Shown: positions 1 through 64,000 of the stretch, piece after piece | Layout: the number at the start of each line of letters is the position of its first letter | How positions within the stretch are numbered: the stretch's first letter is position 1 | Assembly (NCBI GenBank): GCA_038205745.1 | Contig: JBBRBM010000004.1 | Coordinates: forward strand, 1,529 to 65,528 | DNA from: Verrucomicrobiota bacterium | GTDB lineage: Bacteria; Verrucomicrobiota; Verrucomicrobiia; Limisphaerales; SIBH01 | Length of the DNA stretch: 64,000 nucleotides | Reading direction: 5' to 3' | Notes under the pieces: generated by a model | Told to the model about the DNA's origin: nothing | The model's input: only the letters and a program-made list of their open reading frames with translations | The model's database searches: none | Position numbers and translations under genes: made by a program

Positions 1-1
1 A

Positions 2-814
2 TCTTCGCAAGCCACGCAGGCAGGACAGGAAGCGAAGTTCGCCGCCGACACGAAAATTGCCGAGGCACAGCGCGACTACCAATCGAACGTGGCGCAGTAT
101 CAGGCGGCGGTGAACCAGAAGAAAGCTGAGGCCGACCTCGCGTATGATTTGCAGAAGTTCAAGACGGGCCAACTCGTGAAGGCCGAAGAAGTGCAGGTGC
201 AAATCATCGAGAAGCAAAAGCAGATCGAATTGCAGCAGCAGGAAATTCAGCGCAAGCAACGCGAGCTTGAAGCCAACGTGCAAAAGCCCGCCGATGCCGA
301 ACGCTACAAAGTCGAAACGCTGGCGAACGCCCGCAAGTTCCAACTTGAAGCCGAAGCGTCCGGTGCCGCTGCAGCGACCAAGGCCACCGGTTTCGCCAAC
401 GCCGACGTGAACAAAGCCACCGGCATAGCCGACGCCGAAGCGAACAAGGCCAAAGGTCTCGCTCAGGCAGACATCATCATGGCGCAAGGCAAAGCCACCG
501 CCGAAGCCACGCGCCTCAAGGCTGAAGCCTTCCAGCAATACAACCAGGCGGCCGTCATCGAACTGCTCGTCAAAGTGCTTCCTGAAATTGCCGGCCGCAT
601 CAGCGAACCACTCTCGAAGATGGAGAAAATGGTCATCATCAACAGCGGTTCCGGCCCCGGCGGCGGCGCGAGCAAACTCACCGGTGACGTCACGCAGATC
701 ATGGCGCAGTTGCCGCCGATCCTGGAAAGCCTCACTGGCGTGAAGTTCGAGAAGTTGCTGGAGCAAGTGCCCGCGCTGAAGAATGCGATGGGGAAAGAGG
801 AAAGCAAAGGATAG
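2..814 (+). CDS. flotillin-like SPFH/band-7 protein, C-terminal part (5' end outside window)
   Basis: The frame is open from base 2. A long Ala/Glu/Lys/Gln-rich coiled-coil stretch (EKQKQIELQQQEIQRKQRELEANV...) is followed by LPEIAGRISEPLSKMEKMVII, the usual C-terminal layout of bacterial flotillins. Family call is from memory only. Confidence 0.65.
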   Translation, partial: SSQATQAGQEAKFAADTKIAEAQRDYQSNVAQYQAAVNQKKAEADLAYDLQKFKTGQLVKAEEVQVQIIEKQKQIELQQQEIQRKQRELEANVQKPADAERYKVETLANARKFQLEAEASGAAAATKATGFANADVNKATGIADAEANKAKGLAQADIIMAQGKATAEATRLKAEAFQQYNQAAVIELLVKVLPEIAGRISEPLSKMEKMVIINSGSGPGGGASKLTGDVTQIMAQLPPILESLTGVKFEKLLEQVPALKNAMGKEESKG

Positions 815-869
815 AGGAGCATGCACCAATGTTGCGGCCGCGAAAAAATAAGCGCCAAAAGTAATCTTT

Positions 870-1421
870 ATGAAAAAAACTTCTGTCTACACCGACAAGT
901 TGATCACGCTTCTGAAAATCACCGAAGATGAAATTCTCACTTCATTAATTGCGTCCTTCACACCATCGAATCCGGGTTCCATTAGGCAAGTATGGAACCT
1001 CAGGAAAAATTACACAGATCCGGCAAACACGAGCGACATTTGGCAGCTTTGGGAGCGTGCAGATTTTCGCTGTGAAGAATGTAGCTCTCATTACGATCTG
1101 ACGATGCACCATCGAAATGACAACTCCAACGATTCATGCATGGAGAATCTTCAAGTGTTGTGTCGGAACTGCAACCGGGCGAAAAGTGGGCGCCCCGTTA
1201 AGGAACGGAACCTCAGGCTCAAAGTTTTTAAGGCGTTTGTTGATTTGCATATCGAATTGGGACGAATCCCCGAGCAACGCGAAATCAACAAGAAATTGGG
1301 AAAAAGGACGTTGAGTGGAGCGACTTACCTTTACCTTTTTCTGGTCAGACGGTTTGGTGGCAAGAGTCAAATTCATTCCTACATATCATCAGGCATCCAT
1401 AAACCCCGTGCGCCTCTTTGA
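870..1421 (+). CDS. HNH endonuclease domain protein on an AT-richer islet
   Basis: HNH/zinc-ribbon motif CEECSSHYDLTMHHRNDNSNDSCMENLQVLCRNCNRAKSG. Base composition is visibly lower in GC than the flanking genes. Confidence 0.75.
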   Translation: MKKTSVYTDKLITLLKITEDEILTSLIASFTPSNPGSIRQVWNLRKNYTDPANTSDIWQLWERADFRCEECSSHYDLTMHHRNDNSNDSCMENLQVLCRNCNRAKSGRPVKERNLRLKVFKAFVDLHIELGRIPEQREINKKLGKRTLSGATYLYLFLVRRFGGKSQIHSYISSGIHKPRAPL

Positions 1422-1549
1422 AGTGGTCGAGCGCTTAGAAAAATAGCGTGGGTTCGGTGAGTTTCGACCAGTCGCTATCGCTCCGCCACAATACCGCAAC
1501 CTCTGCGAATCAACTTTCGTGAACTGAATCCCGACGCTATTCTCCCCGC

Positions 1550-1666
1550 ATGAAGGCTTACGACGAAGTCATCGAGTTCATAGCCCGCAATCCGAAAGAG
1601 GTGCTGGCCTTCAAGCCGTCCGAGGCTGCCAAGCAGCGGGTCGTGAAGAAACAATTCCACTGCTGA
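1550..1666 (+). pseudogene. decayed tandem copy of the small protein encoded at 1699..1932
   Basis: The 38-codon ORF MKAYDEVIEFIARNPKEVLAFKPSEAAKQRVVKKQFHC parallels MKAYEEIAEFIAGTRPEAVAAFKASPEVKDRV of the next gene. The similarity appears to continue in another frame (..NNSTADERRAIIYAEVDE), which suggests a frameshifted and truncated duplicate. Confidence 0.4.
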
Positions 1667-1698
1667 CGAACGCCGGGCCATCATTTATGCTGAGGTCG

Positions 1699-1932
1699 AT
1701 GAAAGCTTACGAAGAGATCGCCGAGTTCATCGCGGGCACGCGCCCCGAAGCCGTGGCGGCGTTCAAGGCCTCGCCGGAGGTCAAGGATCGGGTCGCGGAG
1801 TTGCTGAGCCGCGAAAAGGCCGGCTCGATCACCAGCGAGGAAAAATCCGAACTCGATCACGTCGCCACCTTGGAACATGTGATGAGCCTGGCCAAGGCGC
1901 GGGCGCATCAACTCCTCGCGCATGGCCGGTGA
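1699..1932 (+). CDS. small conserved protein, partner of the downstream HNH endonuclease
   Basis: Start taken at MKAYEEIAEF (the ORF-track start is 1687). It overlaps the next gene by 11 nt. The pattern ..AFKASPEVKDRVAELL..GSITSEEKSELDH..LEHVMSLAKARA resembles small proteins I recall upstream of HNH genes in cyanobacteria and other phyla (from memory, unverified). Confidence 0.55.
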   Translation: MKAYEEIAEFIAGTRPEAVAAFKASPEVKDRVAELLSREKAGSITSEEKSELDHVATLEHVMSLAKARAHQLLAHGR

Positions 1933-2362
1933 AATCGATGCCGCCCTGCGCCGCCGGGTCAGCGAGCGCGCGGATCATCTTTGCGAATACTGTCTGGTTC
2001 ACGAGGACGACACCTATCTGGCTTGCGAAGTGGATCACATCCTCAGTCTCAAACACGGCGGGTTGACTGCGCCGGAGAATCTGGCCTTCGCCTGTTTTGA
2101 CTGCAACCGGCACAAGGGGGGCGATGTTGGTTCCGTGGCCGGGGCGAGCCGCGAGTTCGTGCGGTTCTTCAACCCTCGACTGGACAAGTGGACCGGGCAT
2201 TTCTTCCTCGACCGTTTCAAGATTGTTCCGTTGACCGAGATCGGGGAAGCCACGGCGCGAATTCTCCAGTTCAATAACCGGGAACGTCTGTTGCGTAGAG
2301 GCGCGGTGATCGAGGCGGGACGATACCCAGGCATTGCGGCGCTGGCCCGGCTGCGAGATTGA
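1922..2362 (+). CDS. HNH endonuclease
   Basis: Motif CEYCLVHEDD..EVDHILSLKHGGLTAPENLAFACFDCNRHKG. Translationally coupled to the preceding small ORF. Confidence 0.8.
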   Translation: MAGEIDAALRRRVSERADHLCEYCLVHEDDTYLACEVDHILSLKHGGLTAPENLAFACFDCNRHKGGDVGSVAGASREFVRFFNPRLDKWTGHFFLDRFKIVPLTEIGEATARILQFNNRERLLRRGAVIEAGRYPGIAALARLRD

Positions 2363-2368
2363 TCATTC

Positions 2369-3118
2369 ATGAAACTCTTCGAAGCCATCGTTGACGCCAA
2401 CCAACGCGCCGCTCGCGGTGAGAAGGCGGGCGTGCATGTCGGCGAGTTCGCGGACTCGTTGCCCATCGTGGTGTTGACGTGCATTGATCCGCGTCTCAAT
2501 CCGCTCATGCCTGCGGTGCTCGGAATTCCCGAGGAACATTTCATCTGGCTGCGCAACGCCGGCAACATCATCACGGGCCCGATGAGCAGCACGATGCGCT
2601 CGATTGCTCTCGCTTGTGCGGTGAAAGGTGGACGCGAGATCGCGATTATCGGCCACACGGATTGCCGTGTGAAACAGACTTCTGCGTCCGCCTTAATCGA
2701 TCGGTTCAGCGCCCTCGGGATCAATCGCTCGAAGTTGCCGGACAACATCAACGAGTTCTTCGGCTTGTTCGCCAGTGAGCGTACCAACGTCATCAAGGCC
2801 GTCGAATTCGTGCGCCAAAGTCCGCTGATCAGTCCGCGCATGCCGGTGCATGGATTGCTCGTCGATATTCAGAGCGGGCAACTCGAGTGGCTGGTGAATG
2901 GCTACACGTCATTGGCAGCCCCCGCGTCATTGGCGGCTGAGGAGAAGTGGACGTTGCCTGCTTTCGATCTCGGCACCATGGGATTTCCTGAAGCGAAGAT
3001 CGGAGAGATCACAACACATCCGACGGCGCCTCAGCCGGAGCCGCCACCCGTTCCGAAACTGAGAGTGCAGCCACCGCCAGTTCCACCGCGGATTCTGCGC
3101 GGACATCGGGACCGCTAG
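2369..3118 (+). CDS. beta-class carbonic anhydrase family protein with a Pro-rich C-terminal tail
   Basis: Zinc-ligand motifs CIDPR and HTDC at the expected spacing. C-terminal tail PQPEPPPVPKLRVQPPPVPP. Confidence 0.7.
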   Translation: MKLFEAIVDANQRAARGEKAGVHVGEFADSLPIVVLTCIDPRLNPLMPAVLGIPEEHFIWLRNAGNIITGPMSSTMRSIALACAVKGGREIAIIGHTDCRVKQTSASALIDRFSALGINRSKLPDNINEFFGLFASERTNVIKAVEFVRQSPLISPRMPVHGLLVDIQSGQLEWLVNGYTSLAAPASLAAEEKWTLPAFDLGTMGFPEAKIGEITTHPTAPQPEPPPVPKLRVQPPPVPPRILRGHRDR

Positions 3119-3154
3119 AAGCGTGGCTGTCCCCGCATCCCGCAGGGCGCGCTC

Positions 3155-3592
3155 TTACCTGTTCTGCAATTCCTCTTCGATCGCGCGGAGTGACAAGCGC
3201 ATGTCGAGGAGGAAAAATGACAAAGAGGCGATGAGGAACACGATGCTGGCAGCGAAGAACACCAGCACGAGGAGTTGCGCGGGAAATTGAAATAGCGCCA
3301 TGCCGAAAAGCAGCACCACCATCAGGCTCGCCATGAACATGCAACCGACGGCGCTGCTGATGGCGCTGCGAATGATGCGCGCGCGCCGATGAAAAATTTC
3401 GACCTGTTTGTCGATGTGCGCATTGCCGCGCCCGCCCCGGCGTTCCCCCGCGAGTTCGCGCACACGATCAGTGACGCGACCGAATCGATTCGTGAGCGAG
3501 AGCAGCAGCAATCCCACGCCTGAGATCATCGCCACCGGCGAGATGCTCGCCTGCAACACCTTGATCAACGATTCCAATGTCATCGGTTCCAT
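3155..3592 (-). CDS. DUF2721-like membrane protein
   Basis: 145 aa with an N-terminal TM helix (ISPVAMISGVGLLLLSLTNRF) and two C-terminal TM helices. The layout matches DUF2721 as I remember it. Confidence 0.55.
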   Translation of the reverse strand: MEPMTLESLIKVLQASISPVAMISGVGLLLLSLTNRFGRVTDRVRELAGERRGGRGNAHIDKQVEIFHRRARIIRSAISSAVGCMFMASLMVVLLFGMALFQFPAQLLVLVFFAASIVFLIASLSFFLLDMRLSLRAIEEELQNR

Positions 3593-3709
3593 GCGGCGGG
3601 CTTATTACAGATGGTGAAGCTGGAAATCACGGAAGAACAAACTCTGGATTCACTGACGCACTTTCCCGGCAGTGACACAGGCCGGATCCGCACGCTACTT
3701 TGGCGCGGG

Positions 3710-6652
3710 ATGAAAAGCTTCTTCGCTCTAGTGCTTTCCGTGGCGGGCGTGATCGCGGCGGAACAAAATCAGGAAAGCAGTTTCCTTTCGAACGCGCGCC
3801 AACTCACGTTCGAGGGGCGACGCAGCGGCGAGGGATATTTTTCACCCGACGGCAAGGCACTGATTTTCCAAAGCGAACGCGATCCCGAAAATCCTTTCTA
3901 CCAAATCTTCCTGCTCGACCTCGAAACCGGCGACACCCATCGCGTCTCGCCAGGCTTCGGCAAAACGACGTGCGCATTCTTCCGGCCCGGGAGCGATGAA
4001 GTTCTCTTCGCCTCAACGCATTTCGATCCAGGCGCCCGCGCCAAACAAAAAACTGAACTCGACTTTCGCGCCGCCGGAAAGGAGCGCCGCTATTCCTGGG
4101 ACTACGACGAACAGATGGACATCTTCGCCGCGCATCGGGACGGCTCGAACGTGCGGCAACTCACGGCGTCGCCGGGCTACGATGCCGAAGGCGCGTTCTC
4201 GCCAGACGGGAAGAAGATCGTCTTCTGTTCACTGCGCGACGCTTTCCCGACGAACAAACTTTCCGCCGCCGACTTGAAGCGGTTGGAAACTGATCCGTCT
4301 TACTTCGGCGAAATTTACATCATGGACGCAGACGGCTCGGACCAGCGCCGCCTTACGCAAGAGCCCGGCTACGATGGTGGGCCATTCTTCACGCCCGACG
4401 GCGAACGCATCGTGTGGCGGCACTTTGATACGAATGGCGTCATCGCCGATGTGTTCACGATGCGGCTTGATGGTTCGGACAGGCGGCGCATCACCGATTT
4501 TAAGTGCATGTCGTGGGCGCCGTATTTTCATCCGTCCGGGCGCTACCTGATTTTCACGGCAAACAAACTCGGCTTTGCCAACTTTGAGTTGTTCATCGTC
4601 GATCCCGCCGGTGCGCACGAACCCGTGCGCGTGACGTTCACGGACGGCTTCGATGGCTTGCCCGTCTTTTCGCCTGACGGAAAGAAGCTCGCGTGGACTT
4701 CAGCGCGAAGTTCCCACGCCAAATCGCAAATCTTTTTCGCCGATTGGAATCATGACGCTGCGCTTGCCGCACTTGAGACCGCGCCGACGCGAACTGCAAC
4801 AGTCCGCACCATCGCCAACAGTTCGGCGGCGGCTTCATTCTCACCACAGCACTTGAGCAATGACGTCGCGTACCTCGCTTCCGAAAAACTCGAAGGCCGT
4901 TTCACCGGCAGCAAAGGCGCGGAGCTTGCCGCGGAGTTTTTGGCGCAACGACTTCGCGCCGCTGGTCTTCAGCCGCTCGGCGACAGCAACACGTTCTTTC
5001 AACGGTTCGAATTCAACTCCGGCGTCCGTGTGATCACGAATCAGAACCATCTTTTCGTCCATGCCGATCAGCGCGCGTTCCCATTCTCCGTTGAAAAAGA
5101 TTTCCGTCCGCTGGCGTTCTCGGACAACGGCTTTGCGGAAGGAAATGTCGTGTTCGCTGGTTACGGCTTGTCCGTGCCCGGCAAGCTCGGCGAAGGCTAC
5201 GACTCTTACGCCGGGCTGAATGTTTCGAACAAAGTGGTGCTCGCGCTACGCTACGTGCCGGAAGAGATCGAGCCGAAGCGGCGCCAGGAACTGAATCGCT
5301 ACGCGGGCTTGCGCTACAAGGCCATGATCGCGCGCGAGCACGGTGCGAAGGCGATCCTCTTCGTCACCGGCCCGAACTCACCCAACGCCGGCGCGCTCAC
5401 CTCTATCGAATACGACGGCAGCATGGCCGGCTCTGGCATCATCGCGGCGTCGGTGACGAGCAACGTCGTGGCGCAGTTGTTTGCCGGAACGGGTCGCGAG
5501 TTGAAGGCGATTCAGTCCGCGCTCGATACTGAGAACCCGCACGCGGAAGGCGGCTTTGCGCTGACGAATGTCCGCGTGAGCATCACGACGTTGCTGGAGC
5601 GATTGAAGAAAGCGGATCGCAATGTGCTGGCTTATCTGCCGCCTCAACGTGCCCCCGGCATCTTGCCGGGATCATCGCACCCACCCGGCGAGACGCCGGG
5701 GGCACGTTCGGGCGCGGAAGTCGTTCTTGTCGGCGCGCACTACGATCACCTTGGCTTTGGCGAAAGCGGCGCGATGCTGCGCGCGGGCGAGGAGAAGAAG
5801 ATTCACCCCGGCGCGGACGACAACGCCTCGGGCACCGCCACTGTGCTCGCGCTCGCTGAACAACTTGCCGCCGAGCGTGCGAAGAACTCAGGCGCTTTCA
5901 CGCGCGGCATTCTCTTCGCGTTCTGGTCTGGCGAAGAAGTCGGCGTGATCGGCTCGTCGCAATTCGCCGAACATCCGCCAGTGCCAATTTCGAACATCAT
6001 TGCGTGCGTGAACTTCGACATGGTCGGGCGATTGCGCGACAACAAGCTGATCCTGCAAGGCATCGGATCATCGCCGGCATGGAGACGGCTGATCGAGAAG
6101 CGCAATGTCGCGGCGGGCTTCGATATGGTGCTGCAAGAGGATCCGTATCTGCCGACTGACGTGACGCCGTTTTATCCGCGCGGCATTGCCGTCGTGAATT
6201 TCTTCACCGGCAGCCACGACGATTATCATCGGCCCACTGACACTTCGGAAAAGGTGGACTACATCGGCATGGAACGCATCGCGAAGTTCGCACGCGGATT
6301 GCTGCTTGATCTGGTCTCCACGAATGCCCGGCCTGAGTACGCGAAAGTGACCTCTGCGAAAGGCGATGCGGGCGGACGTGAAAACCTGCGCGCGTTCCTT
6401 GGCACGATTCCCGATTACGCCGCCGAAGTGCAGGGCGTGAAACTTTCAGGCGTCCGTGCCGGCAGCCCGGCCGAAAAAGCGGGATTAAAACTGGGTGACG
6501 TGATCATCGAATTCGCCGGCCAGAAGATCGCGAACATCTACGACTACACCTACGCGCTCGACGCCGCGAAGATCGGCAAGCCGGTGCAGGTCGTGGTCAC
6601 GCGTGAGGGACAGCGCGTCGCGGTGAGTGTGACGCCTGAAGCGCGGAAATAA
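3710..6652 (+). CDS. secreted multidomain peptidase: TolB-like beta-propeller + M28 aminopeptidase + C-terminal PDZ
   Basis: Start moved to MKSFFALVLSVAGVIAAEQ (signal peptide). Repeated SPDGK/TPDGE propeller blades. M28 motifs GAHYDHLG, DDNASGTA, FWSGEEVGVIGS, NFDMVG, HDDYHRPTD. PDZ-like segment GSPAEKAGLKLGDVIIEF. Confidence 0.85.
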   Translation: MKSFFALVLSVAGVIAAEQNQESSFLSNARQLTFEGRRSGEGYFSPDGKALIFQSERDPENPFYQIFLLDLETGDTHRVSPGFGKTTCAFFRPGSDEVLFASTHFDPGARAKQKTELDFRAAGKERRYSWDYDEQMDIFAAHRDGSNVRQLTASPGYDAEGAFSPDGKKIVFCSLRDAFPTNKLSAADLKRLETDPSYFGEIYIMDADGSDQRRLTQEPGYDGGPFFTPDGERIVWRHFDTNGVIADVFTMRLDGSDRRRITDFKCMSWAPYFHPSGRYLIFTANKLGFANFELFIVDPAGAHEPVRVTFTDGFDGLPVFSPDGKKLAWTSARSSHAKSQIFFADWNHDAALAALETAPTRTATVRTIANSSAAASFSPQHLSNDVAYLASEKLEGRFTGSKGAELAAEFLAQRLRAAGLQPLGDSNTFFQRFEFNSGVRVITNQNHLFVHADQRAFPFSVEKDFRPLAFSDNGFAEGNVVFAGYGLSVPGKLGEGYDSYAGLNVSNKVVLALRYVPEEIEPKRRQELNRYAGLRYKAMIAREHGAKAILFVTGPNSPNAGALTSIEYDGSMAGSGIIAASVTSNVVAQLFAGTGRELKAIQSALDTENPHAEGGFALTNVRVSITTLLERLKKADRNVLAYLPPQRAPGILPGSSHPPGETPGARSGAEVVLVGAHYDHLGFGESGAMLRAGEEKKIHPGADDNASGTATVLALAEQLAAERAKNSGAFTRGILFAFWSGEEVGVIGSSQFAEHPPVPISNIIACVNFDMVGRLRDNKLILQGIGSSPAWRRLIEKRNVAAGFDMVLQEDPYLPTDVTPFYPRGIAVVNFFTGSHDDYHRPTDTSEKVDYIGMERIAKFARGLLLDLVSTNARPEYAKVTSAKGDAGGRENLRAFLGTIPDYAAEVQGVKLSGVRAGSPAEKAGLKLGDVIIEFAGQKIANIYDYTYALDAAKIGKPVQVVVTREGQRVAVSVTPEARK
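5649..5705. repeat. palindromic repeat family R-B copy 1 (arms GTGCCCCCGGCATCTTGCCGGG / CCCGGCGAGACGCCGGGGGCAC), inside the M28 peptidase CDS
   Basis: 57 nt, exactly 19 codons, encoding APGILPGSSHPPGETPGAR between ..NVLAYLPPQR and SGAEVVLVGAHYDHLG. The same arms recur at 28658, 55203 and 56328. Confidence 0.8.
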
Positions 6653-6659
6653 AAAATAC

Positions 6660-6690
6660 GCGCGGGCGTTCTCGCCCGCGCAGTGTTTTT
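6660..6690. terminator. intrinsic terminator between convergent genes
   Basis: Stem GCGCGGGCG, loop TTCT, stem CGCCCGCGC, followed by AGTGTTTTT and preceded by AAAAAATA. It lies between the stops at 6652 (+) and 6705 (-). Confidence 0.6.
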
Positions 6691-6704
6691 GAGAATATGT
6701 CGAA

Positions 6705-7646
6705 TCAGGGCGAGGTGATCCCGTTGAATGATCCGGTCACGGTGATGACTGCCGAGGCATCGTCCTCATCTTCCGCTGTGAAGGTGAAAGTCCCGAACAT
6801 TGATTTGGTCGCTGGATTGTAAGTGACCTGTGCGGTGCCATCGGGTCGGCTTGCCTTAACAAACGAGCGGCCACCGGGCCCTAATTGTGCAATCACGAAA
6901 TCGTAGAACGTGACCGGCACAGTGCTGGTTCCCGGGGGAACGCCGCCCAAGGTAAACGCGACCTGAATGAAGCCGTGGGTGGACGGGTTCGCCGCGCCAT
7001 TCACGATGAAAACGTTGTTTGGATATGCGAGAATAACGGCACCGAATGTCTTGAAAGATTTGCTAACAGCCCCCGCAGTCTTTCCGGAAATTTGCGCGGG
7101 TGGCGCTTGAACAGCGAGCGATTTGTTCACCAGTTTGTCCGCCACCGCCAGCTTCTTGGTCGCCGTGGAAATCGCTTTGGCGATGGCGGGATAATTATCA
7201 GTCTGGAAGTTGAGCAGTGTGTAAACGAGCGCAATGTTCCGCGCGGCGGCGGTGCGAGTGCCGGAAGGGAATGCGTTGTTCAAGCGGTTTGAACTGGCAT
7301 ACGCATTGTCCTCGGCGAGGAAAAAGAAATATTCCATCACGTTGTTCATGGCTCCGCTCAAATCATTCGAGACGGACGAGCGCGCAAGGGCGCCGATGAG
7401 AGTGCTCAGTGTTTTGGTGTCGGCAGAAATGTTCGTGACCACCGTTTTGTCGATGGTGGCGATGGCTTTTTTTAGCGCGGCGACGGCTTTCTTGTCAGGC
7501 GCAAGAATTCCATTCGTCGCGTTATAGAGCGCGTCTGAGACGGCTGCGCGGAAGGCTTCCATCTCTGTGGCTGGGTTGGTGATGGCGCGCAGGTTTGGAG
7601 TTGCGAACGTCAGTACGAGCAGTGCAAGACAGTAGATTTTTTTCAT
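6705..7646 (-). CDS. secreted hypothetical protein
   Basis: Start moved to MKKIYCLALLVLTFATPNLRA (signal peptide). The upstream part of ORF 6705..7880 runs through repeat R-A. No recognisable domain. Confidence 0.5.
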   Translation of the reverse strand: MKKIYCLALLVLTFATPNLRAITNPATEMEAFRAAVSDALYNATNGILAPDKKAVAALKKAIATIDKTVVTNISADTKTLSTLIGALARSSVSNDLSGAMNNVMEYFFFLAEDNAYASSNRLNNAFPSGTRTAAARNIALVYTLLNFQTDNYPAIAKAISTATKKLAVADKLVNKSLAVQAPPAQISGKTAGAVSKSFKTFGAVILAYPNNVFIVNGAANPSTHGFIQVAFTLGGVPPGTSTVPVTFYDFVIAQLGPGGRSFVKASRPDGTAQVTYNPATKSMFGTFTFTAEDEDDASAVITVTGSFNGITSP

Positions 7647-7796
7647 TACGGGGTTCTTATCGTCGTTTGTTCGCGCGGTGTTTAGCGGTTCGCAGACAAA
7701 ACACAACGGCAAACTCGCCAGATGTACAGTGCTGGGAGCGATCGTTCGATCGCATGCATCGGCGGAAGGGAGCGCGTGTCGCAGCTTCCACCCCAA

Positions 7797-7878
7797 GAAC
7801 CGTAGCAGCCGACGTAAGGAGGCTCTGACTTCTTTTCCCGAAAACAGAATGGCCTCCTTACGTCGGCTGCTACGGTTC
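7797..7878. repeat. palindromic repeat family R-A copy 1: perfect 27-bp inverted repeat
   Basis: GAACCGTAGCAGCCGACGTAAGGAGGC (7797-7823) and its exact reverse complement (7852-7878) flank a 28-nt loop. A diverged copy lies at 28130. Confidence 0.85.
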
Positions 7879-7906
7879 AAGCGCCCGGCACTTTCAATCG
7901 CATCCG

Positions 7907-9610
7907 TTAGTGCTGCGGGGCTCTGGGCCGCAGGCGCTTCGCGATCTCAGTGGCGCTGATGCCGTTGATTTCTTCGATCTGCTTCCACGACTTCACGAGG
8001 TCCGTGTGCAGCACGCGAACATCACACCAAAGCAATTTCACAGGCGCATTGCGGAGCGGAGACAGATCAGTGATGCGCGTGTTGTCGCAGTGCAATTCGG
8101 CGAGCGGCATGCCGGCCAGCGGCGTCACGTCGCGGACCTTCGTGTCGGCGATGTCGAGTTCGCTCAATGGCATCCCGCGCAGCGGTGCGAGATCATCCGC
8201 CTGGGTGCCAGCACAGTTGAGAACTTTCAGCGGAAGCATCGCGAGCGGCTTCAAGTCCCGGACCGGGTTCCAACTGCAATCGACTTCCTCCAATTCGCTC
8301 AACTCCTCGAGCGGCGACAAATCGGCGAGGTTGCCATGCCGTTTGGTGGCGGAGGCGCCAGCGCAACGGAACAGGCGCAAATGTGGCAACGCGGTGATCG
8401 GCCAGAGATTGGTCACGCCGAACGATGGAAACGAAAGCTCCGTGATGATTTCGCCTTCGAAGGTGAATTTCTCCTGGCCCGTGAAGGCGGGATTCAATTC
8501 GCGCATTTTCATCATCACTGCCTCGATGCGATCGAGCGGAGAAAGCTTGCGCACCATTTCGACAAAATCGCGGCGATCGCTCGGGTCTGCCAGCGTGATC
8601 AGGTTTGAGCGCGCTTCCGTCGGGCGTCCGCTGACTTTTGAATAAACGTAACTGCACGCGATGAGGATCAGTGCGATCGCCGCAATCACGTAAGCGAGAT
8701 GCGACCTTCCGCCGGAGCCGTGTTCCTCAGCCATCCGCCGACGCTGCCGCGCATCACTCGACTCCCACCGCTCGGCTTCGTCACGGGCGAGAAGAATTTG
8801 TGCGATCAACTCCGCGTAGCTTTGCGGTCGCGCATCGCGGTCTTTCATCAGCATGCGCGCCAGCAATGTCTGGATCGTGCCCGGGCAATCCGGCAGCAAC
8901 GTATGCAGCAATGCGGGTTCATCGTTCACGTGCTTCAGGATGACGCTTACAAAGTCGGGCCCCTCGAACACCATTCGCCCGGTCATCATGTAGTGCAGCG
9001 CACAGCCGAGGCTGTAAATGTCCGCGCGAAAATCAATGTCGCGATATCCATGCGCCTGCTCGGGGCTGATGAAATGCGGCGAACCCATCGTGTGTCCGGT
9101 CATCGTCATGCTCGTCACGCCTTCGCGCAAAATTTTCGCGAGACCGAAATCGCCGAGCTTCACCGTGCCATTCGTGGCGAGAAAAATGTTGTCTGGCTTC
9201 ACGTCGCGATGAATGAGCTGCGCAGTTTGCCAGGCGTAGTCGAGCGCAGTGGCGACGTGATAAGCGATGTCGAGCGCCTCAGTGATGGGAAGACGGCCGA
9301 AGCGTTTCAGCCGCTGTCCGATCGATTCGCCCTCCACATATTCCATGGCGATGAAGCGAATGCCGTCGTGTTCACCGGCAGCAAACACCTGGACAAGATT
9401 CGGATGATTCAGACTCGCGGCAGCGATGGCTTCGGTTTGGAAGCGCGCCGCCAACCCGGCGTCATCGGCGATGTGAAGCGGAAGAATCTTGAGGGCGACA
9501 ACGCGTTGCAGCGAAAGCTGGCGCGCCTGGTAAACGGCGCCCATGCCGCCGCGGCCGAGTTCGCCGAGGATCTCGTAATCTCCAAATTGCTGCCCCACCT
9601 TGAGCGCCAT
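7907..9610 (-). CDS. Ser/Thr protein kinase with a TM segment and C-terminal leucine-rich repeats
   Basis: Kinase motifs GRGGMGAVY, HRDVKPDNIF, DFGLAK, SPEQ. TM helix LAYVIAAIALILIACSYVY. C-terminal LRR-like units (LSPLEELSELEEVDCSWNPVRDLKPL...). Confidence 0.85.
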   Translation of the reverse strand: MALKVGQQFGDYEILGELGRGGMGAVYQARQLSLQRVVALKILPLHIADDAGLAARFQTEAIAAASLNHPNLVQVFAAGEHDGIRFIAMEYVEGESIGQRLKRFGRLPITEALDIAYHVATALDYAWQTAQLIHRDVKPDNIFLATNGTVKLGDFGLAKILREGVTSMTMTGHTMGSPHFISPEQAHGYRDIDFRADIYSLGCALHYMMTGRMVFEGPDFVSVILKHVNDEPALLHTLLPDCPGTIQTLLARMLMKDRDARPQSYAELIAQILLARDEAERWESSDARQRRRMAEEHGSGGRSHLAYVIAAIALILIACSYVYSKVSGRPTEARSNLITLADPSDRRDFVEMVRKLSPLDRIEAVMMKMRELNPAFTGQEKFTFEGEIITELSFPSFGVTNLWPITALPHLRLFRCAGASATKRHGNLADLSPLEELSELEEVDCSWNPVRDLKPLAMLPLKVLNCAGTQADDLAPLRGMPLSELDIADTKVRDVTPLAGMPLAELHCDNTRITDLSPLRNAPVKLLWCDVRVLHTDLVKSWKQIEEINGISATEIAKRLRPRAPQH

Positions 9611-9677
9611 CAGGAATTCCTCATCATCAATCCAACGAGTGGCATCACGACTTTATTCAGAGACTCTTGCAATAGAC

Positions 9678-9724
9678 TCACGCGCCCAGTGTGACAAAAA
9701 CACAGCGCGGTTGGTGCAAAAAGT
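9678..9724. repeat. 47-nt motif R-J copy 1
   Basis: TCACGCGCCCAGTGTGACAAAAACACAGCGCGGTTGGTGCAAAAAGTT. By hand alignment, 40 of 47 positions are identical to 12641..12687, in the same orientation. Confidence 0.7.
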
Positions 9725-9747
9725 TAGCGACGATCAGCGACACCGGC

Positions 9748-11718
9748 TCACGGCTGGCGCGAACGCGGGTTCTGCATGAAGTAGAAATGGCCATCCTCCG
9801 CGCCGCCCAGGAAATCAGGAACGCCATCGCCGTCGAAGTCAGCGACCGCGGGGCTTACGTCGTGGCCTTCGATGTTCTGCTGCGCCAGTGAACCGGCGCG
9901 CTTGAAATACCATTTGCCATCGCGCGCATCGACCTGTTCCAGAAGATCGGCATTCGCCGAATTGAGCAGGAGATCGAACCGGCCATCGCCATTCCAGTCC
10001 GTCACGCACAGCTTGCGACGACCACTGCCGCCGGCGCGCTTGGTCGTGAGTTGCAGCGGCGCACCAGCTTCGTCCACGAACGCGCGACGCGGAGGCAGCA
10101 ACACGAGTTTGCCGTCACGGCGCGCGCGTTCGAAGAACGCGAGATAACCTTCGGTGTCGAGCACCGCGATGTCAGGCAGTCCGTCGTGGTTGAAATCGTA
10201 AACGAGCGGAGTCGTGCGCCATTGCGTGAGGAGTTCATTGCCATGCGGCCTCGCCCAACCCCACGCCAGAGTTTGTGGCGCGCTCGTCCACGCGACTTCG
10301 ATCGGCTGCGGAGGCGCGAGCTTCGGATTACTTCGCGGCCCGAGATTCTTCAGCCACTCGAGGCGACCGAGGATGGAGTTGAACACGATGTCGGGCAAAC
10401 CGTCGCCGTCCCAGTCCGCGACGTTCACCGTGGTGTAACCCCACTTGGCTTCCGCCGGACCTTGAATACTACCGTTCGTTCCCGCCATGACGCGGAACGA
10501 TTTGCCATCCACTTCGAGCCGGCGCGGTGCAGCCCACTTGGTCACTGCGACTTTCGGCCCGCTGAGATTTTCGAAGAACTCCATGTAGCCCGCCGTGTTG
10601 CCGCTGATGATGTCGAGATCGCCATCGCCATCCCAATCGACTACGAAGGGAGTGGCGAGCGCGCCGCATTTCAATTCGTCGGCTTCCTGTTTGAAGTAGC
10701 GCGGCGAAAGAAACATTGGCGCGTGATCCGCATCGCGCGTTCCGGTGTTCTCGATCAACGCGACACGGCCGTCCTCATCACCGACGATCAAATCGAGATC
10801 GCCATCGCCGTCCCAATCGAACGCGACGGGCACGATCATCTCCAAATCCATTTTGATGAGCTGGCGATTCGGATCGCGGAGTCGTTTGCCCGCCGCGTAA
10901 CGAGGTTGCTTACGCGTCTCGATGTTTTCGAAGTAAGTGAAGCCATCAACGAACTCGCCTGTGATCAGGTCGAGATCACCATCGCCGTCGAAGTCAGCGA
11001 AGTTCGGCGATGGGCAACCGAACACGTCCAATGGCTTGGCGCCGGCTTGCACGAGGAACGGCTTGGCATATTTCGGTGCGGCAGTGGTGTTCGTGTTGCG
11101 CAGCACGTAGATCACTCCGTGCAACGGGCCGTTGGTCCAATGTCCCGTGGCATCGTATGCGTTGTCCCAGCCGTAGTCCGCCCAGTCTTCAATCGCAACC
11201 GTGAGGTCGAGCGCGCCGTCGCCGTCGTAATCCACGAAGCGCCATTGATTGTGACGCGTCTTGAAGACGCCGGGCTTCGCGCCGAACTCGATGGTGTGAA
11301 TTTGCTTCGTTGGTGGCGCCGCAAGTTTCACCGGTCGATCCAATCCGCTGCGCAAAAAATCCGGATACTCAGCTTCAGGTGTGAGCACGCGCAACTTGCC
11401 ATCAACGTAACTCGGCGTCGCGTAATGCAGTGCCTTCCCGAGCCGTCGCGCTGCTTTGAACACCGGCATCTTGTTCGTGCGTGTCGAACCGCTCGTGTTC
11501 TCGAAAAACCGCACACCGTTGTACGGCTTGTCCGGGCACGCGACGATCAGGTCGTTGTCGCCGTCGCCATCCGCGTCACACGGAACCGGCCACGCCCAGA
11601 GTCCGACGCCGAGATCCACGACGAGACCCGGGTTGTTGTAGTGAATGCGCGTGAGGATTTCGGCGGCAGAAACACCGAGCGTCAGCGCGCCAATCACGAG
11701 AACCAGAAAACGTTTCAT
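9748..11718 (-). CDS. secreted FG-GAP/VCBS repeat protein
   Basis: Signal peptide MKRFLVLVIGALTLGVSAAE. Repeated DxDGDGDLD calcium-binding-type motifs (DWDGDGDLDL, DFDGDGDLDL, DYDGDGALDL). Confidence 0.8.
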   Translation of the reverse strand: MKRFLVLVIGALTLGVSAAEILTRIHYNNPGLVVDLGVGLWAWPVPCDADGDGDNDLIVACPDKPYNGVRFFENTSGSTRTNKMPVFKAARRLGKALHYATPSYVDGKLRVLTPEAEYPDFLRSGLDRPVKLAAPPTKQIHTIEFGAKPGVFKTRHNQWRFVDYDGDGALDLTVAIEDWADYGWDNAYDATGHWTNGPLHGVIYVLRNTNTTAAPKYAKPFLVQAGAKPLDVFGCPSPNFADFDGDGDLDLITGEFVDGFTYFENIETRKQPRYAAGKRLRDPNRQLIKMDLEMIVPVAFDWDGDGDLDLIVGDEDGRVALIENTGTRDADHAPMFLSPRYFKQEADELKCGALATPFVVDWDGDGDLDIISGNTAGYMEFFENLSGPKVAVTKWAAPRRLEVDGKSFRVMAGTNGSIQGPAEAKWGYTTVNVADWDGDGLPDIVFNSILGRLEWLKNLGPRSNPKLAPPQPIEVAWTSAPQTLAWGWARPHGNELLTQWRTTPLVYDFNHDGLPDIAVLDTEGYLAFFERARRDGKLVLLPPRRAFVDEAGAPLQLTTKRAGGSGRRKLCVTDWNGDGRFDLLLNSANADLLEQVDARDGKWYFKRAGSLAQQNIEGHDVSPAVADFDGDGVPDFLGGAEDGHFYFMQNPRSRQP

Positions 11719-12644
11719 GAATGTTCCCCCATGAGACTTTGCAAACTCGGGAGTGCGCGCTCAATCGATTGCCGCTGCGGTCCAGCGAGGCGGCGGAACG
11801 GTTCCGTCATCGCATCATCACAAATGCCGAGCAGCGAGAGAGCGCATTTGATTCCTTCTGTTACGGCAGCCGCCGAGTTGCTGACGCGATACAACGCAGT
11901 CGTCACGCGCAGCACCTTCGCCTGCAACTCACGGGCACGTTCCATTTCACCAGCCAACGCGGCCTTTGCACACGCGACGTAGAGAGTTGGAAAAACATTC
12001 GCTCCGCCATTCACGCCACCGTGCCCACCGGCGACGATGCTTTCGGCGAGCAATTCGTCAGGACCGCAAAGGAGTGTCCAGTCGGAGCGCGTCTTCATCA
12101 GTTCGCGCACACTTCGGAAATAGTTCAGGTCACCGGAGCTGTCCTTGATTCCAACGATGCGGCGGTGATCCAGTGCGCGACGCAGCGTTTCAATCTCGAT
12201 GCGCGTCTTCGTGAGCGCGGGAAAGTTGTAGAGGAACAGTGGCACCGGTGATTCCGTCGCGAGCCGATCGTAGTACGTCTGCAACTCTGGTTGACCGAGC
12301 GGCAAGTAGTACGGCGGCGCAGCAACGATCGCATCGGCTTCGCATTCGGATGCGTGCTGCGCGATCGCCAGCGACTCGACGTACGCGGTGTCAGTGACAC
12401 ACACGAGCACCGGCACGCGGTGTTTCACTTGAGCACAGGTGCGCTGCACCAATTCTCGTCGCACGCGATAACTCAACAGCGGTCCCTCGCCCGTGGTGCC
12501 AAGAATGAAAAGGCCTGCCACGCCGCCGCAGAGCATGTGCTCGATCAGTCGCTCCAGACCGGGGGCATCAAGCGTGTCGCGATCATGCAACGGCGTGATC
12601 ATCGGTGGGATGACGCCACGCAGAGGCTGCTGAAAAAGAATCAC
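11715..12644 (-). CDS. dihydrodipicolinate synthase / N-acetylneuraminate lyase family protein
   Basis: GVIPPMITPL..D, GTTGEGPLLS, and the Schiff-base lysine context VGIKDSSGD. GTG start. 4-nt overlap with the downstream FG-GAP gene. Confidence 0.8.
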   Translation of the reverse strand: MILFQQPLRGVIPPMITPLHDRDTLDAPGLERLIEHMLCGGVAGLFILGTTGEGPLLSYRVRRELVQRTCAQVKHRVPVLVCVTDTAYVESLAIAQHASECEADAIVAAPPYYLPLGQPELQTYYDRLATESPVPLFLYNFPALTKTRIEIETLRRALDHRRIVGIKDSSGDLNYFRSVRELMKTRSDWTLLCGPDELLAESIVAGGHGGVNGGANVFPTLYVACAKAALAGEMERARELQAKVLRVTTALYRVSNSAAAVTEGIKCALSLLGICDDAMTEPFRRLAGPQRQSIERALPSLQSLMGEHS

Positions 12645-12687
12645 GCGCGAAGTGTGACAAAATCACCGCGCGCGTGGTGCAAAAAAT
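12641..12687. repeat. 47-nt motif R-J copy 2
   Basis: TCACGCGCGAAGTGTGACAAAATCACCGCGCGCGTGGTGCAAAAAATT. It abuts the GTG start of the DHDPS-family gene. Confidence 0.7.
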
Positions 12688-12692
12688 TCTGT

Positions 12693-13271
12693 TCAGGAAT
12701 TCGAGCCTGACGCCGGCGCGTCCGCCTCCTCCGAATCATCCTCGCTGGCGGAAGCTTCTGACGACGTGAGACTGCCACGACGTCCGAACTGGGTGCGATG
12801 CACCGAGCCGCTCGCCTCGAGCTCGACCTGTGCCTTGGCGGAGAAACGCGCCCAGGGCACCGCGGCGATACGTTCGGCTTCAATCTGTTCGCCCGAGATT
12901 TCGCACACGCCGTACGTGCCGTTGCGAATCCGCGCAAGCGCCTGCTCGATCTCGTAGAGCGAGTTCTGCTCGGAAGACATGAGGCTCAGTGCGAAATCGC
13001 GATCGAATTCATCCGTGCCCGCGTCCGCCATGTGCAGGCTGAACGCCGCCTGCTCTTCCTTCGCCATGTCCGCGTGATTGTCCTTGCTTCGCAAAATCTG
13101 CGCGCGCGCGGTGATCAAGGATTCGTAATGCGACTGCCACTTGGCCGGCACGCGGACGTTCCCGTTCGCCGCGGCGCCGTTGGTATTGCCGCCCCCCGCG
13201 CCGCCGAGAATTTGCGCCGCAGTCGCACGGGTGCGATTCGAGACGTCTTGTGAAATCTTTGCTTTCTCCAT
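12693..13271 (-). CDS. DksA/TraR-like protein with a degenerate zinc finger
   Basis: The segment IEQALARIRNGTYGVCEISGEQIEAERIAAVPWARFSAKAQVELE matches the DksA/TraR C-terminal layout. Only one of the four usual Cys residues is present. Confidence 0.55.
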   Translation of the reverse strand: MEKAKISQDVSNRTRATAAQILGGAGGGNTNGAAANGNVRVPAKWQSHYESLITARAQILRSKDNHADMAKEEQAAFSLHMADAGTDEFDRDFALSLMSSEQNSLYEIEQALARIRNGTYGVCEISGEQIEAERIAAVPWARFSAKAQVELEASGSVHRTQFGRRGSLTSSEASASEDDSEEADAPASGSNS

Positions 13272-13491
13272 ACTTCAAAAATCCAAATCAAAAAAAATGT
13301 GCCGTGCCTTGTCGGCCAGCGAGTGCGCCGCGTCAAGTTACTCGCTGGTTTATTTTCCGGTATCGGATCGCATCCCGGTTCTACGCAGCGTGAGCGCCAA
13401 GCAAACATCGGCAGAAGGTCGGCGCAACATGATGCAAAAATCGTCACGCTCCCCGGTGTGTGAAACCGGTGCCCGCCTGATGACGTGGAAA

Positions 13492-14442
13492 TCAACGTGA
13501 GTCGCGAAACCATCGCACAAATTTTTCGATGCCTTGCTCGATTTGCGTCGTGGGCGCATAGCCGAGCATGCGCTGCGCTTTGCTGATGTTTGCGTAAGTA
13601 ATCGGCACGTCGCCGGGCTGAAGAGCCTGTCGCTCGATCACCGCTTTCACTCCGAGTGCTTGCTGAAGCAACTCGATCAAACGCGACAGCGTGACAGTGT
13701 GCGACTCGCCGAGATTGAACACTTCGAAACCAAATTCGCGTTCGGTGCAGGCGAGCACGCCCAGAAGAATGTCGTCGATGTAAGTATAATCACGCGCGGT
13801 CGAGCCATCGCCGAACATCGGGATCGGTTTCCCCGCGCGCAACAGCCGCGCGAATTTGTGGATGGCCAGATCGGGACGTTGTCGCGCGCCGTAAACGGTG
13901 AAGAAGCGCAGCATCGCGATGTCCATGCCATAAACGTGGTGATACACGTGGCCGAGCGCTTCGCAGGCGAGCTTGCTCGCCGCGTACGGCGAGATGGCAC
14001 AGAAGATCGGATCGGATTCGGAAAACGGCACCTTCGAGTTCACACCATACACGGAAGACGATGATGCGATGGTGAGCTTGCGCACGCCGGTGAGGCGGGC
14101 CGCTTCGAGAATGTTCACCGTGCCCTCGACATTCACGCGCTGATACAACGCCGGCTCTTCCAGGCTCGGGCGCACGCCGGCGCGGGCCGCGAGGTGAATC
14201 ACCTGATCGAACTTCGTCGCGTTGAATACATGATCCACCGCTGCTCGATCCGTGATGTCGGCCTCGATGCATTGGAACTGCCCGCCGCGTGCGCGAATGC
14301 CTTCGAGGTTCTGGCGCTTCATGGCGGGATCGTAGAAGGGATTCAAGTCATCGACCGTCCACACGGCGTGCCCGCGTTCGAGCAACGCTTCGCACACGTG
14401 GGAGGCAATGAATCCCGCGCCGCCAGTGACCAAAAAATTCAT
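13492..14442 (-). CDS. NAD-dependent nucleotide-sugar epimerase/dehydratase (SDR family)
   Basis: Start moved to MNFLVTGGAGFIASHV. Catalytic YAASKLACE (YxxxK). Confidence 0.85.
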   Translation of the reverse strand: MNFLVTGGAGFIASHVCEALLERGHAVWTVDDLNPFYDPAMKRQNLEGIRARGGQFQCIEADITDRAAVDHVFNATKFDQVIHLAARAGVRPSLEEPALYQRVNVEGTVNILEAARLTGVRKLTIASSSSVYGVNSKVPFSESDPIFCAISPYAASKLACEALGHVYHHVYGMDIAMLRFFTVYGARQRPDLAIHKFARLLRAGKPIPMFGDGSTARDYTYIDDILLGVLACTEREFGFEVFNLGESHTVTLSRLIELLQQALGVKAVIERQALQPGDVPITYANISKAQRMLGYAPTTQIEQGIEKFVRWFRDSR

Positions 14443-14492
14443 GGGGCGCGAAGTTAACAACGCCGCGCGGTCAGGCAACCGGAAAGGAGAGA

Positions 14493-15404
14493 TTACTCGC
14501 GGACGATTTTGCGCGTGCGTTGATCCGGCGACGGCGGCATCGGCGGCGAAATCGTGGGACGCGTGCGGGCGACGATCTCGCGCCAAAGTCGGCGGTCCTT
14601 TTCATTCATCGCCTGCCAGCGAGTCGCGCTGCGCAGAAACTCCTGCTGATCTGCGGCGGAAAGTCCTTTGAACTTTTTCAAACCATCGACCGCCTCGCTG
14701 CGTTCTGTGGGTGTAAGATTGCCCAGACGCGCCAGATTGGTCGTGATCATCGCACGTTCCCTGCCTGAAAGGGCATTCAACGTTTCATCACGCTTGCGCG
14801 CATCGAGGCCGAAGTAACGCTCCACGTTCTGCACGGCGATCTCCCGTCGCTGTGCAGGCAAGGCGTTGAAATCAGCCATCCGCTTCTCCCAATCGGTGCG
14901 CTGCTGCGGTGACATGCTGCTGAGCAGCGCCGCGCTGTTGGTGCTGGTCTGTGCGTCGAGGAAGAACCGGGCCGCCAATTCATTCTTCAAAACATCCTGC
15001 GCCAGCGGGGGCGGAAGAATGGTCCAGGTGCGCAATCGATCTTCCACGATCTTGCGCTTGTCCGGTGGAAGCATCTGCACTTGCGCTGTTCGCAGAGGCT
15101 CAGGCGTGGACATGAGCGGCAGCATCAGCGAGCGCAACTCGAGCATTTGCAATCGCACCTCACGGTCCTCCACTGACAATGCGAGATACTCCTGAACCTT
15201 GGCGCGCAGAAACGGTTGCGTGCCCTTTGCCCGCGCTCCGATGAATTGTTCCCGCTCGGTCTCGTTCATCGCGAGCAACTTGCGGAATCCCTGCGCCGGA
15301 GTGTTTGTGATCGACGGCAACGGCGGCATCGCGGGTGCAGGAATCTGTGCGAGCGTCAGGCACACGCTGGCAAACAGGAACAAAGCAACGCGCACCGAAA
15401 TCAT
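14493..15404 (-). CDS. secreted helical-repeat protein (DUF3106-like), third gene of the ECF sigma operon
   Basis: Signal peptide MISVRVALFLFASVCLTLAQ. Repeated L(S/T)PxxR..W motifs. ATGA overlap with the upstream anti-sigma gene. Confidence 0.45.
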   Translation of the reverse strand: MISVRVALFLFASVCLTLAQIPAPAMPPLPSITNTPAQGFRKLLAMNETEREQFIGARAKGTQPFLRAKVQEYLALSVEDREVRLQMLELRSLMLPLMSTPEPLRTAQVQMLPPDKRKIVEDRLRTWTILPPPLAQDVLKNELAARFFLDAQTSTNSAALLSSMSPQQRTDWEKRMADFNALPAQRREIAVQNVERYFGLDARKRDETLNALSGRERAMITTNLARLGNLTPTERSEAVDGLKKFKGLSAADQQEFLRSATRWQAMNEKDRRLWREIVARTRPTISPPMPPSPDQRTRKIVRE

Positions 15405-15931
15405 TTCAGCACCTTCAGCAAATCGTCATCCGACACGGATGACACCTGGCGGAACTGGTTGATCGCCTCGAAGTCCTTGAACACTTCGGGCCCGGGCAGA
15501 GCCGCCATCTCCTGCGACAGGTTGCGAATCTCATGCACAAATTGCGCCTGTTCGATCTGGGTCCGGGCTCTTGTGCCTTGCTGCACGCGATACTGGTAGG
15601 TGCCGAATGCCACGACCAGCGCCAGCGCAAACACCCAGCTCAGGCGCGGCTGAACGCGACGCAGCCAGTCGCGCCAACTCGAACGAACTGCCGCGCGGAC
15701 AACCGCGCGCTCCTCAAGCTCGATCGCATCGAGCACTCGTGAAGTGAAGTTCGACGAGACCGGCACGTCCGGCAGGTGACGCAAGACGCGGCTCAGCGCC
15801 GCATCCGCTTCCCACTGTTCGCGCAACTCGGGATGGGCGGCGAGTGTTGCGTCGATGCGCGCGCGATCATCGTCGGTCAGCTCGCGCTTGAGACCGAGTC
15901 GGATCAGTTCGTCATGGATTGGGCTATTCAT
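15401..15931 (-). CDS. putative anti-sigma factor (single TM)
   Basis: Lies directly downstream of the ECF sigma gene. One TM helix (LSWVFALALVVAFGTY). Called from position and topology only. Confidence 0.45.
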   Translation of the reverse strand: MNSPIHDELIRLGLKRELTDDDRARIDATLAAHPELREQWEADAALSRVLRHLPDVPVSSNFTSRVLDAIELEERAVVRAAVRSSWRDWLRRVQPRLSWVFALALVVAFGTYQYRVQQGTRARTQIEQAQFVHEIRNLSQEMAALPGPEVFKDFEAINQFRQVSSVSDDDLLKVLK

Positions 15932-15974
15932 GAGACGCCTTCTGTAAAAAACCGTTTGTGATCGAAAGTTTCAT

Positions 15975-16589
15975 TTAATCCTCCCACACGCCGCTGCGAA
16001 GATACGGCTTCAGTTTGTCCTTCAAGGTTTCGCGCGCGCGATGGATCAGGGATTTGGTCGCCGACAGCGTGCAACCGATCACCTTGGCAATTTCCTCGTA
16101 GGACATTTCATCTTCGCGGCAGAGCATGAGGGCGGTTCGTTGCTTGTCCGGCAACGCGTTCACCGCCTCGTCGACCTTGTCCACGAGTTCGCCGTGCAGC
16201 AGCTCCTCAGTGGGTCCGGCGTTGCGATGATCCTCCACCTGGCGGACGGGTTGTTCTTCGTTGTCGGAGAAAGTTTCATCAAGCGATTCAGCGCGATGGC
16301 GCGAGCGTCGCCGAATTTCATTCAACGCCAGATTGCGCGCGATGGTGAACATCCAGGTGGAGAACTTCGCCGTGACTTCATAGCGATGCGCCGACTTGTA
16401 CGCCTGCACGAAAGCGTTCTGCGCCAGGTCTTCCGCTTCGGTCGGATCGTTGATCGTGCGCGCGATGAGATTGATGACGGGATGCTTGTAGCGCTCGACC
16501 AGTTCAGCGAAAGCCGCACGATCGCCGTCCTTCACGCGCAACATGAGGGCGGCGTCTGGATCAGCATTTGCGGACATGACGCGCAACAC
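15975..16589 (-). CDS. ECF-type RNA polymerase sigma-70 family factor
   Basis: Region 2 (DLAQNAFVQAYKSAHRY..FSTWMFTIARN) and region 4 HTH (SYEEIAKVIGCTLSATKSLIHRA). The start may instead be the ATG at 16577. Confidence 0.85.
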   Translation of the reverse strand: MLRVMSANADPDAALMLRVKDGDRAAFAELVERYKHPVINLIARTINDPTEAEDLAQNAFVQAYKSAHRYEVTAKFSTWMFTIARNLALNEIRRRSRHRAESLDETFSDNEEQPVRQVEDHRNAGPTEELLHGELVDKVDEAVNALPDKQRTALMLCREDEMSYEEIAKVIGCTLSATKSLIHRARETLKDKLKPYLRSGVWED

Positions 16590-16640
16590 TGATTCAAAAC
16601 CGCCGACGCCTCAAGGTTGCGCGCGTGGGCCGGCGGGGGA

Positions 16641-16733
16641 GTGAATCAGTAATCAGTAAACAGTAAATCAGTGAACAGCCCGCAGCCGCAGCTTCACTCA
16701 CTGTTTCACTGATTACTGACCTGCTGATTACTG
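16641..16733. repeat. palindromic repeat family R-E copy 1 (CAGTAATCAGTGAAACAG-type)
   Basis: GTGAATCAGTAATCAGTAAACAGTAAATCAGTGAACAG ... CTTCACTCACTGTTTCACTGATTACTGACCTGCTGATTACTG. A related copy lies at 43028. Confidence 0.75.
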
Positions 16734-16740
16734 TGATCTC

Positions 16741-18117
16741 TCAGACCAGTTTCCAGCCTTCGCGATATTCTCGCCGCAAATACTGATTCGCTTCGGGAAG
16801 GTTCGTGAACGCGAACTTCTCCGAGTCCCACATCAGTTTGTGCTTCGCCAATTCGCCGCGGAGCTTCACCCGCAGGGCGATGTTGCCGAGCAACACGGCC
16901 TCGGTGAGCGGCCCGGCCCAGTCGAAGTTTGAGCCCGGCTTCGGGCCGTTGCCTTTGCACGCGTTGATCCACTCGATGTAATGGCCTGGTGAGCGATCGA
17001 TCTTTTTTGGTGGCCTGCCGTACGCTTCAGCCCGCGATTCGGGAATAAGCACCCACCGCCCGCGCTTGTCCGAGATCAACGTCCCTTTATCGCCGACTAT
17101 CATGGACCCGGTCGTGGGAACCTCGGCGCCATCGTCCATTTCCGGCGGACGCGGCGGACGCAAGTTGCCGTCGTACCATGTGAGCTTCACCGGCGGCTGT
17201 TCGCCGCGCGCGGGAAAATGATACGTCACCATCGACGCGAGCGGATACGTTTCTTCGTTCACGCGGCTCGACGTCGCTTCCACGCTCAGCGGCGCGCCGA
17301 GTTTCAACGCGCGGAAGACTGGATCGAATGTGTGGCAACCGATGTCGCCCAGCGCTCCGGTTCCAAAATCCCACCATCCACGCCACTTGAACGGCGTGTA
17401 AGCCGGATTGAAAGGGCGCATCGGCGCGGGCCCGATCCACATGTCCCAATCCATCGTGCTCGGCACGGGCGGCGTTTCAGTCGGGCGTGTGACACCTTGC
17501 GGCCAATATTCGGCGAAGAGCCCGTTCGATGGCCGATCTGTCCAGATGTGCGCCTCGCGCACCGGCCCGATCGCGCCATCCCAAACCGTCTCGCACAGCA
17601 CGCGCGTCGCTTCGGATGCCTGGCCCTGATTTCCCATCTGCGTCACGACCTTCGCTTCGCGCGCGGCCTTCGCGAGCTCTCGCGCTTCCCAAACGGAATG
17701 CGTCAACGGCTTCTCGCAATAAACATGCTTGCCAAGCTTGATCGCGTACATCGACGCGAAGGCGTGCAGGTGATCCGGCGTGGCGACGACGACGCCATCC
17801 ACTTCGGAGTGAATCTCATCGAGCATCTTCCGGTAATCTTTGAACTGCTTCGCCTTCGGAAATTTTTTGAAAAGGCCGCTCGCGTGCCGCCAATCGACAT
17901 CGCACAGCGCCACGATATTCTCGCTCGCCATGTTGTTGATGTCGCTGCCGCCCTGACCGCCGATGCCGATGCCGGCGATGTTCAGCTTTTCATTCGGTCC
18001 TTTGGTTCCGAGCCCCAGAACGTGTTTCGGCAATATCGTGATTCCGAGAGCGCCGATGGCGGTGCCGCCAAGGAACTGGCGTCGTGAGAGGGTGCGAAGG
18101 CTGGGTTTTATCTTCAT
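16741..18117 (-). CDS. Gfo/Idh/MocA family oxidoreductase with a Tat signal
   Basis: Twin-arginine leader SRRQFLGGTAIGALG. Rossmann motif GIGIGGQGGSD. Motif CEKPLTH. Confidence 0.85.
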   Translation of the reverse strand: MKIKPSLRTLSRRQFLGGTAIGALGITILPKHVLGLGTKGPNEKLNIAGIGIGGQGGSDINNMASENIVALCDVDWRHASGLFKKFPKAKQFKDYRKMLDEIHSEVDGVVVATPDHLHAFASMYAIKLGKHVYCEKPLTHSVWEARELAKAAREAKVVTQMGNQGQASEATRVLCETVWDGAIGPVREAHIWTDRPSNGLFAEYWPQGVTRPTETPPVPSTMDWDMWIGPAPMRPFNPAYTPFKWRGWWDFGTGALGDIGCHTFDPVFRALKLGAPLSVEATSSRVNEETYPLASMVTYHFPARGEQPPVKLTWYDGNLRPPRPPEMDDGAEVPTTGSMIVGDKGTLISDKRGRWVLIPESRAEAYGRPPKKIDRSPGHYIEWINACKGNGPKPGSNFDWAGPLTEAVLLGNIALRVKLRGELAKHKLMWDSEKFAFTNLPEANQYLRREYREGWKLV

Positions 18118-18436
18118 GCGTCAGCATTGGATGCAACTGCGGCATGGTTTATTGAGAAAACCTTTTTGTGGATGAATATGGGAGCGCGTCGCACTTGTCG
18201 TCTTCCGCGCCTACGACGGCGAAATCAAATTTCCGCTGGTGAAGATCATGGGCACGACCACGATGCCTGCCGTGGAGTTGGTGCGGAAATTCTCAACCGA
18301 GCGCGGCAAGCCCGGCGCGCAATTTGATTTCATCGCGTTCATTGACGGCGACGAATTTCACAACCGCGCTTCGTTCCGTGACGAAGCCGCCTTTGTCGAA
18401 ACGCTCAATCGTCCCGCGATCACGCTGATGCAACCT

Positions 18437-19366
18437 TCAACCCAGTAGCGCCTTCACGGTGGCTTCGAGACTCGCTACGTCGGCGACGTTGAGAACCTGC
18501 GCGCTCTTGTCGATGCGCTTCATGAAACCACTCAAGGCTGCACCCGGTCCAAGTTCGATGAAACGCGTGAACCCTTGCGCGAGCAGGTAACGCATCGACT
18601 CCTCCCAGCGCACGGAACTCGTCACCTGATCGACGAGGCGCTGATGAATGTCCGGCGGCGCGGCGTGAGGTTGCGCGGTCACGTTCGAAATTACAGGCAT
18701 CATCGGGATTTCGATCGGCACCTTCGCGAGCGCGTCGCGCAGCTTCGGTTGCGCGGTGGACATGAGCACGGAGTGATATGCGCCGGCGACATTGAGCGGC
18801 AACGCGCGCTTGGCGCCTTTCGCTTTGGCGAGTTCGCACGCGGTGCTCATTTTGTCCGCCGGGCCGGAGATCACGAATTGTCCCGGACAATTCAAATTCG
18901 CGAGTTCCACGCCAGCCTGCGCACAGACTTCACGCGTCGCGGCTTCGTCGAGCCCGATGATCGCGGCCATGCCGCCCTTCGTCGCGTCGCAAGCTTCCTG
19001 CATGAAACGCCCGCGCTGTTGCACCACGCGGATCGCGTCGTCAAATGTCATCACGCCCGCAGCCGCCAGCGCCGTGAATTCCCCGAGCGAAAGTCCCGCC
19101 GTCGCTTCGAACTTCAGCGCCGGCACGCGTTCCTTGAGCAGCTCAAACGCAACCCAGCTCACGAGAAAAATTCCCGGCTGCGCATTCTCCGTCTTGGTGA
19201 GTTCAGTGTCAGGGCCGTTAAAGCAGACGTTCGCGAGATCGAAGCCGAGTGCGGTGTTCGCGCGATCAAACCACGCGCGAGCCGCCGGGAATTGCTCGGC
19301 GAGATCCTTGCCCATGCCGACGACTTGTGCGCCCTGGCCTGCGAATAATAAAGCGGTCTTGCTCAT
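18437..19366 (-). CDS. fabD: malonyl-CoA:ACP transacylase
   Basis: LLFAGQGAQVVGMG, active-site GLSLGEF, and full-length FabD layout. Confidence 0.9.
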   Translation of the reverse strand: MSKTALLFAGQGAQVVGMGKDLAEQFPAARAWFDRANTALGFDLANVCFNGPDTELTKTENAQPGIFLVSWVAFELLKERVPALKFEATAGLSLGEFTALAAAGVMTFDDAIRVVQQRGRFMQEACDATKGGMAAIIGLDEAATREVCAQAGVELANLNCPGQFVISGPADKMSTACELAKAKGAKRALPLNVAGAYHSVLMSTAQPKLRDALAKVPIEIPMMPVISNVTAQPHAAPPDIHQRLVDQVTSSVRWEESMRYLLAQGFTRFIELGPGAALSGFMKRIDKSAQVLNVADVASLEATVKALLG

Positions 19367-19460
19367 GCGCGCGCATCAAACACGAACGAGTTTGCCGCGC
19401 AAAGAATTTTGCCACTGAGGCACGGAGACTCTGAGGGAAGAACGATCGTTCTCTCTGCGC

Positions 19461-20468
19461 CTATTTCACAAATGGCGACTTGGGAATGCGCTTCACCAAC
19501 TCACGCGCCTTGTCGAAGGTGACGACTTCCTCGGAAAGCTCCAGCAGCGTCCACTTTTCGGGAAACTGATATTCTTCGCCCGACTTCAGCGTCACTTCCG
19601 GACTCAGCGGTTCGACTTCGGCGATGCGGTCGTTGCAATAAAACTCCACGGTATTGCCGCCGTCGCTGTAGTTGGCTTTCGGGTACACCGGAAAATGTTT
19701 CACGTAGAGCACCTTGCCGCGCGTGTAGGCGATCCAGCCTGCGTCTGAATCCGCGCCGACCTTCAACTCGCGCGCCTCGGCAAGTCCCTTCGCTTCGACG
19801 ACGAGGACGTTGTCGATCACGCGGCAGCGGCGATCGGACGGCTTGTCGCCGTCGTAGGTGTATTCGCCGACCTTGCTCCCGCGACGCATCGCCCAGCGTT
19901 CCTTGAAGCGGCTCTTCTTGCTCAACGGAATCAGCGCGAAACCGCCGCCTTTACACACCGTGCGATCCCACATGCAGAACGAGACGTCGTTCGTCACGAT
20001 ATTGCGCATGCGTTGGATCACGCCCACCTCACCGCTCTCGGGATCGATGGTAAACTCTTTGTCGATCTGCACGCCGACGCTCATCTCCGGCGGGCTGATC
20101 ACATGAATGACGTAATCACGTGGAGTGCGACCCATCCACTGGCCGACCCAGAGATTCTGATGTTTGGAAATGCCGCGCAGTTCAGGGCCGATGTCGCACT
20201 GCGCGCCACCGGGAGAAAAATTCGGCATGTCCGCCAGTGTACGCCCGGCCATCGAAGGGTTATCCAAGAGAATATTCTCGCCATTCAACGACCACTGAAG
20301 CACGCGTCCGCCGGCGGATGGAACGACGACCAGTTTGCAATCGCCGCCGCGCAACGTGAGAGCATTGGTCCATCCGCCGTAATTCTCGCGTGTCACACCG
20401 GCCGGCTGGGCGGTGAAACCAAAAACGACTGAGAGCGACAACCCTGCTGCAACGAAAACAGATCTCAT
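19461..20468 (-). CDS. secreted hypothetical protein
   Basis: Start moved to MRSVFVAAGLSLSVVFGFTAQPAG (signal peptide). The longer ORF-track version would run into the argH promoter region. No confident domain call. Confidence 0.5.
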   Translation of the reverse strand: MRSVFVAAGLSLSVVFGFTAQPAGVTRENYGGWTNALTLRGGDCKLVVVPSAGGRVLQWSLNGENILLDNPSMAGRTLADMPNFSPGGAQCDIGPELRGISKHQNLWVGQWMGRTPRDYVIHVISPPEMSVGVQIDKEFTIDPESGEVGVIQRMRNIVTNDVSFCMWDRTVCKGGGFALIPLSKKSRFKERWAMRRGSKVGEYTYDGDKPSDRRCRVIDNVLVVEAKGLAEARELKVGADSDAGWIAYTRGKVLYVKHFPVYPKANYSDGGNTVEFYCNDRIAEVEPLSPEVTLKSGEEYQFPEKWTLLELSEEVVTFDKARELVKRIPKSPFVK

Positions 20469-20580
20469 AACAATTTGGATGCGCCCACTTTGGGAACGTC
20501 GGACAATCGATGCAAGCCAGCGCGCCGAGTTCCCGCGTGACTTTGCCGGCGTGCCCGCCGCACATTCGCCCTCGTTGTTC

Positions 20581-21978
20581 ATGAAGAAAATTGTCTCCAG
20601 AAGCGGAAGATTCAGCGGCGGTCCGGCGGCAGATGTTGCGGCGTTTTCCGAGTCCATCTCGTTCGACCATCGGCTGTGGAAGCAGGACATCGTCGGCTCG
20701 ATGGCTCATGCCACGATGCTGGAAAGCATCGGCGTGCTCACGCGCAAGGAACGCGATGCGATCGTCGGCGGATTGGAGGAGATCGGGCAGGAGATTGTGG
20801 ACGTGAAGTTCAAGTGGAAGCCCGAGCTCGAGGACGTTCACATGAACATCGAGGCCGAGCTGACGAAGCGCGTGCCTGCCGGGGCGAAGCTTCACACGGC
20901 GCGCTCGCGCAACGACCAGGTGGCGCTCGATATCCGCATGTGGCTGCGCGATGAACTCGTGGCACTCGGCGAAGAAATTCGCGCCATGCAAGGCGCGCTC
21001 GTGGCGCTCGGAGAAAAGAACGCGGCGGTGATCATCCCCGGCTACACGCACGTGCAACGGGCGCAGCCGGTTTACTTCGCGCATCACTTGCTCGCTTACG
21101 TCGAAATGCTGGAGCGCGATCATCAGCGGCTCGCAGATTGTTTTCATCGCACGAATGTTTGTCCGTTGGGCAGCGGGGCGATCGCGGGTTCCACGTTGCC
21201 GCTCGATCGCGAAATGGTCGCGCGACTGCTTGGATTCGTGGACGCCAAAGGAAAGGCGCAAGTAACGCAGAACTCCATGGACGCCGTCAGCGATCGGGAC
21301 TTCGCGATTGAGTTCTGCGCGGCGGCGGCGCTGCTCGCGGTTCATCTGTCGCGACTTGCCGAGGACGTTATTCTCTGGGCGAGCGCGGAGTTTAATTTCA
21401 TCAAGATCGCCGACGCTTACACGACCGGTTCGTCATTGATGCCGCAGAAGAAAAATCCTGACGTGGCGGAACTCACGCGCGGCAAGTCGGCGCGCGTCAT
21501 CGGCAATCTCGTGTCACTGCTGACGCTCTTGAAAGGCTTGCCGATGACTTACAATCGCGACCTTCAGGAAGACAAGGAGCGTCTCTTCGACAGCGCCGAT
21601 ACGGTGCGGGCCTGCGTGCGGTTGATGGCGGCGATGATCGAGAACACCTCGGTGAACGCGGACGATTGTCGCGCGGCGGCGAGCGATCCGTCGTTGCTCG
21701 CCACTGATCTCGCAGACTACCTCGTGTGCAAGGGAATGGCGTTTCGTCAGGCGCATCATGTGGTTGGCGCGGCGGTGGCCTTTGCGGAAAAGCAGCGCAA
21801 GCCGTTGAACGAAATCACGCTCCAAGAGTTTCGATCGATCGACAAGCAGTTCGGCGCGGATGTCACGGATGTGTTCAATCTGGAAAAAGCCATGGCGCGC
21901 CGGGAACTCATCGGCGCGCCGGGAACGAAGCAAGTGCGTGTGCAGCTCGCGCGTTGGCGCAAACTGCTCGCTCAATGA
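20581..21978 (+). CDS. argH: argininosuccinate lyase
   Basis: Start moved to MKKIVSRSGRFSGGPA. Motifs GYTHVQRAQP and GSSLMPQKKNPD. Confidence 0.9.
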   Translation: MKKIVSRSGRFSGGPAADVAAFSESISFDHRLWKQDIVGSMAHATMLESIGVLTRKERDAIVGGLEEIGQEIVDVKFKWKPELEDVHMNIEAELTKRVPAGAKLHTARSRNDQVALDIRMWLRDELVALGEEIRAMQGALVALGEKNAAVIIPGYTHVQRAQPVYFAHHLLAYVEMLERDHQRLADCFHRTNVCPLGSGAIAGSTLPLDREMVARLLGFVDAKGKAQVTQNSMDAVSDRDFAIEFCAAAALLAVHLSRLAEDVILWASAEFNFIKIADAYTTGSSLMPQKKNPDVAELTRGKSARVIGNLVSLLTLLKGLPMTYNRDLQEDKERLFDSADTVRACVRLMAAMIENTSVNADDCRAAASDPSLLATDLADYLVCKGMAFRQAHHVVGAAVAFAEKQRKPLNEITLQEFRSIDKQFGADVTDVFNLEKAMARRELIGAPGTKQVRVQLARWRKLLAQ

Positions 21979-23585
21979 GCCCAGCGATGTCGCGTCCACG
22001 CGACGGTGAATCCAATCGCGAACAGGAACACGCTGGCAGCCATCGCAATCAAGCCCGCTGATCCGTAGCGAATGAGATAGTCTCCCGGGGCGCACAACGC
22101 GACTGCACCGGCGCACGAAACGAGAAAGAGATTGGGGCGTTCGCCGCTGGCGCGCCAGATGGCGAACCACGCCGCGATCAACAGCATCGCGGAAAGCGTG
22201 ACTCCCAAATCAGTCTTCCACGGATAGTCATGCACCCAGAGCGCGGCGTTCATGAACCACGCGATGCCAGCAATGCCACGAATCCATTGCGCGCAAGTTG
22301 AAGGTTTGTTCCACGCGAGGCTGTGCGTGAGCAGGAAGAGAAACGCAACTTGCCAATAAGCGTGCCCTGGTGCGCCGGGCCAACCAAACGCAACGAGAAC
22401 AGCCATGCCGATGGCGCCCGTGCAACCCGTCAACGGTCGGAACCAACGCAGCCCGCACATCACGAGAAGCAGCGCGATCGCGATCGTGAATCCATTTTCG
22501 CGGATGAAGTAAGGAAACAGAATTCTTCCCACTTCCTGCGGCATGCCGAGCGCCATGAGCGGAAGACAAAGGGCGAAGAGATCACGCGCCGCGTTGCGCA
22601 TTGATGAGTTGCGGAGGACCAAGACAGCGAATCCGAGGGCGTTGATGAATACGAGCAGTTCAAATAACCAAGGTCGTGCGTAAGCCAGCAGCGGGGCGAG
22701 AAAGGTGACGACGAGCAATGCGCGGCGGAGAATAAGAGCGGGCGCGAGCAAGCAATCTTCGAGACGGGCGTACATCGTCCATACAGCGACGAGCGCGGCT
22801 GGAGCGATCCACGCCAACTGGAACGGCAGATTGCTGATGTGGGCCAGACACCAAAAGTGCGCGCCCGTTCCTGTCACCCACAGCGTGTAGAGAAACAACG
22901 GCAGCCAGTGTCTTTCGGGGTTTGATCCGCCGTAGTTTTTCGGGCGCGGAAGCAGATTCGCGCCGCCGACCAGAAGGGGCAGCGCGATGAACCAAAGGTA
23001 TGTATTCGGCTTCGCCCAATCGTCGGTGTCCATCGCAACGGCCCGGGGGAAAATCATCGGCAACAGGGCATTCACCAACAGAAGCACGCCACCGAGAACC
23101 ATGGCGCGCGGCGGCAAATTAAACTGCGGATACCAGCGTCGCACCGACACGGCACGCAATGCCGCCAGGATCACCGCGCAGCCCGCGAGCACCGAGCCGA
23201 GGCTGCGCGTAATCAGCGCGCCCTGGCTGATCAGCATGAATGGCACGAGCATCAATCCGTGCTCGACCACCTCGAGCAGCGCGGAGTCATACCAGATTTT
23301 TCGGCGAGCAAGGAGGATCGCCGTGCCCGCCACGAGGAAAGAGTAAATTTGCAGGGCGGAGAAGTTGAAGAGCAAGTTCGCTCCTTCCTCGGGCAGGAAA
23401 CTTGGGTCGAGGGAAAGACGATTCACTCCGAAGAGCAACAGCGCCGCGCTGCACAGGAAGAAGGGATTACACACGAGCAATCGGTTCGCCCAGTAACGCC
23501 AATCGATGTGATGAAGCGGCAATAAGGTGAGTGGCGGTTCGGCTTGCGGAGAAGGCGGCGTGTTGGGTTCAGGATTCATAAGCAC
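21972..23585 (-). CDS. polytopic integral membrane protein, function unknown
   Basis: 537 aa, with more than 12 hydrophobic helices over the whole length. Convergent 7-nt overlap with argH. Confidence 0.55.
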   Translation of the reverse strand: MLMNPEPNTPPSPQAEPPLTLLPLHHIDWRYWANRLLVCNPFFLCSAALLLFGVNRLSLDPSFLPEEGANLLFNFSALQIYSFLVAGTAILLARRKIWYDSALLEVVEHGLMLVPFMLISQGALITRSLGSVLAGCAVILAALRAVSVRRWYPQFNLPPRAMVLGGVLLLVNALLPMIFPRAVAMDTDDWAKPNTYLWFIALPLLVGGANLLPRPKNYGGSNPERHWLPLFLYTLWVTGTGAHFWCLAHISNLPFQLAWIAPAALVAVWTMYARLEDCLLAPALILRRALLVVTFLAPLLAYARPWLFELLVFINALGFAVLVLRNSSMRNAARDLFALCLPLMALGMPQEVGRILFPYFIRENGFTIAIALLLVMCGLRWFRPLTGCTGAIGMAVLVAFGWPGAPGHAYWQVAFLFLLTHSLAWNKPSTCAQWIRGIAGIAWFMNAALWVHDYPWKTDLGVTLSAMLLIAAWFAIWRASGERPNLFLVSCAGAVALCAPGDYLIRYGSAGLIAMAASVFLFAIGFTVAWTRHRWAH

Positions 23586-23666
23586 CTCGTCTGATTGGCG
23601 GACGCGTGAAGTTCACACGCATTTGCGTGAACAGAGCGCGGACAGTGGTGAGATTCACCGGGTTTC

Positions 23667-24776
23667 ATGCGCTTTGGCTCCCATACGCATCGCGCGTGCC
23701 GTGAACGGAAGCTGACACGATGCGTCCTTTCATGTTTGCCTACGCAGGTGGAACGTGACGCACAAAACCTTCTCACTGATCTGCTCAAGTCAGTGTCGCG
23801 TTCGTTTTATCTCACTCTGCGCGCGCTGCCCGCGAGCGTGCGTTCTCAAATCGGTCTGGCTTACTTGCTCGCGCGCGCAACGGACACGATCGCGGACACC
23901 GAGCTGATCTCCGTCGAGCAACGGCTGAGCGCGCTGGCGAAGTTGCGGACGCGCATTCTCGGTCACGAAAGCGCGCCAGTGAATTTCGCGGACATCGCCT
24001 TGGCCCAGCCGGAACTTCCCGGCGGCGGCACGAATTCCGAGCGTGTGTTGCTGCAACGAATCGAAGAAGCGATCACGTGTCTTCACGCCTTTGCTCCTGC
24101 GGACCAGCAGCGCATCCGCGAAGTCCTGGACGTGATCACCGGCGGACAGGAACTGGACTTGAAACGTTTCGGCGACGGAACTGCCGAAAACGTCCGCGCG
24201 CTGCAAACGGATTCCGAGCTCGACGATTACACGTATCGCGTCGCGGGCTGCGTCGGCGAATTCTGGACGAAGATGTGCCGGGCGCATGTTTTCCCCGCCG
24301 CATCGCTTGATGATTCGTTCCTGCTCAAGAATGGCGTGCGCTTCGGCAAAGGACTTCAGCTCGTGAACATCCTGCGCGACATGCCGAAGGATTTACGTCA
24401 GGGCCGATGCTATTTGCCGGTCGAACGATTGGCGCGAGTGGGTTTGCAGCCGAATCAGTTGCTCGATTCCAACTGCGAATCACGATTGCGTCCGGTCTAC
24501 AACGAATTGCTCGACGTCGCTGAAGAACATCTCCGCGCCGGATGGGAATACACCAATGCGCTCCCGCAGTCAGCGATTCGAGTGCGTCTCGCCTGCGCAT
24601 GGCCGGTGTTGATCGGCGTGCGCACGCTCGGAAAGCTCCGCGCCGGAAACGTTCTCGACCCCGCGCAGCGGATCAAGATTTCCCGCCCAGACGTCCGGCG
24701 AATCGTCACAGCCACCGTGCTGCGATATCCGTTCGCCGAGGGCTGGCAAACGCTGTTCGATCGGATGAGAGCGTGA
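23667..24776 (+). CDS. squalene/phytoene synthase family protein
   Basis: SRSFYLTLRALP, two Asp-rich motifs (DTIAD and ILRDMPKDLRQGRCYLP), and YRVAGCVGEFW. The start is uncertain; a GTG at 23748 is possible. Confidence 0.7.
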   Translation: MRFGSHTHRACRERKLTRCVLSCLPTQVERDAQNLLTDLLKSVSRSFYLTLRALPASVRSQIGLAYLLARATDTIADTELISVEQRLSALAKLRTRILGHESAPVNFADIALAQPELPGGGTNSERVLLQRIEEAITCLHAFAPADQQRIREVLDVITGGQELDLKRFGDGTAENVRALQTDSELDDYTYRVAGCVGEFWTKMCRAHVFPAASLDDSFLLKNGVRFGKGLQLVNILRDMPKDLRQGRCYLPVERLARVGLQPNQLLDSNCESRLRPVYNELLDVAEEHLRAGWEYTNALPQSAIRVRLACAWPVLIGVRTLGKLRAGNVLDPAQRIKISRPDVRRIVTATVLRYPFAEGWQTLFDRMRA

Positions 24777-24863
24777 AAGGCGTGGCAACGCCTCGCGATT
24801 GAAGGCGCGCCGCGCGGTTATCCAGTTGCTTCACCCATGGGAGTTTTGTAAAGCTGTTGCCCT

Positions 24864-26450
24864 ATGAAATTTCTCAGGTCATCGCTGTGGTTGTGCATTG
24901 CCGTTGTTGGCACCGCCCCGTTGCACGCGCAGCAATCATTGACTCCCGAGCAACAGAAGCAGGCCGCTGAAGCGTTGCGCAAAGCTCTCGATCAGGCGCC
25001 CTCATCTGCGCCGGCACCGGCATCAACGCCCGCGCCCGCCGAACCCCCCGCCCCCGCAGCGCCGAAAACGCCTGCCACGCCCGTTCCAAGCACGCCATCG
25101 CAAATCGCGCCCGGTGATAATTCCGCTGCGGGAGTGAAAGCTCGCACGGACGCAGAAGCCCGGGCCCGCGCCGAAGCCAAGGCGCGCAAGATCGCGGAAG
25201 AACGCCGCATCGCCGAAGAGAAAAAGCGCGTCGAAGAATCCGTGAAGGTGGACAAGAAGCGTCTCGCGGACGATAAGGCTGCGCTTGAAGCCAAGCGCCG
25301 CGCCGATGTTCGCGCCGCCGCCGAACGCGCCAAAGCTGAACACGCCAGGACCGAAGCTGAGTTGCAAGCCAAGCGCGAAGCCGAGATGCGCGCCAAGTCG
25401 GACATGCGCGGCAAGGCCGAGGCCGAGGCCAAACGGGTTTCTGCCGCGCCAAAGCCCGCAACAGCCGCGCCCGTCGAGCAATCGAAGAAAGCACCCATGA
25501 CGGCAGCGCCCGCCACGCCGGCGACCCCGGCGGGGGCCGCTCCTGCCGCTGCTTCAACTCCTGCACCTGCGGAAGCGCGGAGCACGCCCGTCGTTACCCA
25601 AGCCAAGCCCGCCGATGATTCCGCCGCGCGCGAAGCGTTGCGCCGCGCTCTTGAAGGCGCAGGCAGCGCGCCTGCAACTCCCGCTCCAGCGCCAAAACCG
25701 GCTCCCGAACCGAAAGCGCCAGTCAAAGTGCCTGAGGTGAAGCCCGCGCCAGTTGTTCCGCCACCCGCAGAAACGCCGAAGCCGGCGACACCGCCGCCCG
25801 CTATTGTCGAACCCAAGCCCGCTCCCGCGACTCCGCCACCCGCTGTGGTTGAACCAAAGCCTGCCGCCGCCACTCCGCCTCCGGTTGCTGTTGAAACCAA
25901 ACCAGTCCCACCCGTGGCGGCACCCAAAGCAGTGGTGGAAACAAAGCCTGCTCCGGCTGTTGCTCCAGTCACGACCGCACCTGTGACCTCAGCCAACGAG
26001 GTTACCGCGCGCGAAGCACTCCGTCGTCAACTCGAACAAGCCGAAGCAAACACGCCCGCAATCGCTGCTCCAGTCGCAGCGAAAGTTCCCGACACGAAAG
26101 CCGAACGCGCCGCAATCGAGAAGGCGGAGAAGGAAGCGATGGCGCGCGCGAAAGCTGAAGCCAAAGCGAGGGAGACGGAGCGCAAAGCCCGCGACGCCGA
26201 ACAGCAAAAGATCGCCCGCAACAATGCGAACAACAAATCTCGGTTGCTCGAAACACCGCCATCGGTTCCGCGAACAACAACCCCGACAGTCACTGCGCCG
26301 CCGGCCGCGAACAATGCCGCCGTTGTTCCGAGCGGTCCGAAATCCAAGCAGCAACGCCTGGCGGAATTGTTGGAGCAATATCGTCGCGACCAGATTTTAC
26401 CGGCGGAGTACCACAAGCAACGCGCCGCGATCATCTCTACCCCGGAGTAA
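24864..26450 (+). CDS. secreted Ala/Pro/Lys/Glu-rich low-complexity protein with a SHOCT-like C-terminus
   Basis: Signal peptide MKFLRSSLWLCIAVVGTAPLHA. Triplicated (A)REALRRxLE motif. Tandem PKPAxATPPPxVVE units. C-terminal QRLAELLEQYRRDQILPAEYHKQRAAII resembles the SHOCT motif. Confidence 0.6.
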   Translation: MKFLRSSLWLCIAVVGTAPLHAQQSLTPEQQKQAAEALRKALDQAPSSAPAPASTPAPAEPPAPAAPKTPATPVPSTPSQIAPGDNSAAGVKARTDAEARARAEAKARKIAEERRIAEEKKRVEESVKVDKKRLADDKAALEAKRRADVRAAAERAKAEHARTEAELQAKREAEMRAKSDMRGKAEAEAKRVSAAPKPATAAPVEQSKKAPMTAAPATPATPAGAAPAAASTPAPAEARSTPVVTQAKPADDSAAREALRRALEGAGSAPATPAPAPKPAPEPKAPVKVPEVKPAPVVPPPAETPKPATPPPAIVEPKPAPATPPPAVVEPKPAAATPPPVAVETKPVPPVAAPKAVVETKPAPAVAPVTTAPVTSANEVTAREALRRQLEQAEANTPAIAAPVAAKVPDTKAERAAIEKAEKEAMARAKAEAKARETERKARDAEQQKIARNNANNKSRLLETPPSVPRTTTPTVTAPPAANNAAVVPSGPKSKQQRLAELLEQYRRDQILPAEYHKQRAAIISTPE

Positions 26451-26470
26451 AACATTCTCCAAAACGAAGA

Positions 26471-26496
26471 ACCCGCCGATCGTCTCGGTGGGTTTT
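26471..26496 (+). terminator. intrinsic terminator
   Basis: Stem ACCCGCCGA, loop TCGTC, stem TCGGTGGGT, running into TTTT. Located 21 nt after the stop at 26450. Confidence 0.5.
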
Positions 26497-26538
26497 CGCT
26501 TTCTAACCTTATTGCGCAACTCAAGCATCGCCCTTGTT

Positions 26539-27258
26539 TCACTGCGAGGGAACGGTGAGGCCTGGCGCATTCGACATCATCGCCAACTCCCGTTGCAGTC
26601 CCAGCAACTCGCGTTGAGCTGGCCATTGATCGCCGGGGGCCAAAGTTCCCACCTCGACCCTTCGTTCCCATAGGTTGACCACCGCTCGAACCGCTTTAAT
26701 CTGCTCCTGAAGCACCGCGCGTTGCCGGGCCGCGCCGGAGTTCTCCGGCAACAAGCGTTTCAGCCGCAGCACCGTGCGCTTCGCTTCCAGCACCTCTGCT
26801 AAAATTGTTTTACCCGCTGCGGCTTTTCTGTCCGCGGAGATCACCTGTTTTTCCGCCAACACAATTTCATCCCGCAACAATTTCACCGCAGCGGGATCAG
26901 TAATCGTTGTTGCCGTGTCACGAGCCGCCACCTCATGCGGGAGCAATAACTGGCTGAGCGCGGCCAGTGCCTCCTGATCCGAAAAATCCCGGACGATGCG
27001 CTGATACTGCGCGTTCGCTTCGTTCGTCTTGCCGAGTTTGCGATAACACTCACCCAGTCGGAACACAGCGGTTGCCACCACCTTTCGCTCCTCGTCGAAT
27101 TGCTTGACCACCGACTCGTAAGCCTTGATCGCGGCGTCGAGGTTCCGATTCGCCTCCTCCTCGAAGAGTCCGCGCTGAAGTTGCTCCGTCAATCCACCCG
27201 CCGCGCCCGCGGTGAGCGTGAACATCATTGCCACTACAAATCCGAAATATTTTTTCAT
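26539..27258 (-). CDS. secreted TPR-like/coiled-coil protein, last gene of the two-component operon
   Basis: Start moved to MKKYFGFVVAMMFTLTAGAAGG. TPR-like helix pair ..AIKAYESVVKQF..AVFRLGECYRKLGKTNEANAQYQRIVRDF. Confidence 0.5.
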   Translation of the reverse strand: MKKYFGFVVAMMFTLTAGAAGGLTEQLQRGLFEEEANRNLDAAIKAYESVVKQFDEERKVVATAVFRLGECYRKLGKTNEANAQYQRIVRDFSDQEALAALSQLLLPHEVAARDTATTITDPAAVKLLRDEIVLAEKQVISADRKAAAGKTILAEVLEAKRTVLRLKRLLPENSGAARQRAVLQEQIKAVRAVVNLWERRVEVGTLAPGDQWPAQRELLGLQRELAMMSNAPGLTVPSQ

Positions 27259-27347
27259 TTTTTGCGTCTCCCCGTCGCTGCGCCTTTGTGTTGAATCCTC
27301 GTGAACCGCCGTACTCGCGTTGTCATGGTTTTGTAAATTGCCGCCGT

Positions 27348-28058
27348 TCATTCTCTTTCCAGCCGATAGCCCACCCCATGCACCGTCCTGATCCAGCGCG
27401 GCGAGTCGGGATTTTTTTCCAGCTTCCGCCGCAGCGACGCGATGTGCATGTCCACTGTGCGCGTAGTCGGAAACGCGGCGTAACCCCAGACGACGTCGAG
27501 AAACCTTTCGCGCGAAATCGTCTCGCCGTTGGCTTCCGCCAGCAGGCGCAACATCGCGAACTCTTTCGCCGTGAAGTGAATCTGCTTTCGCTTCCGCATC
27601 GCGTGCTGACGGGCGAAGTCGATGCGCGTCTCGCCGATCGTCAGCTCCAACACTGCCGAACCATCGCGCTGTGATCGCCGCAACAACGCGCGCACACGCG
27701 CCATCAACTCGTCCGTACTGAACGGCTTCACCAGATAGTCATCCGCGCCGCAATCGAGCCCATTGACGCGATCCCGCACCTGGCCTTTGGCGGTAAGCAT
27801 CAGGACTGGAGTCGTGTGTCCGAGGCGGCGCAGTTCCGCGCAGAGCGCGAACCCGTCAAGCTTCGGCATCATCACATCGAGCAGGATGAGGTCGGGCTTC
27901 TCCTTCAACGCACGATCGAGTCCGCGCTCGCCATCCGCGGCGGTGATGACGCGAAAACCTTCCGCGGCGAGGCAATCCTCAAGGGCGGTGCGCATCGGCA
28001 GTTCGTCTTCGATGATGAGGATGCGCGCGTTGTTCACCCACCACCTCCGAATGAGCAA
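27348..28058 (-). CDS. OmpR-family response regulator
   Basis: Receiver domain (ILIIEDE, LILLDVMMPKLDG, LTAKG) and winged helix (VHGVGYRL). The start may be the GTG at 28037. Confidence 0.9.
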   Translation of the reverse strand: MLIRRWWVNNARILIIEDELPMRTALEDCLAAEGFRVITAADGERGLDRALKEKPDLILLDVMMPKLDGFALCAELRRLGHTTPVLMLTAKGQVRDRVNGLDCGADDYLVKPFSTDELMARVRALLRRSQRDGSAVLELTIGETRIDFARQHAMRKRKQIHFTAKEFAMLRLLAEANGETISRERFLDVVWGYAAFPTTRTVDMHIASLRRKLEKNPDSPRWIRTVHGVGYRLERE

Positions 28059-28129
28059 CGCCTCTGACTTCCCTCTTCCCTCAACGGGGAGAGAATTTCC
28101 CCAACCAAAACTTCGCGCCTTGAACCCCT

Positions 28130-28209
28130 GAACCGTAGCAGGCGAGGTAACGAGGCTCTGATCTCCCTCCGACGGAGAAGTTTGAGCCTCCTCACGTCGG
28201 CTGCTACCG
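28130..28209. repeat. palindromic repeat family R-A copy 2 (diverged)
   Basis: GAACCGTAGCAGGCGAGGTAACGAGGCTC ... GAGCCTCCTCACGTCGGCTGCTACCG. Lies between the kinase and regulator genes. Confidence 0.7.
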
Positions 28210-28254
28210 AGGAAAGGTTCATGGAGAGGGAGAACCGCTCGTGCGCCCCTGCAT

Positions 28255-30432
28255 TCATTGCCTCTCCTTCGCGTCTCCGCTTCTCTGCGCCTCTGCGTTG
28301 ATCGGCAGTTCGATCGTGAAGCAGCTTCCTTTGCCGACTCCGCTCTGCACCCGCACGCGTCCGCCGTGCGCCTCGACGATGTGTTTCACGATGCTTAGAC
28401 CAATTCCCACGCCTGGAGTTTCGCGGCGCAGTTCAGAACCGAGTCGATAGAAGCGCTCGAAGATCTTCTGGTGCTCGGCAGCGGCGATACCGGGGCCGTG
28501 GTCGCTGACGGCGAGGAGCCATTGAGGATTGGGGATTGAAGATTGAGGATTTTGGATTTTCAAACTCACGACGACTTCTTCTCCGCTGGGCGAATGCTTG
28601 ATCGCATTGTCGATGAGGTTCACGAGCGCTTGTTGGATAGCGGCGCCGTCCATCAAAGTGCCCCCGGCATCTTGCCGGGTTTCAGCTTCATTGGTCATCC
28701 CGGCCCGGCAAGAGGCCGGGGGCACGTTCACGACCAGCCGCACGCCGCGTTCCGCGCTGTACGGTTCCATGAGCTTCACCGTCTGCTCAACGAGAGCGAC
28801 AACATCCGTCGGCTCGAACTCGTATTCCTTGCGCCCCTGCTCGATGCGCGCGAAGTCGAGGACGTTTTCTATCATCGATGACAGCCGACGGCATTCCTGT
28901 GTGATGAAGCGGAAGTATTCGCGCTGCTTGGCCGGGTCGGAAATTTTCCCGCGCTCCAATCCCTCGGCCATCAATCGCACCGAGGCAATCGGCGCGCGCA
29001 ACTCATGCGACACGCTGGAGACAAAGTTGGATTTCATCTCCGCGAGCCGGAGTTGTTTGTGAAACGCACGCCAGGCGAAGAAGAAACCAATGATAGAAGT
29101 GGAGGCGGCTACAACGATGAGTAGTCCAAAGGCAAATACACGCGCACGCTGACGAGTGAACAGGAGATCAGGCCGGGATAGATGCGCGCCAACCGTCACA
29201 TATACCCTGCTCCCCATCGCTTGATTCGCCGACGCCAGCGCGGACTCCGCGTCTTTCGGAACAACTCCATACCACGAGCGCGAACCGACTTGTCCGGTGT
29301 TGGCGTTCTTGATCAGAAATTGCTCATTGATTTCAAGCGCATCACCCGCCACGGCGACGGTGAACTCCATCCAGTCCGGGTGCCGGACTCTTTCCAATGT
29401 CTGACGGACGAGGCGGGTTGTTTCAGCACGGGTGCGAAAGAACATGCCTTGCTCGCCAGAACGAAAGGCGAACCACAAGTTGTTGGTCACGAAATGGTTT
29501 GTCACTGGACACCAGACCCTGAGCGCAGATGGCGTCATGACACTGTAGCCTGTCGTCCACCGTACAAACTGCCCCCGCGCAATCTGGTGCAAGCCACGCA
29601 GCATTTCCTCCCGCTCCCACACTTCCCGCCAATGACGCTCAATCTTTGGGGCGCGATTCGCCGTCACCGAGTTGGAAGGTGCGGCAAGTCCGCACGCGCG
29701 CACCGCCAGCAGGATTGCGTCCGAACGCTCCGTTGGATTCGTGACACAACTTGAAGCCACGAACTCCAGAGGAGGCGGTTTGAACTCAAGCAGTTTGAGC
29801 AAAGCCAGTGTTCTCAAATCCCCACCACTTTCACCGAATACCGGTTCCAGTTGGGAGGCAAAGTTGCTGTAACTCAGCAAGGCGGCGTTGGTATTTCCCG
29901 CTTCAAGATATAGTCGTGCGCGGTCAAATTCCGCCGCCGCGCGAAAGCGAAGCGGCGGTTCCATCTCGATGAAATGCTGCCACTCGTTGAGGGCACTTTT
30001 ACTCGTGGATGGCGTTGCCTGAGATCGCCGGGCTCGCCATGACTCGATCTGGCCGGCTTGAAGCGCAGTTTCATCCAAAGGTTCAAGGGTCAGTGCTGTT
30101 TGGGAGGGTTTGGGCCACTTCAATCCGCCGTCCGTATCGAAAGCGATCAGTCGGCTCCAAATGGGATTGGGAGAAACCGTGGTGTTTTGCGGAAAATCCG
30201 GGAACACCGACAGGTCACCAATGGTTGGACTCTGCAAAGCTTCCCATACGAGGGGCGCAGCTTCATCCGCAAGTTCTGCGGCGCGAGCTTCGGCTTCACG
30301 CCGTGCGGACTTTTTATCCTGCTGGAGCGTGAACCCACCAAGCAACGCCAGCACCAGCATCGGCGCGAGGATGAGCACGCCCTGCCAGAAGAAGCTCGGC
30401 TTGCGGTTGGTTCGTTTCACGGGGTCGGCCAT
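28255..30432 (-). CDS. sensor histidine kinase with a large periplasmic domain
   Basis: Two TM helices flank a sensor region of about 400 aa. H-box SHELRAPIASV, N-box LVNLIDNAIKHS, G-boxes DHGPGI and GVGIGLSIV. The CDS contains repeat copies R-H and R-B. Confidence 0.85.
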   Translation of the reverse strand: MADPVKRTNRKPSFFWQGVLILAPMLVLALLGGFTLQQDKKSARREAEARAAELADEAAPLVWEALQSPTIGDLSVFPDFPQNTTVSPNPIWSRLIAFDTDGGLKWPKPSQTALTLEPLDETALQAGQIESWRARRSQATPSTSKSALNEWQHFIEMEPPLRFRAAAEFDRARLYLEAGNTNAALLSYSNFASQLEPVFGESGGDLRTLALLKLLEFKPPPLEFVASSCVTNPTERSDAILLAVRACGLAAPSNSVTANRAPKIERHWREVWEREEMLRGLHQIARGQFVRWTTGYSVMTPSALRVWCPVTNHFVTNNLWFAFRSGEQGMFFRTRAETTRLVRQTLERVRHPDWMEFTVAVAGDALEINEQFLIKNANTGQVGSRSWYGVVPKDAESALASANQAMGSRVYVTVGAHLSRPDLLFTRQRARVFAFGLLIVVAASTSIIGFFFAWRAFHKQLRLAEMKSNFVSSVSHELRAPIASVRLMAEGLERGKISDPAKQREYFRFITQECRRLSSMIENVLDFARIEQGRKEYEFEPTDVVALVEQTVKLMEPYSAERGVRLVVNVPPASCRAGMTNEAETRQDAGGTLMDGAAIQQALVNLIDNAIKHSPSGEEVVVSLKIQNPQSSIPNPQWLLAVSDHGPGIAAAEHQKIFERFYRLGSELRRETPGVGIGLSIVKHIVEAHGGRVRVQSGVGKGSCFTIELPINAEAQRSGDAKERQ
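28521..28560. repeat. tandem octamer repeat family R-H copy (GGATTGAG-type) inside the histidine kinase CDS
   Basis: ATTGAGGATTGGGGATTGAAGATTGAGGATTTTGGATTTT, read on the minus strand as ..KIQNPQSSIPNPQ.. just before the G1 box. Confidence 0.75.
28658..28725. repeat. palindromic repeat family R-B copy 2 inside the histidine kinase CDS
   Basis: GTGCCCCCGGCATCTTGCCGGG ... CCCGGCAAGAGGCCGGGGGCAC, read on the minus strand as ..PPASCRAGMTNEAETRQDAGGT.. between VRLVVNV and the N-box. Confidence 0.8.
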
Positions 30433-30488
30433 TTGCTAACAGAGAGTGGCGGGTGAACGAAGTCCGGATGTCATGGATTTGTAAAAGT

Positions 30489-30607
30489 GAGTCTCGTGAA
30501 GGACACGAAGCGGACGAGGAAGAAACCTTAGTTCTCCGGGCGGTTGGCGTCGTCTCCCACGTCTTCGCCTCTCCCCCTTCGTCTCCTTCGCGCTCTTCGC
30601 GAGACTC
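30489..30607. repeat. palindromic repeat family R-G
   Basis: Arms GAGTCTCGTGAAGGACACGAAGCGGACGAGGAAG and CTTCGTCTCCTTCGCGCTCTTCGCGAGACTC, in the divergent region between the kinase gene and lysA. Confidence 0.65.
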
Positions 30608-30658
30608 CTTCAGTTGGGCATTGGACACGCGGCTTGCCGTCCGGCATAAATCCTCGCC

Positions 30659-31954
30659 ATGCATGATTTTCGGTATGTCGGCAACAAGCTGTTCTGCGAG
30701 CGCCTGAGCATTGAGTCGCTCGTGAAGAAACACGGCACGCCGCTTTACGTTTATTCGCAGCACACGCTCGAAGACCACTTCGGCAAACTCGATTGCGCGC
30801 TGCGCGATCTCGATCACCTCGTCTGCTACGCGATGAAGGCGAACTCGAATCTCGCCGTGATGCGCACCTTCGCGAATCTCGGCAGTGGCTTCGACGTCGT
30901 GAGCGAAGGCGAATTGCGCCGCGTGATCGCCGCGGGCGGTGATGCGAAGAAGTGCGTGTTCGCCGGCGTCGGCAAGACGGAGCAGGAAATCGAGTTCGCC
31001 CTGCGCAAAGGGATCTACTCCTTCAACGTCGAGAGCGAAGCCGAGTTGCAACGCATCAATAAAGTCGCCGCGCGCCTGAAGAAGATCGCGCCGATCGCCG
31101 TGCGCGTGAACCCAAATGTCGATGCCGGCACGCACGCGAAAATCACGACCGGCACGTACGCGAACAAGTTCGGCATCGCCTTCGAGGAGATCGAGGGCGT
31201 GTATGCGCGCGCGAGCAAGTTGAAGAATTTGCGCCTGCGTGGATTGCAGACGCACATTGGCTCGCAGCTCACGCAGGTGAAACCGTTCGAACTGGCCGTG
31301 CGCAAACTGCTGCCGCTCGTGGAGAAACTTTCGGCGAAGTATGACTTCGAGTTCTTCAGCATCGGGGGCGGACTCGGAATCGTTTACAACCCCGCGCTCG
31401 AAAGCGGTCCAGCGACCTGGTGGCAGCAGGCGAAGGCGAAGGACATCCTCACGCCCAAGACTTACGCCGACACGCTCGTGCCGTTGTTGAAGCCGCTCGG
31501 GTTGAGAATCCTGATCGAGCCGGGCCGTTTCATGGTCGGCAACGCGGGGATCCTCGCCACTCGTGTCGAGTACGTGAAACGCACTGGCAAAAAGAACTTC
31601 GTGATCGTGGACGCTGCGATGAACGACCTGATCCGCCCGGCCTTCTACGATTCGTATCACGAGATCGTGCCGCTCGCGAAGAACGGCCGGGCCACCGTGT
31701 CGAGCGACGTCGTCGGCCCGATCTGCGAGTCAGGAGATTACTTCGCCAAGGATCGTCCTCTGGCGAAGGTTGGCGCGGGCGATTACCTCGCGCTGCTCAG
31801 TGCCGGCGCGTACGGCTTCGTGATGGCGTCCAACTACAATTCCCGCGGGATGGCGGCTGAAGTTCTCGTACATGGGAACAAAGCCGAACTCGTTCGCCCG
31901 CGCCAGAACGTGGAAGAGATTTGGAAGAGCGAGCGCGTTCCGGCGTGGCTGTGA
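30659..31954 (+). CDS. lysA: diaminopimelate decarboxylase
   Basis: N-terminus HGTPLYVYS, PLP-lysine context YAMKANSN, and full-length fold-type III decarboxylase layout. Confidence 0.9.
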   Translation: MHDFRYVGNKLFCERLSIESLVKKHGTPLYVYSQHTLEDHFGKLDCALRDLDHLVCYAMKANSNLAVMRTFANLGSGFDVVSEGELRRVIAAGGDAKKCVFAGVGKTEQEIEFALRKGIYSFNVESEAELQRINKVAARLKKIAPIAVRVNPNVDAGTHAKITTGTYANKFGIAFEEIEGVYARASKLKNLRLRGLQTHIGSQLTQVKPFELAVRKLLPLVEKLSAKYDFEFFSIGGGLGIVYNPALESGPATWWQQAKAKDILTPKTYADTLVPLLKPLGLRILIEPGRFMVGNAGILATRVEYVKRTGKKNFVIVDAAMNDLIRPAFYDSYHEIVPLAKNGRATVSSDVVGPICESGDYFAKDRPLAKVGAGDYLALLSAGAYGFVMASNYNSRGMAAEVLVHGNKAELVRPRQNVEEIWKSERVPAWL

Positions 31955-31968
31955 CATCATTCATTTGG

Positions 31969-32032
31969 AACCACGGAATACACTGAAAACACGGAAGAGA
32001 ATACTTCTGTGTGCTCCGTGTATTCCGTGGTT
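31969..32032. repeat. palindromic repeat family R-F
   Basis: AACCACGGAATACAC ... GTGTATTCCGTGGTT with an inner stem. Located 15 nt after the lysA stop. Confidence 0.7.
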
Positions 32033-32391
32033 AACACAGTTCAGTTGCCGCCATCTGAAATCCCGCCCGCCCCGGTACGGTTTCGCCGCCGACTTTCCCG
32101 AGCCATTGCCATGGCCTGCTCGACCTCGCGGCTAACGAAAGTTATTTGAGCGGTCGCCTGAAGGATGTTTGAACTTCACATTGGAATAAGTCGCGTGTGA
32201 TGAGTCCTCGGCCACGTCTGGCATGACGCGCTTCTACAGGAATGGACGGCGTGTGAAAACTTTCTTTGCCATGACGCTGCCGCAGAACTTCGAGCCAGAG
32301 ATTACATCGTCTTAACAAACTCGGCGTTCCCGCACACACGCCATTAACACACGGCTTGTTAATTCCCCTCGTGAAGCTTGAGGAACAACAC

Positions 32392-33302
32392 ATGGGAACA
32401 ACAACGCTCCGGGCCGGGTGCGCGATGATCGCGCTATTGCTTTCGATTCAAACAACGCACGCCGCTGATCCACGGACCAACTCCTGGTTCACGACGTACT
32501 CTGGCAAATACGCGCGCGCCTACACCAACGCCGCCGCGCAAACCGCGAACAACGCGACCGCCATCTGGAACAACGGCTCGCAAGCGCAAACACTTCCTGC
32601 TTACGCAGGGGTTCAGGAAATTTATTCGTCGAGCAACTGGGTTTACATCCGCACCACCGGAGTGGGCGCGCATACGATGGGGCCGTACGAACGATTACTC
32701 GCCGCGCATTTGAATCTGCCCAGATCACGCCAGAGAAGATCGGCATGGCGCTCGAATCGTTCCTGCTCACGCTTACGTCGTTTGATTCGAGGTTTGATCG
32801 CGCGATGCGCGGCGAAGAGGAGTTCACCACCGACGAGAAGCGCGGCTTTGAACTGTTCATGACCGAACGCGATCCACGGCGCGGGCAATTCGGCGCGGAT
32901 TGTTTTCACTGCCACGGCGGCCCGCTGTTTCAAAGCCAGAGCTTCGCGAACAACGGACTCGACGCGGAGCCAAAGGATCGCGGTCGTGCGAGCATCACCG
33001 GCAACTGGAACGATGAAGGCAAATTCGCCACGCCTTCGTTGCGCAACATCGCCCTCACCGCGCCCTACATGCACGATGGACGATTCGCCACGCTGGAGGA
33101 AGTGATCGATCACTACGGCACGGGCGTAAAGCGCAGCGCCACGCTCGATCCGAATCTCGCCAAGCATCGTGAGGGCGGGCCGCATCTCACAAGTGAAGAC
33201 AAGCGCGCCCTGGTGGCATTTCTGAAGATGCTCACCGACGAGAAATATCTTGAGCGAAAGACAAACCTCGCGGGCGCGGACAACTCCGAGGAGAAATTCT
33301 AA
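32392..33302 (+). pseudogene. chimeric/truncated di-haem cytochrome c peroxidase-like gene
   Basis: Frame 1 (32392..32862) gives a signal peptide plus NSWFTTYSGKYARAY..VQEIYSSSNWVYIRTTGVGAHTMGPYE and then nonsense. A second frame (32745..33302, open from about 32690) gives only the C-terminal haem domain (CFHCH, PSLRN, APYMHDG). The first haem domain is missing. Confidence 0.6.
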
Positions 33303-33496
33303 GAGCCGGTCTGAAAATTCGGGATGGGTAGCACAGGCCACTGGCCTGTGCCGTCCGGCGACTCGCCGGACGGAACGGGGATGACGCCTCCATCAACTAG
33401 GTCAGCGCTTTTCCTTGCGGACGTCTCACCCCTCCGGTCGGCGGGTCGCCGACCGGAACAGGCCGGTGGCCTGTTCCACCCTTTTTCAGACTGGCT
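33303..33496. repeat. composite palindromic element R-C (two inverted half-elements)
   Basis: Half-elements GCACAGGCCACTGGCCTGTGCCGTCCGGCGACTCGCCGGACGGAACGGGG and the reverse complement of GGAACAGGCCACCGGCCTGTTCCGGTCGGCGACCCGCCGACCGGAGGGG. Outer arms are AGCCGGTCTGAAAA and TTTTCAGACTGGCT. Confidence 0.8.
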
Positions 33497-34414
33497 CTAA
33501 GGCACAAGTATCTCGCGGCGAAGACGACCGACGAACGTGGATGGCAACCGTCGGTCCATTGATCCAACGACCGGGCGCTCGCGTTCCACATGGCCATCTA
33601 CGAAAGCAACGTTCGCACGCTGACGATGACGAAAGTGCGCGTTCGGATAACTCCACGGTGAGTCGTCGTAGTCAACGTAGTAGAATTCCTCCAGCATCGG
33701 ATTGTCCGGAGACGCGGGCGACTGAAAGTCATTGACCTGCGCCGCGTCAGCGAACAGGCACACCGAGGATGTGTCGCGAAGTTTTTGAATTGTGAATGGC
33801 GGCTGTCCGTTGGTGGACGAGATGTGGCGGTTGTAACCGTAGCCATACGCCGCGCCACGCGCCTTCAATTTGAACCGGGCATCGCCGTAGTTGAGTGACG
33901 GACAAATTTCCACGCCACGCCCGAGCAGATACGGATAGAGCACGCCATAAGTTGCATCGAAGGCACGCTCGCCTTCGTTGCCGTTCTTCAGCCAGCCGAA
34001 CCAGAAGACGACGCCATTGTTCGTGGGGAAATCGCTGAAGGCGAAGGTGCGTCCCTCGTTGTCGTCGAAATACATCTGCGCGGCGAGACCGAGCTGGCGG
34101 AGATTGTTCACGCACTTGATGCGTTGCGCGGTTTGTTTGCTTCCGCTCAACGCCGGGAGCAAGAGCGCGGCGAGAATTGCAATGATCGCCACGACCACGA
34201 GCAACTCGATCAACGTGAACGCTTCCTTCCGCGTTTCGCCTTCCTGTGCGGCGATCACGCGGCACAAACATTCCGGGCACAGGCAGTCATGGCTGGAATC
34301 AACTTCGCGCAATCGCGGGAACTCCAAACACCAACAGCGCGTCGGTGCGGTGTCGGCGTGACCCGAGAAGTGTGTCTGGCACTTCGGACAAACTTTTGCC
34401 TCGGGCGTGCTCAC
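33497..34414 (-). CDS. DUF1559-type pseudopilin-like protein (prepilin-type N-terminal methylation motif, H-X9-DG) with an N-terminal Cys-rich CWC-type extension
   Basis: [24 protein letters not shown], and [13 protein letters not shown] (H-X9-DG). N-terminal CPKCQ..CWC..CLCPECL. The GTG start at 34414 overlaps the upstream stop as GTGA. An internal GTG at 34258 would give a classic short leader [20 protein letters not shown]. Confidence 0.8.
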
Positions 34415-35508
34415 GGTTTCAGTGCGTTGACGCGATAGAAGGCGCGGGTTGCCGGTGTGTTCGTGTCTTGCAACAGCAACACTCCGCCACTTCCCGTGTT
34501 GGTCGCAGACGCCGCGCTCCAAGTGGCGAGATCACTTGTGCGTTCGAGAACGTAACTCCAGTTCGTGCGACTGATGAACTGCGCGCGCCATGTGCCATTC
34601 GAGCGTGTGCCACTGTAGTTTTGCACCGGGGGATCGGGCACCTTCACCACCAGATTGTCCACCGTTCCATGCGCGAGCACCGAGCCCCAAAACTGCGGGT
34701 TCCCGAACTGCGCCGCGTCGCAGTAACTCATGATCGCGAGCGAATCGCAGCGAAAATCCGCCGTCGCACTGAGCACGAGATCCTTGATCACGCCGAAGAC
34801 TGCGCCGTTCTTCGTGATGAGCGTCTTCAACGTGCGGTTCGTGGCGGTGAACATCATTTCGATGTGAAACAAATCATTCGTGGTCATCACGAGCGGGTGA
34901 TTGTCGCTGAAGTAGATCAGGTGATTCGTGGCGACCACCGTCGGCGCGAAGGTGGCGCCGAAGCCGGAGTCGGGGAAGTAATCGAACTCCACGAGATTGC
35001 GCGGCCCTGTCGCCGTTTGTCCCGCGCCGCGGAAGAAGTTCGTACCAATGGCATTCGAGAAGTTCATGAACCCGATCGCAATCTCGAACGTGTATGACTT
35101 GTTGCTGGTGGTGCCGATCGCGATGTCACGCAGCGTCAGATCGAAGGCGACGCCGAAATCATCGCTTCTGGAGATGATCGTGCGGAGCGGCAGCCAGAAG
35201 TAACTGTTCGTACGCGAAGAGTCCCAGGTCACTTCCATGTTCTGGTCCGTGGCGTTCCAGCGGAACAACGACGCGTCGCCGGACGAACGCCAGCCGCGCG
35301 CGGATGGATCGGTGGAAAAACTCTCACCGATCGTCACGGCGCGCAGCGCCGACATCAGCATCGCGAACACGAGCACGACGAATACGCCGCGGGCTTGGTG
35401 AAGGCGCGAACGACAGGCCGGAACGCGGACGGTCACGTCCGCCAGTTTTAGAGCGGATGTTCGCGCGGACGTGATCGTCCGCGCTCCGCGCTCCGGATGT
35501 TGGTTCAT
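34411..35508 (-). CDS. secreted hypothetical protein with a C-terminal ..W..FYRV module
   Basis: Start taken at MNQHPERG. Hydrophobic core [16 protein letters not shown]. No known domain. The 5' end contains repeat R-D, so the start is uncertain. Confidence 0.5.
35420..35487. repeat. palindromic repeat family R-D copy 1
   Basis: GGAACGCGGACGGTCACGTCCGC ... GCGGACGTGATCGTCCGCGCTCC. Confidence 0.8.
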
Positions 35509-35542
35509 GATGAGCGGCATCGGATATTGCGCGCACCACCGG

Positions 35543-36313
35543 TCAGTCCTTCCGCCGCGGCGCACGGCGGGCCACGGCGGAGAAAGCATCGATCTCGGCT
35601 TTGCCTTCGATCACTTCCACGCGCACGTAGCGAACCCACGGAAGACGCACACGACGTCCATGTTCCGTTTGCGCGTGGCGAATGTTGAACCCAGTGCCGC
35701 CAGCCGAACCTTTGTAGAGCGTGCGGATGTCTTCAAGCGTCGCGCCGGCGAAGTCCTCTTGCGTCAGCGAGGGATCGACGGGGATATCGAAGCGGCCTTC
35801 GCTGTCAGGAGGAAACAGTGCGTCAAGGAGCGGCGTGGGTTCGGGATCGAGCGCATAAAACTTTCTTCCATTCGCGCTCACGGAAACCCGTGTCACACCG
35901 GTGTTGTTGGCGAACAGCGAACTGTCTGTCGCAGGTGTGCCGATGTAAGTGAACGTGTTCAGATCGAACTCATTCGTCACAATGAACCCGGCGTTGCCGA
36001 AGATGATGAAGTCGAGACCGAACGGCTTGTGCGGCACGTCGAAGATTGGCTTGTGAAACTTGATCGTGATCGAGCCACCCGCGCCGATCGAAGCGATTTG
36101 ATTTGTGCCGTATGGCGGATCAAACGGATCAATCGCCTCGCCGAACGGCGCGACGCGCGAAGGTTCGCCGAGAACAGACTGCCCATTGGTAAATCCGGCG
36201 GCGAAGCCTTCGCCGGGATTGTAGCTGATGACCGAAACGGCGTAATTCGTGGCCGCGACGGTGTTGAGGACGATGCTGGAACAAGCCAGCAGAACGAGAC
36301 TGAGTTTCTTCAT
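35543..36313 (-). CDS. secreted hypothetical protein, first gene after the cobalamin riboswitch
   Basis: Start moved to MKKLSLVLLACSSIVLNTVAA (signal peptide). The ORF-track start is a TTG further upstream. No known domain. Confidence 0.6.
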   Translation of the reverse strand: MKKLSLVLLACSSIVLNTVAATNYAVSVISYNPGEGFAAGFTNGQSVLGEPSRVAPFGEAIDPFDPPYGTNQIASIGAGGSITIKFHKPIFDVPHKPFGLDFIIFGNAGFIVTNEFDLNTFTYIGTPATDSSLFANNTGVTRVSVSANGRKFYALDPEPTPLLDALFPPDSEGRFDIPVDPSLTQEDFAGATLEDIRTLYKGSAGGTGFNIRHAQTEHGRRVRLPWVRYVRVEVIEGKAEIDAFSAVARRAPRRKD

Positions 36314-36391
36314 GCACTGATCTTTCTCTGGCGCGCGAACGAATCGTTCGTGCGCGGGTTTCAAGTTGAGAGGACCAGTGCGGTGGGGCTG

Positions 36392-36429
36392 AAAACAAAA
36401 CAGCCTTCACTCGCAAAGAGAATGAAGGC
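36392..36429 (-). terminator. intrinsic terminator of the riboswitch expression platform
   Basis: On the minus strand: GCCTTCA, a 13-nt loop, TGAAGGC, then TGTTTTGTTTT. An upstream segment AAAGAGAAGGATGAGGC can pair with GCCTTCATTCTCTTT as an alternative helix. Confidence 0.65.
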
Positions 36430-36711
36430 ATTCGACTTCCGTTCCGCACTCGCGGAACGGACTGGCCTCATCCTTCTCTTTGACGGAGAAGTGGTTCGAC
36501 GAGCGAACCGGACGAGCGAAGCCAAACCGGTATCCTGACTGCGGGCTTTGCCTCACTCCCACCTTCCCGATTTCTCAGTGGCGTTCGCGCGAAAGATTTT
36601 CGCGGCGGAGTTCGTATCCCGACACAGTGGCGTAACCGTCCCGGATTCTCACCGGGTTCCCAGACATTTGACTGCGTGACATCCCGCACTCGCGGGACTC
36701 TTTCAAAGAGC
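36430..36711 (-). promoter_or_regulatory. cobalamin (B12) riboswitch
   Basis: The minus strand reads GGGAACCCGGUGAGAAUCCGGGACGGUUACGCCACUGU ... GCCACUGAGAAAUCGGGAAGG ... AAGCCCGCAGUCAGGAUACCGG. This matches the conserved core and B12 box of the cobalamin riboswitch family as I remember the consensus. No covariance model was run. Confidence 0.85.
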
Positions 36712-36717
36712 GAGACG

Positions 36718-36746
36718 TAACTACGCCCGAGAAAAAATTCTGCCAA
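36718..36746 (-). promoter_or_regulatory. candidate sigma-70 promoter for the riboswitch transcript
   Basis: On the minus strand: TTGGCA (36746-36741), a 17-nt spacer, then TAGTTA (36723-36718). Confidence 0.35.
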
Positions 36747-36772
36747 GCCATTTTTTGTAATTCTCTGCGCGC

Positions 36773-36834
36773 GGAGCGCGGACGGTCACGTCCGCGCGAA
36801 GAAGTCGTCTTGCGGACGTGACCGTCCGCGCTCC
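36773..36834. repeat. palindromic repeat family R-D copy 2 (perfect 23-bp arms)
   Basis: GGAGCGCGGACGGTCACGTCCGC, a 16-nt loop, then GCGGACGTGACCGTCCGCGCTCC. It ends 2 nt before the mutL stop codon. Confidence 0.85.
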
Positions 36835-36836
36835 GG

Positions 36837-38738
36837 TCACTGCGCGCGACCGAATTTCTTTTCCAGCTCGCGGAAATTCATCTCGATCAACGTCGGGCGT
36901 CCGTGTGGGCAAGTGTATGGCATGGCGCAGTGCCGAAGGTCCTGGAGCAGATTCTCCAACTCGGGCCCGTCGAGCGGATCGTTCGCCTTCACTGCGTGGC
37001 GGCAAACTGTTTTCGCAACGACATGTTCGCCGAGGCGCATCGAGTTCACCTGTTCGCCTGCAGCTTTTAACTCGTCGATCAAGCCCAGCACGAATCCGCG
37101 TGGCTCCGTGGACTTCACAAACGGCGGCAGCGCGTCGAGCAAAAATGTGCGCTCACCAAACTCGCTCAAACCGACACCGAGCCGCGTCAACGCGTTCAGA
37201 ATCCCACGGACGAATGTCGCATCACGTGGCGACAACTCGATCGTCTCGGGCAGCAACAATCGTTGCGACGCCACCTCGCCGCGTTCCGTGCGCTCCATCA
37301 TTTGCTCGAAGAGAATGCGCTCGTGAGCCGCGTGTTGGTCGAGCAGCACGAGACCGCGATCTGATTCGAGCACGACGTAGAGCTTTCCGATGACGCCGAC
37401 GATGCGCAGCGGGACGGAGAGCAACGGCGTGACGGGGGATTGAGGATTGAGGATTGAGGATTGGGGATTTGAGATTGCCGGAACTGGGCGTGCGGCTTGT
37501 GCGCGCTCTTCGGATTCGCGGCGGAATGCGAGCGGAAGCGGCGCGGTGATGGACTGCGGCGGTGCAGGCGTGATCGGCGGCAATTCCGGCAAACGGAGTT
37601 CCGGCGAGCTAATCGGTTGGGCAACTTCATTTTGCGCTTTTTGAACTACAGGCTGCGGCGGCGATGCGCTTGCTCGATGGAATCCGAGCAGCGCTTCCTT
37701 CACTGCTTCCGTCACAAAGCGCCGCACCGCGCGTTCGTCGCGGAACTTCACCTCGCGCTTGGCGGGATGGATGTTCACGTCCACCGCAGCGGGATCGATC
37801 TCGATGAACAAACAGCACACGGGGAATCGGCCCTTCATCAGCGCTGTGTGATAGCCTTCGAGCAATGCGTGATTGAGCGTGCGGTTCTCGACGGGACGAC
37901 GGTTCACGAAGAGATGCTGATCCTCGCGCGTCGAGCGCGCCACGCCGGGTGCGCCAATCAATCCCCACACGCGAACGTCAGACTTCGATCCGTCTGTGTG
38001 GCCAGTTTCGTCAGCCGCAAACTGTTCATGCAGTGGACCGCTCGCATCCACGGCAATCAACTGAGGCAACGTGCCGGCGAGCTGGCGCATGCGCTCACGC
38101 ACTGAATCAATTCCCGCGTTTGATTTCACCGCCGACAACTGCCACACCGTGCGCCCGTCCTTTACAAACGTGAAAGCCACGTCCGCGTGCGCCAGCGCGG
38201 CCAGTGTGAGGTAATGCTGGATGTGCGCCGACTCGGTTTCCTCGCTGCGCAAAAACTTTCGCCGCGCCGGCAAATTGAAAAACAACGAGCGCACTTCCAC
38301 GCTGGTTCCCGGCGCGCTGCCCGCCGCTTTCACTTCGATGATCTTGCCGCCGTTGATGATCACCTGTGCGCCTTCCGGTGAATCGCCGTCTTGTTCGCGC
38401 GTCGTGAGCGTGAAGCGACTGACGCTCGCGATGCTCGGCAACGCTTCGCCGCGAAAGCCCATCGTGGCGATGCTTTGAAGATCTTCCGCGCGCTGAATCT
38501 TGCTCGTGGCGTGGCGCTCAAGGGACAACAACGCGTCGTCGCGGCTCATGCCCATTCCGTCATCCGTCACGCGGATCAATGATCGCCCGCCTGCTTGGAT
38601 TTCGACGCTGACGCGCGTCGGCTTGGCATCGAGTGAGTTTTCGACGAGTTCCTTCACCACGCTGGCGGGGCGCTCGACGACTTCGCCAGCCGCGATCTGA
38701 TTCGCGACGTGTTCGGGGAGAAGACGGATGCGGTTCAT
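36837..38738 (-). CDS. mutL: DNA mismatch repair protein MutL
   Basis: N-terminal IRLLPEHVANQIAAGEVVERPASVVKELVENSLDA (GHKL ATPase). C-terminal dimerisation domain. Confidence 0.9.
   Translation of the reverse strand: MNRIRLLPEHVANQIAAGEVVERPASVVKELVENSLDAKPTRVSVEIQAGGRSLIRVTDDGMGMSRDDALLSLERHATSKIQRAEDLQSIATMGFRGEALPSIASVSRFTLTTREQDGDSPEGAQVIINGGKIIEVKAAGSAPGTSVEVRSLFFNLPARRKFLRSEETESAHIQHYLTLAALAHADVAFTFVKDGRTVWQLSAVKSNAGIDSVRERMRQLAGTLPQLIAVDASGPLHEQFAADETGHTDGSKSDVRVWGLIGAPGVARSTREDQHLFVNRRPVENRTLNHALLEGYHTALMKGRFPVCCLFIEIDPAAVDVNIHPAKREVKFRDERAVRRFVTEAVKEALLGFHRASASPPQPVVQKAQNEVAQPISSPELRLPELPPITPAPPQSITAPLPLAFRRESEERAQAARPVPAISNPQSSILNPQSPVTPLLSVPLRIVGVIGKLYVVLESDRGLVLLDQHAAHERILFEQMMERTERGEVASQRLLLPETIELSPRDATFVRGILNALTRLGVGLSEFGERTFLLDALPPFVKSTEPRGFVLGLIDELKAAGEQVNSMRLGEHVVAKTVCRHAVKANDPLDGPELENLLQDLRHCAMPYTCPHGRPTLIEMNFRELEKKFGRAQ
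37435..37476. repeat. tandem octamer repeat family R-H copy inside the mutL linker
   Basis: GGGGATTGAGGATTGAGGATTGAGGATTGGGGATTTGAGATT, read on the minus strand as ..ISNPQSSILNPQSP.. Confidence 0.75.
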
Positions 38739-38741
38739 CCG

Positions 38742-39896
38742 TCAGCGCGCCGCGGTGAGCGGCAGGGTGAATCCAAACAGCGCGCCGCTGCCCGGCACAT
38801 TGCGCGCGTAAATCCGGCCGCCGTGCTCCTCGACAATTCGTTTGGCGATGCTCAGGCCCAGTCCGGTGCCGCGCGTCTTGCCATACGTCGCGAAAGCTTC
38901 GAACAATTTGTCCAAAATCTCCGCCGCAATGCCACTGCCGGAGTCCACCACCTCGGTGATCAACTCCGTCGGCGTCAGTCGGAAATGAAGTGTGATGGTG
39001 CCGCCTTCTGGCATTTCGTCCACGGCATTGAAGAGCAGGTTGTAGAACACGCGGCTGAGTCGGCGCGGATTGATCGGCACGCGCACGGCCGGTGGCTCCT
39101 GCGCGAGTCGCACCACCACGCCCTTGGGTTCCACTTCGCGCGCGATCTCGTCGATCACAGGTTGCGCAAACTCGGCAAAGTCCAGCACGGCCACCGCGAG
39201 CTGGCTGCTCGATCCGCGTGTGAATTCCAGAATGTCCGACACCATCGTGCTGATGCGGTCGATCTGCTTTTGAATTCGCTTCTGCGCCACGGTTCGCGCT
39301 TCGACGGAAGTCTTCGGCTGACAGGCGTGATCCGCCGCCATGCCGATGATCGTCAACGGATTCTTCAAGTCGTGAACGATCGAACTGGCGAAGCGGCCCA
39401 CCAGCGCCATCCGCTCGGCCTGGATCACCGTGCGAATGTATTGCCGGTTGAAATCGCGCAACCGTTGCGTGATCTCGCGCATGACGCCGAAGGAGAATTG
39501 TGGCGACTGCGACACCATCGCCAGCAATGCGTCACGCGGGATGAGATAGACGGTGGTATCGACTTCAGCCATGGCGGTGGCGGAGCGGGGTTGGTTGTCG
39601 ATCACCGCCATTTCACCAAACACTTCGCCTTCCGGCAGCCGCGAGAAAACATGCCGCTCGCCCTGCGCCACAACACCCGAAATCTGGACCGTCCCCGAGG
39701 CAATCGCATAGAGCGCATCGCCGGCGTCGCCCTCCTTAAAAATCTCCGTCCCACCGGGAAATGTAATCGATTTCGCGACGCTTTTCAGCGAGGCGAGATC
39801 ATTCGGTGACAGAGAACCGAACAGCTTGCACGACTCCAGCGGGAGCATGGGCGCAAGTTTATGGCAAAGCATTGTGGGGTAAAGCGCAGACGCCAC
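38742..39896 (-). CDS. cyclic-nucleotide-binding domain histidine kinase
   Basis: cNMP motif FGEMAVIDNQPRSATA. H-box VHDLKNPLT. HATPase motif GTGLGLSIAKRIVEEHGG. The start may be the ATG at 39848. Its stop lies 3 nt before the mutL start. Confidence 0.8.
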   Translation of the reverse strand: MASALYPTMLCHKLAPMLPLESCKLFGSLSPNDLASLKSVAKSITFPGGTEIFKEGDAGDALYAIASGTVQISGVVAQGERHVFSRLPEGEVFGEMAVIDNQPRSATAMAEVDTTVYLIPRDALLAMVSQSPQFSFGVMREITQRLRDFNRQYIRTVIQAERMALVGRFASSIVHDLKNPLTIIGMAADHACQPKTSVEARTVAQKRIQKQIDRISTMVSDILEFTRGSSSQLAVAVLDFAEFAQPVIDEIAREVEPKGVVVRLAQEPPAVRVPINPRRLSRVFYNLLFNAVDEMPEGGTITLHFRLTPTELITEVVDSGSGIAAEILDKLFEAFATYGKTRGTGLGLSIAKRIVEEHGGRIYARNVPGSGALFGFTLPLTAAR

Positions 39897-40194
39897 CCGG
39901 CAAGTCCTGAATGCTTTCTCGCCAGTAATATCCGTTACGATTGTCTGCTGAAATCAGCGGAAACCACGTGGATTCGCGGCGCATTTCCCTTTGCACGACG
40001 GCCTCCGCGCCAGATCCAGAGAAATTTTTTGAAGGATCTCTGCCGTGTGGTATTTATTGGCCGGATGAGTTTCGCTGTTCGTTTAGGGTTGGCAGAGAGG
40101 TCTTGCTCGTAATGCGGTTCGAACAGCGTTCAATAGTTGGCCGCATTACCCTTCTGAGCGCCTGGGTGAAGGCGTTAACGACCTTGTCACTATC

Positions 40195-40223
40195 GAGCCG
40201 GAGATTACGTCTCCGGCTCTTTT
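40195..40223 (+). terminator. plus-strand intrinsic terminator with no annotated plus-strand gene upstream
   Basis: Stem GAGCCGGAGA, loop TTACG, stem TCTCCGGCTC, then TTTT. Confidence 0.5.
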
Positions 40224-40234
40224 GCGCAGACGCA

Positions 40235-41266
40235 TCAACTGCGGGTCAGCGCAAAGGCCGCCCGCCAGGGCCGTCCAAAGCGCATCATCAGCGGTAAAAG
40301 CCAATCCTGTCCCGCCGCACTGAACAACGCATGGTGGAAACGCTGCGACCAACGCAGCCGGTCCGTGAACGCAGACTGAAGTTTGCCCGCGATGGCGCGT
40401 GTTGTTTCTTCCCAGCTTTGCTGACCTCGCGCAAAAAGGGTGATCGGTTCTGCCGCAATCTCCGCAGATTCGAACGCCATCGACATGCCGTTGCCCGTGA
40501 TCGGCGGAATCATCGTGAGAGAATCGCCGATTCGGCAAGCCCCTGAATCGATCGGCAACGGTTCGAGACACAGTCCGGCGATGGCGCAGAAACTCTCCTG
40601 ATCAAACTCAGCTTCCTGGAGTCTTCGCTGCAACGTGGAACCCGGCCGGCCACGCAAAGAATCCATTCCTGCAACAGATTCTCCCGCGCGGCGACGAAAA
40701 AGCCCGCACACGTTCACGACTCCATCGCCGAGCCGACACAGACCCACGTACGCATCACGATCGATGTGCATCTCCAGATCCGCCGCGAGACTCACGCCGC
40801 GAGCGTGAACTTTCAGCCCGAACCAGCGGGTACCTTCCGCGTCAATTGCCTGCGCACGGCGTCCAGTCGCCTGCACCATTCCTTCGCGCGGCTCCATCTC
40901 ACGTTCGCGCGTTTGCGTCTGCAATATTCCGCCGCCGCTTCGAAACTGATCGGCCAGCGCCGCATCAAGCACGTGACGCGAAATACACAAAGCGGAAGCC
41001 GGCAAAGCGTGAAGTCCAGCCATCTTCTCACGCACAAAGAACGCAGCGCTTTTCGCCTCGCAAGCGCCCGCGTGCTGGAGCAGATCGGTCAGTTGAAGCC
41101 GTCGCAGCACCTCGACTCCGCGACCGCTGATGAATTCACCACAGACACGATGCCTCGGATATTCGCCCGCCTCAATGATCGTCACCGGCACTCCACGGTT
41201 GCGAAGTTCGATGCCGAGTGTGAGCCCGGCCAAACCGCCTCCGATGACGTGAATCAGCTTCACCAT
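40235..41266 (-). CDS. FAD-dependent oxidoreductase/monooxygenase
   Basis: Start moved to MVKLIHVIGGGLAGLTLG (dinucleotide-binding motif). 7-nt overlap with the upstream methyltransferase gene. Confidence 0.7.
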   Translation of the reverse strand: MVKLIHVIGGGLAGLTLGIELRNRGVPVTIIEAGEYPRHRVCGEFISGRGVEVLRRLQLTDLLQHAGACEAKSAAFFVREKMAGLHALPASALCISRHVLDAALADQFRSGGGILQTQTREREMEPREGMVQATGRRAQAIDAEGTRWFGLKVHARGVSLAADLEMHIDRDAYVGLCRLGDGVVNVCGLFRRRAGESVAGMDSLRGRPGSTLQRRLQEAEFDQESFCAIAGLCLEPLPIDSGACRIGDSLTMIPPITGNGMSMAFESAEIAAEPITLFARGQQSWEETTRAIAGKLQSAFTDRLRWSQRFHHALFSAAGQDWLLPLMMRFGRPWRAAFALTRS

Positions 41267-41934
41267 TTTCTCGCCATGAAAAGATGACTGAACAATCCGG
41301 CACCGCGCTCTGTGATGCGCCATCGGTTTTCTGTCGGCCAGCTCGCGGTCAATTCTCCATTACGAAAGCCGGCGCGAACGCTGGCAATCGCATCGTGACG
41401 CGTCACCGATCCGCAGCCCGCCAGTCCCACCTTGCGACTCGCCCAGAGTGCGAGTGCTGATCGGCGCGGCTCGCATGCAATGAAGAGGTTGGCTCGCTCG
41501 GCGATCAACGCCAATAACTCGATCAACTCGTCGGATGCGAAATGGTGGAGGAATAAATTGGCCGTGATCACATCGCAGCGCGGCGCGGCGCGCAACGCGG
41601 CGAACACATCGTCACTCACGATCGTGCTGCGCCAGCCGAGCGCGGTGAACTCCGCTTCCGTCTCAGGCGAAATCACCGGCTTACGGTCCACCATCGTCAG
41701 CTCCACATCGCGCCAGTGCATCTTTTGTGCGACGCGCAGGATCAAGCTTCCATCACCGCTCCCGAGATCGCAGATGCGTTTCACGGACGGCGCCGTGCGC
41801 AAGCTGCCCGCGAGAAGTCCGGCGTGGCCCATCATCCAATTGAGACGCCGCAGGTCGGCGCGCGAGCGCTGGGCAGCAAGGTCGCCCGGCGGAAGTTCGT
41901 CGAGCAACTCGGGTTCAACAACGCGTGAAATCAT
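41260..41934 (-). CDS. class I SAM-dependent methyltransferase
   Basis: Start moved to MISRVVEPELLDELP. Motif I ICDLGSGDGSL. ATGA overlap with the PKS stop. Confidence 0.7.
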   Translation of the reverse strand: MISRVVEPELLDELPPGDLAAQRSRADLRRLNWMMGHAGLLAGSLRTAPSVKRICDLGSGDGSLILRVAQKMHWRDVELTMVDRKPVISPETEAEFTALGWRSTIVSDDVFAALRAAPRCDVITANLFLHHFASDELIELLALIAERANLFIACEPRRSALALWASRKVGLAGCGSVTRHDAIASVRAGFRNGELTASWPTENRWRITERGAGLFSHLFMARKW

Positions 41935-42986
41935 TCCGCTTCCAGCAATGCACCGTGACAACTGAAGCCGGCGCCAAACGAAGACATCCACCACCAACCC
42001 GCTGGTGCTGATGCCGCAAGCGTGCGCTCCAGCACGTGGTAAACACACGCGCTGCTTAGATTCCCAAACTCGCGCAAGACAGCCGTGCTGTGATCGAGTT
42101 CACCGTTGGTAAAACCAAATTCTTCACGCAACGCGCCGAGCACATCGCGTCCGCCCGCGTGCCATATCCATTGCGAGATGTGCGAGCCATTCATACCGCG
42201 AGGGCCGGTCACTGAACTGAAAAGCTGCCGCGAGTACTTTGCGGCGAGTGCCGGCACAGGCGCGGTCAGGATATTGCGCAACATTCCTCCGCGCTGTTCG
42301 AAGCGCAGCAGGTCGCGGTCAGTTGGCGAGACCATTGTTGCTGCGGTGTTCCACTTCACAGATCGACCGGAACCGCGCTCCTTGGAAATGACCGCCGCGC
42401 CCGCGCCATCGCCGAAAAGACACGCACTGATCAGCACGCCGGGATCGTCATCGAAATAAAGCGCCGCGCTGCAAACCTCGACGCAGATCGAAAGCGCATG
42501 CGCGCCGCGTCCCGCGCTGAGAAGCGATTCCGCCGTGCGCAAGTTCGGCAGAGCTGCTCCACATCCATGGCCGACCAGATCCAGCGCGAACACATCCGCG
42601 CGCAATCCGAGTTGCTCGGTGACGTAACTCGTCAGCCCGGGACACAAGTAACCAGTGCAGGTGCTGATGATGACCACATCGATGTCGCGCGGTTCGAGAC
42701 CGGCGCGAGCCAACGCCTTCTTCGCCGCGTCCGTCGCGAGCGCTGGCGCGTGTTTGGTGAAGCGTGCGTGCAGCGCGTCAGGATTCAATTCGAAAGCTTC
42801 TGTGAGCGGGTCCAGGGCAAGCCACCGGGATTCAATGCCGTTTTGCGCGTTGAACAGTTTTCGCAGTAGCGCGCGCGACCGCGGCTGAAGTTGCGCGAAA
42901 AGGTCTGATGTCTGAAGCACCTCCCAGCATTGCCTCTGCGTGTAACGCGTTCGTGGCGTCGCGGTACCGATTCCCGTGATGAACAT
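41931..42986 (-). CDS. type III polyketide synthase
   Basis: Start moved to MFITGIGTATP. Cys-His-Asn triad contexts STCTGYLCPG, WHAGGRDVL and FGNLSSACV. Confidence 0.8.
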   Translation of the reverse strand: MFITGIGTATPRTRYTQRQCWEVLQTSDLFAQLQPRSRALLRKLFNAQNGIESRWLALDPLTEAFELNPDALHARFTKHAPALATDAAKKALARAGLEPRDIDVVIISTCTGYLCPGLTSYVTEQLGLRADVFALDLVGHGCGAALPNLRTAESLLSAGRGAHALSICVEVCSAALYFDDDPGVLISACLFGDGAGAAVISKERGSGRSVKWNTAATMVSPTDRDLLRFEQRGGMLRNILTAPVPALAAKYSRQLFSSVTGPRGMNGSHISQWIWHAGGRDVLGALREEFGFTNGELDHSTAVLREFGNLSSACVYHVLERTLAASAPAGWWWMSSFGAGFSCHGALLEAE

Positions 42987-43027
42987 CGGGCGCCAAGGTA
43001 GCGAAACGTCAGTTTGCTGCAATGAAG

Positions 43028-43104
43028 AGTAATCAGTAATCAGTGAGTCAGTGTTCAGCGCTCGGCCTTTCACTGATTACTGTTTCACTGATTACTGATT
43101 ACTG
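43028..43104. repeat. palindromic repeat family R-E copy 2
   Basis: AGTAATCAGTAATCAGTGAGTCAGTGTTCAG ... CTTTCACTGATTACTGTTTCACTGATTACTGATTACTG. The right end contains the pyrF stop codon. Confidence 0.75.
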
Positions 43105-43809
43105 CCCTGCCAGCGATTCCCAAATGGATTCCGCCGCCGCGCGCGGATTCGGCGCGGCGTAAATCGGCCGGCCAATCACCAGCCAGCTCGCGCCGGCGTC
43201 GATTGCTTCGCGCGCGCTGAGCGTTCGCTTCTGGTCACCGGCGGCGTCGCTGCCAGCGCGAATGCCAGGCGTCACAAACTGCATCTCGTGTGGAAGCGAT
43301 TGGCGGAGTCCCGCGACTTCGAGCGGCGAACATACCAATCCGCGCAAGCCCGCCCGCGACGCGAGTTGCGCGAGCCGCTCCACTTGCCCGCCAACACTCA
43401 CGGTCAGTCCCACCTCGGCGAGATCGTCACCGCTCATGCTCGTAAGCACCGTGACACCGAGGATCAGCGGTGCATTCAGGCCCGCTTGTGCCGCGGTTCT
43501 CTGCGCCGATTCCTCGGCCGCTTGCATCATGGCGAGCCCACCGCTGGTGTGGATTGTCAACATCTGCACATCGAGACGCACGGCAGACGCGACGGATTTT
43601 GCGACTGTGTTGGGAATGTCGTGAAACTTCAGGTCCAGAAACACCGCCGCGCCCGTCGCACGAATGCGGCGCACGATCTCGGGCCCTGCCGCCGTAAAAA
43701 GTTCGCTGCCAATTTTAAACGCACCGACTGCTGGCGCAACTTCTTGCGCGAGGGCGACGGCTTGTTCCGCAGTGGGCACGTCGAGGGCGACGATGATCGG
43801 ATTCTTCAT
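43099..43809 (-). CDS. pyrF: orotidine 5'-phosphate decarboxylase
   Basis: Start moved to MKNPIIVALDV. Motif DLKFHDIPNTV. Confidence 0.9.
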   Translation of the reverse strand: MKNPIIVALDVPTAEQAVALAQEVAPAVGAFKIGSELFTAAGPEIVRRIRATGAAVFLDLKFHDIPNTVAKSVASAVRLDVQMLTIHTSGGLAMMQAAEESAQRTAAQAGLNAPLILGVTVLTSMSGDDLAEVGLTVSVGGQVERLAQLASRAGLRGLVCSPLEVAGLRQSLPHEMQFVTPGIRAGSDAAGDQKRTLSAREAIDAGASWLVIGRPIYAAPNPRAAAESIWESLAGQ

Positions 43810-43934
43810 CGCGGCGAATTCAAACAGCCCCGCCGTAATGTCGAAAGGGAAAAGGCAAATGCGATATTGCGGTGTAGTGGGCCAGTCGCCCCCGGCTGGC
43901 ATAGTCCCGCAGGCGCCCGCGCCTGCGGTTCGGT

Positions 43935-45131
43935 TCACCGGGCGGGGGCCGGTGGACTGTTGGCAGGCGAAGGCGCCTGCCCCACTAAACGCGCAGCGAG
44001 TGTGAGCTTGCGCAACAATTCATCGCGCAGTTGCTCGAAGTAGATCGCGGAATCGTTCAAGCCAGCCGCATGTGCATATCGAATCAGCGGCTCGATCAAC
44101 CACGCTTCCGTGGGCGTGAGCTGCGCCTCCAGTTCGCCGTGGCGCATTCGCAGCCCAACCCATTGCAAGCTCGAGGGCACGTGGTCGTCGTGCTGATGAT
44201 TCGTGTCGAGCATCTCGCGATGGAGATCCTCGACGTTGTCGGTCGGGCCATAAGCTTTCACCGCACGACCGACCGCGAGCACATGCACGACGAGCTCGCG
44301 CATCGCCCGCTCATGTTCGGGCGTCACGATTTCGCGAACGCGCAGCGGCGTGAAGCGCCCAGCCTCATCGATCGCGAAAAGCTGGCCGAGCAGGTTCACA
44401 GTGAGATTCACCATCGCCTTGTCGAACTCCAGCCGCGTGGCGGAACTGTGGGGCGCGACCTCGAACCACCCGCCGTGCGCGCAAAGAATTTCCGCCGTGC
44501 GCTCGCGAAACCAAGTATCACCCCCGGCCAATCGTGTGATGCCGCTCGGGCCGGGCTGATAAATTGCATCCACGCCCACGCCATCCCGCACGCCCGTTTG
44601 AATCGTAACGCCGCGAAGCAGGCGTCCAACGATGCGCGGCATCACGTCAGGCCAAAGATCAGGCAGGCGGCCCAGCAAAGTGGATTCTTCGAGACGCTCG
44701 ACGAAGAGCTGGCGCTGCCGTTGAAAATAAATTCCGTTGGAGCAGAGGACGAGCACCGGAAGTTCGATCGCTTCAAATTCGCCCGCCGCATAGCTGCGCT
44801 CGATCAGTTGCACGTAATCGTTCAGCACACCGCCGAGTTGGTCGGGGTTCGTGCAGACGAGGAGCACGTCGGGAAGCTGCCGTTCTTCAAACGCCTTCAA
44901 CAGATCGCCGCGACAGACCGGGGTCGCATCAACCTCGTGAATTCTTCCTCCACTCTCGATCCTCAAGCGTTTGCTGATGCGCAACGCCTCGGCGCTCTTC
45001 GATCCCGTGCGCTCGATGAAGAAGACCGTCCCGTCGTTCCGCGCAAGCTGGCCTGTGAGGTGATAGAAGAAACCAACGCCGAGCGCCCCAGCGGGAACGA
45101 TCCCGATCGTGCCTTCACGCACGCGTCGCAT
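43935..45131 (-). CDS. ketopantoate reductase (PanE/ApbA)-like protein
   Basis: N-terminal Rossmann-like IGIVPAGALGVGF and C-terminal EFDKAMVNLTVNLLG. Weak family call. Confidence 0.4.
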   Translation of the reverse strand: MRRVREGTIGIVPAGALGVGFFYHLTGQLARNDGTVFFIERTGSKSAEALRISKRLRIESGGRIHEVDATPVCRGDLLKAFEERQLPDVLLVCTNPDQLGGVLNDYVQLIERSYAAGEFEAIELPVLVLCSNGIYFQRQRQLFVERLEESTLLGRLPDLWPDVMPRIVGRLLRGVTIQTGVRDGVGVDAIYQPGPSGITRLAGGDTWFRERTAEILCAHGGWFEVAPHSSATRLEFDKAMVNLTVNLLGQLFAIDEAGRFTPLRVREIVTPEHERAMRELVVHVLAVGRAVKAYGPTDNVEDLHREMLDTNHQHDDHVPSSLQWVGLRMRHGELEAQLTPTEAWLIEPLIRYAHAAGLNDSAIYFEQLRDELLRKLTLAARLVGQAPSPANSPPAPAR

Positions 45132-45132
45132 C

Positions 45133-45543
45133 TCAACCTTCCTGGAACGATTTGATGACCTCGCAGGCGCGCGCCATTGGCGACGCTTTCATGACGATGC
45201 GCATCCTTTGCTCGGCGGGGTCTTCACTGCCGTAGGCATAATCGATGTTGACTCCGCCGTTCGCGAGCGCCTCGCTCAGGACCGCGAGCCTTCCCGGCGT
45301 GTCCGACAGATCGAGGATGAGCACTTCGGCTTCAACGGGATGAAACCCCTGCTCCTGCAAAACCATTTTGCACGCAGCGGCATCGCTCGCCACGAGACGA
45401 ATGACGCCTTGCTCCACGGTGTCGAGGATGGAGAGGTCTTTGATGTTGATGCCGCGCCCGGCGAGCGCGCGGCTGATCGCCGCAAGGCGGCCGGGTTGAT
45501 TTTCAATGGCGACGGTGATCTGGCGCTGAACGCAAAAGTTCAT
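45133..45543 (-). CDS. tandem ACT domain protein
   Basis: Two ACT-like units (VAIENQPGRLAAISRALAGRGINI and LSDTPGRLAVLSEALANGGVNI). ATGA overlap with lexA. Confidence 0.65.
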   Translation of the reverse strand: MNFCVQRQITVAIENQPGRLAAISRALAGRGINIKDLSILDTVEQGVIRLVASDAAACKMVLQEQGFHPVEAEVLILDLSDTPGRLAVLSEALANGGVNIDYAYGSEDPAEQRMRIVMKASPMARACEVIKSFQEG

Positions 45544-46160
45544 GAAGGCCGTCGCACGAGTCCCACCATCACGCCTTGCACCTGCAACTCCTGTGCGGGA
45601 ACGAGGGTCGGGTAGCGCGGATTCTCGGCACGCAAGACGGCCTTGCCACGCTCCATGGCAAAAGTCTTCAACGTGCTTTCGCCATCGATCAACGCGGCAA
45701 CGACATCGTCCGGACGAGGTGAGCGCGCGCTGTCGAGAATGGCGATGTCGCCGTCGACGATGTGTTTGCCGATCATCGAATCGCCACGCACGCGCAACGC
45801 ATACAGTTGCTCCGGCGACCGCAGGCCGAGCGTGCCCAGATCGACGGAGATGCAGCCCGCGGCGGTTTGTTCCCGGTTGTCAGCGAATCCCGCGGGGATC
45901 GAGCCGTAAATGGGAATGTTCGCAATGGGATTAAGGAACTTCTGCAGCGGCGAGACGACACGGAGCGAGCGGGCACGACGCGCGTGCCGAGACAAGGCGC
46001 CCTTGCGTTCGAGCGCGCTGAGGTGGTCCGCCGCGGCTTTGGGACTTTTGAAACCAAAGTGATCGCAGATCTCGCGCAACGTGGGGCTCGTGCCCTCGCG
46101 ATGGTGCGTGTCGCGCACAAAGTCGAGGACTTCCTGCTGTCTTTTCGTCAGCGTGGTCAT
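45540..46160 (-). CDS. lexA: LexA repressor
   Basis: Start moved to MTTLTKRQQEVLDFV. Winged-helix N-domain. S24 peptidase motifs RVRGDSM and ESTLKTF. Confidence 0.9.
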   Translation of the reverse strand: MTTLTKRQQEVLDFVRDTHHREGTSPTLREICDHFGFKSPKAAADHLSALERKGALSRHARRARSLRVVSPLQKFLNPIANIPIYGSIPAGFADNREQTAAGCISVDLGTLGLRSPEQLYALRVRGDSMIGKHIVDGDIAILDSARSPRPDDVVAALIDGESTLKTFAMERGKAVLRAENPRYPTLVPAQELQVQGVMVGLVRRPS

Positions 46161-46191
46161 GGCGCTATTCAACTGCGCAGTGACAACAAAA

Positions 46192-46737
46192 TCAATGGGC
46201 GAGAACGAATTTGGCAACTTCCGCCAGCCCTTCGACCACCACCGCCCGCTGAAGCGCCTGAGGTTTCGATTGTTCCACCTTCGCGCCATAGCCGGTGCGC
46301 ACGAGGATGGATTTCTTTACCCCGGCGTTCCACCCGCACTCCAGATCGATGAGTTTGTCACCGACCATGAAACTCTCCGCGAGGTCGATGCCGAACTCAT
46401 CGCGGGCATCGAAAAGGAATTGCGGTGAAGGCTTTCGTCCGCGGCTGGGCGCATCGGGATGCTCGGGCGCGATATAAATTTTCTCGAACTGCACGCCACT
46501 GTTCCCCAACTCCGCACTGAGGTGCTCGTGAACGCGATGAACATCTTCGAGCGTGAAGTAACCGCGCCCGACGCCGGATTGATTCGTCACAATAATGAGT
46601 TTGAATCCAGCGTCCTGAAGTTGCTTCAACGCCGCAGCCGCGCCGGGGAAGATCACGACCTCCTCCGGCGTGTGCAGATAATCTTTGTCTTCGATGATCG
46701 TTCCGTCGCGATCGAGGAACACGGCTCTCTTCGTCAC
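46192..46737 (-). CDS. gmhB: D-glycero-beta-D-manno-heptose-1,7-bisphosphate 7-phosphatase (HAD family)
   Basis: FLDRDGT, VTNQSGV, GDKLID. The GTG start at 46737 gives MTKRAVFLDRDG. The alternative ATG at 46791 lies in the loop of a terminator hairpin. Confidence 0.75.
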   Translation of the reverse strand: MTKRAVFLDRDGTIIEDKDYLHTPEEVVIFPGAAAALKQLQDAGFKLIIVTNQSGVGRGYFTLEDVHRVHEHLSAELGNSGVQFEKIYIAPEHPDAPSRGRKPSPQFLFDARDEFGIDLAESFMVGDKLIDLECGWNAGVKKSILVRTGYGAKVEQSKPQALQRAVVVEGLAEVAKFVLAH

Positions 46738-46773
46738 ACCGTGAGTTTGCGGCGGGGATTCAACCACCACGAA

Positions 46774-46805
46774 CAAAAAAGGCGCTCCCATAACAGGAGC
46801 GCCTT
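46774..46805 (-). terminator. intrinsic terminator after the large secreted-protein gene
   Basis: On the minus strand: AAGGCGCTCC, loop TGTTATG, GGAGCGCCTT, then TTTTTG. Confidence 0.6.
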
Positions 46806-46820
46806 TGAGAGAAGCAATTT

Positions 46821-49796
46821 TTACTGCGTCGAGATGAAGTAGAACTGGCGCGAAGCCGACGGTGCCCCAACATTGAAAATGCCGCTCGCATTCGTGAACA
46901 ACGAGCCGTTCACAACGCGGAACCTGTTCGTGATCTCTGTTGCTTGCCACAACGTCGAGACGTGCCCGGGTGTGGCCGGGAAAGTAATCAACGCCGTGTT
47001 GGTGACGACTGAGCTGGTGACGTCCGGACCGGCCACACTCGCAGGCGCCAGCGTGAACGCACGGTTGTCGTACTGCGCATTGGGAGACGCGAGGTTCGTC
47101 GAGATCCACTGTTGCGGCACAAACGGGCTGTTTAAGCTCGGGAAACGCGAGATCGAACTGCTCGTGCCAACGTCAGCGCCTTGGTAAACGACCCGCGTGA
47201 CCAGCCTGCCAGAAGCGTTCCGAAGTGCGACGGTTTCTGAGCCGGTGTTATTGAGCGACAACGTCGTCGAACTCGCAGATTGGCTCATGCCGGAGATGCC
47301 GGGATTGAATCCGTTCAGCGGTCCGCCATAGAGAATGAACGCGTTCGACGAAGGCACCGAAAAGAAGTCACCAAATTCGTGGCGCAACTGCACCGCGTCG
47401 TAAACGGTCCATCCGACGAAGTCCAGGGCGCTGGGTGAAAGGTTCACGACTTCGATGTATTCATCGTTGATCGAGAAGGAAGAAGCGGAGTTGGTTGCCC
47501 AGTCGGCGCTGCGCTTGAGCGGATTGAAATAGACCGAGTTCGTGGCCGTTGCCGGGTTCGCGAGAATTTCGCTGATGACCACCCCCTGCTCTGCGACCGT
47601 CGGCACGTTATTCGTCCAGTATATGTCTTTGGTGGTCGTGGCGTTGGCAACGGTGAGTCCGGGTGTGTACACGTTGCCTGCCTCTGCCCCGCTCGGCTGG
47701 AACGTGAAGGTCGCGGTGACATTGGTGCCAGTCGTCGCGCCGTAGCTCCATGAGGCAGTCGCAGGCAAGCCATTGGAAAGCGGCGTGATGGTGCCGCCGT
47801 CCGGATCGGTGACGCGCACAGTCATCGTGAGTTTCTCACCAGTACGGAGCGCGTTCTCAACGAAGATATTTGTCGGAAGGTCGCCGGGGCGAATGAGATT
47901 GGAGAGAAAGTTCGTAAAGCGAACCAAGGGAGCTTTTGAACTGCTGATCACTTCAGCATAGCGGCTCGGGATCAATTGATAGCCGCTGGTGCGGGGATTC
48001 GAGTTATCGAACTGGCCAAGCACGCCGAGGATCGTCACCGCGTCAGTGGGTTTCGATTGGCCGACCAGATCGGTCTGCGCATTGATGAACAAGGTGAAGG
48101 TCTGACCCGAGCTGTTGGTGACGAGATACGTCGCACCACTCGCAAAGGTCGGCACGGTCAGGTCGATAAAAACATTTGAAGCCACGACGTAGCTTCCTTC
48201 AAGCGGCTCCATGACAACGGGGTCGTTCTGCGACGCGAACGGGATGTTGATGGGGGCGGGAATCGGATTGTTGCTGCTAATCACGGAGACGCTGTGCGAC
48301 GTGTTCGTGTAGGTCAGTGTGAGTTCCAGCAAACCATTGAACTGCGTCAACGGGCCGGTCACGCGGACTCGATCGCCTGCGTGAGGCAAGGCATTGTCCG
48401 GTGCGCCAGACCAGAACACCGCGATGCCCGCCGTGGTGTCCTGCATGTAGAACAACAAGCTGCCGGTGCCAGTGAGCGACGCGTAGGTGGTCACGATGCC
48501 TTCAACCGTAAAGAGCGAAGTCGTGTTGGTGGGCGTGTAATTCACCATTTCCTGAAGCGAGCGCACGTAGGCGATGTTCGTTGCCGGAGGTGGAATGACA
48601 GTGAGCGTCGCCAACAGACTCGTTGCCGAGCCCACGGAGTTGGTGATAATGACGTAGTAGGCACCCGCATCATTTGTCGTGATGGAATTCAAGGTGAGGG
48701 CCGAAGCGGTGCTGGCAACGCCGCCAGTGGGATTAAACCAACGGTAGAAAAGCGGGGGTGTGCCGGTCACGCCCACGTTGAAAACAATCGTGTTGCCGAC
48801 AATGCCAGTTTGGCTCTGCGGTTGGTTGGTGATGCCGGGAGCCAGTGGCGTTTCGACCACCGTCAGGACGGCGACGCGGCTGGTCACTGTGTTGACGCTG
48901 TTGCTGACGATGACCGAGTAGTTGCCGCTTTGCCCCGCCGTAACGCTGTTGAGGACCAAGGTGTTGGAATTTCCACCGACGAGCGTGCTGGCGAAGAACC
49001 AGTAGTAACTCAAAGGATCATTGCCGCCGGCGATGGTCTTGAAGGTCACCGTCACACCCGCCGCCACGTTCGTGTCATTCGGCTGCACGGTGATGAACGG
49101 CGGATTCAAACTGCCGGGAACGACATCTGCGAACGTGGTACCAACGACGAGATTATCTACCGTCAGGATTCCTTCACCCGCGGCTTGGCGAAGGGCGAAG
49201 GACGTGACTGTGATGATGCCTGGTGCGTCGTTTCCCGTGGAGCCAGTCGAAAGTTCAGAGGACGGACTTAACCAGATCGTGCTGACGCCGGTTGCCAAAA
49301 TGTGTCGGATCACGATTCGGTAAGTCGTGTTCAGAGAGAGGTCGGTCAGGATGTTTGTTGCCGTTCCTGAGTTGTTGGCGATGCCGATCCGAAAAGAACC
49401 TGCGGTCGCACCTGTGAGATTTGCGAAAATGCGGGCGCGGAACCCTGTGGAGTTATCCTTGAAATGCGCGAAATAGGCGCCGCCGGACGTCGGTAACGAA
49501 GAGAAGTTGACGTCGAATGCGGCGTATAAGGCACCCGTCGAGCTTGAACTCGCGTAAGGGCTGTTCGTCAGTGCCGCGTTCACGTCATCGGCAAGACTTG
49601 CAGAAATTTGCGCCAATCCCGACGCAACGTTGAAGCCTGGTGTTGCGGCACTGCCGCTGTGCATGACCCATTTCCCAGCCGACACGTTCGTGAGCGGGCC
49701 GTATCCGTATGTGAAGCTTTCCTGAAGGATGATCGTGGCGCCCGCGCGGGTCAGGAACAACAGCGCGGCACAGAAGAGTGCGAGTTTCAGTTTCAT
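46821..49796 (-). CDS. large secreted protein with Ig-like domains and a lamin-tail-like domain
   Basis: Start moved to MKLKLALFCAALLFLTRAGA. Two Ig-like modules (..GNDPLSYYWF..SGNYSVIVSNSVN.. and ..PPLFYRWF..AGAYYVIITNSVG..). Lamin-tail-like segment VVISEILANP..NDEYIEVVN. Confidence 0.7.
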   Translation of the reverse strand: MKLKLALFCAALLFLTRAGATIILQESFTYGYGPLTNVSAGKWVMHSGSAATPGFNVASGLAQISASLADDVNAALTNSPYASSSSTGALYAAFDVNFSSLPTSGGAYFAHFKDNSTGFRARIFANLTGATAGSFRIGIANNSGTATNILTDLSLNTTYRIVIRHILATGVSTIWLSPSSELSTGSTGNDAPGIITVTSFALRQAAGEGILTVDNLVVGTTFADVVPGSLNPPFITVQPNDTNVAAGVTVTFKTIAGGNDPLSYYWFFASTLVGGNSNTLVLNSVTAGQSGNYSVIVSNSVNTVTSRVAVLTVVETPLAPGITNQPQSQTGIVGNTIVFNVGVTGTPPLFYRWFNPTGGVASTASALTLNSITTNDAGAYYVIITNSVGSATSLLATLTVIPPPATNIAYVRSLQEMVNYTPTNTTSLFTVEGIVTTYASLTGTGSLLFYMQDTTAGIAVFWSGAPDNALPHAGDRVRVTGPLTQFNGLLELTLTYTNTSHSVSVISSNNPIPAPINIPFASQNDPVVMEPLEGSYVVASNVFIDLTVPTFASGATYLVTNSSGQTFTLFINAQTDLVGQSKPTDAVTILGVLGQFDNSNPRTSGYQLIPSRYAEVISSSKAPLVRFTNFLSNLIRPGDLPTNIFVENALRTGEKLTMTVRVTDPDGGTITPLSNGLPATASWSYGATTGTNVTATFTFQPSGAEAGNVYTPGLTVANATTTKDIYWTNNVPTVAEQGVVISEILANPATATNSVYFNPLKRSADWATNSASSFSINDEYIEVVNLSPSALDFVGWTVYDAVQLRHEFGDFFSVPSSNAFILYGGPLNGFNPGISGMSQSASSTTLSLNNTGSETVALRNASGRLVTRVVYQGADVGTSSSISRFPSLNSPFVPQQWISTNLASPNAQYDNRAFTLAPASVAGPDVTSSVVTNTALITFPATPGHVSTLWQATEITNRFRVVNGSLFTNASGIFNVGAPSASRQFYFISTQ

Positions 49797-49840
49797 GATT
49801 CGTGAGTTTTTACGGTTAAGTGGGAAGCGGGAAGGTAACT

Positions 49841-50704
49841 TTAAAGATCGCGATTTGGGTTCCACCAAATGTCGCCGTTCAGCTTTTCGTCACGGATACA
49901 AGTGGGGTTCTTATTGAATACGTAGTCCCGATCAAATGCTGCAGAATGACCATCGAGAAAGACAAGGATTCCCCGGCCACTGTGACGTTTGGGAAAGTAC
50001 GCCCAACGAACGGCGGGCTGAATTCCGTTTTGATTTGGCGACGCTACGTAGTTTTCCAAACTCGGACTGAATGTCGTCTCCGTCAGAAGCACCGTTTCGG
50101 ATGGCCTCCGCATTGAGCCCAGCCGGGGCATGTTGGGATAAACCGCACTGTTACCGACCACGCCGTTGCAAACGCTACTGTTGAGCTTGAGATCGAGATT
50201 CAACGCGTAGCTAAAAAATCCAAACTTGCCATTCGCCAGGAACGTATCGCCGGAGGCTGCCTTTGCCGTGGGGCAATGCCACATATTCCCTATACCATTG
50301 CCCGGGAACGGCATCGAAAGACGGTAAGGCGGTGTCGCACCGTTAAAACTATTCGACAGCGGCCGGTCGGCGACATTCGGTGGAAGCTGATTGAACCATG
50401 CGTTGGCATCGTTCGGACTTCCGGGACCAGTTGTTGCACCGCTGAAGGCGGCGAACGAACCACTTGCATCCGTTCCATCGCGCGGAAGTGCGTCTTCGTT
50501 GTCAGTCGCGTGAAGATGCAGAGCAATCCCCCATTGACGCATGTTACTCAAACACTTCGTCTGTTGCGCTTTGGCCTTTGCCTTGGAGAGCGCTGGCAAC
50601 AGCAGCGACGCGAGGATGGCGATGATCGCGATGACGACGAGCAATTCGATCAGCGTGAATGCTGAACGCGAGCTTCGAGGGGCTTTGAAGAATTTGGGTT
50701 TCAT
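49841..50704 (-). CDS. DUF1559-type pseudopilin-like protein
   Basis: Start moved to [41 protein letters not shown]9-DG motif ([13 protein letters not shown]). Confidence 0.85.
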
Positions 50705-50900
50705 CTTCTGCGGGGACGCCACCGCACGGGCCTGCACGTAAACAAATTTCCAGTCCGAGGGCAAGGCGGGGTTCGGAAACATATTCGCAACGGATGTGTG
50801 AATAACTGCGAGCGGCATGTCCATCCAGATTTAGTACGTCTAGGTATTATCTGGTTGCGGGCCGCCTGACGCTGCCGGATAGTGCGGGCGCTTGGTAAGG

Positions 50901-52025
50901 ATGAGGAAACAACTGCTTGGAAGGTTTTCAGCCGCGCTCTGCTCAGCTGCGGCGTTGCTTTGCTTTGCCGCGTCCGCAGCGGATTGGCCGATGTTCCGCG
51001 GGTCGCCGTCTCTGGTCGGTGTCTCGGAGGAGAAACTTCCGGACAAGCTGGCGCTGCTTTGGTCGTTCAAAACGGGCGGGCCGGTCAAATCCTCACCCGC
51101 GATCGTGGGGGGAACGGTTTTCATCGGTTCGCACGACAGCAATCTCGTCGCGCTCTCGCTCGCGGGCGGAAAGCCGCTTTGGACTTTTCGCACGGGTGAC
51201 CAGATCGAATCGTCGCCGCTCGTGGTCGACGGGAAAGTCTTCTGCGGCGCGAACGACGGCACGCTTCACGCCGTGGATGCTAAGAGTGGAAAGTCGCTTT
51301 GGAAATACCCGACGGGCGACAAAATTCTTGGCGGCCCGAATTTTTTCCGTGACGGCAACAAGCTCTCGATCATCGTCGGCAGCTACGATCACCAACTGCA
51401 TTGCGTCGATGCGGCGACGGGCAAGAGCAACTGGGTTTACGAGACGGGCAATTACATCAACGGCTCGCCCGCGATCCTGAATGGCCAGACGGTGTTCGGC
51501 GGCTGTGACGCGATCCTGCACGTCATCTCGCTGAAGGACGGCACAAAGACCAAGGAGATCGATGGCGGCGCTTACATCGCGGGCTCCGTCGCGCTTTTCG
51601 ATAACAAGGCTTACTACGGTCATTACGAGAACGAGTTCCGCTGCGTGGATCTGGCGAAGGAAACGAATCTGTGGACGTTCAAGGATCGCTCGTTCCCGTA
51701 CTTTTCCTCGCCGGCGGTCACAAGTGATCGCGTCGTGTTCGGCGGGCGCGACAAGAAACTGCACTGCGTGAAGCGGGCCGATGGCGCGGAGCTTTGGTTC
51801 TTTCCCACGCGAGGAAAGGTGGACAGCTCTCCTGCGATCGCGGGCGACAAAGTTGTGTTCGGCTCGAATGACGGACGTGTTTACGTCGTGCGCCTGAGCG
51901 ACGGCAAGGAAGTGTGGAGCTACGAGATCGGCCAATCGGTCGAGAGTTCGCCCGCCGTTGCCGATGGAAGATTTGTCGTCGGGGCTGACGACGGGACGAT
52001 TTATTGCTTCGGAGCGAAGAAATGA
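50901..52025 (+). CDS. PQQ-like (BamB-like) beta-propeller repeat protein, secreted
   Basis: Signal peptide. Repeated ..A(V/L)D..(S/T)GK..W.. blades and DWPMFRG. The ATG at 50901 is preferred over the TTG at 50892. Confidence 0.75.
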   Translation: MRKQLLGRFSAALCSAAALLCFAASAADWPMFRGSPSLVGVSEEKLPDKLALLWSFKTGGPVKSSPAIVGGTVFIGSHDSNLVALSLAGGKPLWTFRTGDQIESSPLVVDGKVFCGANDGTLHAVDAKSGKSLWKYPTGDKILGGPNFFRDGNKLSIIVGSYDHQLHCVDAATGKSNWVYETGNYINGSPAILNGQTVFGGCDAILHVISLKDGTKTKEIDGGAYIAGSVALFDNKAYYGHYENEFRCVDLAKETNLWTFKDRSFPYFSSPAVTSDRVVFGGRDKKLHCVKRADGAELWFFPTRGKVDSSPAIAGDKVVFGSNDGRVYVVRLSDGKEVWSYEIGQSVESSPAVADGRFVVGADDGTIYCFGAKK

Positions 52026-52026
52026 G

Positions 52027-53376
52027 ATGAGCACAACCAGCGACATTCCGTTGCAGCGCACACCAGCGCCGCCGATTCAAAAGCAGACGACGGTCGGCAA
52101 CTACTTCGTCTCGAATTATCCGCCGTTCTCGTTCTGGAAGACGGAGGCGATTCCTGAGCTGGTGGACGCGCTGAATCGGCCGCCCAAGCCGGGCACACCG
52201 CTCGGCCTTTACGTTCACATCCCATTCTGCCGCAAGCGCTGTCACTTTTGTTACTTCCGCGTTTACACGGACAAGGACGCGTCGGCGATTCGCGCTTACA
52301 TCGACGCGGTCGTCAACGAGTTCACGCTGTATGCGACGAAGCCATTCATCGGTGGCCGCAAACCGAACTTCATCTACTTCGGCGGCGGCACGCCGAGCTA
52401 CTTGTCTGTCGATCAATTGAAACATCTCACCGGCGAAATGAAGCGGTTGCTGCCGTGGGACGAGATCGAGGAAGTCACGTTCGAAGCAGAGCCGGGCACG
52501 CTCACGGATCACAAGCTTGCGGCGATTCGCGAGCTCGGAGTCACGCGCCTGAGTCTTGGTGTGGAAAATTTTGACGACCACATTCTCGAGATCAACGGCC
52601 GCGCGCATCACTCGAAGGAGATCGCGCGCGCCTACGCTTATTCGCGCGAGATCGGCTTCCCTCAAATCAACATCGATCTCATCGCCGGCATGGTCGAAGA
52701 GACGGAGGCGAACTGGCGCGAGAACATCCGCCGCACCATCGACATGTCGCCGGACAGCGTGACGATTTACGAGATGGAGATTCCCTACAACACCACCATC
52801 TACAAACAGATGAAGGAGGAGGGTAAGCTCGCCGCGCCCGTGGCCGATTGGGACGTGAAGCGTCGCTGGGTGGACTACGCGTGGAACGAGCTGAGCAAAG
52901 CGGGCTACACGATTTCGAGTGCCTACACCGCAGTGAAGAATCCGGAGAAAACGAAGTTTATTTACCGCGACCGGCTGTGGGCCGGCGCGGATTTGCTCGG
53001 CATGGGCGTCGCGAGCTTTGGCCACATCGGCGGCGTGCATTATCAGAATCAGCACGACTTCGATCCTTACGTGGCGTCACTCCAACGCGGTGAGTTGCCA
53101 ATCCATCGCGCGCTGACGCCGTCGCTTGATGAGCGCTATATCCGCGAATTCATTCTCCAACTGAAGCTCGGAAAAGTGAGTCGCGATTACTTCACGAAAA
53201 AGTTCGGCACCGATCCATTGCAAACATTTGCCGCGCCGGTTCAGACATTGAAGGACTGGGGTTTCCTCTCCGTGGATGGTGATGCGATTCTCCTGAACCG
53301 CGAGGCGATGCTACAGGTCGATCGTCTGCTGCACGAGTTCTTCCTGCCGCAGCACAAGAACACGCGATACGCATGA
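52027..53376 (+). CDS. HemN-like radical SAM protein (coproporphyrinogen III oxidase family)
   Basis: CxxxCxxC cluster motif HIPFCRKRCHFCYF, and FGGGTPS. The start lies 1 nt after the upstream stop. Confidence 0.8.
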   Translation: MSTTSDIPLQRTPAPPIQKQTTVGNYFVSNYPPFSFWKTEAIPELVDALNRPPKPGTPLGLYVHIPFCRKRCHFCYFRVYTDKDASAIRAYIDAVVNEFTLYATKPFIGGRKPNFIYFGGGTPSYLSVDQLKHLTGEMKRLLPWDEIEEVTFEAEPGTLTDHKLAAIRELGVTRLSLGVENFDDHILEINGRAHHSKEIARAYAYSREIGFPQINIDLIAGMVEETEANWRENIRRTIDMSPDSVTIYEMEIPYNTTIYKQMKEEGKLAAPVADWDVKRRWVDYAWNELSKAGYTISSAYTAVKNPEKTKFIYRDRLWAGADLLGMGVASFGHIGGVHYQNQHDFDPYVASLQRGELPIHRALTPSLDERYIREFILQLKLGKVSRDYFTKKFGTDPLQTFAAPVQTLKDWGFLSVDGDAILLNREAMLQVDRLLHEFFLPQHKNTRYA

Positions 53377-53951
53377 GCACGCCGCCGAATCCAGACTCGG
53401 TGCTTCAGCCCGCGCGCGTGTTGCCATTCGCGTATCCGCTGGATGAATTTTACGCGCTGGCGAATCGCGAACTGCCGACGATCGAGCAAGTGCGTGGCGA
53501 TGAATTACCAGAGCCATGGCGCCAGTTGCTCGTTCATAACAACGACATGACGCCGACGCTGGAGGGCTTTTACGAGGACGATCTCTCCCTGAAAGTCCTC
53601 TCGCGCCATCATCGCGGCGATTTTTACTTCCGCGAAGTCGCGCTGTTGACGGGCAGGCAAAACAAGGTGGTCGAATTCGGCGCCATCAAAATCAATCTCG
53701 GCTTGTTTCCGTGCTCCGCGCGCCCCCGCATTTTGGAGGAGCATCAGCCGCTCGGCGGCATTCTTCGCGAATACAAAATTCCGCACAGCAGCCGGCCGAA
53801 GGCATTTCTGCGCCTGCGCTCCGATGCGTTCATCAACGGCGCGCTGGAGCTTCGCGGCCAGCATGTGCTCTATGGCCGCCGCAACACATTATTCGATCCG
53901 AAGCAGCGGTCGCTCGCTGAGATTGTCGAAATTCTTCCCGATCACCAATGA
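53373..53951 (+). CDS. chorismate-lyase-fold (UbiC/DUF98-like) protein
   Basis: LLVHNNDMTPTLEGFY...REVALL...PLGGIL follows the UbiC/DUF98 pattern. ATGA overlaps on both sides. Confidence 0.5.
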   Translation: MSTPPNPDSVLQPARVLPFAYPLDEFYALANRELPTIEQVRGDELPEPWRQLLVHNNDMTPTLEGFYEDDLSLKVLSRHHRGDFYFREVALLTGRQNKVVEFGAIKINLGLFPCSARPRILEEHQPLGGILREYKIPHSSRPKAFLRLRSDAFINGALELRGQHVLYGRRNTLFDPKQRSLAEIVEILPDHQ

Positions 53952-55258
53952 AGACGAACCCGCAGAACCACGACGTTTTGATCATCGGTGCCGGCCCGGC
54001 TGGGAGCAGCGCCGCCGCGGTGCTCGCCCAGCATGGCCATCGCGTGCTGGTGCTCGAACGCGAGAAATTCCCGCGCTACCACATTGGTGAATCATTGCTC
54101 CCGTTCTGTTACGGGCCCCTGCAACGGCTCGGGCTGATCGACAAGCTGAAGGCGTCGCACTTCGTGAAGAAGTACAGCGTCCAGTTCGTGTCGCCGAACG
54201 GGAAGGCGTCGCAGCCGTTTTATTTCTTCAACCGCTACGATCGCGAGACCGTCGCGCAAACGTGGCAAATCCTGCGTTCCGAGTTTGATCAGTTGCTCAT
54301 GGAAAACGCGCGCGGTCGTGGCGCAGAGGTTCTGGAGCAAATCACCGTTTCGGAGTTGCTGCGGGAAGGCGAACGCGTCGTCGGTGTTCGCGCGCGGGAC
54401 AAGGATGGAGTCGAGCGCGAATTCCGCGCGCCAATGACTCTCGATTGCACCGGCAAGGAAGCTTTCTCCGCCACGCGCAACAACTGGCGTTCACGCGACC
54501 CGTTTCTGAACAAGGTCGCCGTATGGACTTACTACAAAGGGGCAAAGCGCGACGAAGGCATTGATGAAGGCACCACCACCGTCGCGATGGTGCCGGAGAA
54601 AGGCTGGTTCTGGTACATCCCGCAGCACGACGGCATGGTGAGCGTCGGCATTGTCGCGGAAGGCAAATATCTCGCGCGCGACGGCGTGAAGGACTTGAAG
54701 CAAATCTTCGATCGCGAAGTGAAGCAGAACCGGTGGGTGGAAGAACACCTCGCGTGCGGCCAACAGATCGGCGACTACCGCATCACGAGCGAGTATTCGT
54801 TCCACTCGCGCCACTGCGGCTGCGAAGGATTGTTGCTCGTGGGTGACGCGTTCTGTTTTCTCGATCCCGTCTTCAGCAGCGGTGTCATGCTGGCGCTCAA
54901 GAGCGGAGTGATGGCCGGAGATGCAGTCCATGCAGCGATCGTCGCCAAGGACTTCTCGTCCGAGCGTTTCACCGAATACGCGGCGCAGCTTCGCCAGGGA
55001 ATCGAGAACATGCGCAAGCTGGTGTATGCGTTCTACGACGAGAATTTTTCGTTCAAGAAGGTGATCGACAAATATCCAGAACTGGCCGGCGACATCACCG
55101 ATTGCCTGAGCGGCGATGTGAACAAAGATTTCTCACGGTTGTGGAACGCGATTCGCGAGTTTGCGCCCGTGCCGGATGATTTGCCTTACGGTGCGCCACA
55201 AAGTGGCCCCGGCATCCTGCCGGGTTCACGCGTGACAGAAAAAGCAGCAGCAGTGTGA
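53948..55258 (+). CDS. flavin-dependent halogenase-like FAD protein
   Basis: GAGPAGS, FPRYHIGESLLP, the WxWxIP signature (GWFWYIP), and FLDPVFSSGV. About the last 18 codons and the stop lie inside repeat R-B copy 3. Confidence 0.7.
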   Translation: MKTNPQNHDVLIIGAGPAGSSAAAVLAQHGHRVLVLEREKFPRYHIGESLLPFCYGPLQRLGLIDKLKASHFVKKYSVQFVSPNGKASQPFYFFNRYDRETVAQTWQILRSEFDQLLMENARGRGAEVLEQITVSELLREGERVVGVRARDKDGVEREFRAPMTLDCTGKEAFSATRNNWRSRDPFLNKVAVWTYYKGAKRDEGIDEGTTTVAMVPEKGWFWYIPQHDGMVSVGIVAEGKYLARDGVKDLKQIFDREVKQNRWVEEHLACGQQIGDYRITSEYSFHSRHCGCEGLLLVGDAFCFLDPVFSSGVMLALKSGVMAGDAVHAAIVAKDFSSERFTEYAAQLRQGIENMRKLVYAFYDENFSFKKVIDKYPELAGDITDCLSGDVNKDFSRLWNAIREFAPVPDDLPYGAPQSGPGILPGSRVTEKAAAV

Positions 55259-55304
55259 GGGATGGAATCTGGTGAGTTCCCACCCGGCAAGATGCCGGGG
55301 GCAC
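55203..55304. repeat. palindromic repeat family R-B copy 3
   Basis: GTGGCCCCGGCATCCTGCCGGG ... CCCGGCAAGATGCCGGGGGCAC. Confidence 0.75.
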
Positions 55305-55364
55305 GTGATGGCGGAAGCCGTTTTACTTGGAGACTCCGCGGCGCTGTCGTAGGATGCTCGACCG

Positions 55365-56312
55365 ATGGAAGCATTGCCAAAGCCGGATGTGATTCTCACT
55401 CACGAGAGTGATCTCGATGGATTTCTGTCCGGACTTCTTTTGCGCCGCCTGGCCAAAAACCTGTTCGGCCAGGACGTGCGACTCGAGGCGTATCATTACC
55501 AGGCGTGGAAGATGCGCGACCTGCGCGAACGCTCGGCATGGGTGACGGACTTCAGCTTCGATGCACGCCTGGACAAGCCGGACTGGGTCATCATCGATCA
55601 TCATCCGACCGACGTCGTGCCGCAGCATGCGAGGTTGATTCACGATTTGCACAAGTCCGCCGGCACTCTCTGCTACGAATTGTGCGGCGCGCATGGGATT
55701 CAATCACCGGCGCTCGATCGACTCGTGCAGTTGAACAATATTTCCGACCTGTTCCTCGATGATGATCCCGAGTTCGTCGTGGCCGGCGATTACGCGAACC
55801 TGGTGAAGACTTACAACTTCTGGAACCTGCACGCCGTCCTCGGCGGCGACGTGGAGAAGCTTGTGGATCATCCGCTCCTGGAAGTCATGGCCGTGAAGCG
55901 GCGCGTTGAAGATCCCATTGGCTTCGAGTGGAGCCGGCGCAACGTTGTGGAACTCAGCTCGACGGTGGGCTTCGTCGAGACGGTTGTCGGCAACACGAAT
56001 CTCATCGTGCATCAATTGCTCGATTCGAAAGCCACGCCGTATTCGGTGCTCATCACGCTCTTCAAGAAGGCCAACAACCAGATCATCGTGAGCTTGCGCA
56101 GCCGCAATGGCGAAGCGCTGAAGCTCGCCACGCTGTTGCAAGGCGGCGGCCACGCGAACGCCAGCGGCGCCGTGTTGCCGCGCTCGGTGCGCAATCTCGA
56201 CGACGCGATCGATTACATGAAGCGGGTGCTCAATCCCGGCAAGGCGGCATCAACAGCAGCCTTCAACAGCCTCGAAGGCGCGTTCGCCGCGCTGGAATTG
56301 CCGAAGCAGTAG
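55365..56312 (+). CDS. DHH/DHHA1 family phosphoesterase (NrnA-like)
   Basis: HESDLDG, IIDHHP, GGGHANASGA. Confidence 0.8.
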   Translation: MEALPKPDVILTHESDLDGFLSGLLLRRLAKNLFGQDVRLEAYHYQAWKMRDLRERSAWVTDFSFDARLDKPDWVIIDHHPTDVVPQHARLIHDLHKSAGTLCYELCGAHGIQSPALDRLVQLNNISDLFLDDDPEFVVAGDYANLVKTYNFWNLHAVLGGDVEKLVDHPLLEVMAVKRRVEDPIGFEWSRRNVVELSSTVGFVETVVGNTNLIVHQLLDSKATPYSVLITLFKKANNQIIVSLRSRNGEALKLATLLQGGGHANASGAVLPRSVRNLDDAIDYMKRVLNPGKAASTAAFNSLEGAFAALELPKQ

Positions 56313-56327
56313 CGTCCGCCGCTGAAC

Positions 56328-56416
56328 GTGCCCCCGGCGTCTCGCCGGGTGGGATCGTTGGCGGTCGAGCAGCACCACGGCTGCAACTCCGCAGCCCGGC
56401 AAGATGCCGGGGGCAC
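56328..56416. repeat. palindromic repeat family R-B copy 4 (intergenic, between convergent genes)
   Basis: GTGCCCCCGGCGTCTCGCCGGG ... CCCGGCAAGATGCCGGGGGCAC. Confidence 0.8.
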
Positions 56417-56418
56417 GC

Positions 56419-59400
56419 TTATGGCGTGATGCCGCGATAGAATCGGTTCGAGTAACTGCTGGTGTTCGGGTCGGTGATCAACACGGGCGAGACCGGACTC
56501 ACCACGTTCGTGAACGTCGCCCAATTCGTCAGGTTCGTGGATGCCTGAACTTGATAATTGAAATTGGGCGTCAGCGAAACGGTCATGCGGAACAGGCCGT
56601 TCGAATGATACATCGGCGCGATGAATTGGAGCGGGCCGCCCATTCCCGGCGGGCTGCCGGGCAAGCGATCCAGAAACGGCACCTGTTCCGGTGTGAACGC
56701 TTGATCGTAGAGGCGGATGCGCGCCACGGAGCCGGCGGAATTCTCCCCCGAATTGTCGATGAAGAAACGAATGCGGTTCGTGAGGCCGCTGATGACGAGG
56801 TACTGCGAATTATCCGGCGTCGCGAATTGCTGCACCCCGTTCACGTAGCCGCGCACGAAGTTCGTTTCGTCTCGCGTGAGCACCACTTGCACGTAGTTGC
56901 TCGCGGCGATGGATGGACTGGAAGCATTCGCCACGGGATAGAAATAGGTGCGTCCATCCAGAACGTATAAACCTCCTTCGCTCGCGGGATTCTTTGTGTC
57001 CACGACGCGGCGATAGCTGTTTGTCGCATCGAAACGGAACAACAGCACCATCGACCAGACATTGCTCGGGATGGTGTTCGTCGTCGGTTGAAGGAACACG
57101 CCGTTGCCGAGCGGGAAGCGATACACCGCGCGCGCGAAGCCATCGACGATTTCGCTCTGGAACGAATTGCCCGGAGCAACATTCTGCAAATCCGGCGGCG
57201 TGCCGACGGAGCTGGCGAGCGTGGTCTGGAAACGATAGTCCGCGTTTGGCAACGCCGGGTTTACGCCGAAGATTGCGTTCACGGTCTTGTTCGTCGTCAT
57301 CGTGACGTTGAGCGGCGTGTTGGTGCGAGTCGCGTCGCCGCTCCAGCCAAGGAACACGTAGCCGACGTCAGGCGCCGCATTCAGCGCCACAACGGTGCCA
57401 AGCGTGTATCGAGGTGTGCCGAGTGGATTGCTTGTGACCGTGCCGTGGGAATACACGAGTGTGAGCCGCGCCTTGAACGAAACTTTGTTCGTCGGATTGG
57501 TCGCGTCAGCATTTTCCTCGGCGTTCGTGATCCCGTCGCCATCGGGATCGCCTGCGCCGTTTTGCGAATAGGTGTTGCCGAAGTAAGTGAGTTCCCACGC
57601 GTCGGCCAAGCCGTCTCCGTCATTGTCGTCGGTCGCGGCGTTGCGCCCATCCATACGGAAGCTGAACGGTTGAGCGATGGCAGACGTGTTCGTGACGAGG
57701 AGGAAATACATGTAGTTCGGCTGCCAAGGCCAGTAGTTGGGCGTGCGGAGGTAAATGTTGAACGACGTGTTCTGCTGGCCGATCCAGTAGTTGTGGTTCG
57801 CGGTCGTCGGTGTGGGCGAGCTCCCCTGTTCGAGATAGAGATTCACCGCGTTGGAATGAATCGCCTTGTGAATCCAGCGATACGCATCCTCCGGAACGTC
57901 CACGCGGAATTTCATGGCGGTGAATGGCGGGATGACATTGGTGGTGAAACCGCCGTAGAACGGAATCAAGTTCGTGTAATTGATCTGCGGAGGATTCGTG
58001 CTCGAACTGACGGTGAAGGTCGCATCGCTCACCGCGCGAAAGCCGATGTAGTGGGGCGTGCCGGGGCGCACGGGCGGGTTGGTAAACGTGTACGTGCCCT
58101 GCGGATCGAAACTGGGATACGGCCCGTGGTTCTTCTGGTCGTTGTTCCAGTCGTGCGCATCACGCCCACATTATTCGTGGGCACCACGACGGCGTAGTAA
58201 TGGAAATTCCCCTGCTCAAGATCGATGCCTTGATCCAGCGGCAGCGCGATGCCATTTGTGTCCACGCCTGTATCGCCGAAGAGCGGCCCGGTGGGCGGCA
58301 ATCCCGGCGTGTTGACGGACTGGCCGATCATCGGCATCTGCCAGGCCATCCCTTCCAGCTTCAATCCGCTGCTCACGAGCCGGAAGCTGGTGGTTCCCTT
58401 CGCCTTCACTTCCACGAACCAGGTTCCAGGCGTGAGATAGGTGGGAACAATTACCGCTTCGCCCTGCGCATAAGGTGACGTGCCGCCATTATAGTTGTCA
58501 TCCGGCAGGATGTCCTTGCGCACGCGCACCGAAGGTGTGCCCGTCGTCTGTGAGAGATCGAGTTTCCAGCCGATTACCGGAGCGCCTTCGAAATTCGTCG
58601 GAACGATCACCCTGTAATAAGCGCGCGCCTGGTCCGCGAGCGTGTTGCTGGCGACATTCGAGAAGCCATTCGTGTTGAACACGGCGTCGAAGTAATAAGC
58701 GCCAACGTTCGGGAGATAGTCCTTCTGCACCATCATCAACGCGTCGCCCACGCCAGTCGCGAGGCGCACTTTCCAGCTCGGCATGTTGCTCGGGACATTG
58801 ACGGAATAAAAAGCGATGTCGCGGGCGGGCAGGCCCGTGTTCGTCGCCAGACCGCCGGCGAAAGGAATGTTCACGATCGGAATCGAAAGGTTCGTCCCGA
58901 TGCCGCGGCTGGCGAGCGTGTAGCTCAGCGGGGCCGCGCCACTCCCAGCGATCACGCCAATGTAGTAAAGGCCCGGCTCCAGCGGATTACCCATGCCCAG
59001 TTGCATGACATGGCCGTATTCGTTCGCGCCGTTCGTCCCGTTGAATCCAGTCCAGTCGTAGGTCGCACCAAACTGGTAGCCCGTGGGCCAATTTGGCGAA
59101 CTGTTGTAGTACCAGTAGCAACACGGATTATCGATGTGGGTGTAGAGCGCGTCCGGCAAGACCGCGCGGCGCACGCTCATGCGAGGATCACCACTGGTGA
59201 CGTTGGTCAGGCGCAAGTCCCAGCCGAAGGCGTTGCTCGGAACATTGATGATGAAATACTGCCAGTCGCTGGCGGCCTGGCCGGCGATGGGCACCGCTCC
59301 GCCATCAAACGCCACAGGAATGGTGCCGAGCGCGTGAACGCGCACCGTGTAGCTGGCGTTCGAGTAGCCGCTGACATACGCCGCTGCGCTCACGGTCAGG

Positions 59401-62155
59401 GTGTAAGGTCCGAGCGGCGGGTTCGCGATGTTGATCAGGCTGGCGTGTTGCCACTGTGCGGGCTGGCCGCCATCGCGTCCCGCGCTTTCGTATGGCGTCG
59501 GAATCTGCGAGTCATTGCGCAGCGTCATTTGCGGATTGCCGACGCGGTTCTCCAGACGCACTTCCAGACTCAACGTGCCGGGCGGGACATTGAACTGATA
59601 GATCCGTGACTCGGTCCCCTCCATGCCGTCGTTCTGCGTCAGGTCGGTGAAGCCGGAACTGTCCAAGGCAACGAGGTTCGTGATGCCGATCGTGCCGATG
59701 CTTCTGAACGTGAAGCCCGATCCGTTGGTGCCAATGCGGTCGCTGTAGTTGGGATTCTGCCCTTCACTGACGACGGCAAGATAGTAAGTGCCGGAAGCGA
59801 TATTCGACTGTCCGTTGTTTGGCAGCATGAGGTAGTGGTCGTTGCCCGGCTTCTGGAGTTTCTTGCCACCGGACAGTGAAGCGGGATGAAAATTGTAATA
59901 GGCGGCCACGTTGGGCAGGTGATCACGCTGCAACAGGAACAACGCTTCACCAGTCGTCGGCGTGAGTTGCATCTTCCAGCTCGCCATGTTCGTCGGCACG
60001 ACGATCCGGTAGTAGGCCACTTCGCGCGCCGCCAGGAAATTGGTTGAGACCGTTCCGTTGCTGAACGTGAGCGAGCCAATCGGAATGGAAAGGTTCGTCC
60101 CGATGCCCCTGCTGGCCAGCGTGTAACTCAACCCATTCGGATTTTCGCCGCCCGTGAAGACGCCGATGACGTAGCGCCCTGGCTCCAGCGGATCGCCCAT
60201 TCCCATCTGGAGAATGTGGCCGTATTCGTTCGTGCCCGTCGGGCCGTTGTAACCGGTCCAATCGTACGCCGCTCCACCTGATAGCCCGTCGGCCAGTTGG
60301 CCGCATAATTCCAGTTCCAATAGCAGCACGGATTGTCCACATGAGGGTAGAGAACATCCGGTGCCTTCTCGCGGCGAACAGGAGTACGGCGAGTTGCCGT
60401 AAACGGTCACATACCACGTGCCGTCGGTCAGCGTCGGCGGCACGAGCGTCACGCTGTCGGCGGTGATCGCGCTGTCCGAATAAGCCGCGTTCACGAATTC
60501 ATTCGGCACATCGTTCTGGCGCACGGCCACGTTCGCATCGCCGCTCGTCGGCGTGAGGTTCAGTTGCCACGCGATTTGTTGCACCGGCACCTGCACGCGA
60601 TACGTGACGTAGCCGTAGCTGTTCGCCGCGAGCGTGAAGTTGGTGTTCGAGTTGAACGCGAGATCGGTCACGACCTGTTGCCGTGAATCGAGATTAAAAT
60701 TCAAGCCCGGCGCGCCCACCACGCCGACGAAATACTGGTCGCCGATGTTGAGATACGTCGGCACGACAAGCATCTGTCCGTTCTGCTGCAAGTCGTAGTA
60801 GCCGCTGTTCACGGGATGCGGCGCGCCGGTTTTCTTGACGAGGATTTGATTCGGCAATCCATTGAGTCCAAGCCGCCACGCCAGGGTTCCGTTGCTGATC
60901 GTGGTCTTGAAGAAGCGCATGCTCTCCGCGCCCATGATGGAGTTCGTGCCGCTGCTCGCATCGGCAGCGAGCGCAGGCAACTGCTGCACGAAAGCCTCTC
61001 CGCTCACGAGATTCCACGCCGCGCCGGTCGTGGTCTGAAGCAGATAATACCAATCCTGCGCCGGCGAGAACTGTCCGTTCTGGGAGAGGCAGAAACCGTC
61101 CGAGCCAACTCGCGCCGAAGAGTAACTGAAATTCCCAGTCGTCGGTGGCGATCCGTAACGAATGTAAACGTCCGCCTCGTTCGTGCTCACATTCAACGCC
61201 GTGCGCCACACGCCCACGCTGGTGTTCAACGTCGTGATCTTGAAAATGTGCGGCCCGCCCAGCGCGTGCGGTGAATTCTTCACCACCGTGCCGGGATGCG
61301 TGACGCCGGGATCCCACGCCAGCACTTCGATCGGTTTGGATACCGTGATGACTGCCGAAGCCGCGTTGAACTGTTCATCCACCGCAGTCGCCGTGATCTG
61401 ATAACTGATGCCACTGTTCAGCGGCGGCAACACAACGCTGGCGGCGAGAGTCCCGCCACTTCGGTCACGCCACGGAACGTGTGCCACAACCCGAGCATGT
61501 GGCCCATCTCATGGCTGAAGCATTCGATGAAACTTCCCGTCGCACCGAACCGCGCCGGCGCCATCGAAAAATCCTGCAACATCATTCCGCCCGTGCTGGT
61601 CAGCGATGAGTTCTGCCACGGAAACGTCGCGATGCCGCAGTTGTTGAATGCCGCATACGCCGTCACGAACACATTGATCTGCGAGGCCGGGCTTTCCGCG
61701 AAGGCCGCCATCATCGCCGGCTCCGAGTTGCTCGGGCAATTGCGGTAGAGCGTGCTGTTGTTCGTGCGCGCGGTGTAAACGAAGTAAATCCGCGACGACG
61801 CGTAGTCCAAATTCAGCAGTGCCATCTGATTGGAAATCTCGGTCGAGGTTCCGGCGACGTTGCTGCCGTCGTTGTTCGCGAAAATCTGGAATCGCACCGG
61901 GATGATTTTGAACGGCGTGGCGCTGCTGGGGATTTTTCCGTCGCGCGTTCCCGAAGCGTCACACGGTCCATTCGTCGGACACGCGCCAGTCAGATCCATG
62001 CGCGCCTTGAACGCGGCGCCCTCGGGAGTTCGTTCCCAGTAATGCATCGTCCCGCAGAATTCCGGGAAGGGCGTGGTCGGCGGCGCTGCCGATGTTGAGA
62101 ACAAAACAAGTGACAGCAGGGCAATGGCAAAAGCCCAGGTGATAAAGACTTTCAT
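56419..62155 (-). pseudogene. giant secreted M43-type metalloprotease / multi-PPC-domain / LamG protein gene interrupted by frameshifts
   Basis: Three overlapping reading frames. 61418..62155: signal peptide plus HEMGHMLGLWHTF. 58029..61487: at least six pre-peptidase-C-terminal-like modules (..GDANVAVRQNDVP.., ..GDPRMSVRRAVLP..). 56419..58071: thrombospondin-type-3-like DGDG motifs, a LamG-like domain and a ..FYRGITP end. Extra compensating shifts lie near 60270-60283 and 60380-60392. Confidence 0.65.
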
Positions 62156-62245
62156 ACGTCGCGTTCCGGGTTGTCCAAGCTTCGAGGGCAATGCCTTCGA
62201 TAGCGGAAACAGCGGGGCTGATTCATACGCATTGTGTACAAACTT

Positions 62246-62415
62246 GTTCGGAGCGGCGCATCTTGAACGTACCGCCTCCTTTCGCTCCCTCACGGTCGCG
62301 GCTCTGCTCGGAGCGGCGCGAAGGTCCGGCAACAGGGCCGCGACCGTAAGGGAGCGATGGAATCTGAATGGAGCAGAATGGCGGTACGTTCAAGATGCGC
62401 CCTGTTCGGAGCGGC
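62246..62415. repeat. nested palindromic element R-I
   Basis: Outer arms GCGCATCTTGAACGTACCGCC / GGCGGTACGTTCAAGATGCGC. Inner arms CGCTCCCTCACGGTCGCGGC / GCCGCGACCGTAAGGGAGCG. Three direct copies of (G)TTCGGAGCGGCG. Confidence 0.8.
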
Positions 62416-62467
62416 GTCGTACTTTGCCCTTTTAACTTCCGCGGACTCGCCCGTACGCTCGCGCCAC

Positions 62468-63220
62468 ATGTCGAATGAAAGTTCAAACAACCGCGTGGAT
62501 GGCCGGCAGCTCGGCGATTTGCGCCCGCTGCATTTCAAAAATCACATCGCGCCCTATGCCACTGGCTCGACCTTGATCGAGTGGGGCAACACACGCGTGA
62601 TCTGCGGTGTGACCGTGGACGAATCCGTGCCGCGCTGGATGAAGGAACAAGGTGTGGTCGGCGGCTGGATCACGGCGGAGTATTCGATGCTGCCTTATTC
62701 GACGTTGCAGCGGAAACAGCGCGACATCTCGAAGGGCAAGATCGACGGCCGTTCGCAGGAGATTCAGCGGCTCATCGGCCGTTCCATGCGTGCGGCCATC
62801 AATCTGGAAAAGGTCGGCACGCGCACGATCTGGGTGGATTGCGATGTGTTGCAAGCCGACGGTGGCACGCGCACCGCGGCAATCACCGGCGCGTACGTGG
62901 CGCTCGCGCTCGCGGTCCGCAAACTCACGCACGAGGGAAAGCTCAACGAAAATCCGCTGCTCAGTCCCGTGGCCGCCGTGAGCGTCGGCATCGTGAACGG
63001 CCAACCGATGCTCGACTTGAATTACGTCGAGGACGTCGCCGCCGCGGTGGACATGAACCTGGTAATGAATGCCGCAGGCGAATTCATCGAAGTGCAGGGC
63101 ACGGGCGAGGAATCGACTTACTCGCGCGATCAACTCAACGCGTTGCTCGACATTGGCGCGAAAGGAATTCGCCAGTTGCTCGACGCACAAAACCGCGCCC
63201 TCGCTGACGCCGTCGTTTGA
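62468..63220 (+). CDS. rph: ribonuclease PH
   Basis: Start moved to MSNESSNNRVDGRQLGDLRP. Motifs DGRSQEIQRLIGRS and DCDVLQADGGTRTA. Confidence 0.9.
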   Translation: MSNESSNNRVDGRQLGDLRPLHFKNHIAPYATGSTLIEWGNTRVICGVTVDESVPRWMKEQGVVGGWITAEYSMLPYSTLQRKQRDISKGKIDGRSQEIQRLIGRSMRAAINLEKVGTRTIWVDCDVLQADGGTRTAAITGAYVALALAVRKLTHEGKLNENPLLSPVAAVSVGIVNGQPMLDLNYVEDVAAAVDMNLVMNAAGEFIEVQGTGEESTYSRDQLNALLDIGAKGIRQLLDAQNRALADAVV

Positions 63221-63834
63221 TGTCGCACACCAGTTTGTTTCTCCTCCGCCACGCCGAGGTGGAATCGAAGTATCAACGCGTCTTCGGTGGACGCATCGAC
63301 ATGGATCTTTCGCCGCGCGGCCACGAACAGGCCGACGCGCTCGCGCGCTACATCGCCCGGCACAAGTTCGACGCGGTTTACGCCAGCCCGATGAAGCGAG
63401 TGCAGCAAACGATGCGTCCGCTCGCAGCCCAATTCGCGCAACCTCCGACGGTCTGCGAGGAATTGCGCGAAGTGGATTTCGGCGACTGGACGGGAATGAG
63501 TTGGGACGAAGTTTTCTCGAAGTACCGCATCAGCGCGTTTCAGTGGCTCGACCAGATTGAAGCCGCAGGCATTCCCAATGGCGAATGCCGCAGCAAATTC
63601 GCGGCGCGCGTCGAGCCATGCCTGCGGAAAATTCTCGCCGAGCATCGCGGGCAATCAGTCGCCATCATCTGTCACGGCGGCGTGATCCGCATGATCCTTT
63701 CGTTGCTGCTCGATTTGCCGCTTTCGAAGATGGCGTCGTTTGAAATCGATTACGCGAGCGTCACGCGCGTGGACCTCGAACCACACAAGACCGAAGTGCA
63801 ATTTCTGAATCACGTTCCATGGCAGCACGAGTGA
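63217..63834 (+). CDS. histidine phosphatase (phosphoglycerate mutase-like) family protein
   Basis: LLRHAEVE (RHG-type motif) and ICHGGVIR. ATGA overlap with rph. Confidence 0.75.
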   Translation: MMSHTSLFLLRHAEVESKYQRVFGGRIDMDLSPRGHEQADALARYIARHKFDAVYASPMKRVQQTMRPLAAQFAQPPTVCEELREVDFGDWTGMSWDEVFSKYRISAFQWLDQIEAAGIPNGECRSKFAARVEPCLRKILAEHRGQSVAIICHGGVIRMILSLLLDLPLSKMASFEIDYASVTRVDLEPHKTEVQFLNHVPWQHE

Positions 63835-64000
63835 AGGAGCTTTGGCGCATCTCGATTGGCACGTCAGCGGAAGCTGAGGATGCCGTATGCGAGTTGCTCA
63901 CGAGTATCGCGGGATCGCAGGCGTCGGTTTACACGGACGCAGAGACGCGCGGGACGTTCGTGAGCGCGTTCGTGTCGAAGCTGACGAGTGCTCAGCGTGA
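63831..64000 (+). CDS. possible ribosomal protein L11 methyltransferase (PrmA-like), N-terminal fragment; 3' end outside window
   Basis: The GTG start overlaps the previous stop (GTGA). VKELWRISIGTSAEAEDAVCELL resembles PrmA N-termini. Only 56 codons are visible. Confidence 0.4.
   Translation, partial: MKELWRISIGTSAEAEDAVCELLTSIAGSQASVYTDAETRGTFVSAFVSKLTSAQR

Follow-up and report, generated by a model that had tools for sequence, protein, structure and literature searches.

A palindromic element, probably of the REPIN type, that resides in frame in an M28 peptidase gene and in other genes of Verrucomicrobiota

A gene for an M28 peptidase, located on the 64,000 nt stretch of verrucomicrobial DNA analysed here (the window), harbors a 57-nt palindrome that does not break the reading frame. 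We consider it highly probable that the repeat family to which this palindrome belongs, R-B, is a non-autonomous mobile element of the REPIN type, and that the 57-nt copy is an internally shortened form of it. In-frame REP/REPIN inserts are already documented for Rickettsia and Opitutus terrae, and R-B is a further case.

The palindrome (copy 1 in Table 1) has the letters GTGCCCCCGGCATCTTGCCGGG-ATCATCGCACCCA-CCCGGCGAGACGCCGGGGGCAC. Its two arms of 22 nt each are complementary apart from 2 positions, and AAC and GTT outside the arms prolong the palindrome. Folded as RNA, the extended form of 63 nt reached -51 kcal/mol compared to -24 ± 2.9 for shuffled sequences (z = -9.2). The surrounding ORF reads ...LAYLPPQ-RAPGILPGSSHPPGETPGAR-SGAEVVLVGAHYDHLG, and the in-frame translation of the element is (R)APGILPGSSHPPGETPGA(R), corresponding to residues 680-699 of the peptidase, for which Pfam identified PD40 repeats, Peptidase_M28 and PDZ. 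The sequence and the reading of the ORF thus bore out the claim of an earlier note on this DNA that a 57-nt hairpin element sits in frame in the peptidase gene. Judged by its frame and the absence of stop codons, the insert is probably translated as part of the peptidase.

Table 1. R-B copies in the window and the ORFs that host copies 1 and 2
Feature	Position	Strand	Description
R-B copy 1	5649..5705	+	57 nt; arms 5649-5670 and 5684-5705; probably an internally shortened form
Host of copy 1	3611..6652	+	1013 aa; PD40 beta-propeller, PA/M28 peptidase region, PDZ
R-B copy 2	28658..28725	-	68 nt; in frame on the minus strand as VPPASCRAGMTNEAETRQDAGGT
Host of copy 2	28255..30432	-	sensor histidine kinase, 725 aa
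R-B copy 3	55203..55304	+	102 nt; overlaps the 3' end of ORF 53948-55258
R-B copy 4	56328..56416		89 nt; intergenic

The earlier note had also placed the same arms at three other loci of the window. A search for the arms that allowed up to 3 mismatches indeed found 8 arms forming 4 paired elements (Table 1), while 0.00 matches were expected from 100 dinucleotide-preserving shuffles. Copy 2 lies in a loop of the histidine kinase between HisKA and the N-box of HATPase_c; this insert is present in the orthologues P0121, P0122 and P0162 and absent from most others. Copy 3 provides the last ~18 residues (GPGILPGSRVTEKAAAV) and the stop codon of an FAD-dependent halogenase-like ORF, and copy 4 is situated between the convergent ORFs 55365-56312 (+) and 56419-58071 (-). 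In Rfam the R-B element had no match, and the sole match anywhere in the window was a cobalamin riboswitch at 36508-36686.

The peptidase has thousands of homologues, and we compared it to the 120 best (64-83% identity). The 19 residues were absent from about 110 of these orthologues, most of which have a short loop with the consensus LPPxxxxxxxEYVLVGAHYDHLG. At the insert site, orthologue P0004 (80% identical) is shorter by exactly 19 residues, while P0002 (83%) shares the insert, VPGILPGSGVQPGETPGAR. The solved M28 enzyme KP1 (8AC9) has just RRGNPNN at the equivalent turn; this loop was covered by a profile search, since the PDB search with the single peptidase aligned downstream of the insert only. 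Because the loops of the orthologues are short, the alignment supports the view that the 19 residues are extra and represent an insertion, as the earlier note had proposed. The structure predicted by AlphaFold fits a surface loop: residues 682-699 form a coil with pLDDT < 50 between the strands 662-676 and 704-710, and the adjacent 10-residue blocks have pLDDT values of 83-91. In this model the insert is a floppy, disordered loop of 19 residues, and it is probably functionally neutral for the peptidase.

The length of the segment varies among orthologues, as it would in an ancestral variable loop that is palindromic by chance or composition and is neither inserted nor mobile. Such a loop has virtually no probability: not one arm match occurred in any shuffle, the segment is absent from most orthologues, and its arms recur in dozens of unrelated genes. 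We consider this explanation refuted.

The R-B unit consists of GTGCC + CCCGGCG-TCC-CGCCGGG (22 nt; family consensus GTGCC + CCCGGCR-TCY-YGCCGGG), and every arm is itself a hairpin of 7 bp. Two such inverted REP-like hairpins enclose a spacer that varies; the modal lengths of the element are 91, 94 and 109 nt, its sizes range from 50 to 113 nt, and the terminal inverted repeats measure 22-25 nt. At least 148 unique paired copies, with spacers of about 5-69 nt, were present in public genomes and metagenomes, almost all of them in assemblies of Verrucomicrobiota; their predicted long hairpins had z values from -5.5 to -9.2. Single units were also seen, e.g., at locus L038. The copies are dispersed, with 4 in the 64 kb of the window, at least 31 stretches in one fragmented MAG (JBBQYK01) and dozens in metagenome Ga0163150. 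Locus L083 showed two near-identical copies of 109 nt with unrelated flanks, which indicates recent transposition. Most loci were gathered through an exact match to one arm; none of the loci overlaps the window, the best match being one hit of 79%. The element has about 75% G+C, and its host is a free-living soil verrucomicrobium with 59% GC.

Among the matches listed from related assemblies, 140 copies could be evaluated; 56 of them reside in frame in long coding ORFs, and 14 further copies overlap the 3' ends of ORFs. R-B is thus not predominantly extragenic as REPs and REPINs are. In 53 copies both flanks were coding on the same strand; 47 of these kept the codon grid (p = 8e-17), and in 46 of the 47 the element was free of stop codons. 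These counts agree with the suggestion of the earlier note that in-frame spread similar to that in Rickettsia occurs in this lineage. The coding status of most copies was derived from ORF continuity and a purpose-built codon model, which identified the correct frame in 78% of the 150-nt sections on which it was tested. Pfam confirmed 20 hosts, including MutS, DnaE, class II RNR, IleRS, SMC and UvrA, and further a MiaB-like enzyme, an ABC transporter and a squalene-hopene cyclase.

The in-frame copies are read in a strongly biased manner: the benign APG... frame is used in 40 of 56, the Cys/Arg-rich frame in none. The APG frame is open in 69% of the long non-coding copies, compared to 50% for each other frame and 55% for shuffled interiors; the intrinsic openness of this frame therefore explains little of the bias. 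Measured from GTG to CAC, most in-frame copies have a length of 3n+1 (91, 94, 109 nt). Since the same applies to non-coding copies, divisibility of the length by three, which the earlier note had put forward as a test, was uninformative. Preservation of the codon grid with cores of 3n+1 implies that the net insert must be the core plus 2 nt or the core minus 1 nt.

Stable GC-rich hairpins within coding regions resemble translational bypass elements. The very stable GC-rich hairpin in the peptidase gene could hence be taken as a sign that the insert is untranslated, being either bypassed in the style of T4 gene 60 or mitochondrial byp elements, or removed by RNA or protein splicing. A skipped element needs neither to keep the frame nor to avoid stop codons, so that the conservation of both in the grid-keeping copies counts against skipping. 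The frame bias also makes sense only if the peptide is made, and no intein splice motifs were found at the insert junctions. We regard an untranslated insert as extremely unlikely.

Evidence on the transposase, a REP-associated tyrosine transposase (RAYT), came from related metagenomic genomes. When about 220 loci derived from the arm pattern were searched with RAYT probes, matches appeared in loci L129 and L176 only. Both encode a Y1_Tnp domain (36.9 bits in L129 and 30.1 bits in L176, Pfam cut-off 23) with a full R-B element on both sides, and show the HUH motif MPNHVHVLV and the Tyr motif FRAYIRENP; their homologues are annotated as 'REP element-mobilizing transposase RayT'. At a further locus (L224), a RAYT is bordered by a sister repeat with compensating stem changes. 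The presence of RAYT flanked by R-B in related genomes argues for a REPIN-like family. In the window, tblastn with RAYT/TIRYT probes from E. coli, O. terrae, R. baltica, Koribacter, Geobacter and Pseudomonas detected no RAYT, and the window also has no priA. Weak tblastn matches in the window and in genome-scan loci turned out on inspection to be GlcD, thymidylate kinase and UvrA; the RAYT loci emerged from the metagenome scan only. As the window is without RAYT, the link to the transposase rests on the related genomes, from which we infer that RAYT is the mover of the R-B elements and that it would also exist in the genome of the window.

The size of 50-113 nt and the terminal inverted repeats would also suit a classical MITE, that is, a deletion derivative of an IS that is moved by a DDE transposase and creates a target-site duplication, and a 3n+1 core with a 2-bp target duplication would be in frame. 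In place of direct repeats, however, the flanks showed an outward extension of the palindrome (AAC...GTT), and about 1.5 Mb of flanking DNA contained no long element with these ends that could be the parent IS and no adjoining DDE transposase. Furthermore, every arm is a hairpin of its own as in REPs, and the sole transposase found between R-B elements was the Y1/HUH RAYT. A classical MITE is therefore very unlikely, and we favor the REPIN type.

The arms are more strongly conserved than their surroundings. In 26 of 26 orthologous pairs the arms were closer (mean 92%) than the flanking coding DNA (77%), and the interiors were only 48% alike. Pairs that were found via protein homology and not via the arm pattern showed 86-91% for the arms and 63-83% for the flanks. 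Orthologous copies shortened internally (111 to 75, 109 to 66 and 91 to 55 nt) with both arms and the frame kept, and the stem is very stable, as seen for copy 1. These observations would be expected if the arms, also those within genes, served the host at the DNA or RNA level and were retained for that reason, so that the insert is not mere tolerated junk. Candidate functions include binding of a protein, of gyrase or of a nucleoid protein, pausing of ribosomes at a domain boundary, and stabilization of mRNA. However, the exact one-arm match used to collect most loci inflates arm identity, and orthologues with decayed arms would escape recognition (P0003 and P0124 are possible cases). Some arms have indeed decayed (17 of 22 positions left in the right arm of L102, 18 of 22 in the left arm of L103). 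Gene conversion among hundreds of copies, or hairpin correction from arm to arm, would give the same pattern with no function for the host involved. We consider a host function rather unlikely; it is compatible with the REPIN explanation.

The earlier note had likened the element to those of Rickettsia. The likeness stood with regard to in-frame spread; the closest known class of R-B, though, is that of REP/REPIN sequences mobilised by RAYT, and not the Rickettsia palindromic elements (RPEs). RPEs are AT-rich elements of an intracellular alphaproteobacterium, while R-B belongs to a free-living, GC-rich verrucomicrobium. Given the verrucomicrobial host and the high G+C content of R-B, sequence homology to RPEs is not expected. 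As far as the accounts in PMC10969869 and PMC3733652 describe them, RPE-1 to RPE-10 (Ogata et al. 2000, Science 290:347, cited there) are palindromic interspersed repeats that often lie in frame in unrelated functional genes and add hydrophilic segments, which are thought to be surface-located. On these accounts, R-B resembles RPEs in being palindromic, in residing in frame in functional genes and in its intragenic share. R-B behaves like an RPE but should be kept apart from that class. Di Nocera et al. classed RPE-4 and RPE-6 among REPs of the CGTC type (PMC3733652).

The GTAG-type REPs of O. terrae, which also belongs to the Verrucomicrobia (Di Nocera et al. 2013, BMC Genomics 14:522, PMC3733652), are GC-rich hairpins with a head of 4 nt, often occurring as inverted pairs with spacers of 20-100 bp. 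About 70 singles and dimers are listed as in frame (Additional file 3 of PMC3733652); they encode 15-50 residues in hosts such as uvrA, dnaE2, a ligase and helicases. R-B is alike in phylum, in its short GC-rich inverted hairpin pairs, in dozens of in-frame copies and in having UvrA and DnaE among its hosts, and the O. terrae REPs break the extragenic rule as R-B does. REP units are imperfect palindromes of 20-40 bp with a conserved head of 4 nt, GTAG or a variant of it. The stem sequence and the head differ (GTGC/GTGCC in R-B compared to the canonical GTAG), although head variants such as GTGG have been reported (PMC3733652). The modal form of R-B is a dimer of 91-109 nt with a homologous yet fast-evolving spacer, and about 40% of the sampled copies are intragenic among the matches listed. 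Translating the GTAG-19 peptides (GTGVPPV / HGRDARAT) back into DNA points to a putative unit GTGG-CACGGGCG-TCC-CGCCCGTG, which would have the GGCGTCCCGCC core in common with R-B.

The REPINs of Pseudomonas and Enterobacteria (Bertels and Rainey 2011, PMC3116915; Bertels et al. 2017, PMC5581495) likewise consist of two inverted REPs forming a long hairpin, flank their own single-copy RAYT, are inherited vertically, persist for a long time and are conserved at orthologous sites. They differ from R-B in being almost all extragenic by definition and in having RAYTs as stand-alone genes. The RAYT of O. terrae (ote 2468, ~180 aa) also has the length of a stand-alone protein (PMC3733652), whereas the cognate RAYT of R-B lies inside priA. 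Neither PMC3116915 nor PMC5581495 mentions a fusion of RAYT to a helicase.

A sequence of events can be proposed for the peptidase. An R-B copy would have entered the part of the gene that encodes a turn joining two beta-strands in the M28 catalytic domain, directly before the strand ending in the zinc-binding His of AHYDH. The gene would have stayed intact because the net insertion kept the codon grid without a stop codon, yielding a disordered surface loop rich in Gly, Pro and Ser that the enzyme tolerates. The interior would then have drifted and been partly deleted with the arms kept, and a single-copy HUH/Y1 RAYT may mobilise the family in trans by acting on hairpins in single-stranded DNA.

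Unexpectedly, RAYT and its flanking R-B elements were seen in frame inside priA in four assemblies, and the priA frame was unbroken in the two of them in which the whole gene could be read. In L129 and L176, the R-B/RAYT/R-B block (276 aa in L129) is placed immediately ahead of Walker A, between positions equivalent to residues 212 and 219 of E. coli PriA. L129 and L176 are only 75% identical and yet both keep the frame; the RAYT part (70%) is as conserved as the N-terminal domains of PriA (72%). The replication-restart helicase PriA binds to D-loops and to forks that have stalled. Since HUH/Y1 transposases work on hairpins of single-stranded DNA at forks, a fusion would bring the enzyme to its substrate. 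We tentatively raise the possibility, which we do not consider the probable case, that R-B is a long-lived REPIN system in which PriA includes the transposase as one of its internal domains; if true, the fusion could explain the conserved arms of intragenic copies. With equal standing, the transposase may selfishly use an essential gene as a shelter, in the manner of inteins.

Selfish DNA inside proteins is no oddity of Rickettsia but routine for REPIN-type elements in free-living, GC-rich Verrucomicrobiota, and the sampled R-B copies in genes, among the matches listed, include those in essential replication and repair genes. In this lineage, gene prediction and domain annotation will run into low-complexity loop inserts of 17-38 residues (APGVPPG...TRQDAGGT), which should be masked in alignments and phylogenies of the host proteins. 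The same loops are repeatedly targeted by unrelated repeat families and point to permissive sites usable for protein engineering. The 3n+1 cores, the frame bias and arms that outlast the interior make R-B a testable case of an element adapted to coding sequences, and the RAYT nested in priA may show how the R-B system is maintained and targeted.

The 57-nt R-B element in the M28 peptidase gene had the sequence GTGCCCCCGGCATCTTGCCGGG / ATCATCGCACCCA / CCCGGCGAGACGCCGGGGGCAC. Its 22-nt arms were mismatched at two positions only, their pairing extended outward as AAC...GTT, and a single arm formed a small hairpin by itself (CCCGGCA-TCT-TGCCGGG). For the extended 63-nt element, an RNA fold of -51 kcal/mol was calculated versus -24.2 +/- 2.9 for shuffles (z = -9.2), and a DNA fold of -30.5 kcal/mol (z = -8.4). 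The ORF was continuous across the element as LAYLPPQ-RAPGILPGSSHPPGETPGAR-SGAEVVLVGAHYDHLG. Sequence, arms and ORF position of this copy were as described in the earlier note, and the three further loci with the same arms mentioned there were also recovered: a search of the window with ≤3 mismatches revealed eight arms forming four paired elements, with 0.00 matches expected from 100 dinucleotide-preserving shuffles.

We examined the 120 best peptidase orthologues (64-83% identity) around the invariant GAHYDHLG motif. Nearly all had a short turn (consensus NVxAxLPPxxxxxxxEYVLVGAHYDHLG), and P0004 (80% identical) had exactly 19 residues less than the window protein at this site, showing that the 19 residues are an insertion. 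P0002 (83%) also carried the insert, differing at 4 of its 19 residues (VPGILPGSGVQPGETPGAR); since both proteins share it, the insertion is older than the split of the two lineages and has drifted since. The loop of P0003 (82%) was 6 residues above the usual length and could be a decayed remnant. The family profile aligned the turn to RRGNPNN of the solved M28 keratinase KP1 (8AC9). In an AlphaFold2 model based on an alignment of 60 orthologues (mean pLDDT 76.7), residues 682-699 formed a low-confidence coil (pLDDT <50) between the strands 662-676 and 704-710, with adjoining 10-residue blocks at pLDDT 83-91. The second strand terminated at His710 of AHYDH, a putative zinc ligand by homology with M28 enzymes, which would place the insert at the opposite end of this strand, far from the metal site. 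The interpretation of copy 1 as an in-frame mobile-element insertion was supported.

Location of R-B elements, other repeats and RAYT genes
Feature	Location	Strand	Remarks
R-B copy 1	5649-5705		57 nt; inside M28 peptidase ORF
Host gene of copy 1	3611-6652	+	1013 aa; Pfam: PD40 beta-propeller repeats, Peptidase_M28 from residue 695, PDZ
R-B copy 2	28658-28725		68 nt; inside histidine kinase ORF 28255-30432 (-)
R-B copy 3	55203-55304		102 nt; 3' end of halogenase-like flavoprotein gene
R-B copy 4	56328-56416		89 nt; intergenic, convergent genes either side
GGATTGA-like heptamer runs	28507-28558; 37425-37490		ATTGAGGATTGGGGATTGAAGATT
Another palindromic family	7797-7878; 28129-28207		GAACCGTAGCAGCCGACGTAAGGAGGC
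Third palindromic family	35418-35491; 36769-36836		CGGAGCGCGGACGGTCACGTCCGCGCG
Cobalamin riboswitch	36508-36686	-	Rfam RF00174, 58 bits
AGTAATC/AGTGAAT-like unit runs	16640-16678; 43028-43104		inverted repeats; further interspersed repeat type
R-B in P0121 gene	L101:~1900-2060		109 nt
R-B in phage portal gene	L095:1352-1428		in frame
UvrA with two inserts	L020:59-2977
RAYT in priA	L129:10124-13555	-	R-B/RAYT/R-B in frame, ORF unbroken
RAYT in priA	L176:2-3073	+	R-B/RAYT/R-B in frame, ORF unbroken
RAYT in priA	L224:3005-6483		same placement; ORF split, flanked by sister repeat family
RAYT in priA	protein P0286		fragment, PriA 3'BD + RAYT, same placement
Stand-alone RAYT (P0242)	L225:4001-4771
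R-B after glcD-like gene	L076:3898-3965

Copy 2 was read from the opposite strand to copy 1 and in a different phase, as VPPASCRAGMTNEAETRQDAGGT; it was positioned after HisKA (466-533) and before HATPase_c (from 595). An R-B element was present at this site in P0121, P0122/P0123 and P0162 (75-80% identical) and absent from more than 100 other histidine kinase orthologues. P0121 carried a full copy with the other arm variant (GGCGTCCCGCC), preceded by a 12-nt duplicate of its left end (GTGCCCCCCAGC), which suggests a replacement or second insertion at the same site. Copy 3 encoded the C-terminal ~18 residues of its host and also provided the stop codon.

The window also harbored other repeats. 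The first heptamer run lay within the histidine kinase ORF and was read as IQNPQSSIPNPQ, the second in-frame repeat of that gene. The palindrome at 7797 had perfect 27-nt arms 28 nt apart and overlapped the 5' end of ORF 6705-7880; its second copy was located just downstream of the histidine kinase gene 3' end. The third palindromic family flanked the riboswitch.

The pattern GTGCCCCCGGCNTCNNGCCGGG was searched in GTDB species representatives (at least 99 stretches) and JGI metagenomes (at least 120 stretches). Where a genome such as Streptomyces or Kocuria gave a single match, this looks fortuitous. Multiple matches came from Verrucomicrobiota MAGs; among the matches listed, sources were MAG JBBQYK01, which contributed at least 31 stretches, three MAGs from glaciers under the label Akkermansia, several under the label Pedosphaera sp., a small number of soil bins with other labels, and the metagenomes Ga0163150 and Ga0105047. 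Arm pairing yielded at least 148 unique elements. Among the matches listed, core lengths (GTG to CAC) peaked at 91, 94 and 109 nt, while shorter forms spanned 49-86 nt; the arms were ~95% conserved and the spacer was diverged yet recognisably homologous. One locus (L083) contained two 109-nt copies that differed at 3 positions and had unrelated flanks, a sign of recent transposition. No target-site duplication was seen at the inspected flanks of the listed copies. A Mu-type phage portal gene (Portal_Mu, E = 5.5e-54) also contained a copy. Its contig had been assigned to a Candidatus Acidoferrum bin, and this could be a route of horizontal spread or a binning error.

Coding calls combined ORF continuity with a codon-usage log-odds model trained on 118 long ORFs of R-B loci (78% correct frame in 150-nt test windows). 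Among the matches listed, 140 copies were evaluable: 56 (40%) lay in frame within long ORFs with both flanks coding, 14 overlapped an ORF 3' end and 70 fell elsewhere. In a stricter test of 53 listed copies, with both 300-nt flanks open and coding on one strand, 47 kept the codon grid versus one third expected (binomial p = 8e-17), and 46 of these 47 had no stop codon inside the element. Pfam confirmed 18 of the 19 host proteins tested. Hosts included MutS (insert separating domain I from domain II), DNA polymerase III alpha, class II ribonucleotide reductase, IleRS, SMC hinge, UvrA, a MiaB-like radical-SAM enzyme, ABC transporter, squalene-hopene cyclase, aminotransferase, asparagine synthase, PSCyt2/PSD1 protein, Mu-type portal protein and, by inspection, a thioredoxin-domain protein.

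The earlier note had proposed that copies inside genes favor lengths divisible by three. The in-frame excess was found, but the length test fails as framed, since 3n+1 cores were common in both in-frame (32/49) and other copies (38/79) among the matches listed. The main length classes differ by multiples of three, and a full-length copy in frame lengthens its host by 31, 32 or 37 codons and borrows one base at either end (xGT GCC ... GGC ACx). The net length gained must be core+2 (93, 96, 111) or core-1.

The left arm of the 56 in-frame copies listed was read as APG(V/I)(P/L)PG in 40 cases, as VPPASRR in 13 and never as CPRRPAG. In the first scan, all 11 listed in-frame copies of the 91/94-nt class were read from one strand of the asymmetric spacer, with a consensus peptide of about (R/S)APGVPPGS..(S/T-rich)..N(A/T)PTRQDAGGT. 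Intrinsic openness explained little of this bias: 69% of the listed long non-coding copies were open in the APG phase versus 50% in each other phase and 55% for shuffled spacers. The bias therefore fits selection for a translated, benign, disordered peptide, and it counts against models in which the insert is skipped.

Between orthologous insertions among the matches listed, mean identity was 92% for arms, 77% for 240-nt coding flanks and 48% for spacers, and arms exceeded flanks in 26/26 pairs; these loci were picked by exact arm match, by which decayed copies would go unnoticed. Pairs with a partner found via protein homology had 86-91% identity in arms versus 63-83% in flanks, and some arms decay. 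Arm retention could be due to constraint or to gene conversion. Internal deletions between orthologous copies kept both arms and the frame (111 vs 75 nt in UvrA; 109 vs 66 nt; 91 vs 55 or 58 nt), and the 57-nt peptidase copy is an R-B form shortened by internal deletion.

The same loops were hit repeatedly. At the M28 turn, P0022 (65% identical) had a 69-nt R-B element in the orientation and phase of the window copy (GTGCCACCGGCATCCTGCCGGG-25 nt-CCCGGCAGGATGCCGGGGGCAC, in L100), P0009, P0010, P0013, P0037 and P0096 had an unrelated palindromic family (VGRGVPAAPR...RRAEDSAPYQ), and P0085 yet another; unrelated families at this turn included GRVVPNAPRVGTRPSAGGPVTALP. Across orthologues, the histidine kinase loop before the N-box harbored at least four families (R-B, TSNIEHRTSNIE-type, LAAPKSDEGG-type, SLLTSAPT-type), and the PriA C-terminal loop had R-B in L129 and a different repeat in L176. 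These three sites are permissive loops. One UvrA contained, upstream of its R-B insert, a second apparently repeat-derived insert (SAGVSPALGVRTRQAGVDAAAP), resembling the O. terrae uvrA genes, which are also hit twice.

RAYT/TIRYT probes (Additional file 5 of PMC3733652) gave no credible match in the window or the genome-scan loci and two among the metagenome loci listed, L129 and L176, the two listed loci richest in R-B arms. Their Y1_Tnp domains scored 36.9 and 30.1 bits (Pfam cut-off 23), with the HUH motif MPNHVHVLV and the Tyr motif FRAYIRENP. Most homologues were 190-300 aa in length, and the annotation 'REP element-mobilizing transposase RayT' was given to many of them. In both loci a full R-B element lay on each side of the RAYT; this defining REPIN-RAYT arrangement was found in related genomes, not in the window.

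Both transposases were nested in priA. E. coli PriA (8FAK) matched the L129 ORF at residues 112-317 and 594-1040, so that a block of 276 residues falls between PriA positions 212 and 219, directly upstream of Walker A (LLHGVTGSGKTE). The two ORFs were 75% identical (RAYT part 70%, PriA N-terminal domains 72%, helicase core 90%). The sister repeats in L224 showed compensating stem changes, and its ORF split possibly results from long-read errors. Assembly chimerism is unlikely, since the arrangement occurred in four independent, diverged assemblies. A close RAYT homologue, P0242, was stand-alone between glcD-like and glcF-like genes, its stop and start codons overlapping with these neighbors; at the corresponding position in another MAG, an R-B element directly followed the glcD-like stop codon. 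We found no report of a RAYT-PriA link in the literature searched. The arrangement may represent a functional fusion protein, or a transposase merely sheltered in an essential gene.

The first palindromic repeats described in frame within genes were the RPEs of Rickettsia (Ogata et al. 2000, as cited in PMC10969869 and PMC3733652). A 2013 study by Di Nocera et al. (PMC3733652) divided REPs into GTAG and CGTC superfamilies; over half of its catalogue of intragenic inserts consisted of dimers or groups of repeats that code for 20-30 residues, and the O. terrae hosts included both uvrA genes, dnaE2, a ligase and helicases. The likeness to Rickettsia drawn in the earlier note holds for function, as R-B works like an RPE; by anatomy and transposase its class is REPIN. 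R-B is a new sequence family from another verrucomicrobial lineage, of a kind of element already known. Beyond the literature consulted go the large proportion of intragenic copies, the length classes of 3n+1, the bias in reading phase, the arms outlasting their spacers, the repeated hits on the same loops and the in-frame nesting of the RAYT within priA.

Follow-up and report, generated by a model that had tools for sequence, protein, structure and literature searches.

The closest described counterparts of the operon reported here are the BtuH and BtuGH proteins of Bacteroides thetaiotaomicron (BT1956, BT1488 and BT1490; PDB 7BIZ and 8BLW), surface lipoproteins encoded beside btuB and btuG. 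The BtuH domain occurs in them alone, with Ig-like domains or with a beta-propeller. BtuH proteins have been reported in gut Bacteroidota and in a few Firmicutes (PMC8941943, PMC13616437). BtuJ proteins (DUF4465; PDB 9FCT, and D5EK51 of the verrucomicrobium Coraliomargarita) are exported B12 scavengers of PVC bacteria that have a beta-jelly-roll fold and are linked to riboswitches or transporters (bioRxiv 10.1101/2025.08.21.671476). In the BtuB-BtuFCD regulon of Proteobacteria, a cobalamin riboswitch exerts OFF-control. The fibres of competence pili can carry a ligand inward, and the usual prepilin leader is short and basic, with 5–30 residues. DUF1559/HX9DG pseudopilins number tens to hundreds of paralogues per genome in PVC bacteria and, to our knowledge, have no known function.

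The window (the whole 64,000-nt stretch of verrucomicrobial DNA that was analyzed) contains a riboswitch-controlled operon of three genes on the minus strand, which we call A, B and C. Its features, in the direction of transcription, are the following.

36718..36746, minus strand: candidate promoter hexamers TTGGCA-N17-TAGTTA, present in the sequence
36508..36686, minus strand: cobalamin riboswitch aptamer (RF00174), covariance model score 58.1 bits
around 36465-36481, minus strand: possible antiterminator segment AAGAGAAGGAUGAGGC, from sequence complementarity
36393..36480, minus strand: expression platform with hairpins and an intrinsic terminator, from a terminator scan and a fold z-score of -4.3
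[quoted passage not shown]
35419..35488, no strand assigned: REP-like palindrome seen in the sequence, with arms of 24 nt, separating A from the conserved portion of B
34411..35508, minus strand: gene B, an exported protein with a predicted ConA/legume-lectin-like jelly-roll and a C-terminal Ig-like domain (AF2 and Foldseek)
33497..34414, minus strand: gene C, a Cys_rich_CWC leader followed by a DUF1559/HX9DG type IV pilin-like pseudopilin (Pfam/NCBIfam)
34265..34390, minus strand: Cys_rich_CWC domain, residues 9-50 of gene C (PF14375, score at the cut-off)
33500..34219, minus strand: mature pseudopilin, with the hydrophobic helix F+1 TLIE+5 LLVV and a globular domain, from alignment and from residues conserved in 45 orthologues
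33584-33637, minus strand: HX9DG motif of gene C
33455..33477, no strand assigned: hairpin at the operon end, common to a convergent MbnH/MauG-like gene, from the terminator scan and the sequence

This operon resembles the BtuH/BtuGH systems in its B12-riboswitch control and in the sequence and fold of A, a remote likeness, and A would likewise be accessory to a core transporter. The range of domain arrangements in PVC bacteria is also similar, with A alone, A-B (including the Ig-like domain) and A-PQQ_2. Unlike BtuH, A carries a plain signal peptide, has no link to btuB and is constantly accompanied by a lectin-like protein, a pseudopilin and a CWC domain. The OFF-control, and the BtuF-like genes of some orthologous operons, recall the proteobacterial regulon. 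However, genes A, B and C of the window match none of BtuB, BtuF, BtuC, BtuD, Cob/Cbi, MetE or Nrd in Pfam or NCBIfam, as the sequence-only reading of this DNA had said of the classical regulon members. Gene C shares the prepilin motif, F+1, E+5 and the hydrophobic helix with T2SS pseudopilins and type IV competence pili; it differs from T2SS and type IV pilins in its 65-residue leader with a folded-looking Cys-rich domain, its vitamin-riboswitch control and the lack of assembly genes nearby. A literature search combining DUF1559, DUF5522, CWC, pilin or PEP-CTERM with cobalamin riboswitch returned no description of an A-B-C module.

The aptamer matched RF00174 over the full length of the model (positions 1-189) with an E-value of 8e-12 and a score well above the gathering score of 31.5 bits, and it was the sole Rfam match in the 64 kb window. 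The B12 box AGUCAGGAUACCGG and the aptamer core quoted by the sequence-only reading were both found in the window sequence. Riboswitch, terminator platform and the three same-strand genes that follow, all of which that reading had claimed, are real and co-conserved across orthologous loci. The terminator scan placed a stem at 36429-36403, followed by the U-tract TGTTTTGTTT at 36402-36393 on the minus strand, 80 nt 5' of the start of gene A. The stem GCCTTCATTC...GAAGGC and the T-run are kept in most of the 55 orthologous loci, and the expression platform is predicted to be able to switch the genes off through this conserved intrinsic terminator. Pairing of the antiterminator segment is possible, judging by its complementarity. 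The promoter that had been proposed upstream of the aptamer fared less well: the hexamers TTGGCA (36746-36741) and TAGTTA (36723-36718) are present with a spacing of 17 nt, but the -10 agrees with TATAAT at 2 of 6 positions, and a sigma-70 promoter scan of 32000-37500 found no site.

We compared 58 related Verrucomicrobiota loci, of which 55 allowed the position of the riboswitch to be checked. The riboswitch lies 5' of the gene A orthologue in all 55, which excludes chance as the source of the link between riboswitch and operon; the sequence-only reading had proposed to test whether homologues in other PVC genomes recur behind cobalamin riboswitches. Gene B follows A wherever the contig reaches, and of the 48 loci that extend far enough, 47 have the genes in the order A-B-C; L042 is a complete locus without gene C. 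The start of gene C in the window (GTG, 34414) overlaps the stop of B, which agrees with the GTGA overlap described before, and 38 of 47 orthologous loci show a 4-nt overlap of B and C. No flanking gene, btuB, TonB and T2SS included, is conserved across the 58 loci, so the operon is a self-contained unit. Most loci have no btuB, TonB or ABC importer gene within 3-10 kb, there is no TonB-dependent receptor within 10 kb in loci L069 and L070, and no assembly genes for a pilin-like fibre turned up in the operon or its inspected flanks.

More distant members of the A family keep much of this setting. Among six distant loci with enough upstream sequence, five carry a riboswitch 5' of A; two of the six were assigned to Planctomycetota, one of them with the riboswitch. 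No riboswitch was detectable in the distant locus type represented by L067 and L068. The partners of the distant relatives are C-like pseudopilins, CWC, and BtuF-like or beta-propeller proteins. The A domain is paired with or fused to a beta-propeller in L064 and L065, as in BtuGH, and is fused to a PQQ_2 propeller in the proteins P0341 and P0353.

Gene A matched nothing in Pfam or NCBIfam, and searching all sequences of alignments A1 and A2 against both libraries at E-values up to 10 gave nothing useful. We therefore could not expect the sequence-only reading, which held that the operon contained no known B12 gene, to have recognized the kinship described here, since both libraries are blind to A. 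An AF2 model of A (pLDDT 72, pTM 0.74, four loops with pLDDT < 50) was compared with 350,542 chains by Foldseek. The top three matches were 8blw_B, 7biz_B and 7biz_A (E 7e-7 to 6e-5, probability 1.00), from the two PDB entries with BtuH-type domains; TM-scores to these entries were low, 0.35-0.41, for a model with a pLDDT of 72. CBM32 domains came next.

Profile searches pointed in the same direction. The two best matches of profile A3 among 177,635 PDB sequences were 8blw_B (E 5.3e-8), in which two colinear stretches were matched, and 7biz_A (E 6.4e-3). The narrow profile A1 gave weak PDB matches only (E 0.013 and 0.18), so the broader A3 was required for significance. For a direct comparison, the C-terminal domain of BtuH2 was rebuilt from a frameshifted Bacteroides-like contig (L059), and its numbering was matched to the residues named in papers. 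With hhalign, A3 aligned with this domain at E 2e-5 and a probability of 76%, in a local 36-column alignment only; A1 reached a probability of 13.6%. Homologue searches with two BtuH2 fragments returned short fragments only, and protein P0387 had no match in the PDB. From these sequence and model comparisons we read gene A as a remote but significant homologue of the BtuH/BtuGH B12-binding domain, and the claim that the operon lacks any known B12 gene is to be corrected on that basis.

We then compared the contact residues of BtuH2 (Gln333, Asn399, Phe401, Glu406, Tyr475/His476 and Tyr510/Trp511, with Asp522, Trp577, Ser582 and Glu584 as further contacts to corrin, phosphate or metal). Only the GNA motif sits in the block aligned with A, where the invariant N107 of A corresponds to BtuH2 Asn399, one of the ligands at the metal site by which the B12 phosphate is held (PMC8941943; PMC13616437). 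Since the corrin-contacting loops 475-522 and 577-584 of BtuH2 have no sequence alignment with A, conservation of the binding site in A is unproven, and corrinoid binding by A is a prediction. We also considered whether A or B might be a relative of BtuJ, and rejected this: hhalign against a DUF4465 protein gave no signal, and there was no Pfam match to DUF4465. A likeness between 'GTPATD' of A and the BtuJ loop 'GTPAYF' was dismissed because the motifs are at different positions.

The A family comprises 1263 clusters at 50% identity. The earlier claim that all three products are exported agrees with the alignments: A and B show Sec-type signal peptides, and C carries a prepilin motif. A has a type I signal peptide with an AxA-like cleavage site; the Cys in this peptide is not conserved in orthologues, and the orthologue alignment contains no lipoprotein signal, unlike BtuH.

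Gene B had no Pfam match and nothing useful in NCBIfam, and no link to any B12-binding family was detected for it. Its AF2 model (pLDDT 86.7) resembles legume lectins at Foldseek E-values of about 1e-7, and it has > 1400 homologues. Fused A-B proteins account for 22 of 150 cluster representatives and are also present in L036 and L047. The start codon of gene B is uncertain. The ATG at 35508 gives the longest reading and agrees with the NCBI gene call (P0121), orthologues begin to align only at about residue 30-60, and the mature part would begin around 35350. The palindrome at 35419-35488 encodes B codons 8-30, within the annotated N-terminal extension, and has a sibling at 36772-36835. In L001, the closest orthologous locus, the A-B spacer is 26 nt and leaves no room for a palindrome. 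The hairpin between A and B in this window is strong, and it could conceivably uncouple the expression of the two genes. Neither the frequent A-B fusions nor this palindrome had been noticed by the sequence-only reading.

Gene C exceeded the cut-offs of PF07963 (N_methyl; 27.6 bits, cut-off 21.2), PF07596 (DUF1559; 26.3 bits, cut-off 23.3) and TIGR04294 (HX9DG; 21.5 bits, cut-off 19), which upholds the DUF1559 pilin-like identity first given to it. Its alignment with pilins and GspG starts at residue 66. Many orthologues share its Ala at position -1, and leader length in orthologues ranges from 4 to about 121 residues. Orthologues of C from the operon share 49-72% identity over the full length. 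Distant partners, from Planctomycetota and others, share 26-35% identity over about 205-240 mature residues, except that one of them aligns over 54 residues only. A second DUF1559 paralogue in the window resembles C only in the N-terminal 60 aa, the pilin helix. As judged from these alignments, gene C is a specific partner of A.

The Cys_rich_CWC domain of gene C just reached the cut-off of 24 (24.0 bits) when the protein was read from the GTG at 34414, and scored 21.9 bits in the longer ORF. Orthologous copies score 46-49 bits, which shows that the domain is real in this operon family. It occurs in 30 of 59 loci, 12 times as a stand-alone protein and 9 times each as a fusion to B or to C; the stand-alone form elsewhere is a CWC+DUF5522 protein. 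The CWC of gene C is predicted to be cytoplasmic because it lies N-terminal to the prepilin cleavage site. In the cobamide cluster of Sulfurospirillum, a CWC protein is encoded between CbiA and SirC and is co-induced with the cluster (PMC7755780). The domain, which forms the leader of the pseudopilin here, is a fourth conserved module in those 30 loci and was overlooked at first reading.

We propose, with a probability of roughly 65%, that this operon serves PVC bacteria in scavenging corrinoids, is repressed by B12 and encodes an A-B binder and an envelope pseudopilin, C. When the cofactor is plentiful, cobalamin on the RF00174 aptamer would allow the conserved terminator to form, and transcription would end ahead of gene A; under B12 scarcity it would run on through the operon. 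A would be a Sec-exported, stand-alone BtuH-type domain that binds corrinoid, and B, with its lectin fold and Ig-like domain, would be its physical partner. C, translationally coupled to B, would be a dedicated pseudopilin that anchors, presents or moves A-B in the envelope, while its cytoplasmic CWC leader would serve some cytoplasmic step. The captured corrinoid would be passed to an importer encoded elsewhere. Comparative genomics argues strongly for the corrinoid capture or uptake module that had been suggested from this DNA, and BtuF-like Peripla_BP_2 genes have been added to the operon in L005 and L061.

The location of A-B and the task of C may be read in other ways. The plain Sec signal peptides of A and B, with no membrane anchor, and the PEP-CTERM or dockerin tags of some distant A-family members, which indicate an extracellular place, would suit a 'cobalophore': A-B would be released through a T2SS, with C as a cargo-specific pseudopilin, and the loaded binder would be recaptured by a TonB-dependent BtuB encoded elsewhere. 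C does show all features of a T2SS pseudopilin/type IV pilin N-terminus, and the operon has no transporter genes. We consider this possible but unlikely, since the operon is not linked to any T2SS machinery gene, since a private pseudopilin is not something that canonical T2SS substrates need, and since the strict one-to-one pairing of A and C together with the translational coupling of B and C suggests that C belongs to a stoichiometric complex and is not a catalytic part of an exporter. It is somewhat more doubtful that a C-built or C-tipped pseudopilus carries A-B through the outer membrane and retrieves B12 without a TonB-dependent BtuB, in the manner of pilus-like import. There, the CWC(+DUF5522) domain would be a cleavable cytoplasmic leader that receives or reduces the corrinoid, and the DUF1559/HX9DG pseudopilins of PVC bacteria would be ligand-specific parts of such machines for capturing and importing nutrients.

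The BtuF-like genes within the operons of L005 and L061 are also what one would expect if A-B were periplasmic and C a bitopic inner-membrane anchor, with B12 stored there or relayed to a BtuF/BtuCD-type importer. Neither A nor B carries a signal for outer-membrane targeting, and CWC fusions put a cytoplasmic domain on the B or C polypeptide, as for inner-membrane-anchored proteins. However, characterized BtuH proteins work at the cell surface (PMC8941943), the PEP-CTERM and dockerin tags of relatives point outward, and such a binder would duplicate BtuF; we rate this arrangement as quite improbable. That the operon is B12-regulated without acquiring B12, for example as a surface adhesin or glycan module for times of B12 scarcity with a lectin-like B and a CBM-like A, is very improbable: B does resemble sugar-binding legume lectins, and CBM32 domains follow the BtuH entries among the Foldseek matches of A, but A is most similar, in sequence and in structure, specifically to BtuH B12-binding domains, BtuF-like genes join related operons, and riboswitch control spans two phyla.

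The corrinoid-scavenging reading extends the range of BtuH-type domains beyond gut Bacteroidota into environmental Verrucomicrobiota and Planctomycetota, with > 1200 clusters at 50% identity in a family that current domain libraries do not recognize. It gives a DUF1559/HX9DG pseudopilin its first ligand-linked, riboswitch-anchored setting, in which both the partner (A-B) and the ligand (B12) are testable, and it connects B12 physiology with two orphan Cys-rich domains, Cys_rich_CWC and DUF5522. The design is unusual in that a folded-looking domain serves as a prepilin leader or is placed before a signal peptide. The operon bears on how PVC bacteria may acquire large cofactors.

Across the 64 kb window, RF00174, the Rfam cobalamin riboswitch, was the only Rfam family to attain its gathering score, and this match (58.1 bits, cut-off 31.5) bore out the cobalamin riboswitch proposed in the sequence-only reading. 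The conserved core and B12 box named there are both present, the proposed terminator platform is a set of hairpins closed by a terminator-like stem, and the three same-strand genes were found as ORFs, overlap of B and C included. The elements of the operon, with two palindromes, are as follows:

36508-36686, minus strand: RF00174 match covering the full model
36429-36403, minus strand: terminator-like stem, last of the downstream hairpins, followed by TGTTTTGTTT
35543-36313, minus strand: gene A, ORF
34411-35508, minus strand: gene B, ORF
33497-34414, minus strand: gene C, ORF whose GTG start overlaps the stop codon of B
36772-36835: REP-like palindrome following mutL
35419-35488: REP-like palindrome between A and B, the same element as the one after mutL, read as codons 8-30 of annotated B

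The promoter suggested ahead of the riboswitch held up only in part: its hexamers are there, yet the -10 box fits poorly and a promoter scan returned no site at the operon. The upstream border is mutL with its long palindromic hairpin, and the downstream border is a hairpin that the operon shares with a convergent MbnH/MauG-like gene. This di-haem peroxidase gene (32356-33302, plus strand) is split over overlapping frames at 32356-32862 and 32745-33302, which suggests a frameshift, a pseudogene or a sequencing error.

The product of gene A has a Sec signal peptide in its sequence, with the mature protein at about residues 22-256, and no match in Pfam or NCBIfam. When its AlphaFold model (pLDDT 72, pTM 0.74) was compared with the PDB, the top three matches (E 7e-7 to 6e-5) were 8blw_B, which belongs to the B. 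thetaiotaomicron BtuB1-BtuG1/BtuGH complex, and the two chains of 7biz, which is BtuH2 bound to B12; the next matches were unrelated CBM32-like domains with E above 4e-3. An independent sequence profile of A and distant relatives, drawn from an exhaustive HMM search, had the same two best entries as the structure search among 177,635 PDB sequences: 8blw_B (E 5.3e-8 over two colinear stretches) and 7biz_A (E 6e-3). We rebuilt the C-terminal domain of BtuH2 from a frameshifted Bacteroides-like contig, L059, and verified its numbering against published contact residues (PMC8941943; PMC13616437). That contig (positions 2437-4200) has the expected layout of riboswitch, DUF4465 (BtuJ-like) and then PKD-BtuH, and its BtuH2 gene carries many frameshifts. 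Two blocks are common to A and BtuH2, SLG-GG--tV-F----N---DF-i-GNA and GSG--G--I--A----G----L--I-F[IV]. Within the GNA block, the invariant N107 of A is the counterpart of BtuH2 Asn399, one of the ligands of the metal site by which the B12 phosphate is held (PMC8941943; PMC13616437). The BtuH2 loops that contact the corrin ring did not align with A, and the structural match is local, with weak loops in the A model. The first gene of the operon encodes a BtuH-type domain, predicted to bind corrinoids.

Homologues of A and of B run to hundreds or thousands for each gene; none carries a name, and the two often occur on one contig. Scanning an alignment of A against one genome per GTDB species gave 58 loci, nearly all labelled Verrucomicrobiota, Limisphaerales or Pedosphaera (labels of MAGs are the depositors' own). 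The riboswitch linkage that the sequence-only reading had singled out for checking in other genomes proved to be the rule: RF00174 immediately precedes A, on its strand, in 55 of the 58 loci; in the other three, the contig ends within about 200 nt of A. B comes next after A wherever the contig allows, and a full-length C orthologue (49-72% identity) lies behind B in 47 of the 48 loci that extend far enough, L042 being the one without it. In 38 of these 47, the B stop and C start share four nucleotides (ATGA or GTGA); the terminator stem GCCTTCATTC...GAAGGC with its T-run was found again in most loci. No conserved flanking genes were found around them. Since gene order and terminator recur while the flanks do not, riboswitch, A, B and C are a self-contained, conserved operon, headed by a predicted OFF-type riboswitch with a conserved terminator.

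In the confident model of B (pLDDT 86.7), a concanavalin/legume-lectin-like jelly-roll precedes an Ig-like sandwich, and B showed no sequence link to any family, DUF4465/BtuJ included. A and B are a single polypeptide in 22 of 150 A-family cluster representatives and also at L036 and L047, which is strong evidence that the two act together. The annotated start of B is uncertain because the palindrome at 35419-35488 occupies its annotated N-terminus; this copy may also affect read-through from A to B. The two REP-like copies have arms of 24-31 nt, and no such match is expected by chance. A second palindrome family (GTGCCCCCGGCATCTTGCCGGG and its complement) occurs at 5640-5714, in the ORF of an M28 peptidase/PD40 protein (3611-6652), and at 28655-28728, in a histidine kinase ORF (28255-30432). 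Both sit within long ORFs and resemble the in-frame insertions made by Rickettsia palindromic elements. An intergenic stretch at 43019-43105 holds a short run of AGTAATCAGT-like repeats, which together make up imperfect inverted repeats.

Gene C, coupled to B, encodes a pseudopilin private to this operon. A prepilin methylation motif (A-1, F+1, E+5), a DUF1559 segment and a C-terminal H-X9-DG motif all scored above their cut-offs. The other DUF1559 gene of the window matches C over the first 60 residues only, and the globular part of C is specific to the A-B-C operon. That second pseudopilin gene (49841-50824, minus strand) lies directly upstream of a gene (46821-49799, minus strand) for a secreted protein of 992 aa whose domains are Ig, lamin-tail and DUF5689; such a partnership between a pseudopilin and a secreted binder may be general in this genome.

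The 65 residues from the GTG start of C to its prepilin cleavage site include a Cys_rich_CWC (CWC) domain, which scores 24.0 bits, at the Pfam cut-off, in the window and 46-49 bits in orthologues. Of 59 loci put through a motif scan, 30 have CWC: in 12 it has a gene of its own in the A-B gap, for a CWC+DUF5522 protein; in nine it is fused before the signal peptide of B; and in nine, the window among them, it is fused before the pilin motif of C. In every fusion CWC precedes the hydrophobic export segment, so the fused domain should remain in the cytoplasm. In its stand-alone form the module is a Cys-rich two-domain protein, CWC plus DUF5522 (motif YH-RRGYCCGNDCRHCPY); the loci noted for the module are these:

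Stand-alone CWC+DUF5522 gene in the A-B gap: L023, L027, L030, L034, L038, L041, L042, L045, L048, L050, L051
Module at the N-terminus of B: L049, L052, L053

At E up to 1e-3, the A family comprises 1263 clusters at 50% identity. Among its distant members, some have a PEP-CTERM or dockerin tag and others a fused PQQ_2 beta-propeller; the propeller form recalls the BtuH-propeller fusion BtuGH. We examined six distant locus types:

L060: A, two pseudopilins, pyridine-nucleotide oxidoreductase
L061: A, DUF6580, BtuF-like Peripla_BP_2, Diphthami_syn_2-like ATPase
L062 (Planctomycetota): A, pseudopilin, BFD-like ferredoxin, CWC, same oxidoreductase as L060
L064: A-propeller fusion, pseudopilin
L065: A, propeller
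L067 (Phycisphaerales): A, pseudopilin

Five of the six have RF00174 ahead of A; it was not detected there at L067/L068. The L060 and L067 pseudopilins share 26-35% identity with C over about 205-240 mature residues. The L062 copy aligns directly with C over 54 residues only and is 38-40% identical, at full length, to those of L060 and L067. The four-module operon is conserved in two PVC phyla.

Further genes join some of these operons. The Diphthami_syn_2-like PP-loop ATPase is found in three regions:

L005, 5131-6898: Verrucomicrobiota set, ATPase and BtuF-like gene inserted between B and C
L061, 3231-4942: distant locus type
L070, 11807-12461: Verrucomicrobiota set

A BtuF-like Peripla_BP_2 protein accompanies the ATPase in two operons, and in L061 a DUF6580 membrane protein is encoded as well. 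The presence of the ATPase points to an ATP-dependent step in corrinoid salvage, possibly amidation. The last genes of Planctomycetota-type operons (L060 7388-8431; L062 6112-7819) encode a BFD-like [2Fe-2S] protein, CWC and a conserved pyridine-nucleotide-disulfide oxidoreductase (74% identity between L060 and L062). These genes hint that B12 capture is tied to a redox step in the cytoplasm.

Among known systems, the nearest is BtuH/BtuGH, an accessory layer of B12 uptake in Bacteroides, which PMC8941943 and PMC13616437 describe only from gut Bacteroidota and a few Firmicutes and always as lipoproteins in btuB loci. The two have the domain and the riboswitch logic in common; they differ in phylum, targeting signal, the absence of btuB linkage and the constant partners of A. 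Our general reading, to which we give a probability of about 0.65, is that cells short of B12 would export A-B, which would bind corrinoids; C would anchor, display or move this binder in the envelope, the ligand would then pass to an importer, and CWC, with or without DUF5522, would work on the cytoplasmic side. Its rivals differ in where A-B works and in what C does: A-B could be a 'cobalophore' that is secreted with C as part of the export route, or it could serve a periplasmic relay. A role of the operon outside B12 is unlikely.

No literature that we found connects B12 riboswitches with pilins, DUF1559, CWC or DUF5522, and we found none on DUF5522 itself. The cobamide-biosynthesis cluster of Sulfurospirillum has, between CbiA and SirC, a CWC protein that is induced together with the cluster (PMC7755780). 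Because CWC+DUF5522 genes lie inside A-B-C loci, both of these orphan domains are now tied to a B12 riboswitch operon.

Follow-up and report, generated by a model that had tools for sequence, protein, structure and literature searches.

A Cys-rich CWC domain fused in frame to the leader of a prepilin-like DUF1559 protein within a predicted cobalamin-riboswitch operon of Verrucomicrobiota

Here we describe a gene in which a Cys-rich CWC domain occupies the leader of a prepilin-like protein. The gene lies at positions 33497–34414, on the minus strand, of the 64,000-nucleotide stretch of Verrucomicrobiota DNA that we analyzed (hereafter the window), comprises 305 codons and a stop codon, and specifies a product of 305 amino acids. 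Within one frame, it encodes, in order, a Cys_rich_CWC domain (residues 9–51), a basic linker, a prepilin site in which Ala65 precedes FTLIELL, and a DUF1559/H-X9-DG pseudopilin. A sequence-only reading of this DNA had proposed a CWC-type domain in frame with a prepilin-like DUF1559 protein, with no stop codon between them, and both the Pfam matches and the single open frame on the minus strand bear this out. We are highly confident that the fusion is real and translated.

The start codon is a GTG (34414–34412) that overlaps the TGA of the upstream gene, ORF2 (GTGA, in the context ccGTGAgc), and the frame remains open, with neither stop codon nor frameshift between the CWC and pilin parts, until a TAG at 33499–33497. 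The Cys-rich domain is joined to a pilin-like protein of 240 amino acids, and there is no small stand-alone CWC protein of ~60–80 amino acids here. The possibility that the CWC domain is the C terminus of ORF2 was ruled out, as ORF2 ends at a conserved ..FYRV tail with its stop codon overlapping the GTG. Among fusion loci with an ATG start, the ATG is 4–8 codons ahead of the first Cys; in several fusion loci, the start lies a few bases past the upstream stop codon or, as in the window gene, overlaps it. The database protein of the fusion gene (P0002) begins at a TTG at codon 30, within the CWC domain. This is a start-calling error in the annotation, and several homologs are shortened likewise.

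The proposed match of the N-terminal part to Cys_rich_CWC (PF14375; 34262–34390, minus strand) was found when residues 1–65 were searched alone (residues 9–50, 25.2 bits, E = 2.2e-5; cut-off 24), with the same residues scoring only 21.9 bits in the whole protein and the domain scoring 23.2 bits in a scan of the genome, where the gathering cut-off is again 24. The Cys pattern is C9, C12, [G18], C27-W28-C29, C44, C46, C49 and C51, and the N terminus reads VSTPEAKV-C9PKC12QTHFSG18H. The CWC-type spacing previously read from the sequence therefore holds in part: CxxC, CWC and CxCxxC are present, but the third canonical Cys, which is Cys in 20 of 21 relatives (at least 90%), is replaced by Gly18, and an extra Cys51 sits two residues past Cys49. 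The window domain thus has seven of the eight canonical Cys plus one that is displaced, rather than the eight Cys of PF14375. Cys51 could stand in for the lost third ligand.

We compared codons in six pairs, taking ratios only where dS could be computed. Values of dN/dS were 0.16–0.29 for the CWC codons, 0.09–0.26 for the pilin part and 0.26–0.63 for the linker, which is less constrained. Between the window gene and its same-genus ortholog, the CWC codons gave pN 0.18 and pS 0.78, with 68% amino acid identity and the other seven Cys intact. These codon comparisons indicate that the CWC part is under purifying selection.

AlphaFold2 (AF2) modeled the whole protein with a pLDDT of 73.8, but the CWC part reached only 50–70, and a model of the CWC domain alone (110 sequences) reached 64. 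In these models, in which the CWC part is poorly resolved, a β-hairpin is predicted at the first CxxC; eight Cys within 50 residues, together with this predicted hairpin, would fit a Zn or Fe-S site. Foldseek searches of the PDB with both models gave nothing at E ≤ 0.001 (weak matches to PHD and eL34-type zinc domains are no evidence), and a profile search of PDB sequences with the CWC domain gave nothing under E = 0.04, and thus no solved relative. At the level of sequence, a profile built from the fusion CWC domains (A3) retrieved 198 small proteins, nearly all of them PF14375 members. A phmmer search of 1.84 billion representatives with residues 1–53 gave 44 matches, mostly proteins of 56–144 amino acids, of which the top two were spurious Cys-repeat proteins. 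When the 65-amino-acid leader alone was used as a word-indexed query, zero candidates were returned, but an alignment query did retrieve matches. The genome scan detected one CWC domain only and no second copy in the window genome.

The remainder of the protein has the features of a prepilin. The class III signal-peptide core (F66 T L I E70 L L) and its hydrophobic helix (34154–34219, minus strand) match Pfam N_methyl (PF07963; residues 62–86, 27.8 bits, cut-off 21.2) and the NCBIfam prepilin domain TIGR02532 (residues 65–86, 26.4 bits, cut-off 16.3). They are followed by a periplasmic globular part of ~220 amino acids (33500–34153, minus strand) that matches DUF1559/SBP_bac_10 (PF07596; residues 94–117, 26.6 bits, cut-off 23.3) and, at residues 260–277, the H-X9-DG motif of TIGR04294 (21.5 bits, cut-off 19). 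AF2 predicts a helix across residues 68–118. There is an Ala at position −1, a Phe at +1, a Glu at +5 and then a hydrophobic stretch of ~20 residues, which places the predicted prepilin-peptidase cut between 34220 and 34219 (Ala65 and Phe66). The leader is not short: it contains 65 amino acids, including the conserved Cys-rich domain, and only the last 14 look normal. These 14 residues form the linker (residues 52–65; 34220–34261, minus strand), which is hydrophilic and basic and ends with the Ala at −1. Linkers of relatives contain 11–43 amino acids, and the last residue is always Gly or Ala. Among the 25 aligned fusions, F66, T67, L68 and E70 are invariant, position −1 is Gly or Ala in all 16 fusion loci and in the 24 listed fusion proteins, and positions −2 to −5 are mostly basic. 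The window genome encodes a Peptidase_A24 (G000:C24:30271-30891). When a prepilin is inserted, its leader stays in the cytoplasm; the leader ends in Gly or Ala and is cut off at the cytoplasmic face of the membrane (PMC10191384).

The fusion is not confined to the window genome. A full in-frame CWC domain precedes Gly or Ala and FTL[IV]E in 25 of the best 120 homologs (53–100% identity), and all 25 proteins match both PF14375 (E ≤ 0.01, best 8.6e-12) and N_methyl. Beyond these, P0002, P0004 and P0100 have the same CWC-pilin build with mis-called starts. In all, the fusion occurs in at least 25 metagenomic homologs and in at least nine other species genomes of the same order, and the loci span several families of that order. 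Some database records already call the fusion proteins "cysteine-rich CWC family protein." Because ordinary pilins drowned a phylum-wide search whose profile extended into the pilin helix, we used a CWC-only profile (A3). In the window's order, it matched 60 out of 401 genomes, and in an even sample of species genomes from across the phylum, it matched 6 out of 401; these counts describe samples and not a census, in which related genomes are not independent and several loci end at a contig edge.

Within the window's genus, the CWC domain is present in 2 of 12 genomes and absent from 10. Since close orthologs, including those of these 10 genomes, lack the CWC domain, it is dispensable for the pilin. 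When a tree of the mature pilins was scored for CWC presence or absence only, at least seven changes were required, a number somewhat inflated by mis-called starts; one large clade of 62 proteins lacks the CWC domain and another clade is mostly fused. The leader of one close relative, P0006, is MTAPDLNSCPRCGARARIG ahead of the Phe, and looks like the remnant of an in-frame deletion. Four fusions (P0087, P0098, P0106 and P0119) carry a different, more canonical CWC variant with nine Cys, which suggests replacement or independent fusion.

The sequence-only reading had placed a B12 riboswitch upstream of the fusion gene, and RF00174 indeed matches at 36508–36686 (minus strand; 58.1 bits, gathering cut-off 31.5, full model 1–189), at the head of the operon. 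The aptamer is followed by a terminator-like hairpin with a U-tract (36403–36429, minus strand; a 10-bp stem and then TGTTTTGTTT, from a consensus scan only), which is probably the expression platform. Two genes, each encoding a secreted protein of an unannotated family with no match in Pfam or NCBIfam, lie between the hairpin and the fusion gene on the same strand: ORF1 (35543–36364; likely start MKKLSLV at 36313) and ORF2 (34411–35589), which ends ..FYRVNALKP and whose stop codon overlaps the CWC-pilin start. The genes overlap or abut, in the order ORF1, ORF2 and pilin, the fusion gene being the last of the operon, and a consensus scan found no promoter-like site within the operon. With an aptamer upstream on the same strand and one predicted transcription unit, the operon is a predicted member of the cobalamin-riboswitch regulon. 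The arrangement recurs: at almost every locus, the pilin gene is immediately preceded by an ORF2 homolog (36–60% identity from residue ~60–80 on), and ORF1 homologs are equally placed in L074, L075 and L110–L112 and are fused to ORF2 in L077, L081 and L082. At the loci of short-leader orthologs (L110–L112), the riboswitch-ORF1-ORF2-pilin operon is found in three of three, from which we take the pilin subfamily to be B12-regulated whether or not the CWC domain is present.

Within the order, the CWC subtype occurs in six settings. In addition to the CWC-pilin fusion (the window, L071 and L073–L082), there are stand-alone CWC proteins of 73–132 amino acids, typically encoded last in an operon that runs from a riboswitch through a TonB-dependent receptor (Plug and barrel) and a DUF71 protein (Diphthami_syn_2), and DUF71-CWC fusions with the CWC domain at the C terminus (L055, which is the same as L093, L084 and L094–L096). 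The DUF71 copies carry E-[QR]-G-E-[FY]-H, which resembles the ENGE[FY]H signature described for the DUF71-B12 subgroup. Signal-less, BtuF-like Peripla_BP_2 proteins of 370–400 amino acids also end in the CWC domain; at L083, L090 and L091, a separate pilin gene comes directly after. At L087–L089, an open frame of 568–680 amino acids encodes the triple fusion Peripla_BP_2-CWC-N_methyl-DUF1559, in which the parts N-terminal to the pilin amount to about 330–430 amino acids. Finally, L080 has a CWC-pilin fusion that is immediately preceded by a separate BtuF-like gene. Pfam bears out the Peripla_BP_2-CWC, DUF71-CWC and four-domain builds. Each "leader" composition, whether CWC alone or BtuF-like plus CWC, occurs as a free protein in sister genomes. 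We found no DUF71 or BtuF-like partner in the window genome.

The CWC-DUF1559 fusions and adjacent pairs that had been expected to recur in other genomes were thus both found in the same order. Whether relatives have a stop codon between the two parts depends on the locus: it is present in L090 (and, by ORF layout, in L083 and L091) and absent in the fusions. In L090, the TGA of the CWC gene overlaps the GTG of the pilin gene; in loci of this type, a distinct gene ahead of the pilin carries the CWC part, and the pilin comes with a five-amino-acid leader of its own (in L090, MKRHA ahead of FTLMELL). A single-base change at such a stop/start overlap would turn an adjacent pair into a fusion or back.

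How closely is this CWC subtype tied to vitamin B12? We took as testable those loci with enough upstream sequence and counted cobalamin riboswitches that lie upstream on the same strand. A riboswitch was present at 10 of 10 CWC-pilin fusions, the one triple fusion (1/1), 4 of 4 BtuF-like-CWC loci, 5 of 5 DUF71-CWC loci, 7 of 12 stand-alone CWC loci and the truncated locus L086 (1/1), for a total of 28 of 33. A corrinoid link that the sequence-only reading had offered as pure inference is now backed by this tally and by the fusions to DUF71-B12 and BtuF-like proteins. The norcobamide cluster of Sulfurospirillum includes, between cbiA and sirC, a gene for a "cysteine-rich CWC protein" that is induced along with the rest of the cluster (PMC7755780), and one DUF71 subgroup, with the signature ENGE[FY]H, has been linked to B12 salvage (PMC3541065). 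We consider the B12 link of the CWC subtype very probable within this order, where the subtype is, as judged from gene context, a vitamin-B12-associated module of predicted cytoplasmic location. A universal link between CWC proteins and B12 is unsupported: four stand-alone CWC loci of other phyla have no riboswitch, and one of the four overlaps a DUF71 gene.

How might the fusion protein work? On balance, we favor a reading in which one precursor is inserted N-in and cut after Ala65 to yield a free CWC protein and a mature pseudopilin, with cleavage inferred from sequence. The fusion gene may have arisen by the joining of the pilin gene to a CWC-bearing gene upstream of it; in sister genomes, the stop codon of such a gene and the pilin start overlap. 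The fusion gene would specify one precursor consisting of a cytoplasmic CWC domain of metal-binding type (~50 amino acids), the basic linker, the class III signal and the periplasmic DUF1559 part. The precursor would insert N-in/C-out, and the genome's prepilin peptidase would cut past Ala65 at the cytoplasmic face of the membrane. The released 65-amino-acid CWC protein would be equivalent to the stand-alone CWC proteins, and CWC protein and mature pseudopilin would be set free 1:1 where corrinoids are taken up. Candidate chemistry for the CWC protein includes a Zn or Fe-S site and corrinoid hand-over, ligand removal or reduction. The cleavage signature has been kept (Gly or Ala at −1, Phe at +1, Glu at +5, a basic leader end and a Peptidase_A24), which suggests that cleavage occurs. 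Two further observations support it: in sister genomes, the CWC and pilin parts are distinct polypeptides whose translation is coupled, and every "leader" composition exists as a free protein elsewhere. A folded leader domain (50 amino acids, or about 330 in the triple fusions) might hinder the peptidase; our literature search turned up no prepilin whose leader contains a folded domain.

A broader formulation, which we put forward tentatively and at somewhat less than an even chance, is that the prepilin peptidase acts as a polyprotein processor, the "leader" being a functional cytoplasmic protein made 1:1 with the pseudopilin of an undescribed B12-acquisition system. The "leader" in this formulation is the CWC domain in the window and a BtuF-like-CWC protein of ~370 amino acids in the triple fusions.

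It is possible, if rather unlikely, that the protein stays uncleaved, as a bitopic protein that permanently couples the cytoplasmic CWC domain to the periplasmic DUF1559 part and never enters a pilus-like fiber. Its role could then be, for example, to relay a signal or carry a corrinoid over the membrane in concert with a putative permease. The size of the N-terminal parts, 65 amino acids in the window and several hundred in L087–L089, is far past that of the leaders described in PMC10191384 and would suit this explanation. However, the Gly or Ala at −1, the invariant Phe at +1 and the Glu at +5 match those of short-leader orthologs, which would be unexpected were processing abandoned, and since CWC and pilin are separate polypeptides in sister genomes, a physical linkage is not required.

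We regard it as improbable that the CWC domain of the window genome is a decaying relic of an ancestral fusion, heading for the deletion seen in relatives. Gly18, in place of the third conserved Cys, could mean decay in this genome, and the borderline Pfam score, the P0006 leader that resembles a deletion remnant, the at least seven presence/absence changes on the pilin tree and the failure to find a DUF71 or BtuF-like partner in the window genome all point the same way. Against decay, the CWC codons have a low pN relative to pS and keep the other seven Cys, Cys51 could replace the lost ligand, and the frame contains neither a stop codon nor a frameshift.

The remaining alternative is that one mRNA gives two products, with the pilin made from an internal start and the full-length CWC product being minor or separate. 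The internal GTG that had been proposed does exist (34258–34256, Val53), and it would give a leader of normal length (13 amino acids, as in many short-leader orthologs); there is also an in-frame TTG at 34267, from which the leader would be 16 amino acids. However, a simple scan found no Shine-Dalgarno motif ahead of either codon, and the absence of a stop codon past the CWC part means that a stand-alone CWC protein could not be made by translation alone. In addition, the GTG is not conserved: 9 of 16 fusion loci lack any ATG, GTG or TTG from the last Cys to the Phe at +1, and the remaining loci have internal start codons at non-homologous positions. Fusion loci must therefore produce their pilin in fused form, the internal-GTG proposal does not hold as a general mechanism, and we consider this alternative very improbable for the window gene. 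Between the two alternatives raised by the sequence-only reading, removal by the prepilin peptidase would thus be the better one.

All parts of the locus are of known families (PF14375, class III signal peptides, DUF1559 and RF00174). To our knowledge, CWC (PF14375) and DUF1559 are large families without a known function. A single genome of Planctomycetota or Verrucomicrobiota can encode dozens or hundreds of DUF1559 proteins. Our literature search found nothing on CWC function and nothing on DUF1559 together with cobalamin. What is new is the in-frame leader fusion, the intermediate series of adjacent pair, fusion and triple fusion, the rejection of the internal start, and the tally of riboswitches by architecture. 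Together, these findings assign one CWC subtype and one DUF1559 subfamily to vitamin B12 acquisition or handling, on the strength of four independent kinds of gene linkage: control by the riboswitch and the joining of the CWC domain to DUF71, to BtuF-like proteins and to the pilin. If the peptidase cuts, leader removal would yield a second functional protein, making this a new kind of prepilin leader. The polyprotein reading, if true, would give class III signal-peptide cleavage a new role and would provide a first role for CWC and for a DUF1559 protein.

Among known systems, the closest to the CWC part are the stand-alone CWC proteins of PF14375, such as SMUL_1567 of Sulfurospirillum multivorans (PMC7755780), which have the same CxxC..C..CWC..CxCxxC pattern over ~50 amino acids and share the B12 gene context. 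Unlike SMUL_1567-type proteins, which are free proteins of 60–90 amino acids, the window domain is the N terminus of a prepilin-like precursor and has Gly at the third Cys. For the pilin part, the comparison is with type IV pilins and pseudopilins, including the long-leader types, such as T4b pilins and those of Streptococcus sanguinis (PMC10191384), which have the same basic, Gly- or Ala-ended leader, Phe at +1 and Glu at +5. Also shared are the hydrophobic α-1N helix of ~20 amino acids, the globular C-terminal domain and a Peptidase_A24 in the genome. Whereas the type IV pilin leaders described in PMC10191384 are hydrophilic and of variable length, with no mention of a folded domain, the window leader contains a Cys-rich domain under apparent selection, and relatives also contain a whole Peripla_BP_2 domain. 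A pilin-type signal likewise sets a nutrient-uptake component, rather than a motility or adhesion pilus, at the envelope in the Sulfolobus "bindosome" (PMC3047682). The bindosome is an archaeal system with short leaders whose proteins bind sugars for ABC transporters, whereas substrate binding by DUF1559 is only putative. DUF71-B12 PP-loop ATPases (PMC3541065) and BtuF-type Peripla_BP_2 proteins are fused to or adjoin the same CWC subtype behind cobalamin riboswitches. These two are, however, partners of CWC proteins rather than CWC homologs, and neither was found in the window genome. In Bacteroides, riboswitch-controlled accessory proteins of the BtuG/BtuH type, secreted or at the surface and from otherwise unannotated families, capture B12. 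The Verrucomicrobial operon resembles these systems in encoding secreted, unannotated proteins behind a riboswitch, but is centered on a pseudopilin-like protein.

The CWC-pilin fusion is masked in databases by automatic start calling. The public record of the window gene, P0002, is a 276-aa protein that begins at a TTG, codon 30 of the fusion gene (34325-34327), which lies inside the CWC domain, and the same kind of truncation is seen in the homologues P0004 and P0100. Six other homologues (P0014, P0016, P0021, P0036, P0052 and P0084) have annotated leaders with peptides in common, such as ..TCPRHLAGS.. and ..PARCRGH..; these look like translated upstream repeat elements brought in by over-long start calls.

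The homologue P0006 (76% identity) has the leader MTAPDLNSCPRCGARARIG directly before FTL and retains only the first CxxCG of the domain, which looks like the remnant of an in-frame deletion and would point to recent domain loss. Four pilin fusions (P0087, P0098, P0106 and P0119) carry a 9-Cys CWC variant, CPLCG..N.C..C...PCWC..EIP...C[IL]C..C, other than the subtype found in the window, suggesting a domain swap or an independent fusion.

Upstream in the operon, ORF1 and ORF2 are joined as a single secreted protein of 548-566 aa in three genomes that also contain the CWC-pilin fusion: at L077 (3752-5437, minus strand), and at L081 and L082, where ORFs of 548 and 566 aa occupy the same position. 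The joining of ORF1 to ORF2 speaks for the two unannotated families being functionally linked. For ORF2, homologue alignments begin only at query residue 57-82, and the 60-80 N-terminal residues of its maximal frame (window 35400-35589) are unmatched in every homologue. Translation of ORF2 probably initiates at a later codon, close to the hydrophobic signal peptide. On the 3′ side of the pilin, two non-fusion loci (L110:5872-7092 and L112:5433-6653) encode, on the same strand, a protein of 406 aa that gives faint matches to cytochrome c. The window contains, convergent to the pilin gene at ~32392-33302, a putative broken cytochrome c peroxidase-like remnant.

One Deltaproteobacteria MAG carries at L114 (5001-5904) a stand-alone CWC gene whose downstream neighbour, with which it overlaps, encodes DUF71, a PP-loop ATPase family with a B12-linked subgroup; no riboswitch was detectable at this locus. 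The pairing of CWC with DUF71 therefore extends beyond Verrucomicrobiota.

Follow-up and report, generated by a model that had tools for sequence, protein, structure and literature searches.

The window, a 64-kb stretch of DNA, contains four plus-strand genes packed between positions 50901 and 55258. G1 (50901-52025, 374 aa) encodes a secreted PQQ_2/BamB-type beta-propeller according to the list of open reading frames and Pfam, G2 (52027-53376, 449 aa) a HemN-like radical SAM enzyme of an uncharacterised clade, G3 (53373-53951, 192 aa) a protein with a modelled chorismate-lyase fold (UbiC/DUF98-like) that is predicted to be a 4-hydroxybenzoate synthase, and G4 (53948-55258, 436 aa) a putative flavin-dependent halogenase of the CndH/CmlS/PltA type. 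An earlier note on this DNA had described the four genes as tightly coupled, and the junctions, read directly in the sequence, bear this out: G1 and G2 are 1 nt apart (TGA-g-ATG, 52023-52029), and ATGA overlaps join G2 to G3 (53373-53376) and G3 to G4 (53948-53951). Intergenic gaps of 76 and 106 nt flank the operon. A promoter scan returned no promoter-like site, and terminator-like sites were at chance level, so the operon boundaries are those given by spacing. The Rfam scan of 49500-56800 yielded a single sub-threshold match to GlmY (E 0.25), which we took as noise, and the four genes match no known defence system in PADLOC. The host is a Verrucomicrobium of soil or freshwater.

By every sequence criterion G4 is a flavin-dependent halogenase, an activity that is predicted. 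It matches Pfam Trp_halogenase (112 bits) and the PDB halogenases 8zop (E 7e-64), CndH (2e-62; 38% identity, 362 aa), PltA (1e-50) and CmlS (3e-48). The GxGxxG FAD motif (GAGPAGS, residues 14-20) is kept in all orthologues compared. Both halogenase signatures cited in the earlier note are where they should be, WxWxIP as GWFWYIP at residues 219-225 (54602-54622, + strand) and Fx.Px.Sx.G as FLDPVFSSG at residues 304-312 (54857-54883, + strand). The catalytic lysine, which the note had left to an alignment, was also found: in HMMER, Lys75 (codon at 54170-54172, + strand) aligns with the catalytic Lys76 of CndH. Conservation of this lysine across 62 orthologues is at least 98%, and orthologues from Acidobacteriota, Calditrichota and marine lineages have it too; all four signatures are conserved in the 62 orthologues and across phyla. 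A halogenase was proposed rather than a geranylgeranyl reductase, and the scores agree, with PDB E-values of 1e-64 to 1e-37 for halogenases against 2e-18 for digeranylgeranylglycerophospholipid reductase, and 223 bits for CmlS against 127 for GG-red-SF (cut-off 158.8). Because the CmlS equivalog cut-off (900) is not reached, G4 is not a CmlS orthologue. It also matches models of cofactor-maturation monooxygenases, namely QhpG (141 bits, cut-off 240) and LodB/GoxB (94 and 88 bits). We recognised no gene for a flavin reductase, either within the operon or in its flanks; the lack of a neighbouring one is common among two-component flavin-dependent halogenases.

G3 has no Pfam or NCBIfam match at E <= 0.01, curated chorismate-lyase HMMs included, and its sequence search of the PDB returned only noise. 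In a confident AF2 model (pLDDT 92.6) it has the chorismate-lyase/UTRA (UbiC/DUF98) fold, the top Foldseek match being the DUF98 protein 2nwi (E 2e-8, TM 0.63-0.77), with E. coli UbiC entries at E 6e-4 to 9e-4 (1g1b, 6e-4). With an approximate UbiC sequence, hhalign gave E 1e-4 with a probability of 57%, and paired LLVHxxDMTPTLE with LLLEDSMTKRFE and YxRxVVL with WLREILL. M59, R87 and E186 of G3 are invariant across 38 diverse homologues. They can be set against Met34 (backbone), Arg76 and Glu155, which we take to be the product-binding residues of UbiC, the Glu pair lying beyond the aligned block and being matched by eye. The UbiC/DUF98 pattern noted earlier is thus supported by fold and motifs and not by family HMMs. 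Several G3 members are annotated by JGI as chorismate-pyruvate lyase. G3 is fused to G4 in protein P0133, directly 3' of a G2 orthologue in three marine contigs, and elsewhere to a thioesterase with an aryl-CoA ligase gene downstream. A distant G3 homologue (locus L091) accompanies two halogenases (32-34% identical to G4), an adenylating enzyme and a 90-aa carrier protein, a gene set suggesting that the G3 family feeds halogenase pathways.

The assignment of G2 to the HemN family of radical SAM proteins was confirmed: Pfam finds Radical_SAM and a weak HemN_C, the protein aligns to E. coli HemN across residues 43-377, and PDB matches include HemN 1olt (E 1e-35) and NocN (E 7e-26). Judged by its scores, G2 is a full-length member of an uncharacterised HemN-like clade that falls below every curated cut-off, with 186 bits for HutW TIGR04107 (cut-off 400), 185 for hemN TIGR00538 (325) and 172 for HemW TIGR00539 (205). 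Across three lineages the values are 185-204 bits for hemN (orthologues 195-204) and 180-191 for HutW, all below the cut-offs. The cluster motif CRKRCHFCYF (52228-52257, + strand; CxxxCxxC followed by Y-F), located by alignment with HemN and orthologues, carries Phe at the position of the fourth Cys of HemN (CxxxCxxCxC). Its conservation over 75 orthologues is 98% or more, and the orthologues of Pyrinomonadaceae and marine lineages have it unchanged. YVHIPF and GGGTPSY are kept too and conserved in orthologues, and G2 reads GVE rather than GVQ. At locus L009 a separate HemW gene (238 bits, cut-off 205) lies beside the cluster. The scores below all cut-offs in three lineages, the missing fourth Cys and this true HemW argue that G2 is neither HemN nor HemW. 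Class C (HemN-like) methyltransferases combine a HemN-like fold and CxxxCxxC with a second SAM site (GGGTP among its motifs). They transfer C1 units to sp2 carbons in aromatic or quinone rings and have no diagnostic sequence signature (PMC10114718). As nothing in the sequence separates them from other HemN-like functions, the chemistry of G2 is a guess by family analogy.

For G1, described earlier as a PQQ-like propeller, the propeller stands (Beta-prop_ACSF4 202 bits, PQQ_2 166 bits) and is of the BamB/PQQ_2 type, not a PQQ dehydrogenase. The scores fall short of the NCBIfam cut-offs for BamB TIGR03300 (134 vs 285), PQQ alcohol dehydrogenase (84 vs 480) and acido-empty-quinoprotein (56 vs 650). 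Judged by these cut-offs, G1 consists of generic PQQ_2/Beta-prop_ACSF4 repeats and is neither BamB nor a PQQ-dependent dehydrogenase. There seem to be about eight repeats, counted by eye from some eight roughly evenly spaced conserved Trp positions in the columns of 66 sequences. A Sec signal peptide is predicted at residues 1-26, with a cleavage site, placed from the sequence, at ASA|AD. G1 precedes G2 in all 65 Limisphaerales loci with a visible upstream region and in 29 metagenome loci at >=40% identity, and its marine-lineage counterparts are 41-48% identical. In a Pyrinomonadaceae genome, eight PQQ_2 propeller paralogues lie around the G2-G4 pair; the Acidobacterial propellers have Sec signal peptides and 23-27% identity to G1. 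This recurrent tie to secreted PQQ-type propellers could mean an envelope function.

The comparison of gene neighbourhoods suggested in the earlier note shows that the order is conserved in relatives. G1-G2-G3-G4 is preserved in about 80 Limisphaerales species and the arrangement recurs in most of 120 metagenome loci, which is far beyond chance. Among Limisphaerales loci with a visible upstream region, G2 precedes G3 in 75/75 and G4 comes next in 64/74. The metagenome scan was motif-based and context-blind, and gave 74 informative G2 loci. G2 lies immediately upstream of G3 and/or G4 in 68 of them (92%), Pyrinomonadaceae (Acidobacteriota) included: 36 have G2-G3-G4, 22 G2-G4, 10 G2-G3, and six G2 alone. 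In the genome scan, the 38-sequence G3 alignment lacked a sufficiently conserved block, and the scan was repeated with a closer set, which restricts its matches to Limisphaerales. The module appears conserved over at least two, and probably three, bacterial phyla. Its most constant pair is G2-G4, which is also found without G3, as in the Pyrinomonadaceae version. Hence, chorismate is not a universal entry point. Relatives have additional genes: aryl-CoA ligase, hotdog thioesterase, GT4 glycosyltransferase, a small EamA-like membrane protein and a MacB/Lol-type ABC exporter. For example, many Limisphaerales loci continue after G4 with ligase, thioesterase and EamA-like genes together with GT4 and a LolD/FtsX ABC system, while G3-G4 pairs without G2 bring a 4HBT thioesterase, an EamA-like protein and a PaaK/FlxY-like aryl-CoA ligase. 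With this larger module, CoA-tethered tailoring and export seem likelier than a self-contained four-gene pathway.

The data above establish what the genes are, their signature residues, the fold, the fusion and the synteny; from these we infer a pathway, with its substrate, regiochemistry and step order, as well as C1 transfer by G2 and whatever part G1 may play. Our preferred reading, to which we give a probability of roughly 45%, is that the four genes are the core of a conserved small-molecule pathway, so far undescribed, for tailoring a 4-hydroxyphenyl carboxylate, with chorismate cleavage followed by ortho-halogenation, radical-SAM C1 transfer and export. G3 would convert chorismate to 4-hydroxybenzoate and pyruvate. 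G4, as a two-component CndH-type halogenase using FADH2, O2 and halide, would halogenate the ring ortho to the phenol, with the CoA thioester as the probable substrate in lineages that have aryl-CoA ligase and hotdog thioesterase. G2 would transfer a SAM-derived C1 unit (methyl or methylene) onto an sp2 carbon of the same ring, in a class C-like reaction. The product, probably a halogenated, C1-modified hydroxybenzoate, would then be released, perhaps glycosylated, and exported by the EamA-like membrane protein or the MacB/Lol-type ABC system to the envelope, where the co-encoded secreted propellers would reside. The earlier note had suggested a halogenated and/or C-methylated product from chorismate or hydroxybenzoate. 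Its gene identifications hold. What the pathway makes, and what the HemN-like enzyme does in it, are proposals here as they were there, and chorismate as the entry point in all lineages is given up. Some observations count against our reading. The 64-kb window has no gene for a flavin reductase, ligase, thioesterase or exporter, and tblastn for GT4, 4HBT, ligase, EamA-like protein and ABC genes found none there. G3 matches no curated HMM and its hhalign probability is 57%. In Pyrinomonadaceae the missing G3 makes another phenolic substrate possible. G2 is 88-95% conserved within this family, a very high degree that is more in keeping with a core function than with ordinary secondary metabolism.

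The radical SAM enzyme and the flavoenzyme might instead build a new redox cofactor. This would be an aromatic of hydroxylated or quinone type, exported to serve the co-encoded secreted PQQ-type propellers, with G4 being (also) a hydroxylase. The association of propellers with the module in two phyla fits this, with G1 before G2 in all visible Limisphaerales loci and in marine lineages and eight paralogues flanking G2-G4 in a Pyrinomonadaceae genome, as do the weak matches of G1 to the acido-empty-quinoprotein and PQQ-dehydrogenase models, those of G4 to QhpG and LodB/GoxB, and the exporter genes alongside. However, G1 is BamB-sized (374 aa) and far under every quinoprotein cut-off, the Acidobacterial propellers resemble it little (23-27%) in phyla where PQQ_2 proteins are very numerous, and G4 retains, in every lineage, the Lys and WxWxIP specific to halogenases and scores much higher as a halogenase; we consider a redox cofactor unlikely. 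Distinctly unlikely, in our view, is a related idea in which G2 and G4 cooperate in chemistry new to both families, for example a cryptic halogenation that readies an aromatic carbon for radical-SAM C1 addition, and make an exported aromatic cofactor or envelope component needed by the propellers. These propellers, abundant in Verrucomicrobiota and Acidobacteriota, would then be 'empty quinoproteins' in organisms without PQQ synthesis.

G2 might instead be a heme-pathway enzyme, either a coproporphyrinogen dehydrogenase or a ChuW-like heme-degrading methyltransferase, in an operon of unrelated housekeeping functions. Its orthologues are annotated as coproporphyrinogen III oxidase in public records, HutW and hemN are its top NCBIfam matches, the alignment to E. 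coli HemN is long, and a TonB-dependent-type outer-membrane barrel adjoins the module in Pyrinomonadaceae. This is highly improbable given the scores under the hemN (325) and HutW (400) cut-offs in three lineages, the missing fourth Cys, GVE in place of GVQ, and the 92% of clade members that adjoin G3 and/or G4; heme chemistry would not account for the ligase and thioesterase as partners, and the neighbourhoods contain no recurrent heme-uptake or tetrapyrrole genes. Neither the window flanks nor the relatives' neighbourhoods have chuX/chuY/hutX-type genes, and ChuW-like heme degradation was ruled out on HMM scores and gene context. The constancy of the G2-G4 pair, with or without G3, the QhpG and LodB matches of G4, and the linked propellers and ABC exporters would also suit post-translational modification of a protein (a propeller or another secreted protein), as in QhpD/QhpG maturation or by RiPP halogenases and methylases. 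The flanking gaps of 76 and 106 nt and the overlaps within the operon leave no room for a precursor-peptide gene, for which reason we rejected the RiPP version, and G3, the aryl-CoA ligase and the 4HBT thioesterase indicate a small aromatic acid, while the propellers bear Sec signal peptides. Protein modification is the least probable of these explanations, with very little chance of being right. MenK-like methylation of a benzoquinone derived from 4-hydroxybenzoate was set aside, as the annotated recurrent neighbour families include no prenyltransferase or UbiD/UbiX-type gene; a quinone survey makes no mention of halogenase or HemN (PMC13386864).

The combination was not recognised as a described pathway in the earlier note, and we likewise found no characterised match: no paper in our literature search brings a chorismate lyase and a flavin halogenase together with a radical SAM enzyme, HemN-like or other, nor did the search yield anything on PDB 8ZOP or on flexirubin clusters of this composition. 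The nearest systems, compared by description, are Bmp6/Bmp5 of Pseudoalteromonas and BaaA/BaaB, where, as predicted for our operon, a UbiC-type lyase stands beside a flavin-dependent halogenating enzyme and the ring of 4-hydroxybenzoate is halogenated. Bmp5 is a single-component decarboxylating brominase, whereas G4, unlike Bmp5 and BaaB, appears to be of the two-component CndH type, with its Lys, WxWxIP and Fx.Px.Sx.G; both pathways lack a HemN-like enzyme, propeller, CoA ligase and thioesterase. BaaA/BaaB were proposed in a planctomycete, of the same PVC superphylum as our host, for 3,5-dibromo-p-anisic acid, BaaB being reported as Bmp5-like (~44% similar) (bioRxiv 10.1101/723874).

G4 shares its FAD and halogenase motifs and catalytic Lys with the variant-B halogenases CndH (3e1t), CmlS (3i3l) and PltA (5dbj), and has a shorter C-terminal region (436 aa in all, against 512-591 aa). 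CndH acts on a thioester-tethered substrate, whose 4-hydroxyphenyl ring it chlorinates ortho to the OH. Unlike these enzymes, G4 has no carrier protein, NRPS or PKS nearby, and its partners are a predicted chorismate lyase and a HemN-like enzyme. G2 shares HemN-like architecture, CxxxCxxC and GGGTP with the class C methyltransferases MenK/MqnK, TbtI, NosN/NocN and ChuW, without a fourth Cys; it falls in none of the characterised class C clades, and halogenase and chorismate lyase partners are new for the family. The early steps of ambigol-type halogenated hydroxybenzoate pathways use a chorismate lyase, an adenylating enzyme, a carrier protein and a halogenase, a set much like that of L091, with its G3 homologue and two halogenases; our operon differs in having neither carrier protein nor adenylating enzyme. 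The biogenesis of quinohemoprotein amine dehydrogenase involves the radical SAM enzyme QhpD, the flavoprotein QhpG, the propeller subunit QhpB and the exporter QhpF. The sets are similar (radical SAM, FDH-fold flavoprotein, periplasmic propeller, ABC exporter), but G4 is below the QhpG cut-off (141 vs 240 bits), G2 is HemN-like and not SPASM-type, there is no QhpC-like peptide gene, and the Qhp system has no counterpart to G3, the ligase or the thioesterase.

The producers of natural organohalogens in soils are largely unknown (PMC4926216). If our preferred reading is true, bacteria that are abundant in soil, freshwater and the sea and for the most part uncultured (Limisphaerales, Pyrinomonadaceae and others) have a dedicated, strongly conserved route to halogenated aromatics, and the HemN-like family is extended by a functional clade whose substrate is small and defined, which makes its chemistry directly testable. 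At least hundreds of the orthologues listed, and probably thousands, are labelled 'oxygen-independent coproporphyrinogen III oxidase' or 'tryptophan halogenase'; these labels would then be misannotations that distort heme-pathway reconstructions of these phyla.

The four genes lie on the plus strand of the window at 50901-52025 (G1, a propeller protein), 52027-53376 (G2, a HemN-like radical SAM enzyme), 53373-53951 (G3, a chorismate-lyase-fold protein) and 53948-55258 (G4, a flavin-dependent halogenase), which bears out the positions given in the earlier note. The junction sequences read TGA-g-ATG between G1 and G2, with an ATGA overlap at G2/G3 and likewise at G3/G4. The genes flanking this operon on either side are unrelated to it. 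Upstream, on the minus strand, there are genes for a DUF1559 prepilin-type protein (49841-50824) and a secreted protein of 1015 aa that carries Ig and lamin-tail domains (46821-49868), both typical of the PVC superphylum. The downstream neighbour encodes a DHH/DHHA1 phosphoesterase, and more distant genes of the window encode LexA, a HAD hydrolase, large secreted proteins and RNase PH. GC content is even throughout the operon region, where the Rfam scan retrieved no element and promoter-like and terminator-like sites were not above chance.

We then compared the gene order with that of relatives. A genome scan using one genome per species gave 80 loci, all of them in Limisphaerales/Pedosphaerales-type MAGs, several of which have implausible titles. 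The arrangement noticed in the window is conserved: G2 is upstream of G3 in 75/75 and G1 upstream of G2 in 65/65 of the loci where that side is visible, and 64 of 74 loci have G4 downstream. Unrelated cargo genes frequently sit between the operon genes and leave the G1-G2-G3-G4 order unchanged. Such split operons occur at L003 4967-6619, L008 3552-6456, L009 6280-7994, L011 9997-13902, L016 9644-13531, L029 5839-8004 and L078 5900-7987. Among the inserted genes are an Mrr restriction-like one accompanied by a DUF433/DUF5615 toxin-antitoxin pair, a PIN-domain gene, others for a YhcG-like PDDEXK nuclease and an S10 peptidase, and still others for beta-helix (~700 aa) and coiled-coil (~1300 aa) proteins. 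The spaces between the operon genes resemble hot spots for insertion. At ten loci (L006, L014, L017, L019, L027, L033, L040, L050, L057 and L060) the title of the MAG, e.g. Klebsiella, Bifidobacteriaceae, Akkermansia muciniphila or Chitinophaga pinensis, clashes with the Limisphaerales-like gene content and similarity; these are probably mislabelled bins.

To assess the linkage of G2 to its partners, we searched metagenomes with the DNA of the G2-clade motif FCRKRCHFCYF, a query blind to context. The orthologues retrieved are 47-78% identical to G2 of the window. At 74 loci the visible sequence extends 0.7 kb or more downstream; of these, 36 have G2-G3-G4, 22 have G2-G4, 10 have G2-G3 and only 6 have G2 alone. 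The 22 G2-G4 loci leave no room for G3. This version belongs, by NCBI label, to Pyrinomonadaceae (Acidobacteriota), within which G2 is 88-95% identical. A marine lineage has a G3::G4 fusion directly after G2, and G3-G4 pairs without G2 also exist, e.g. in Calditrichota.

G4 (436 aa) matches the Pfam family Trp_halogenase, and its top PDB matches are all halogenases (8zop, 7e-64; CndH, 2e-62; PltA, 1e-50; CmlS, 3e-48), whereas the best geranylgeranyl-reductase-type structure reaches only 2e-18. By sequence, the protein sides with flavin-dependent halogenases, as first suspected, and not with geranylgeranyl reductases. It shares 38% identity with CndH across 362 residues, and the alignment places K75 opposite CndH K76, i.e. 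at the position of the catalytic lysine. This residue and the motifs GAGPAGS, GWFWYIP and FLDPVFSSG, all found in G4, are each conserved in at least 98% of 62 orthologues. The same four features are kept in the orthologues from Pyrinomonadaceae, Calditrichota and a marine lineage.

For G3 (192 aa), we found no sequence match in Pfam, NCBIfam or the PDB. Yet the AlphaFold model built from 38 homologues is confident (pLDDT 92.6), and it most closely resembles the structure of the DUF98 protein AF1396 (E 2e-8), then UTRA domains and E. coli chorismate lyase (E 6e-4). Hence, the UbiC/DUF98 pattern proposed in the earlier note holds for the fold, but not as a match to a Pfam or NCBIfam family. A profile comparison with an approximate UbiC sequence gave E 1e-4 and a probability of 57%, pairing the blocks DMT, YxRxV, PLG and YGR. 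M59, R87 and E186 are invariant across the 38 homologues. They are putative counterparts of UbiC Met34, Arg76 and Glu155, its product-binding residues, with the Glu paired by eye. The G3 family comprises 1443 clusters at 50% identity with E ≤ 1e-3.

Clustering all ORFs around the loci revealed five further gene types behind G4 in many Limisphaerales loci: a glycosyltransferase of family GT4, a hotdog thioesterase (4HBT), a small membrane protein of EamA-like type, an aryl-CoA ligase resembling PaaK/FlxY, and a LolD-type ATPase plus an FtsX/MacB permease. All of these accessory genes are missing from the 64-kb window. The thioesterase, the membrane protein and the ligase also occur beside the G3-G4 pairs that have no G2. 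At L088 (3244-5366), protein P0238 fuses a G3-type chorismate-lyase domain to a 4HBT hotdog thioesterase, preceded by a 1011-aa FtsX permease and followed by a PaaK-like ligase. In acidobacterial loci the additions are the membrane protein, the ligase or the thioesterase, as well as permeases of MacB type and numerous PQQ_2 propellers. For example, on the 7.49-Mb contig of a complete Pyrinomonadaceae genome (L217 1-21314), the G2-G4 pair is surrounded by eight paralogous PQQ_2 beta-propellers, which share only 23-27% identity with G1, and by a Na+/H+ exchanger, an outer-membrane barrel with CarboxypepD_reg and an EamA-like membrane protein of 149 aa. An iron-containing alcohol dehydrogenase is encoded upstream of G1/G2 at seven metagenome-scan loci (L106, L109, L118, L121, L123, L153 and L210), beside an aldehyde-dehydrogenase-like gene in at least L106, L109, L118 and L210, which hints that an aromatic acid is reduced to the aldehyde or alcohol in those lineages. 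Ser/Thr protein kinase genes near the module in a marine lineage (L085 5559-6530) and in an Acidobacteria-like lineage (L174 1-2689) may be there by coincidence.

We tentatively propose, with a probability of about 0.45, that the module tailors a small aromatic acid in the order G3, G4, G2 and export. G3 would convert chorismate to 4-hydroxybenzoate. Where encoded, the ligase and thioesterase may frame chemistry on a CoA thioester; CndH-type halogenases act on thioester-bound substrates. G4 would then halogenate ortho to the phenol, and G2 may methylate or otherwise alkylate the ring, in analogy to the class C radical SAM family, whose members transfer C1 units to sp2 carbons of aromatic rings (PMC10114718). 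The product, which GT4 may glycosylate, could then be carried into the envelope by the transporters. This proposal builds on gene identities, signature residues, fold, fusion and synteny, from which substrate, regiochemistry, step order and the G2 reaction are putative extensions. The earlier hypothesis of a halogenated and/or C-methylated product from chorismate or hydroxybenzoate survives on each point that it had named as decisive (conserved gene order, the catalytic lysine, the distance from geranylgeranyl reductases, no matching pathway in the literature searched). It is nevertheless only partly supported, because its chemistry is a prediction and the module extends beyond four genes.

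Other functions are conceivable. G2 is a full-length HemN-like protein (449 aa) whose PDB matches are HemN (1olt, 1e-35) and NocN (7e-26), but a role in heme metabolism is very unlikely. Its bit scores fall below every curated cut-off (186/400 for HutW, 185/325 for hemN, 172/205 for HemW), as do those of the acidobacterial and marine orthologues. The fourth Cys of HemN is absent, since the cluster motif reads CRKRCHFCYF. Moreover, 92% of the metagenome G2 loci are linked to G3 and/or G4, and tetrapyrrole genes are not among the recurrent neighbours. Close to the downstream side of the cluster at L009, a bona fide HemW is encoded on the other strand (10043-11407, minus; 238 bits for a cut-off of 205).

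The propellers raise a different alternative, a new exported cofactor made for them with G4 acting as a hydroxylase. The propeller link in two phyla and a weaker similarity of G4 to QhpG and LodB are in its favour, but the conserved halogenase-specific residues of G4 and the BamB-like size of G1 make it improbable. G1 (374 aa, with a predicted signal peptide) contains some eight repeats of the PQQ_2 type, a figure estimated by eye from conserved Trp positions, and scores under the BamB and quinoprotein cut-offs. Modification of a protein or peptide is hardly credible, as there is no precursor ORF and the partner enzymes are of small-molecule type.

The tailoring of an aromatic acid by G3, G4 and G2 has partial precedents. 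Bmp6/Bmp5 is a known pairing of a chorismate lyase with a halogenating flavoenzyme, and BaaA/BaaB of a planctomycete is a proposed one (bioRxiv 10.1101/723874). However, Bmp5 and BaaB belong to another class than G4, and neither system has a radical SAM enzyme, unlike the G1-G4 module. Our literature search turned up no account of a halogenase and a chorismate lyase combined with a HemN-like enzyme, in agreement with the earlier impression that the combination matches no described pathway. We therefore consider the G2 clade, its pairing with a halogenase, and the propeller and exporter context to be new, while the enzyme families and the lyase-halogenase logic were already known. Separately, the cluster around a distant G3 homologue at L091 (2327-14416) encodes two halogenase paralogues and an AMP-binding enzyme, along with a carrier protein of 90 aa, an MBOAT acyltransferase and an ABC transporter. 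It looks like a separate halogenated-hydroxybenzoate pathway, its G3 homologue, carrier protein and two halogenases forming an ambigol-like set.
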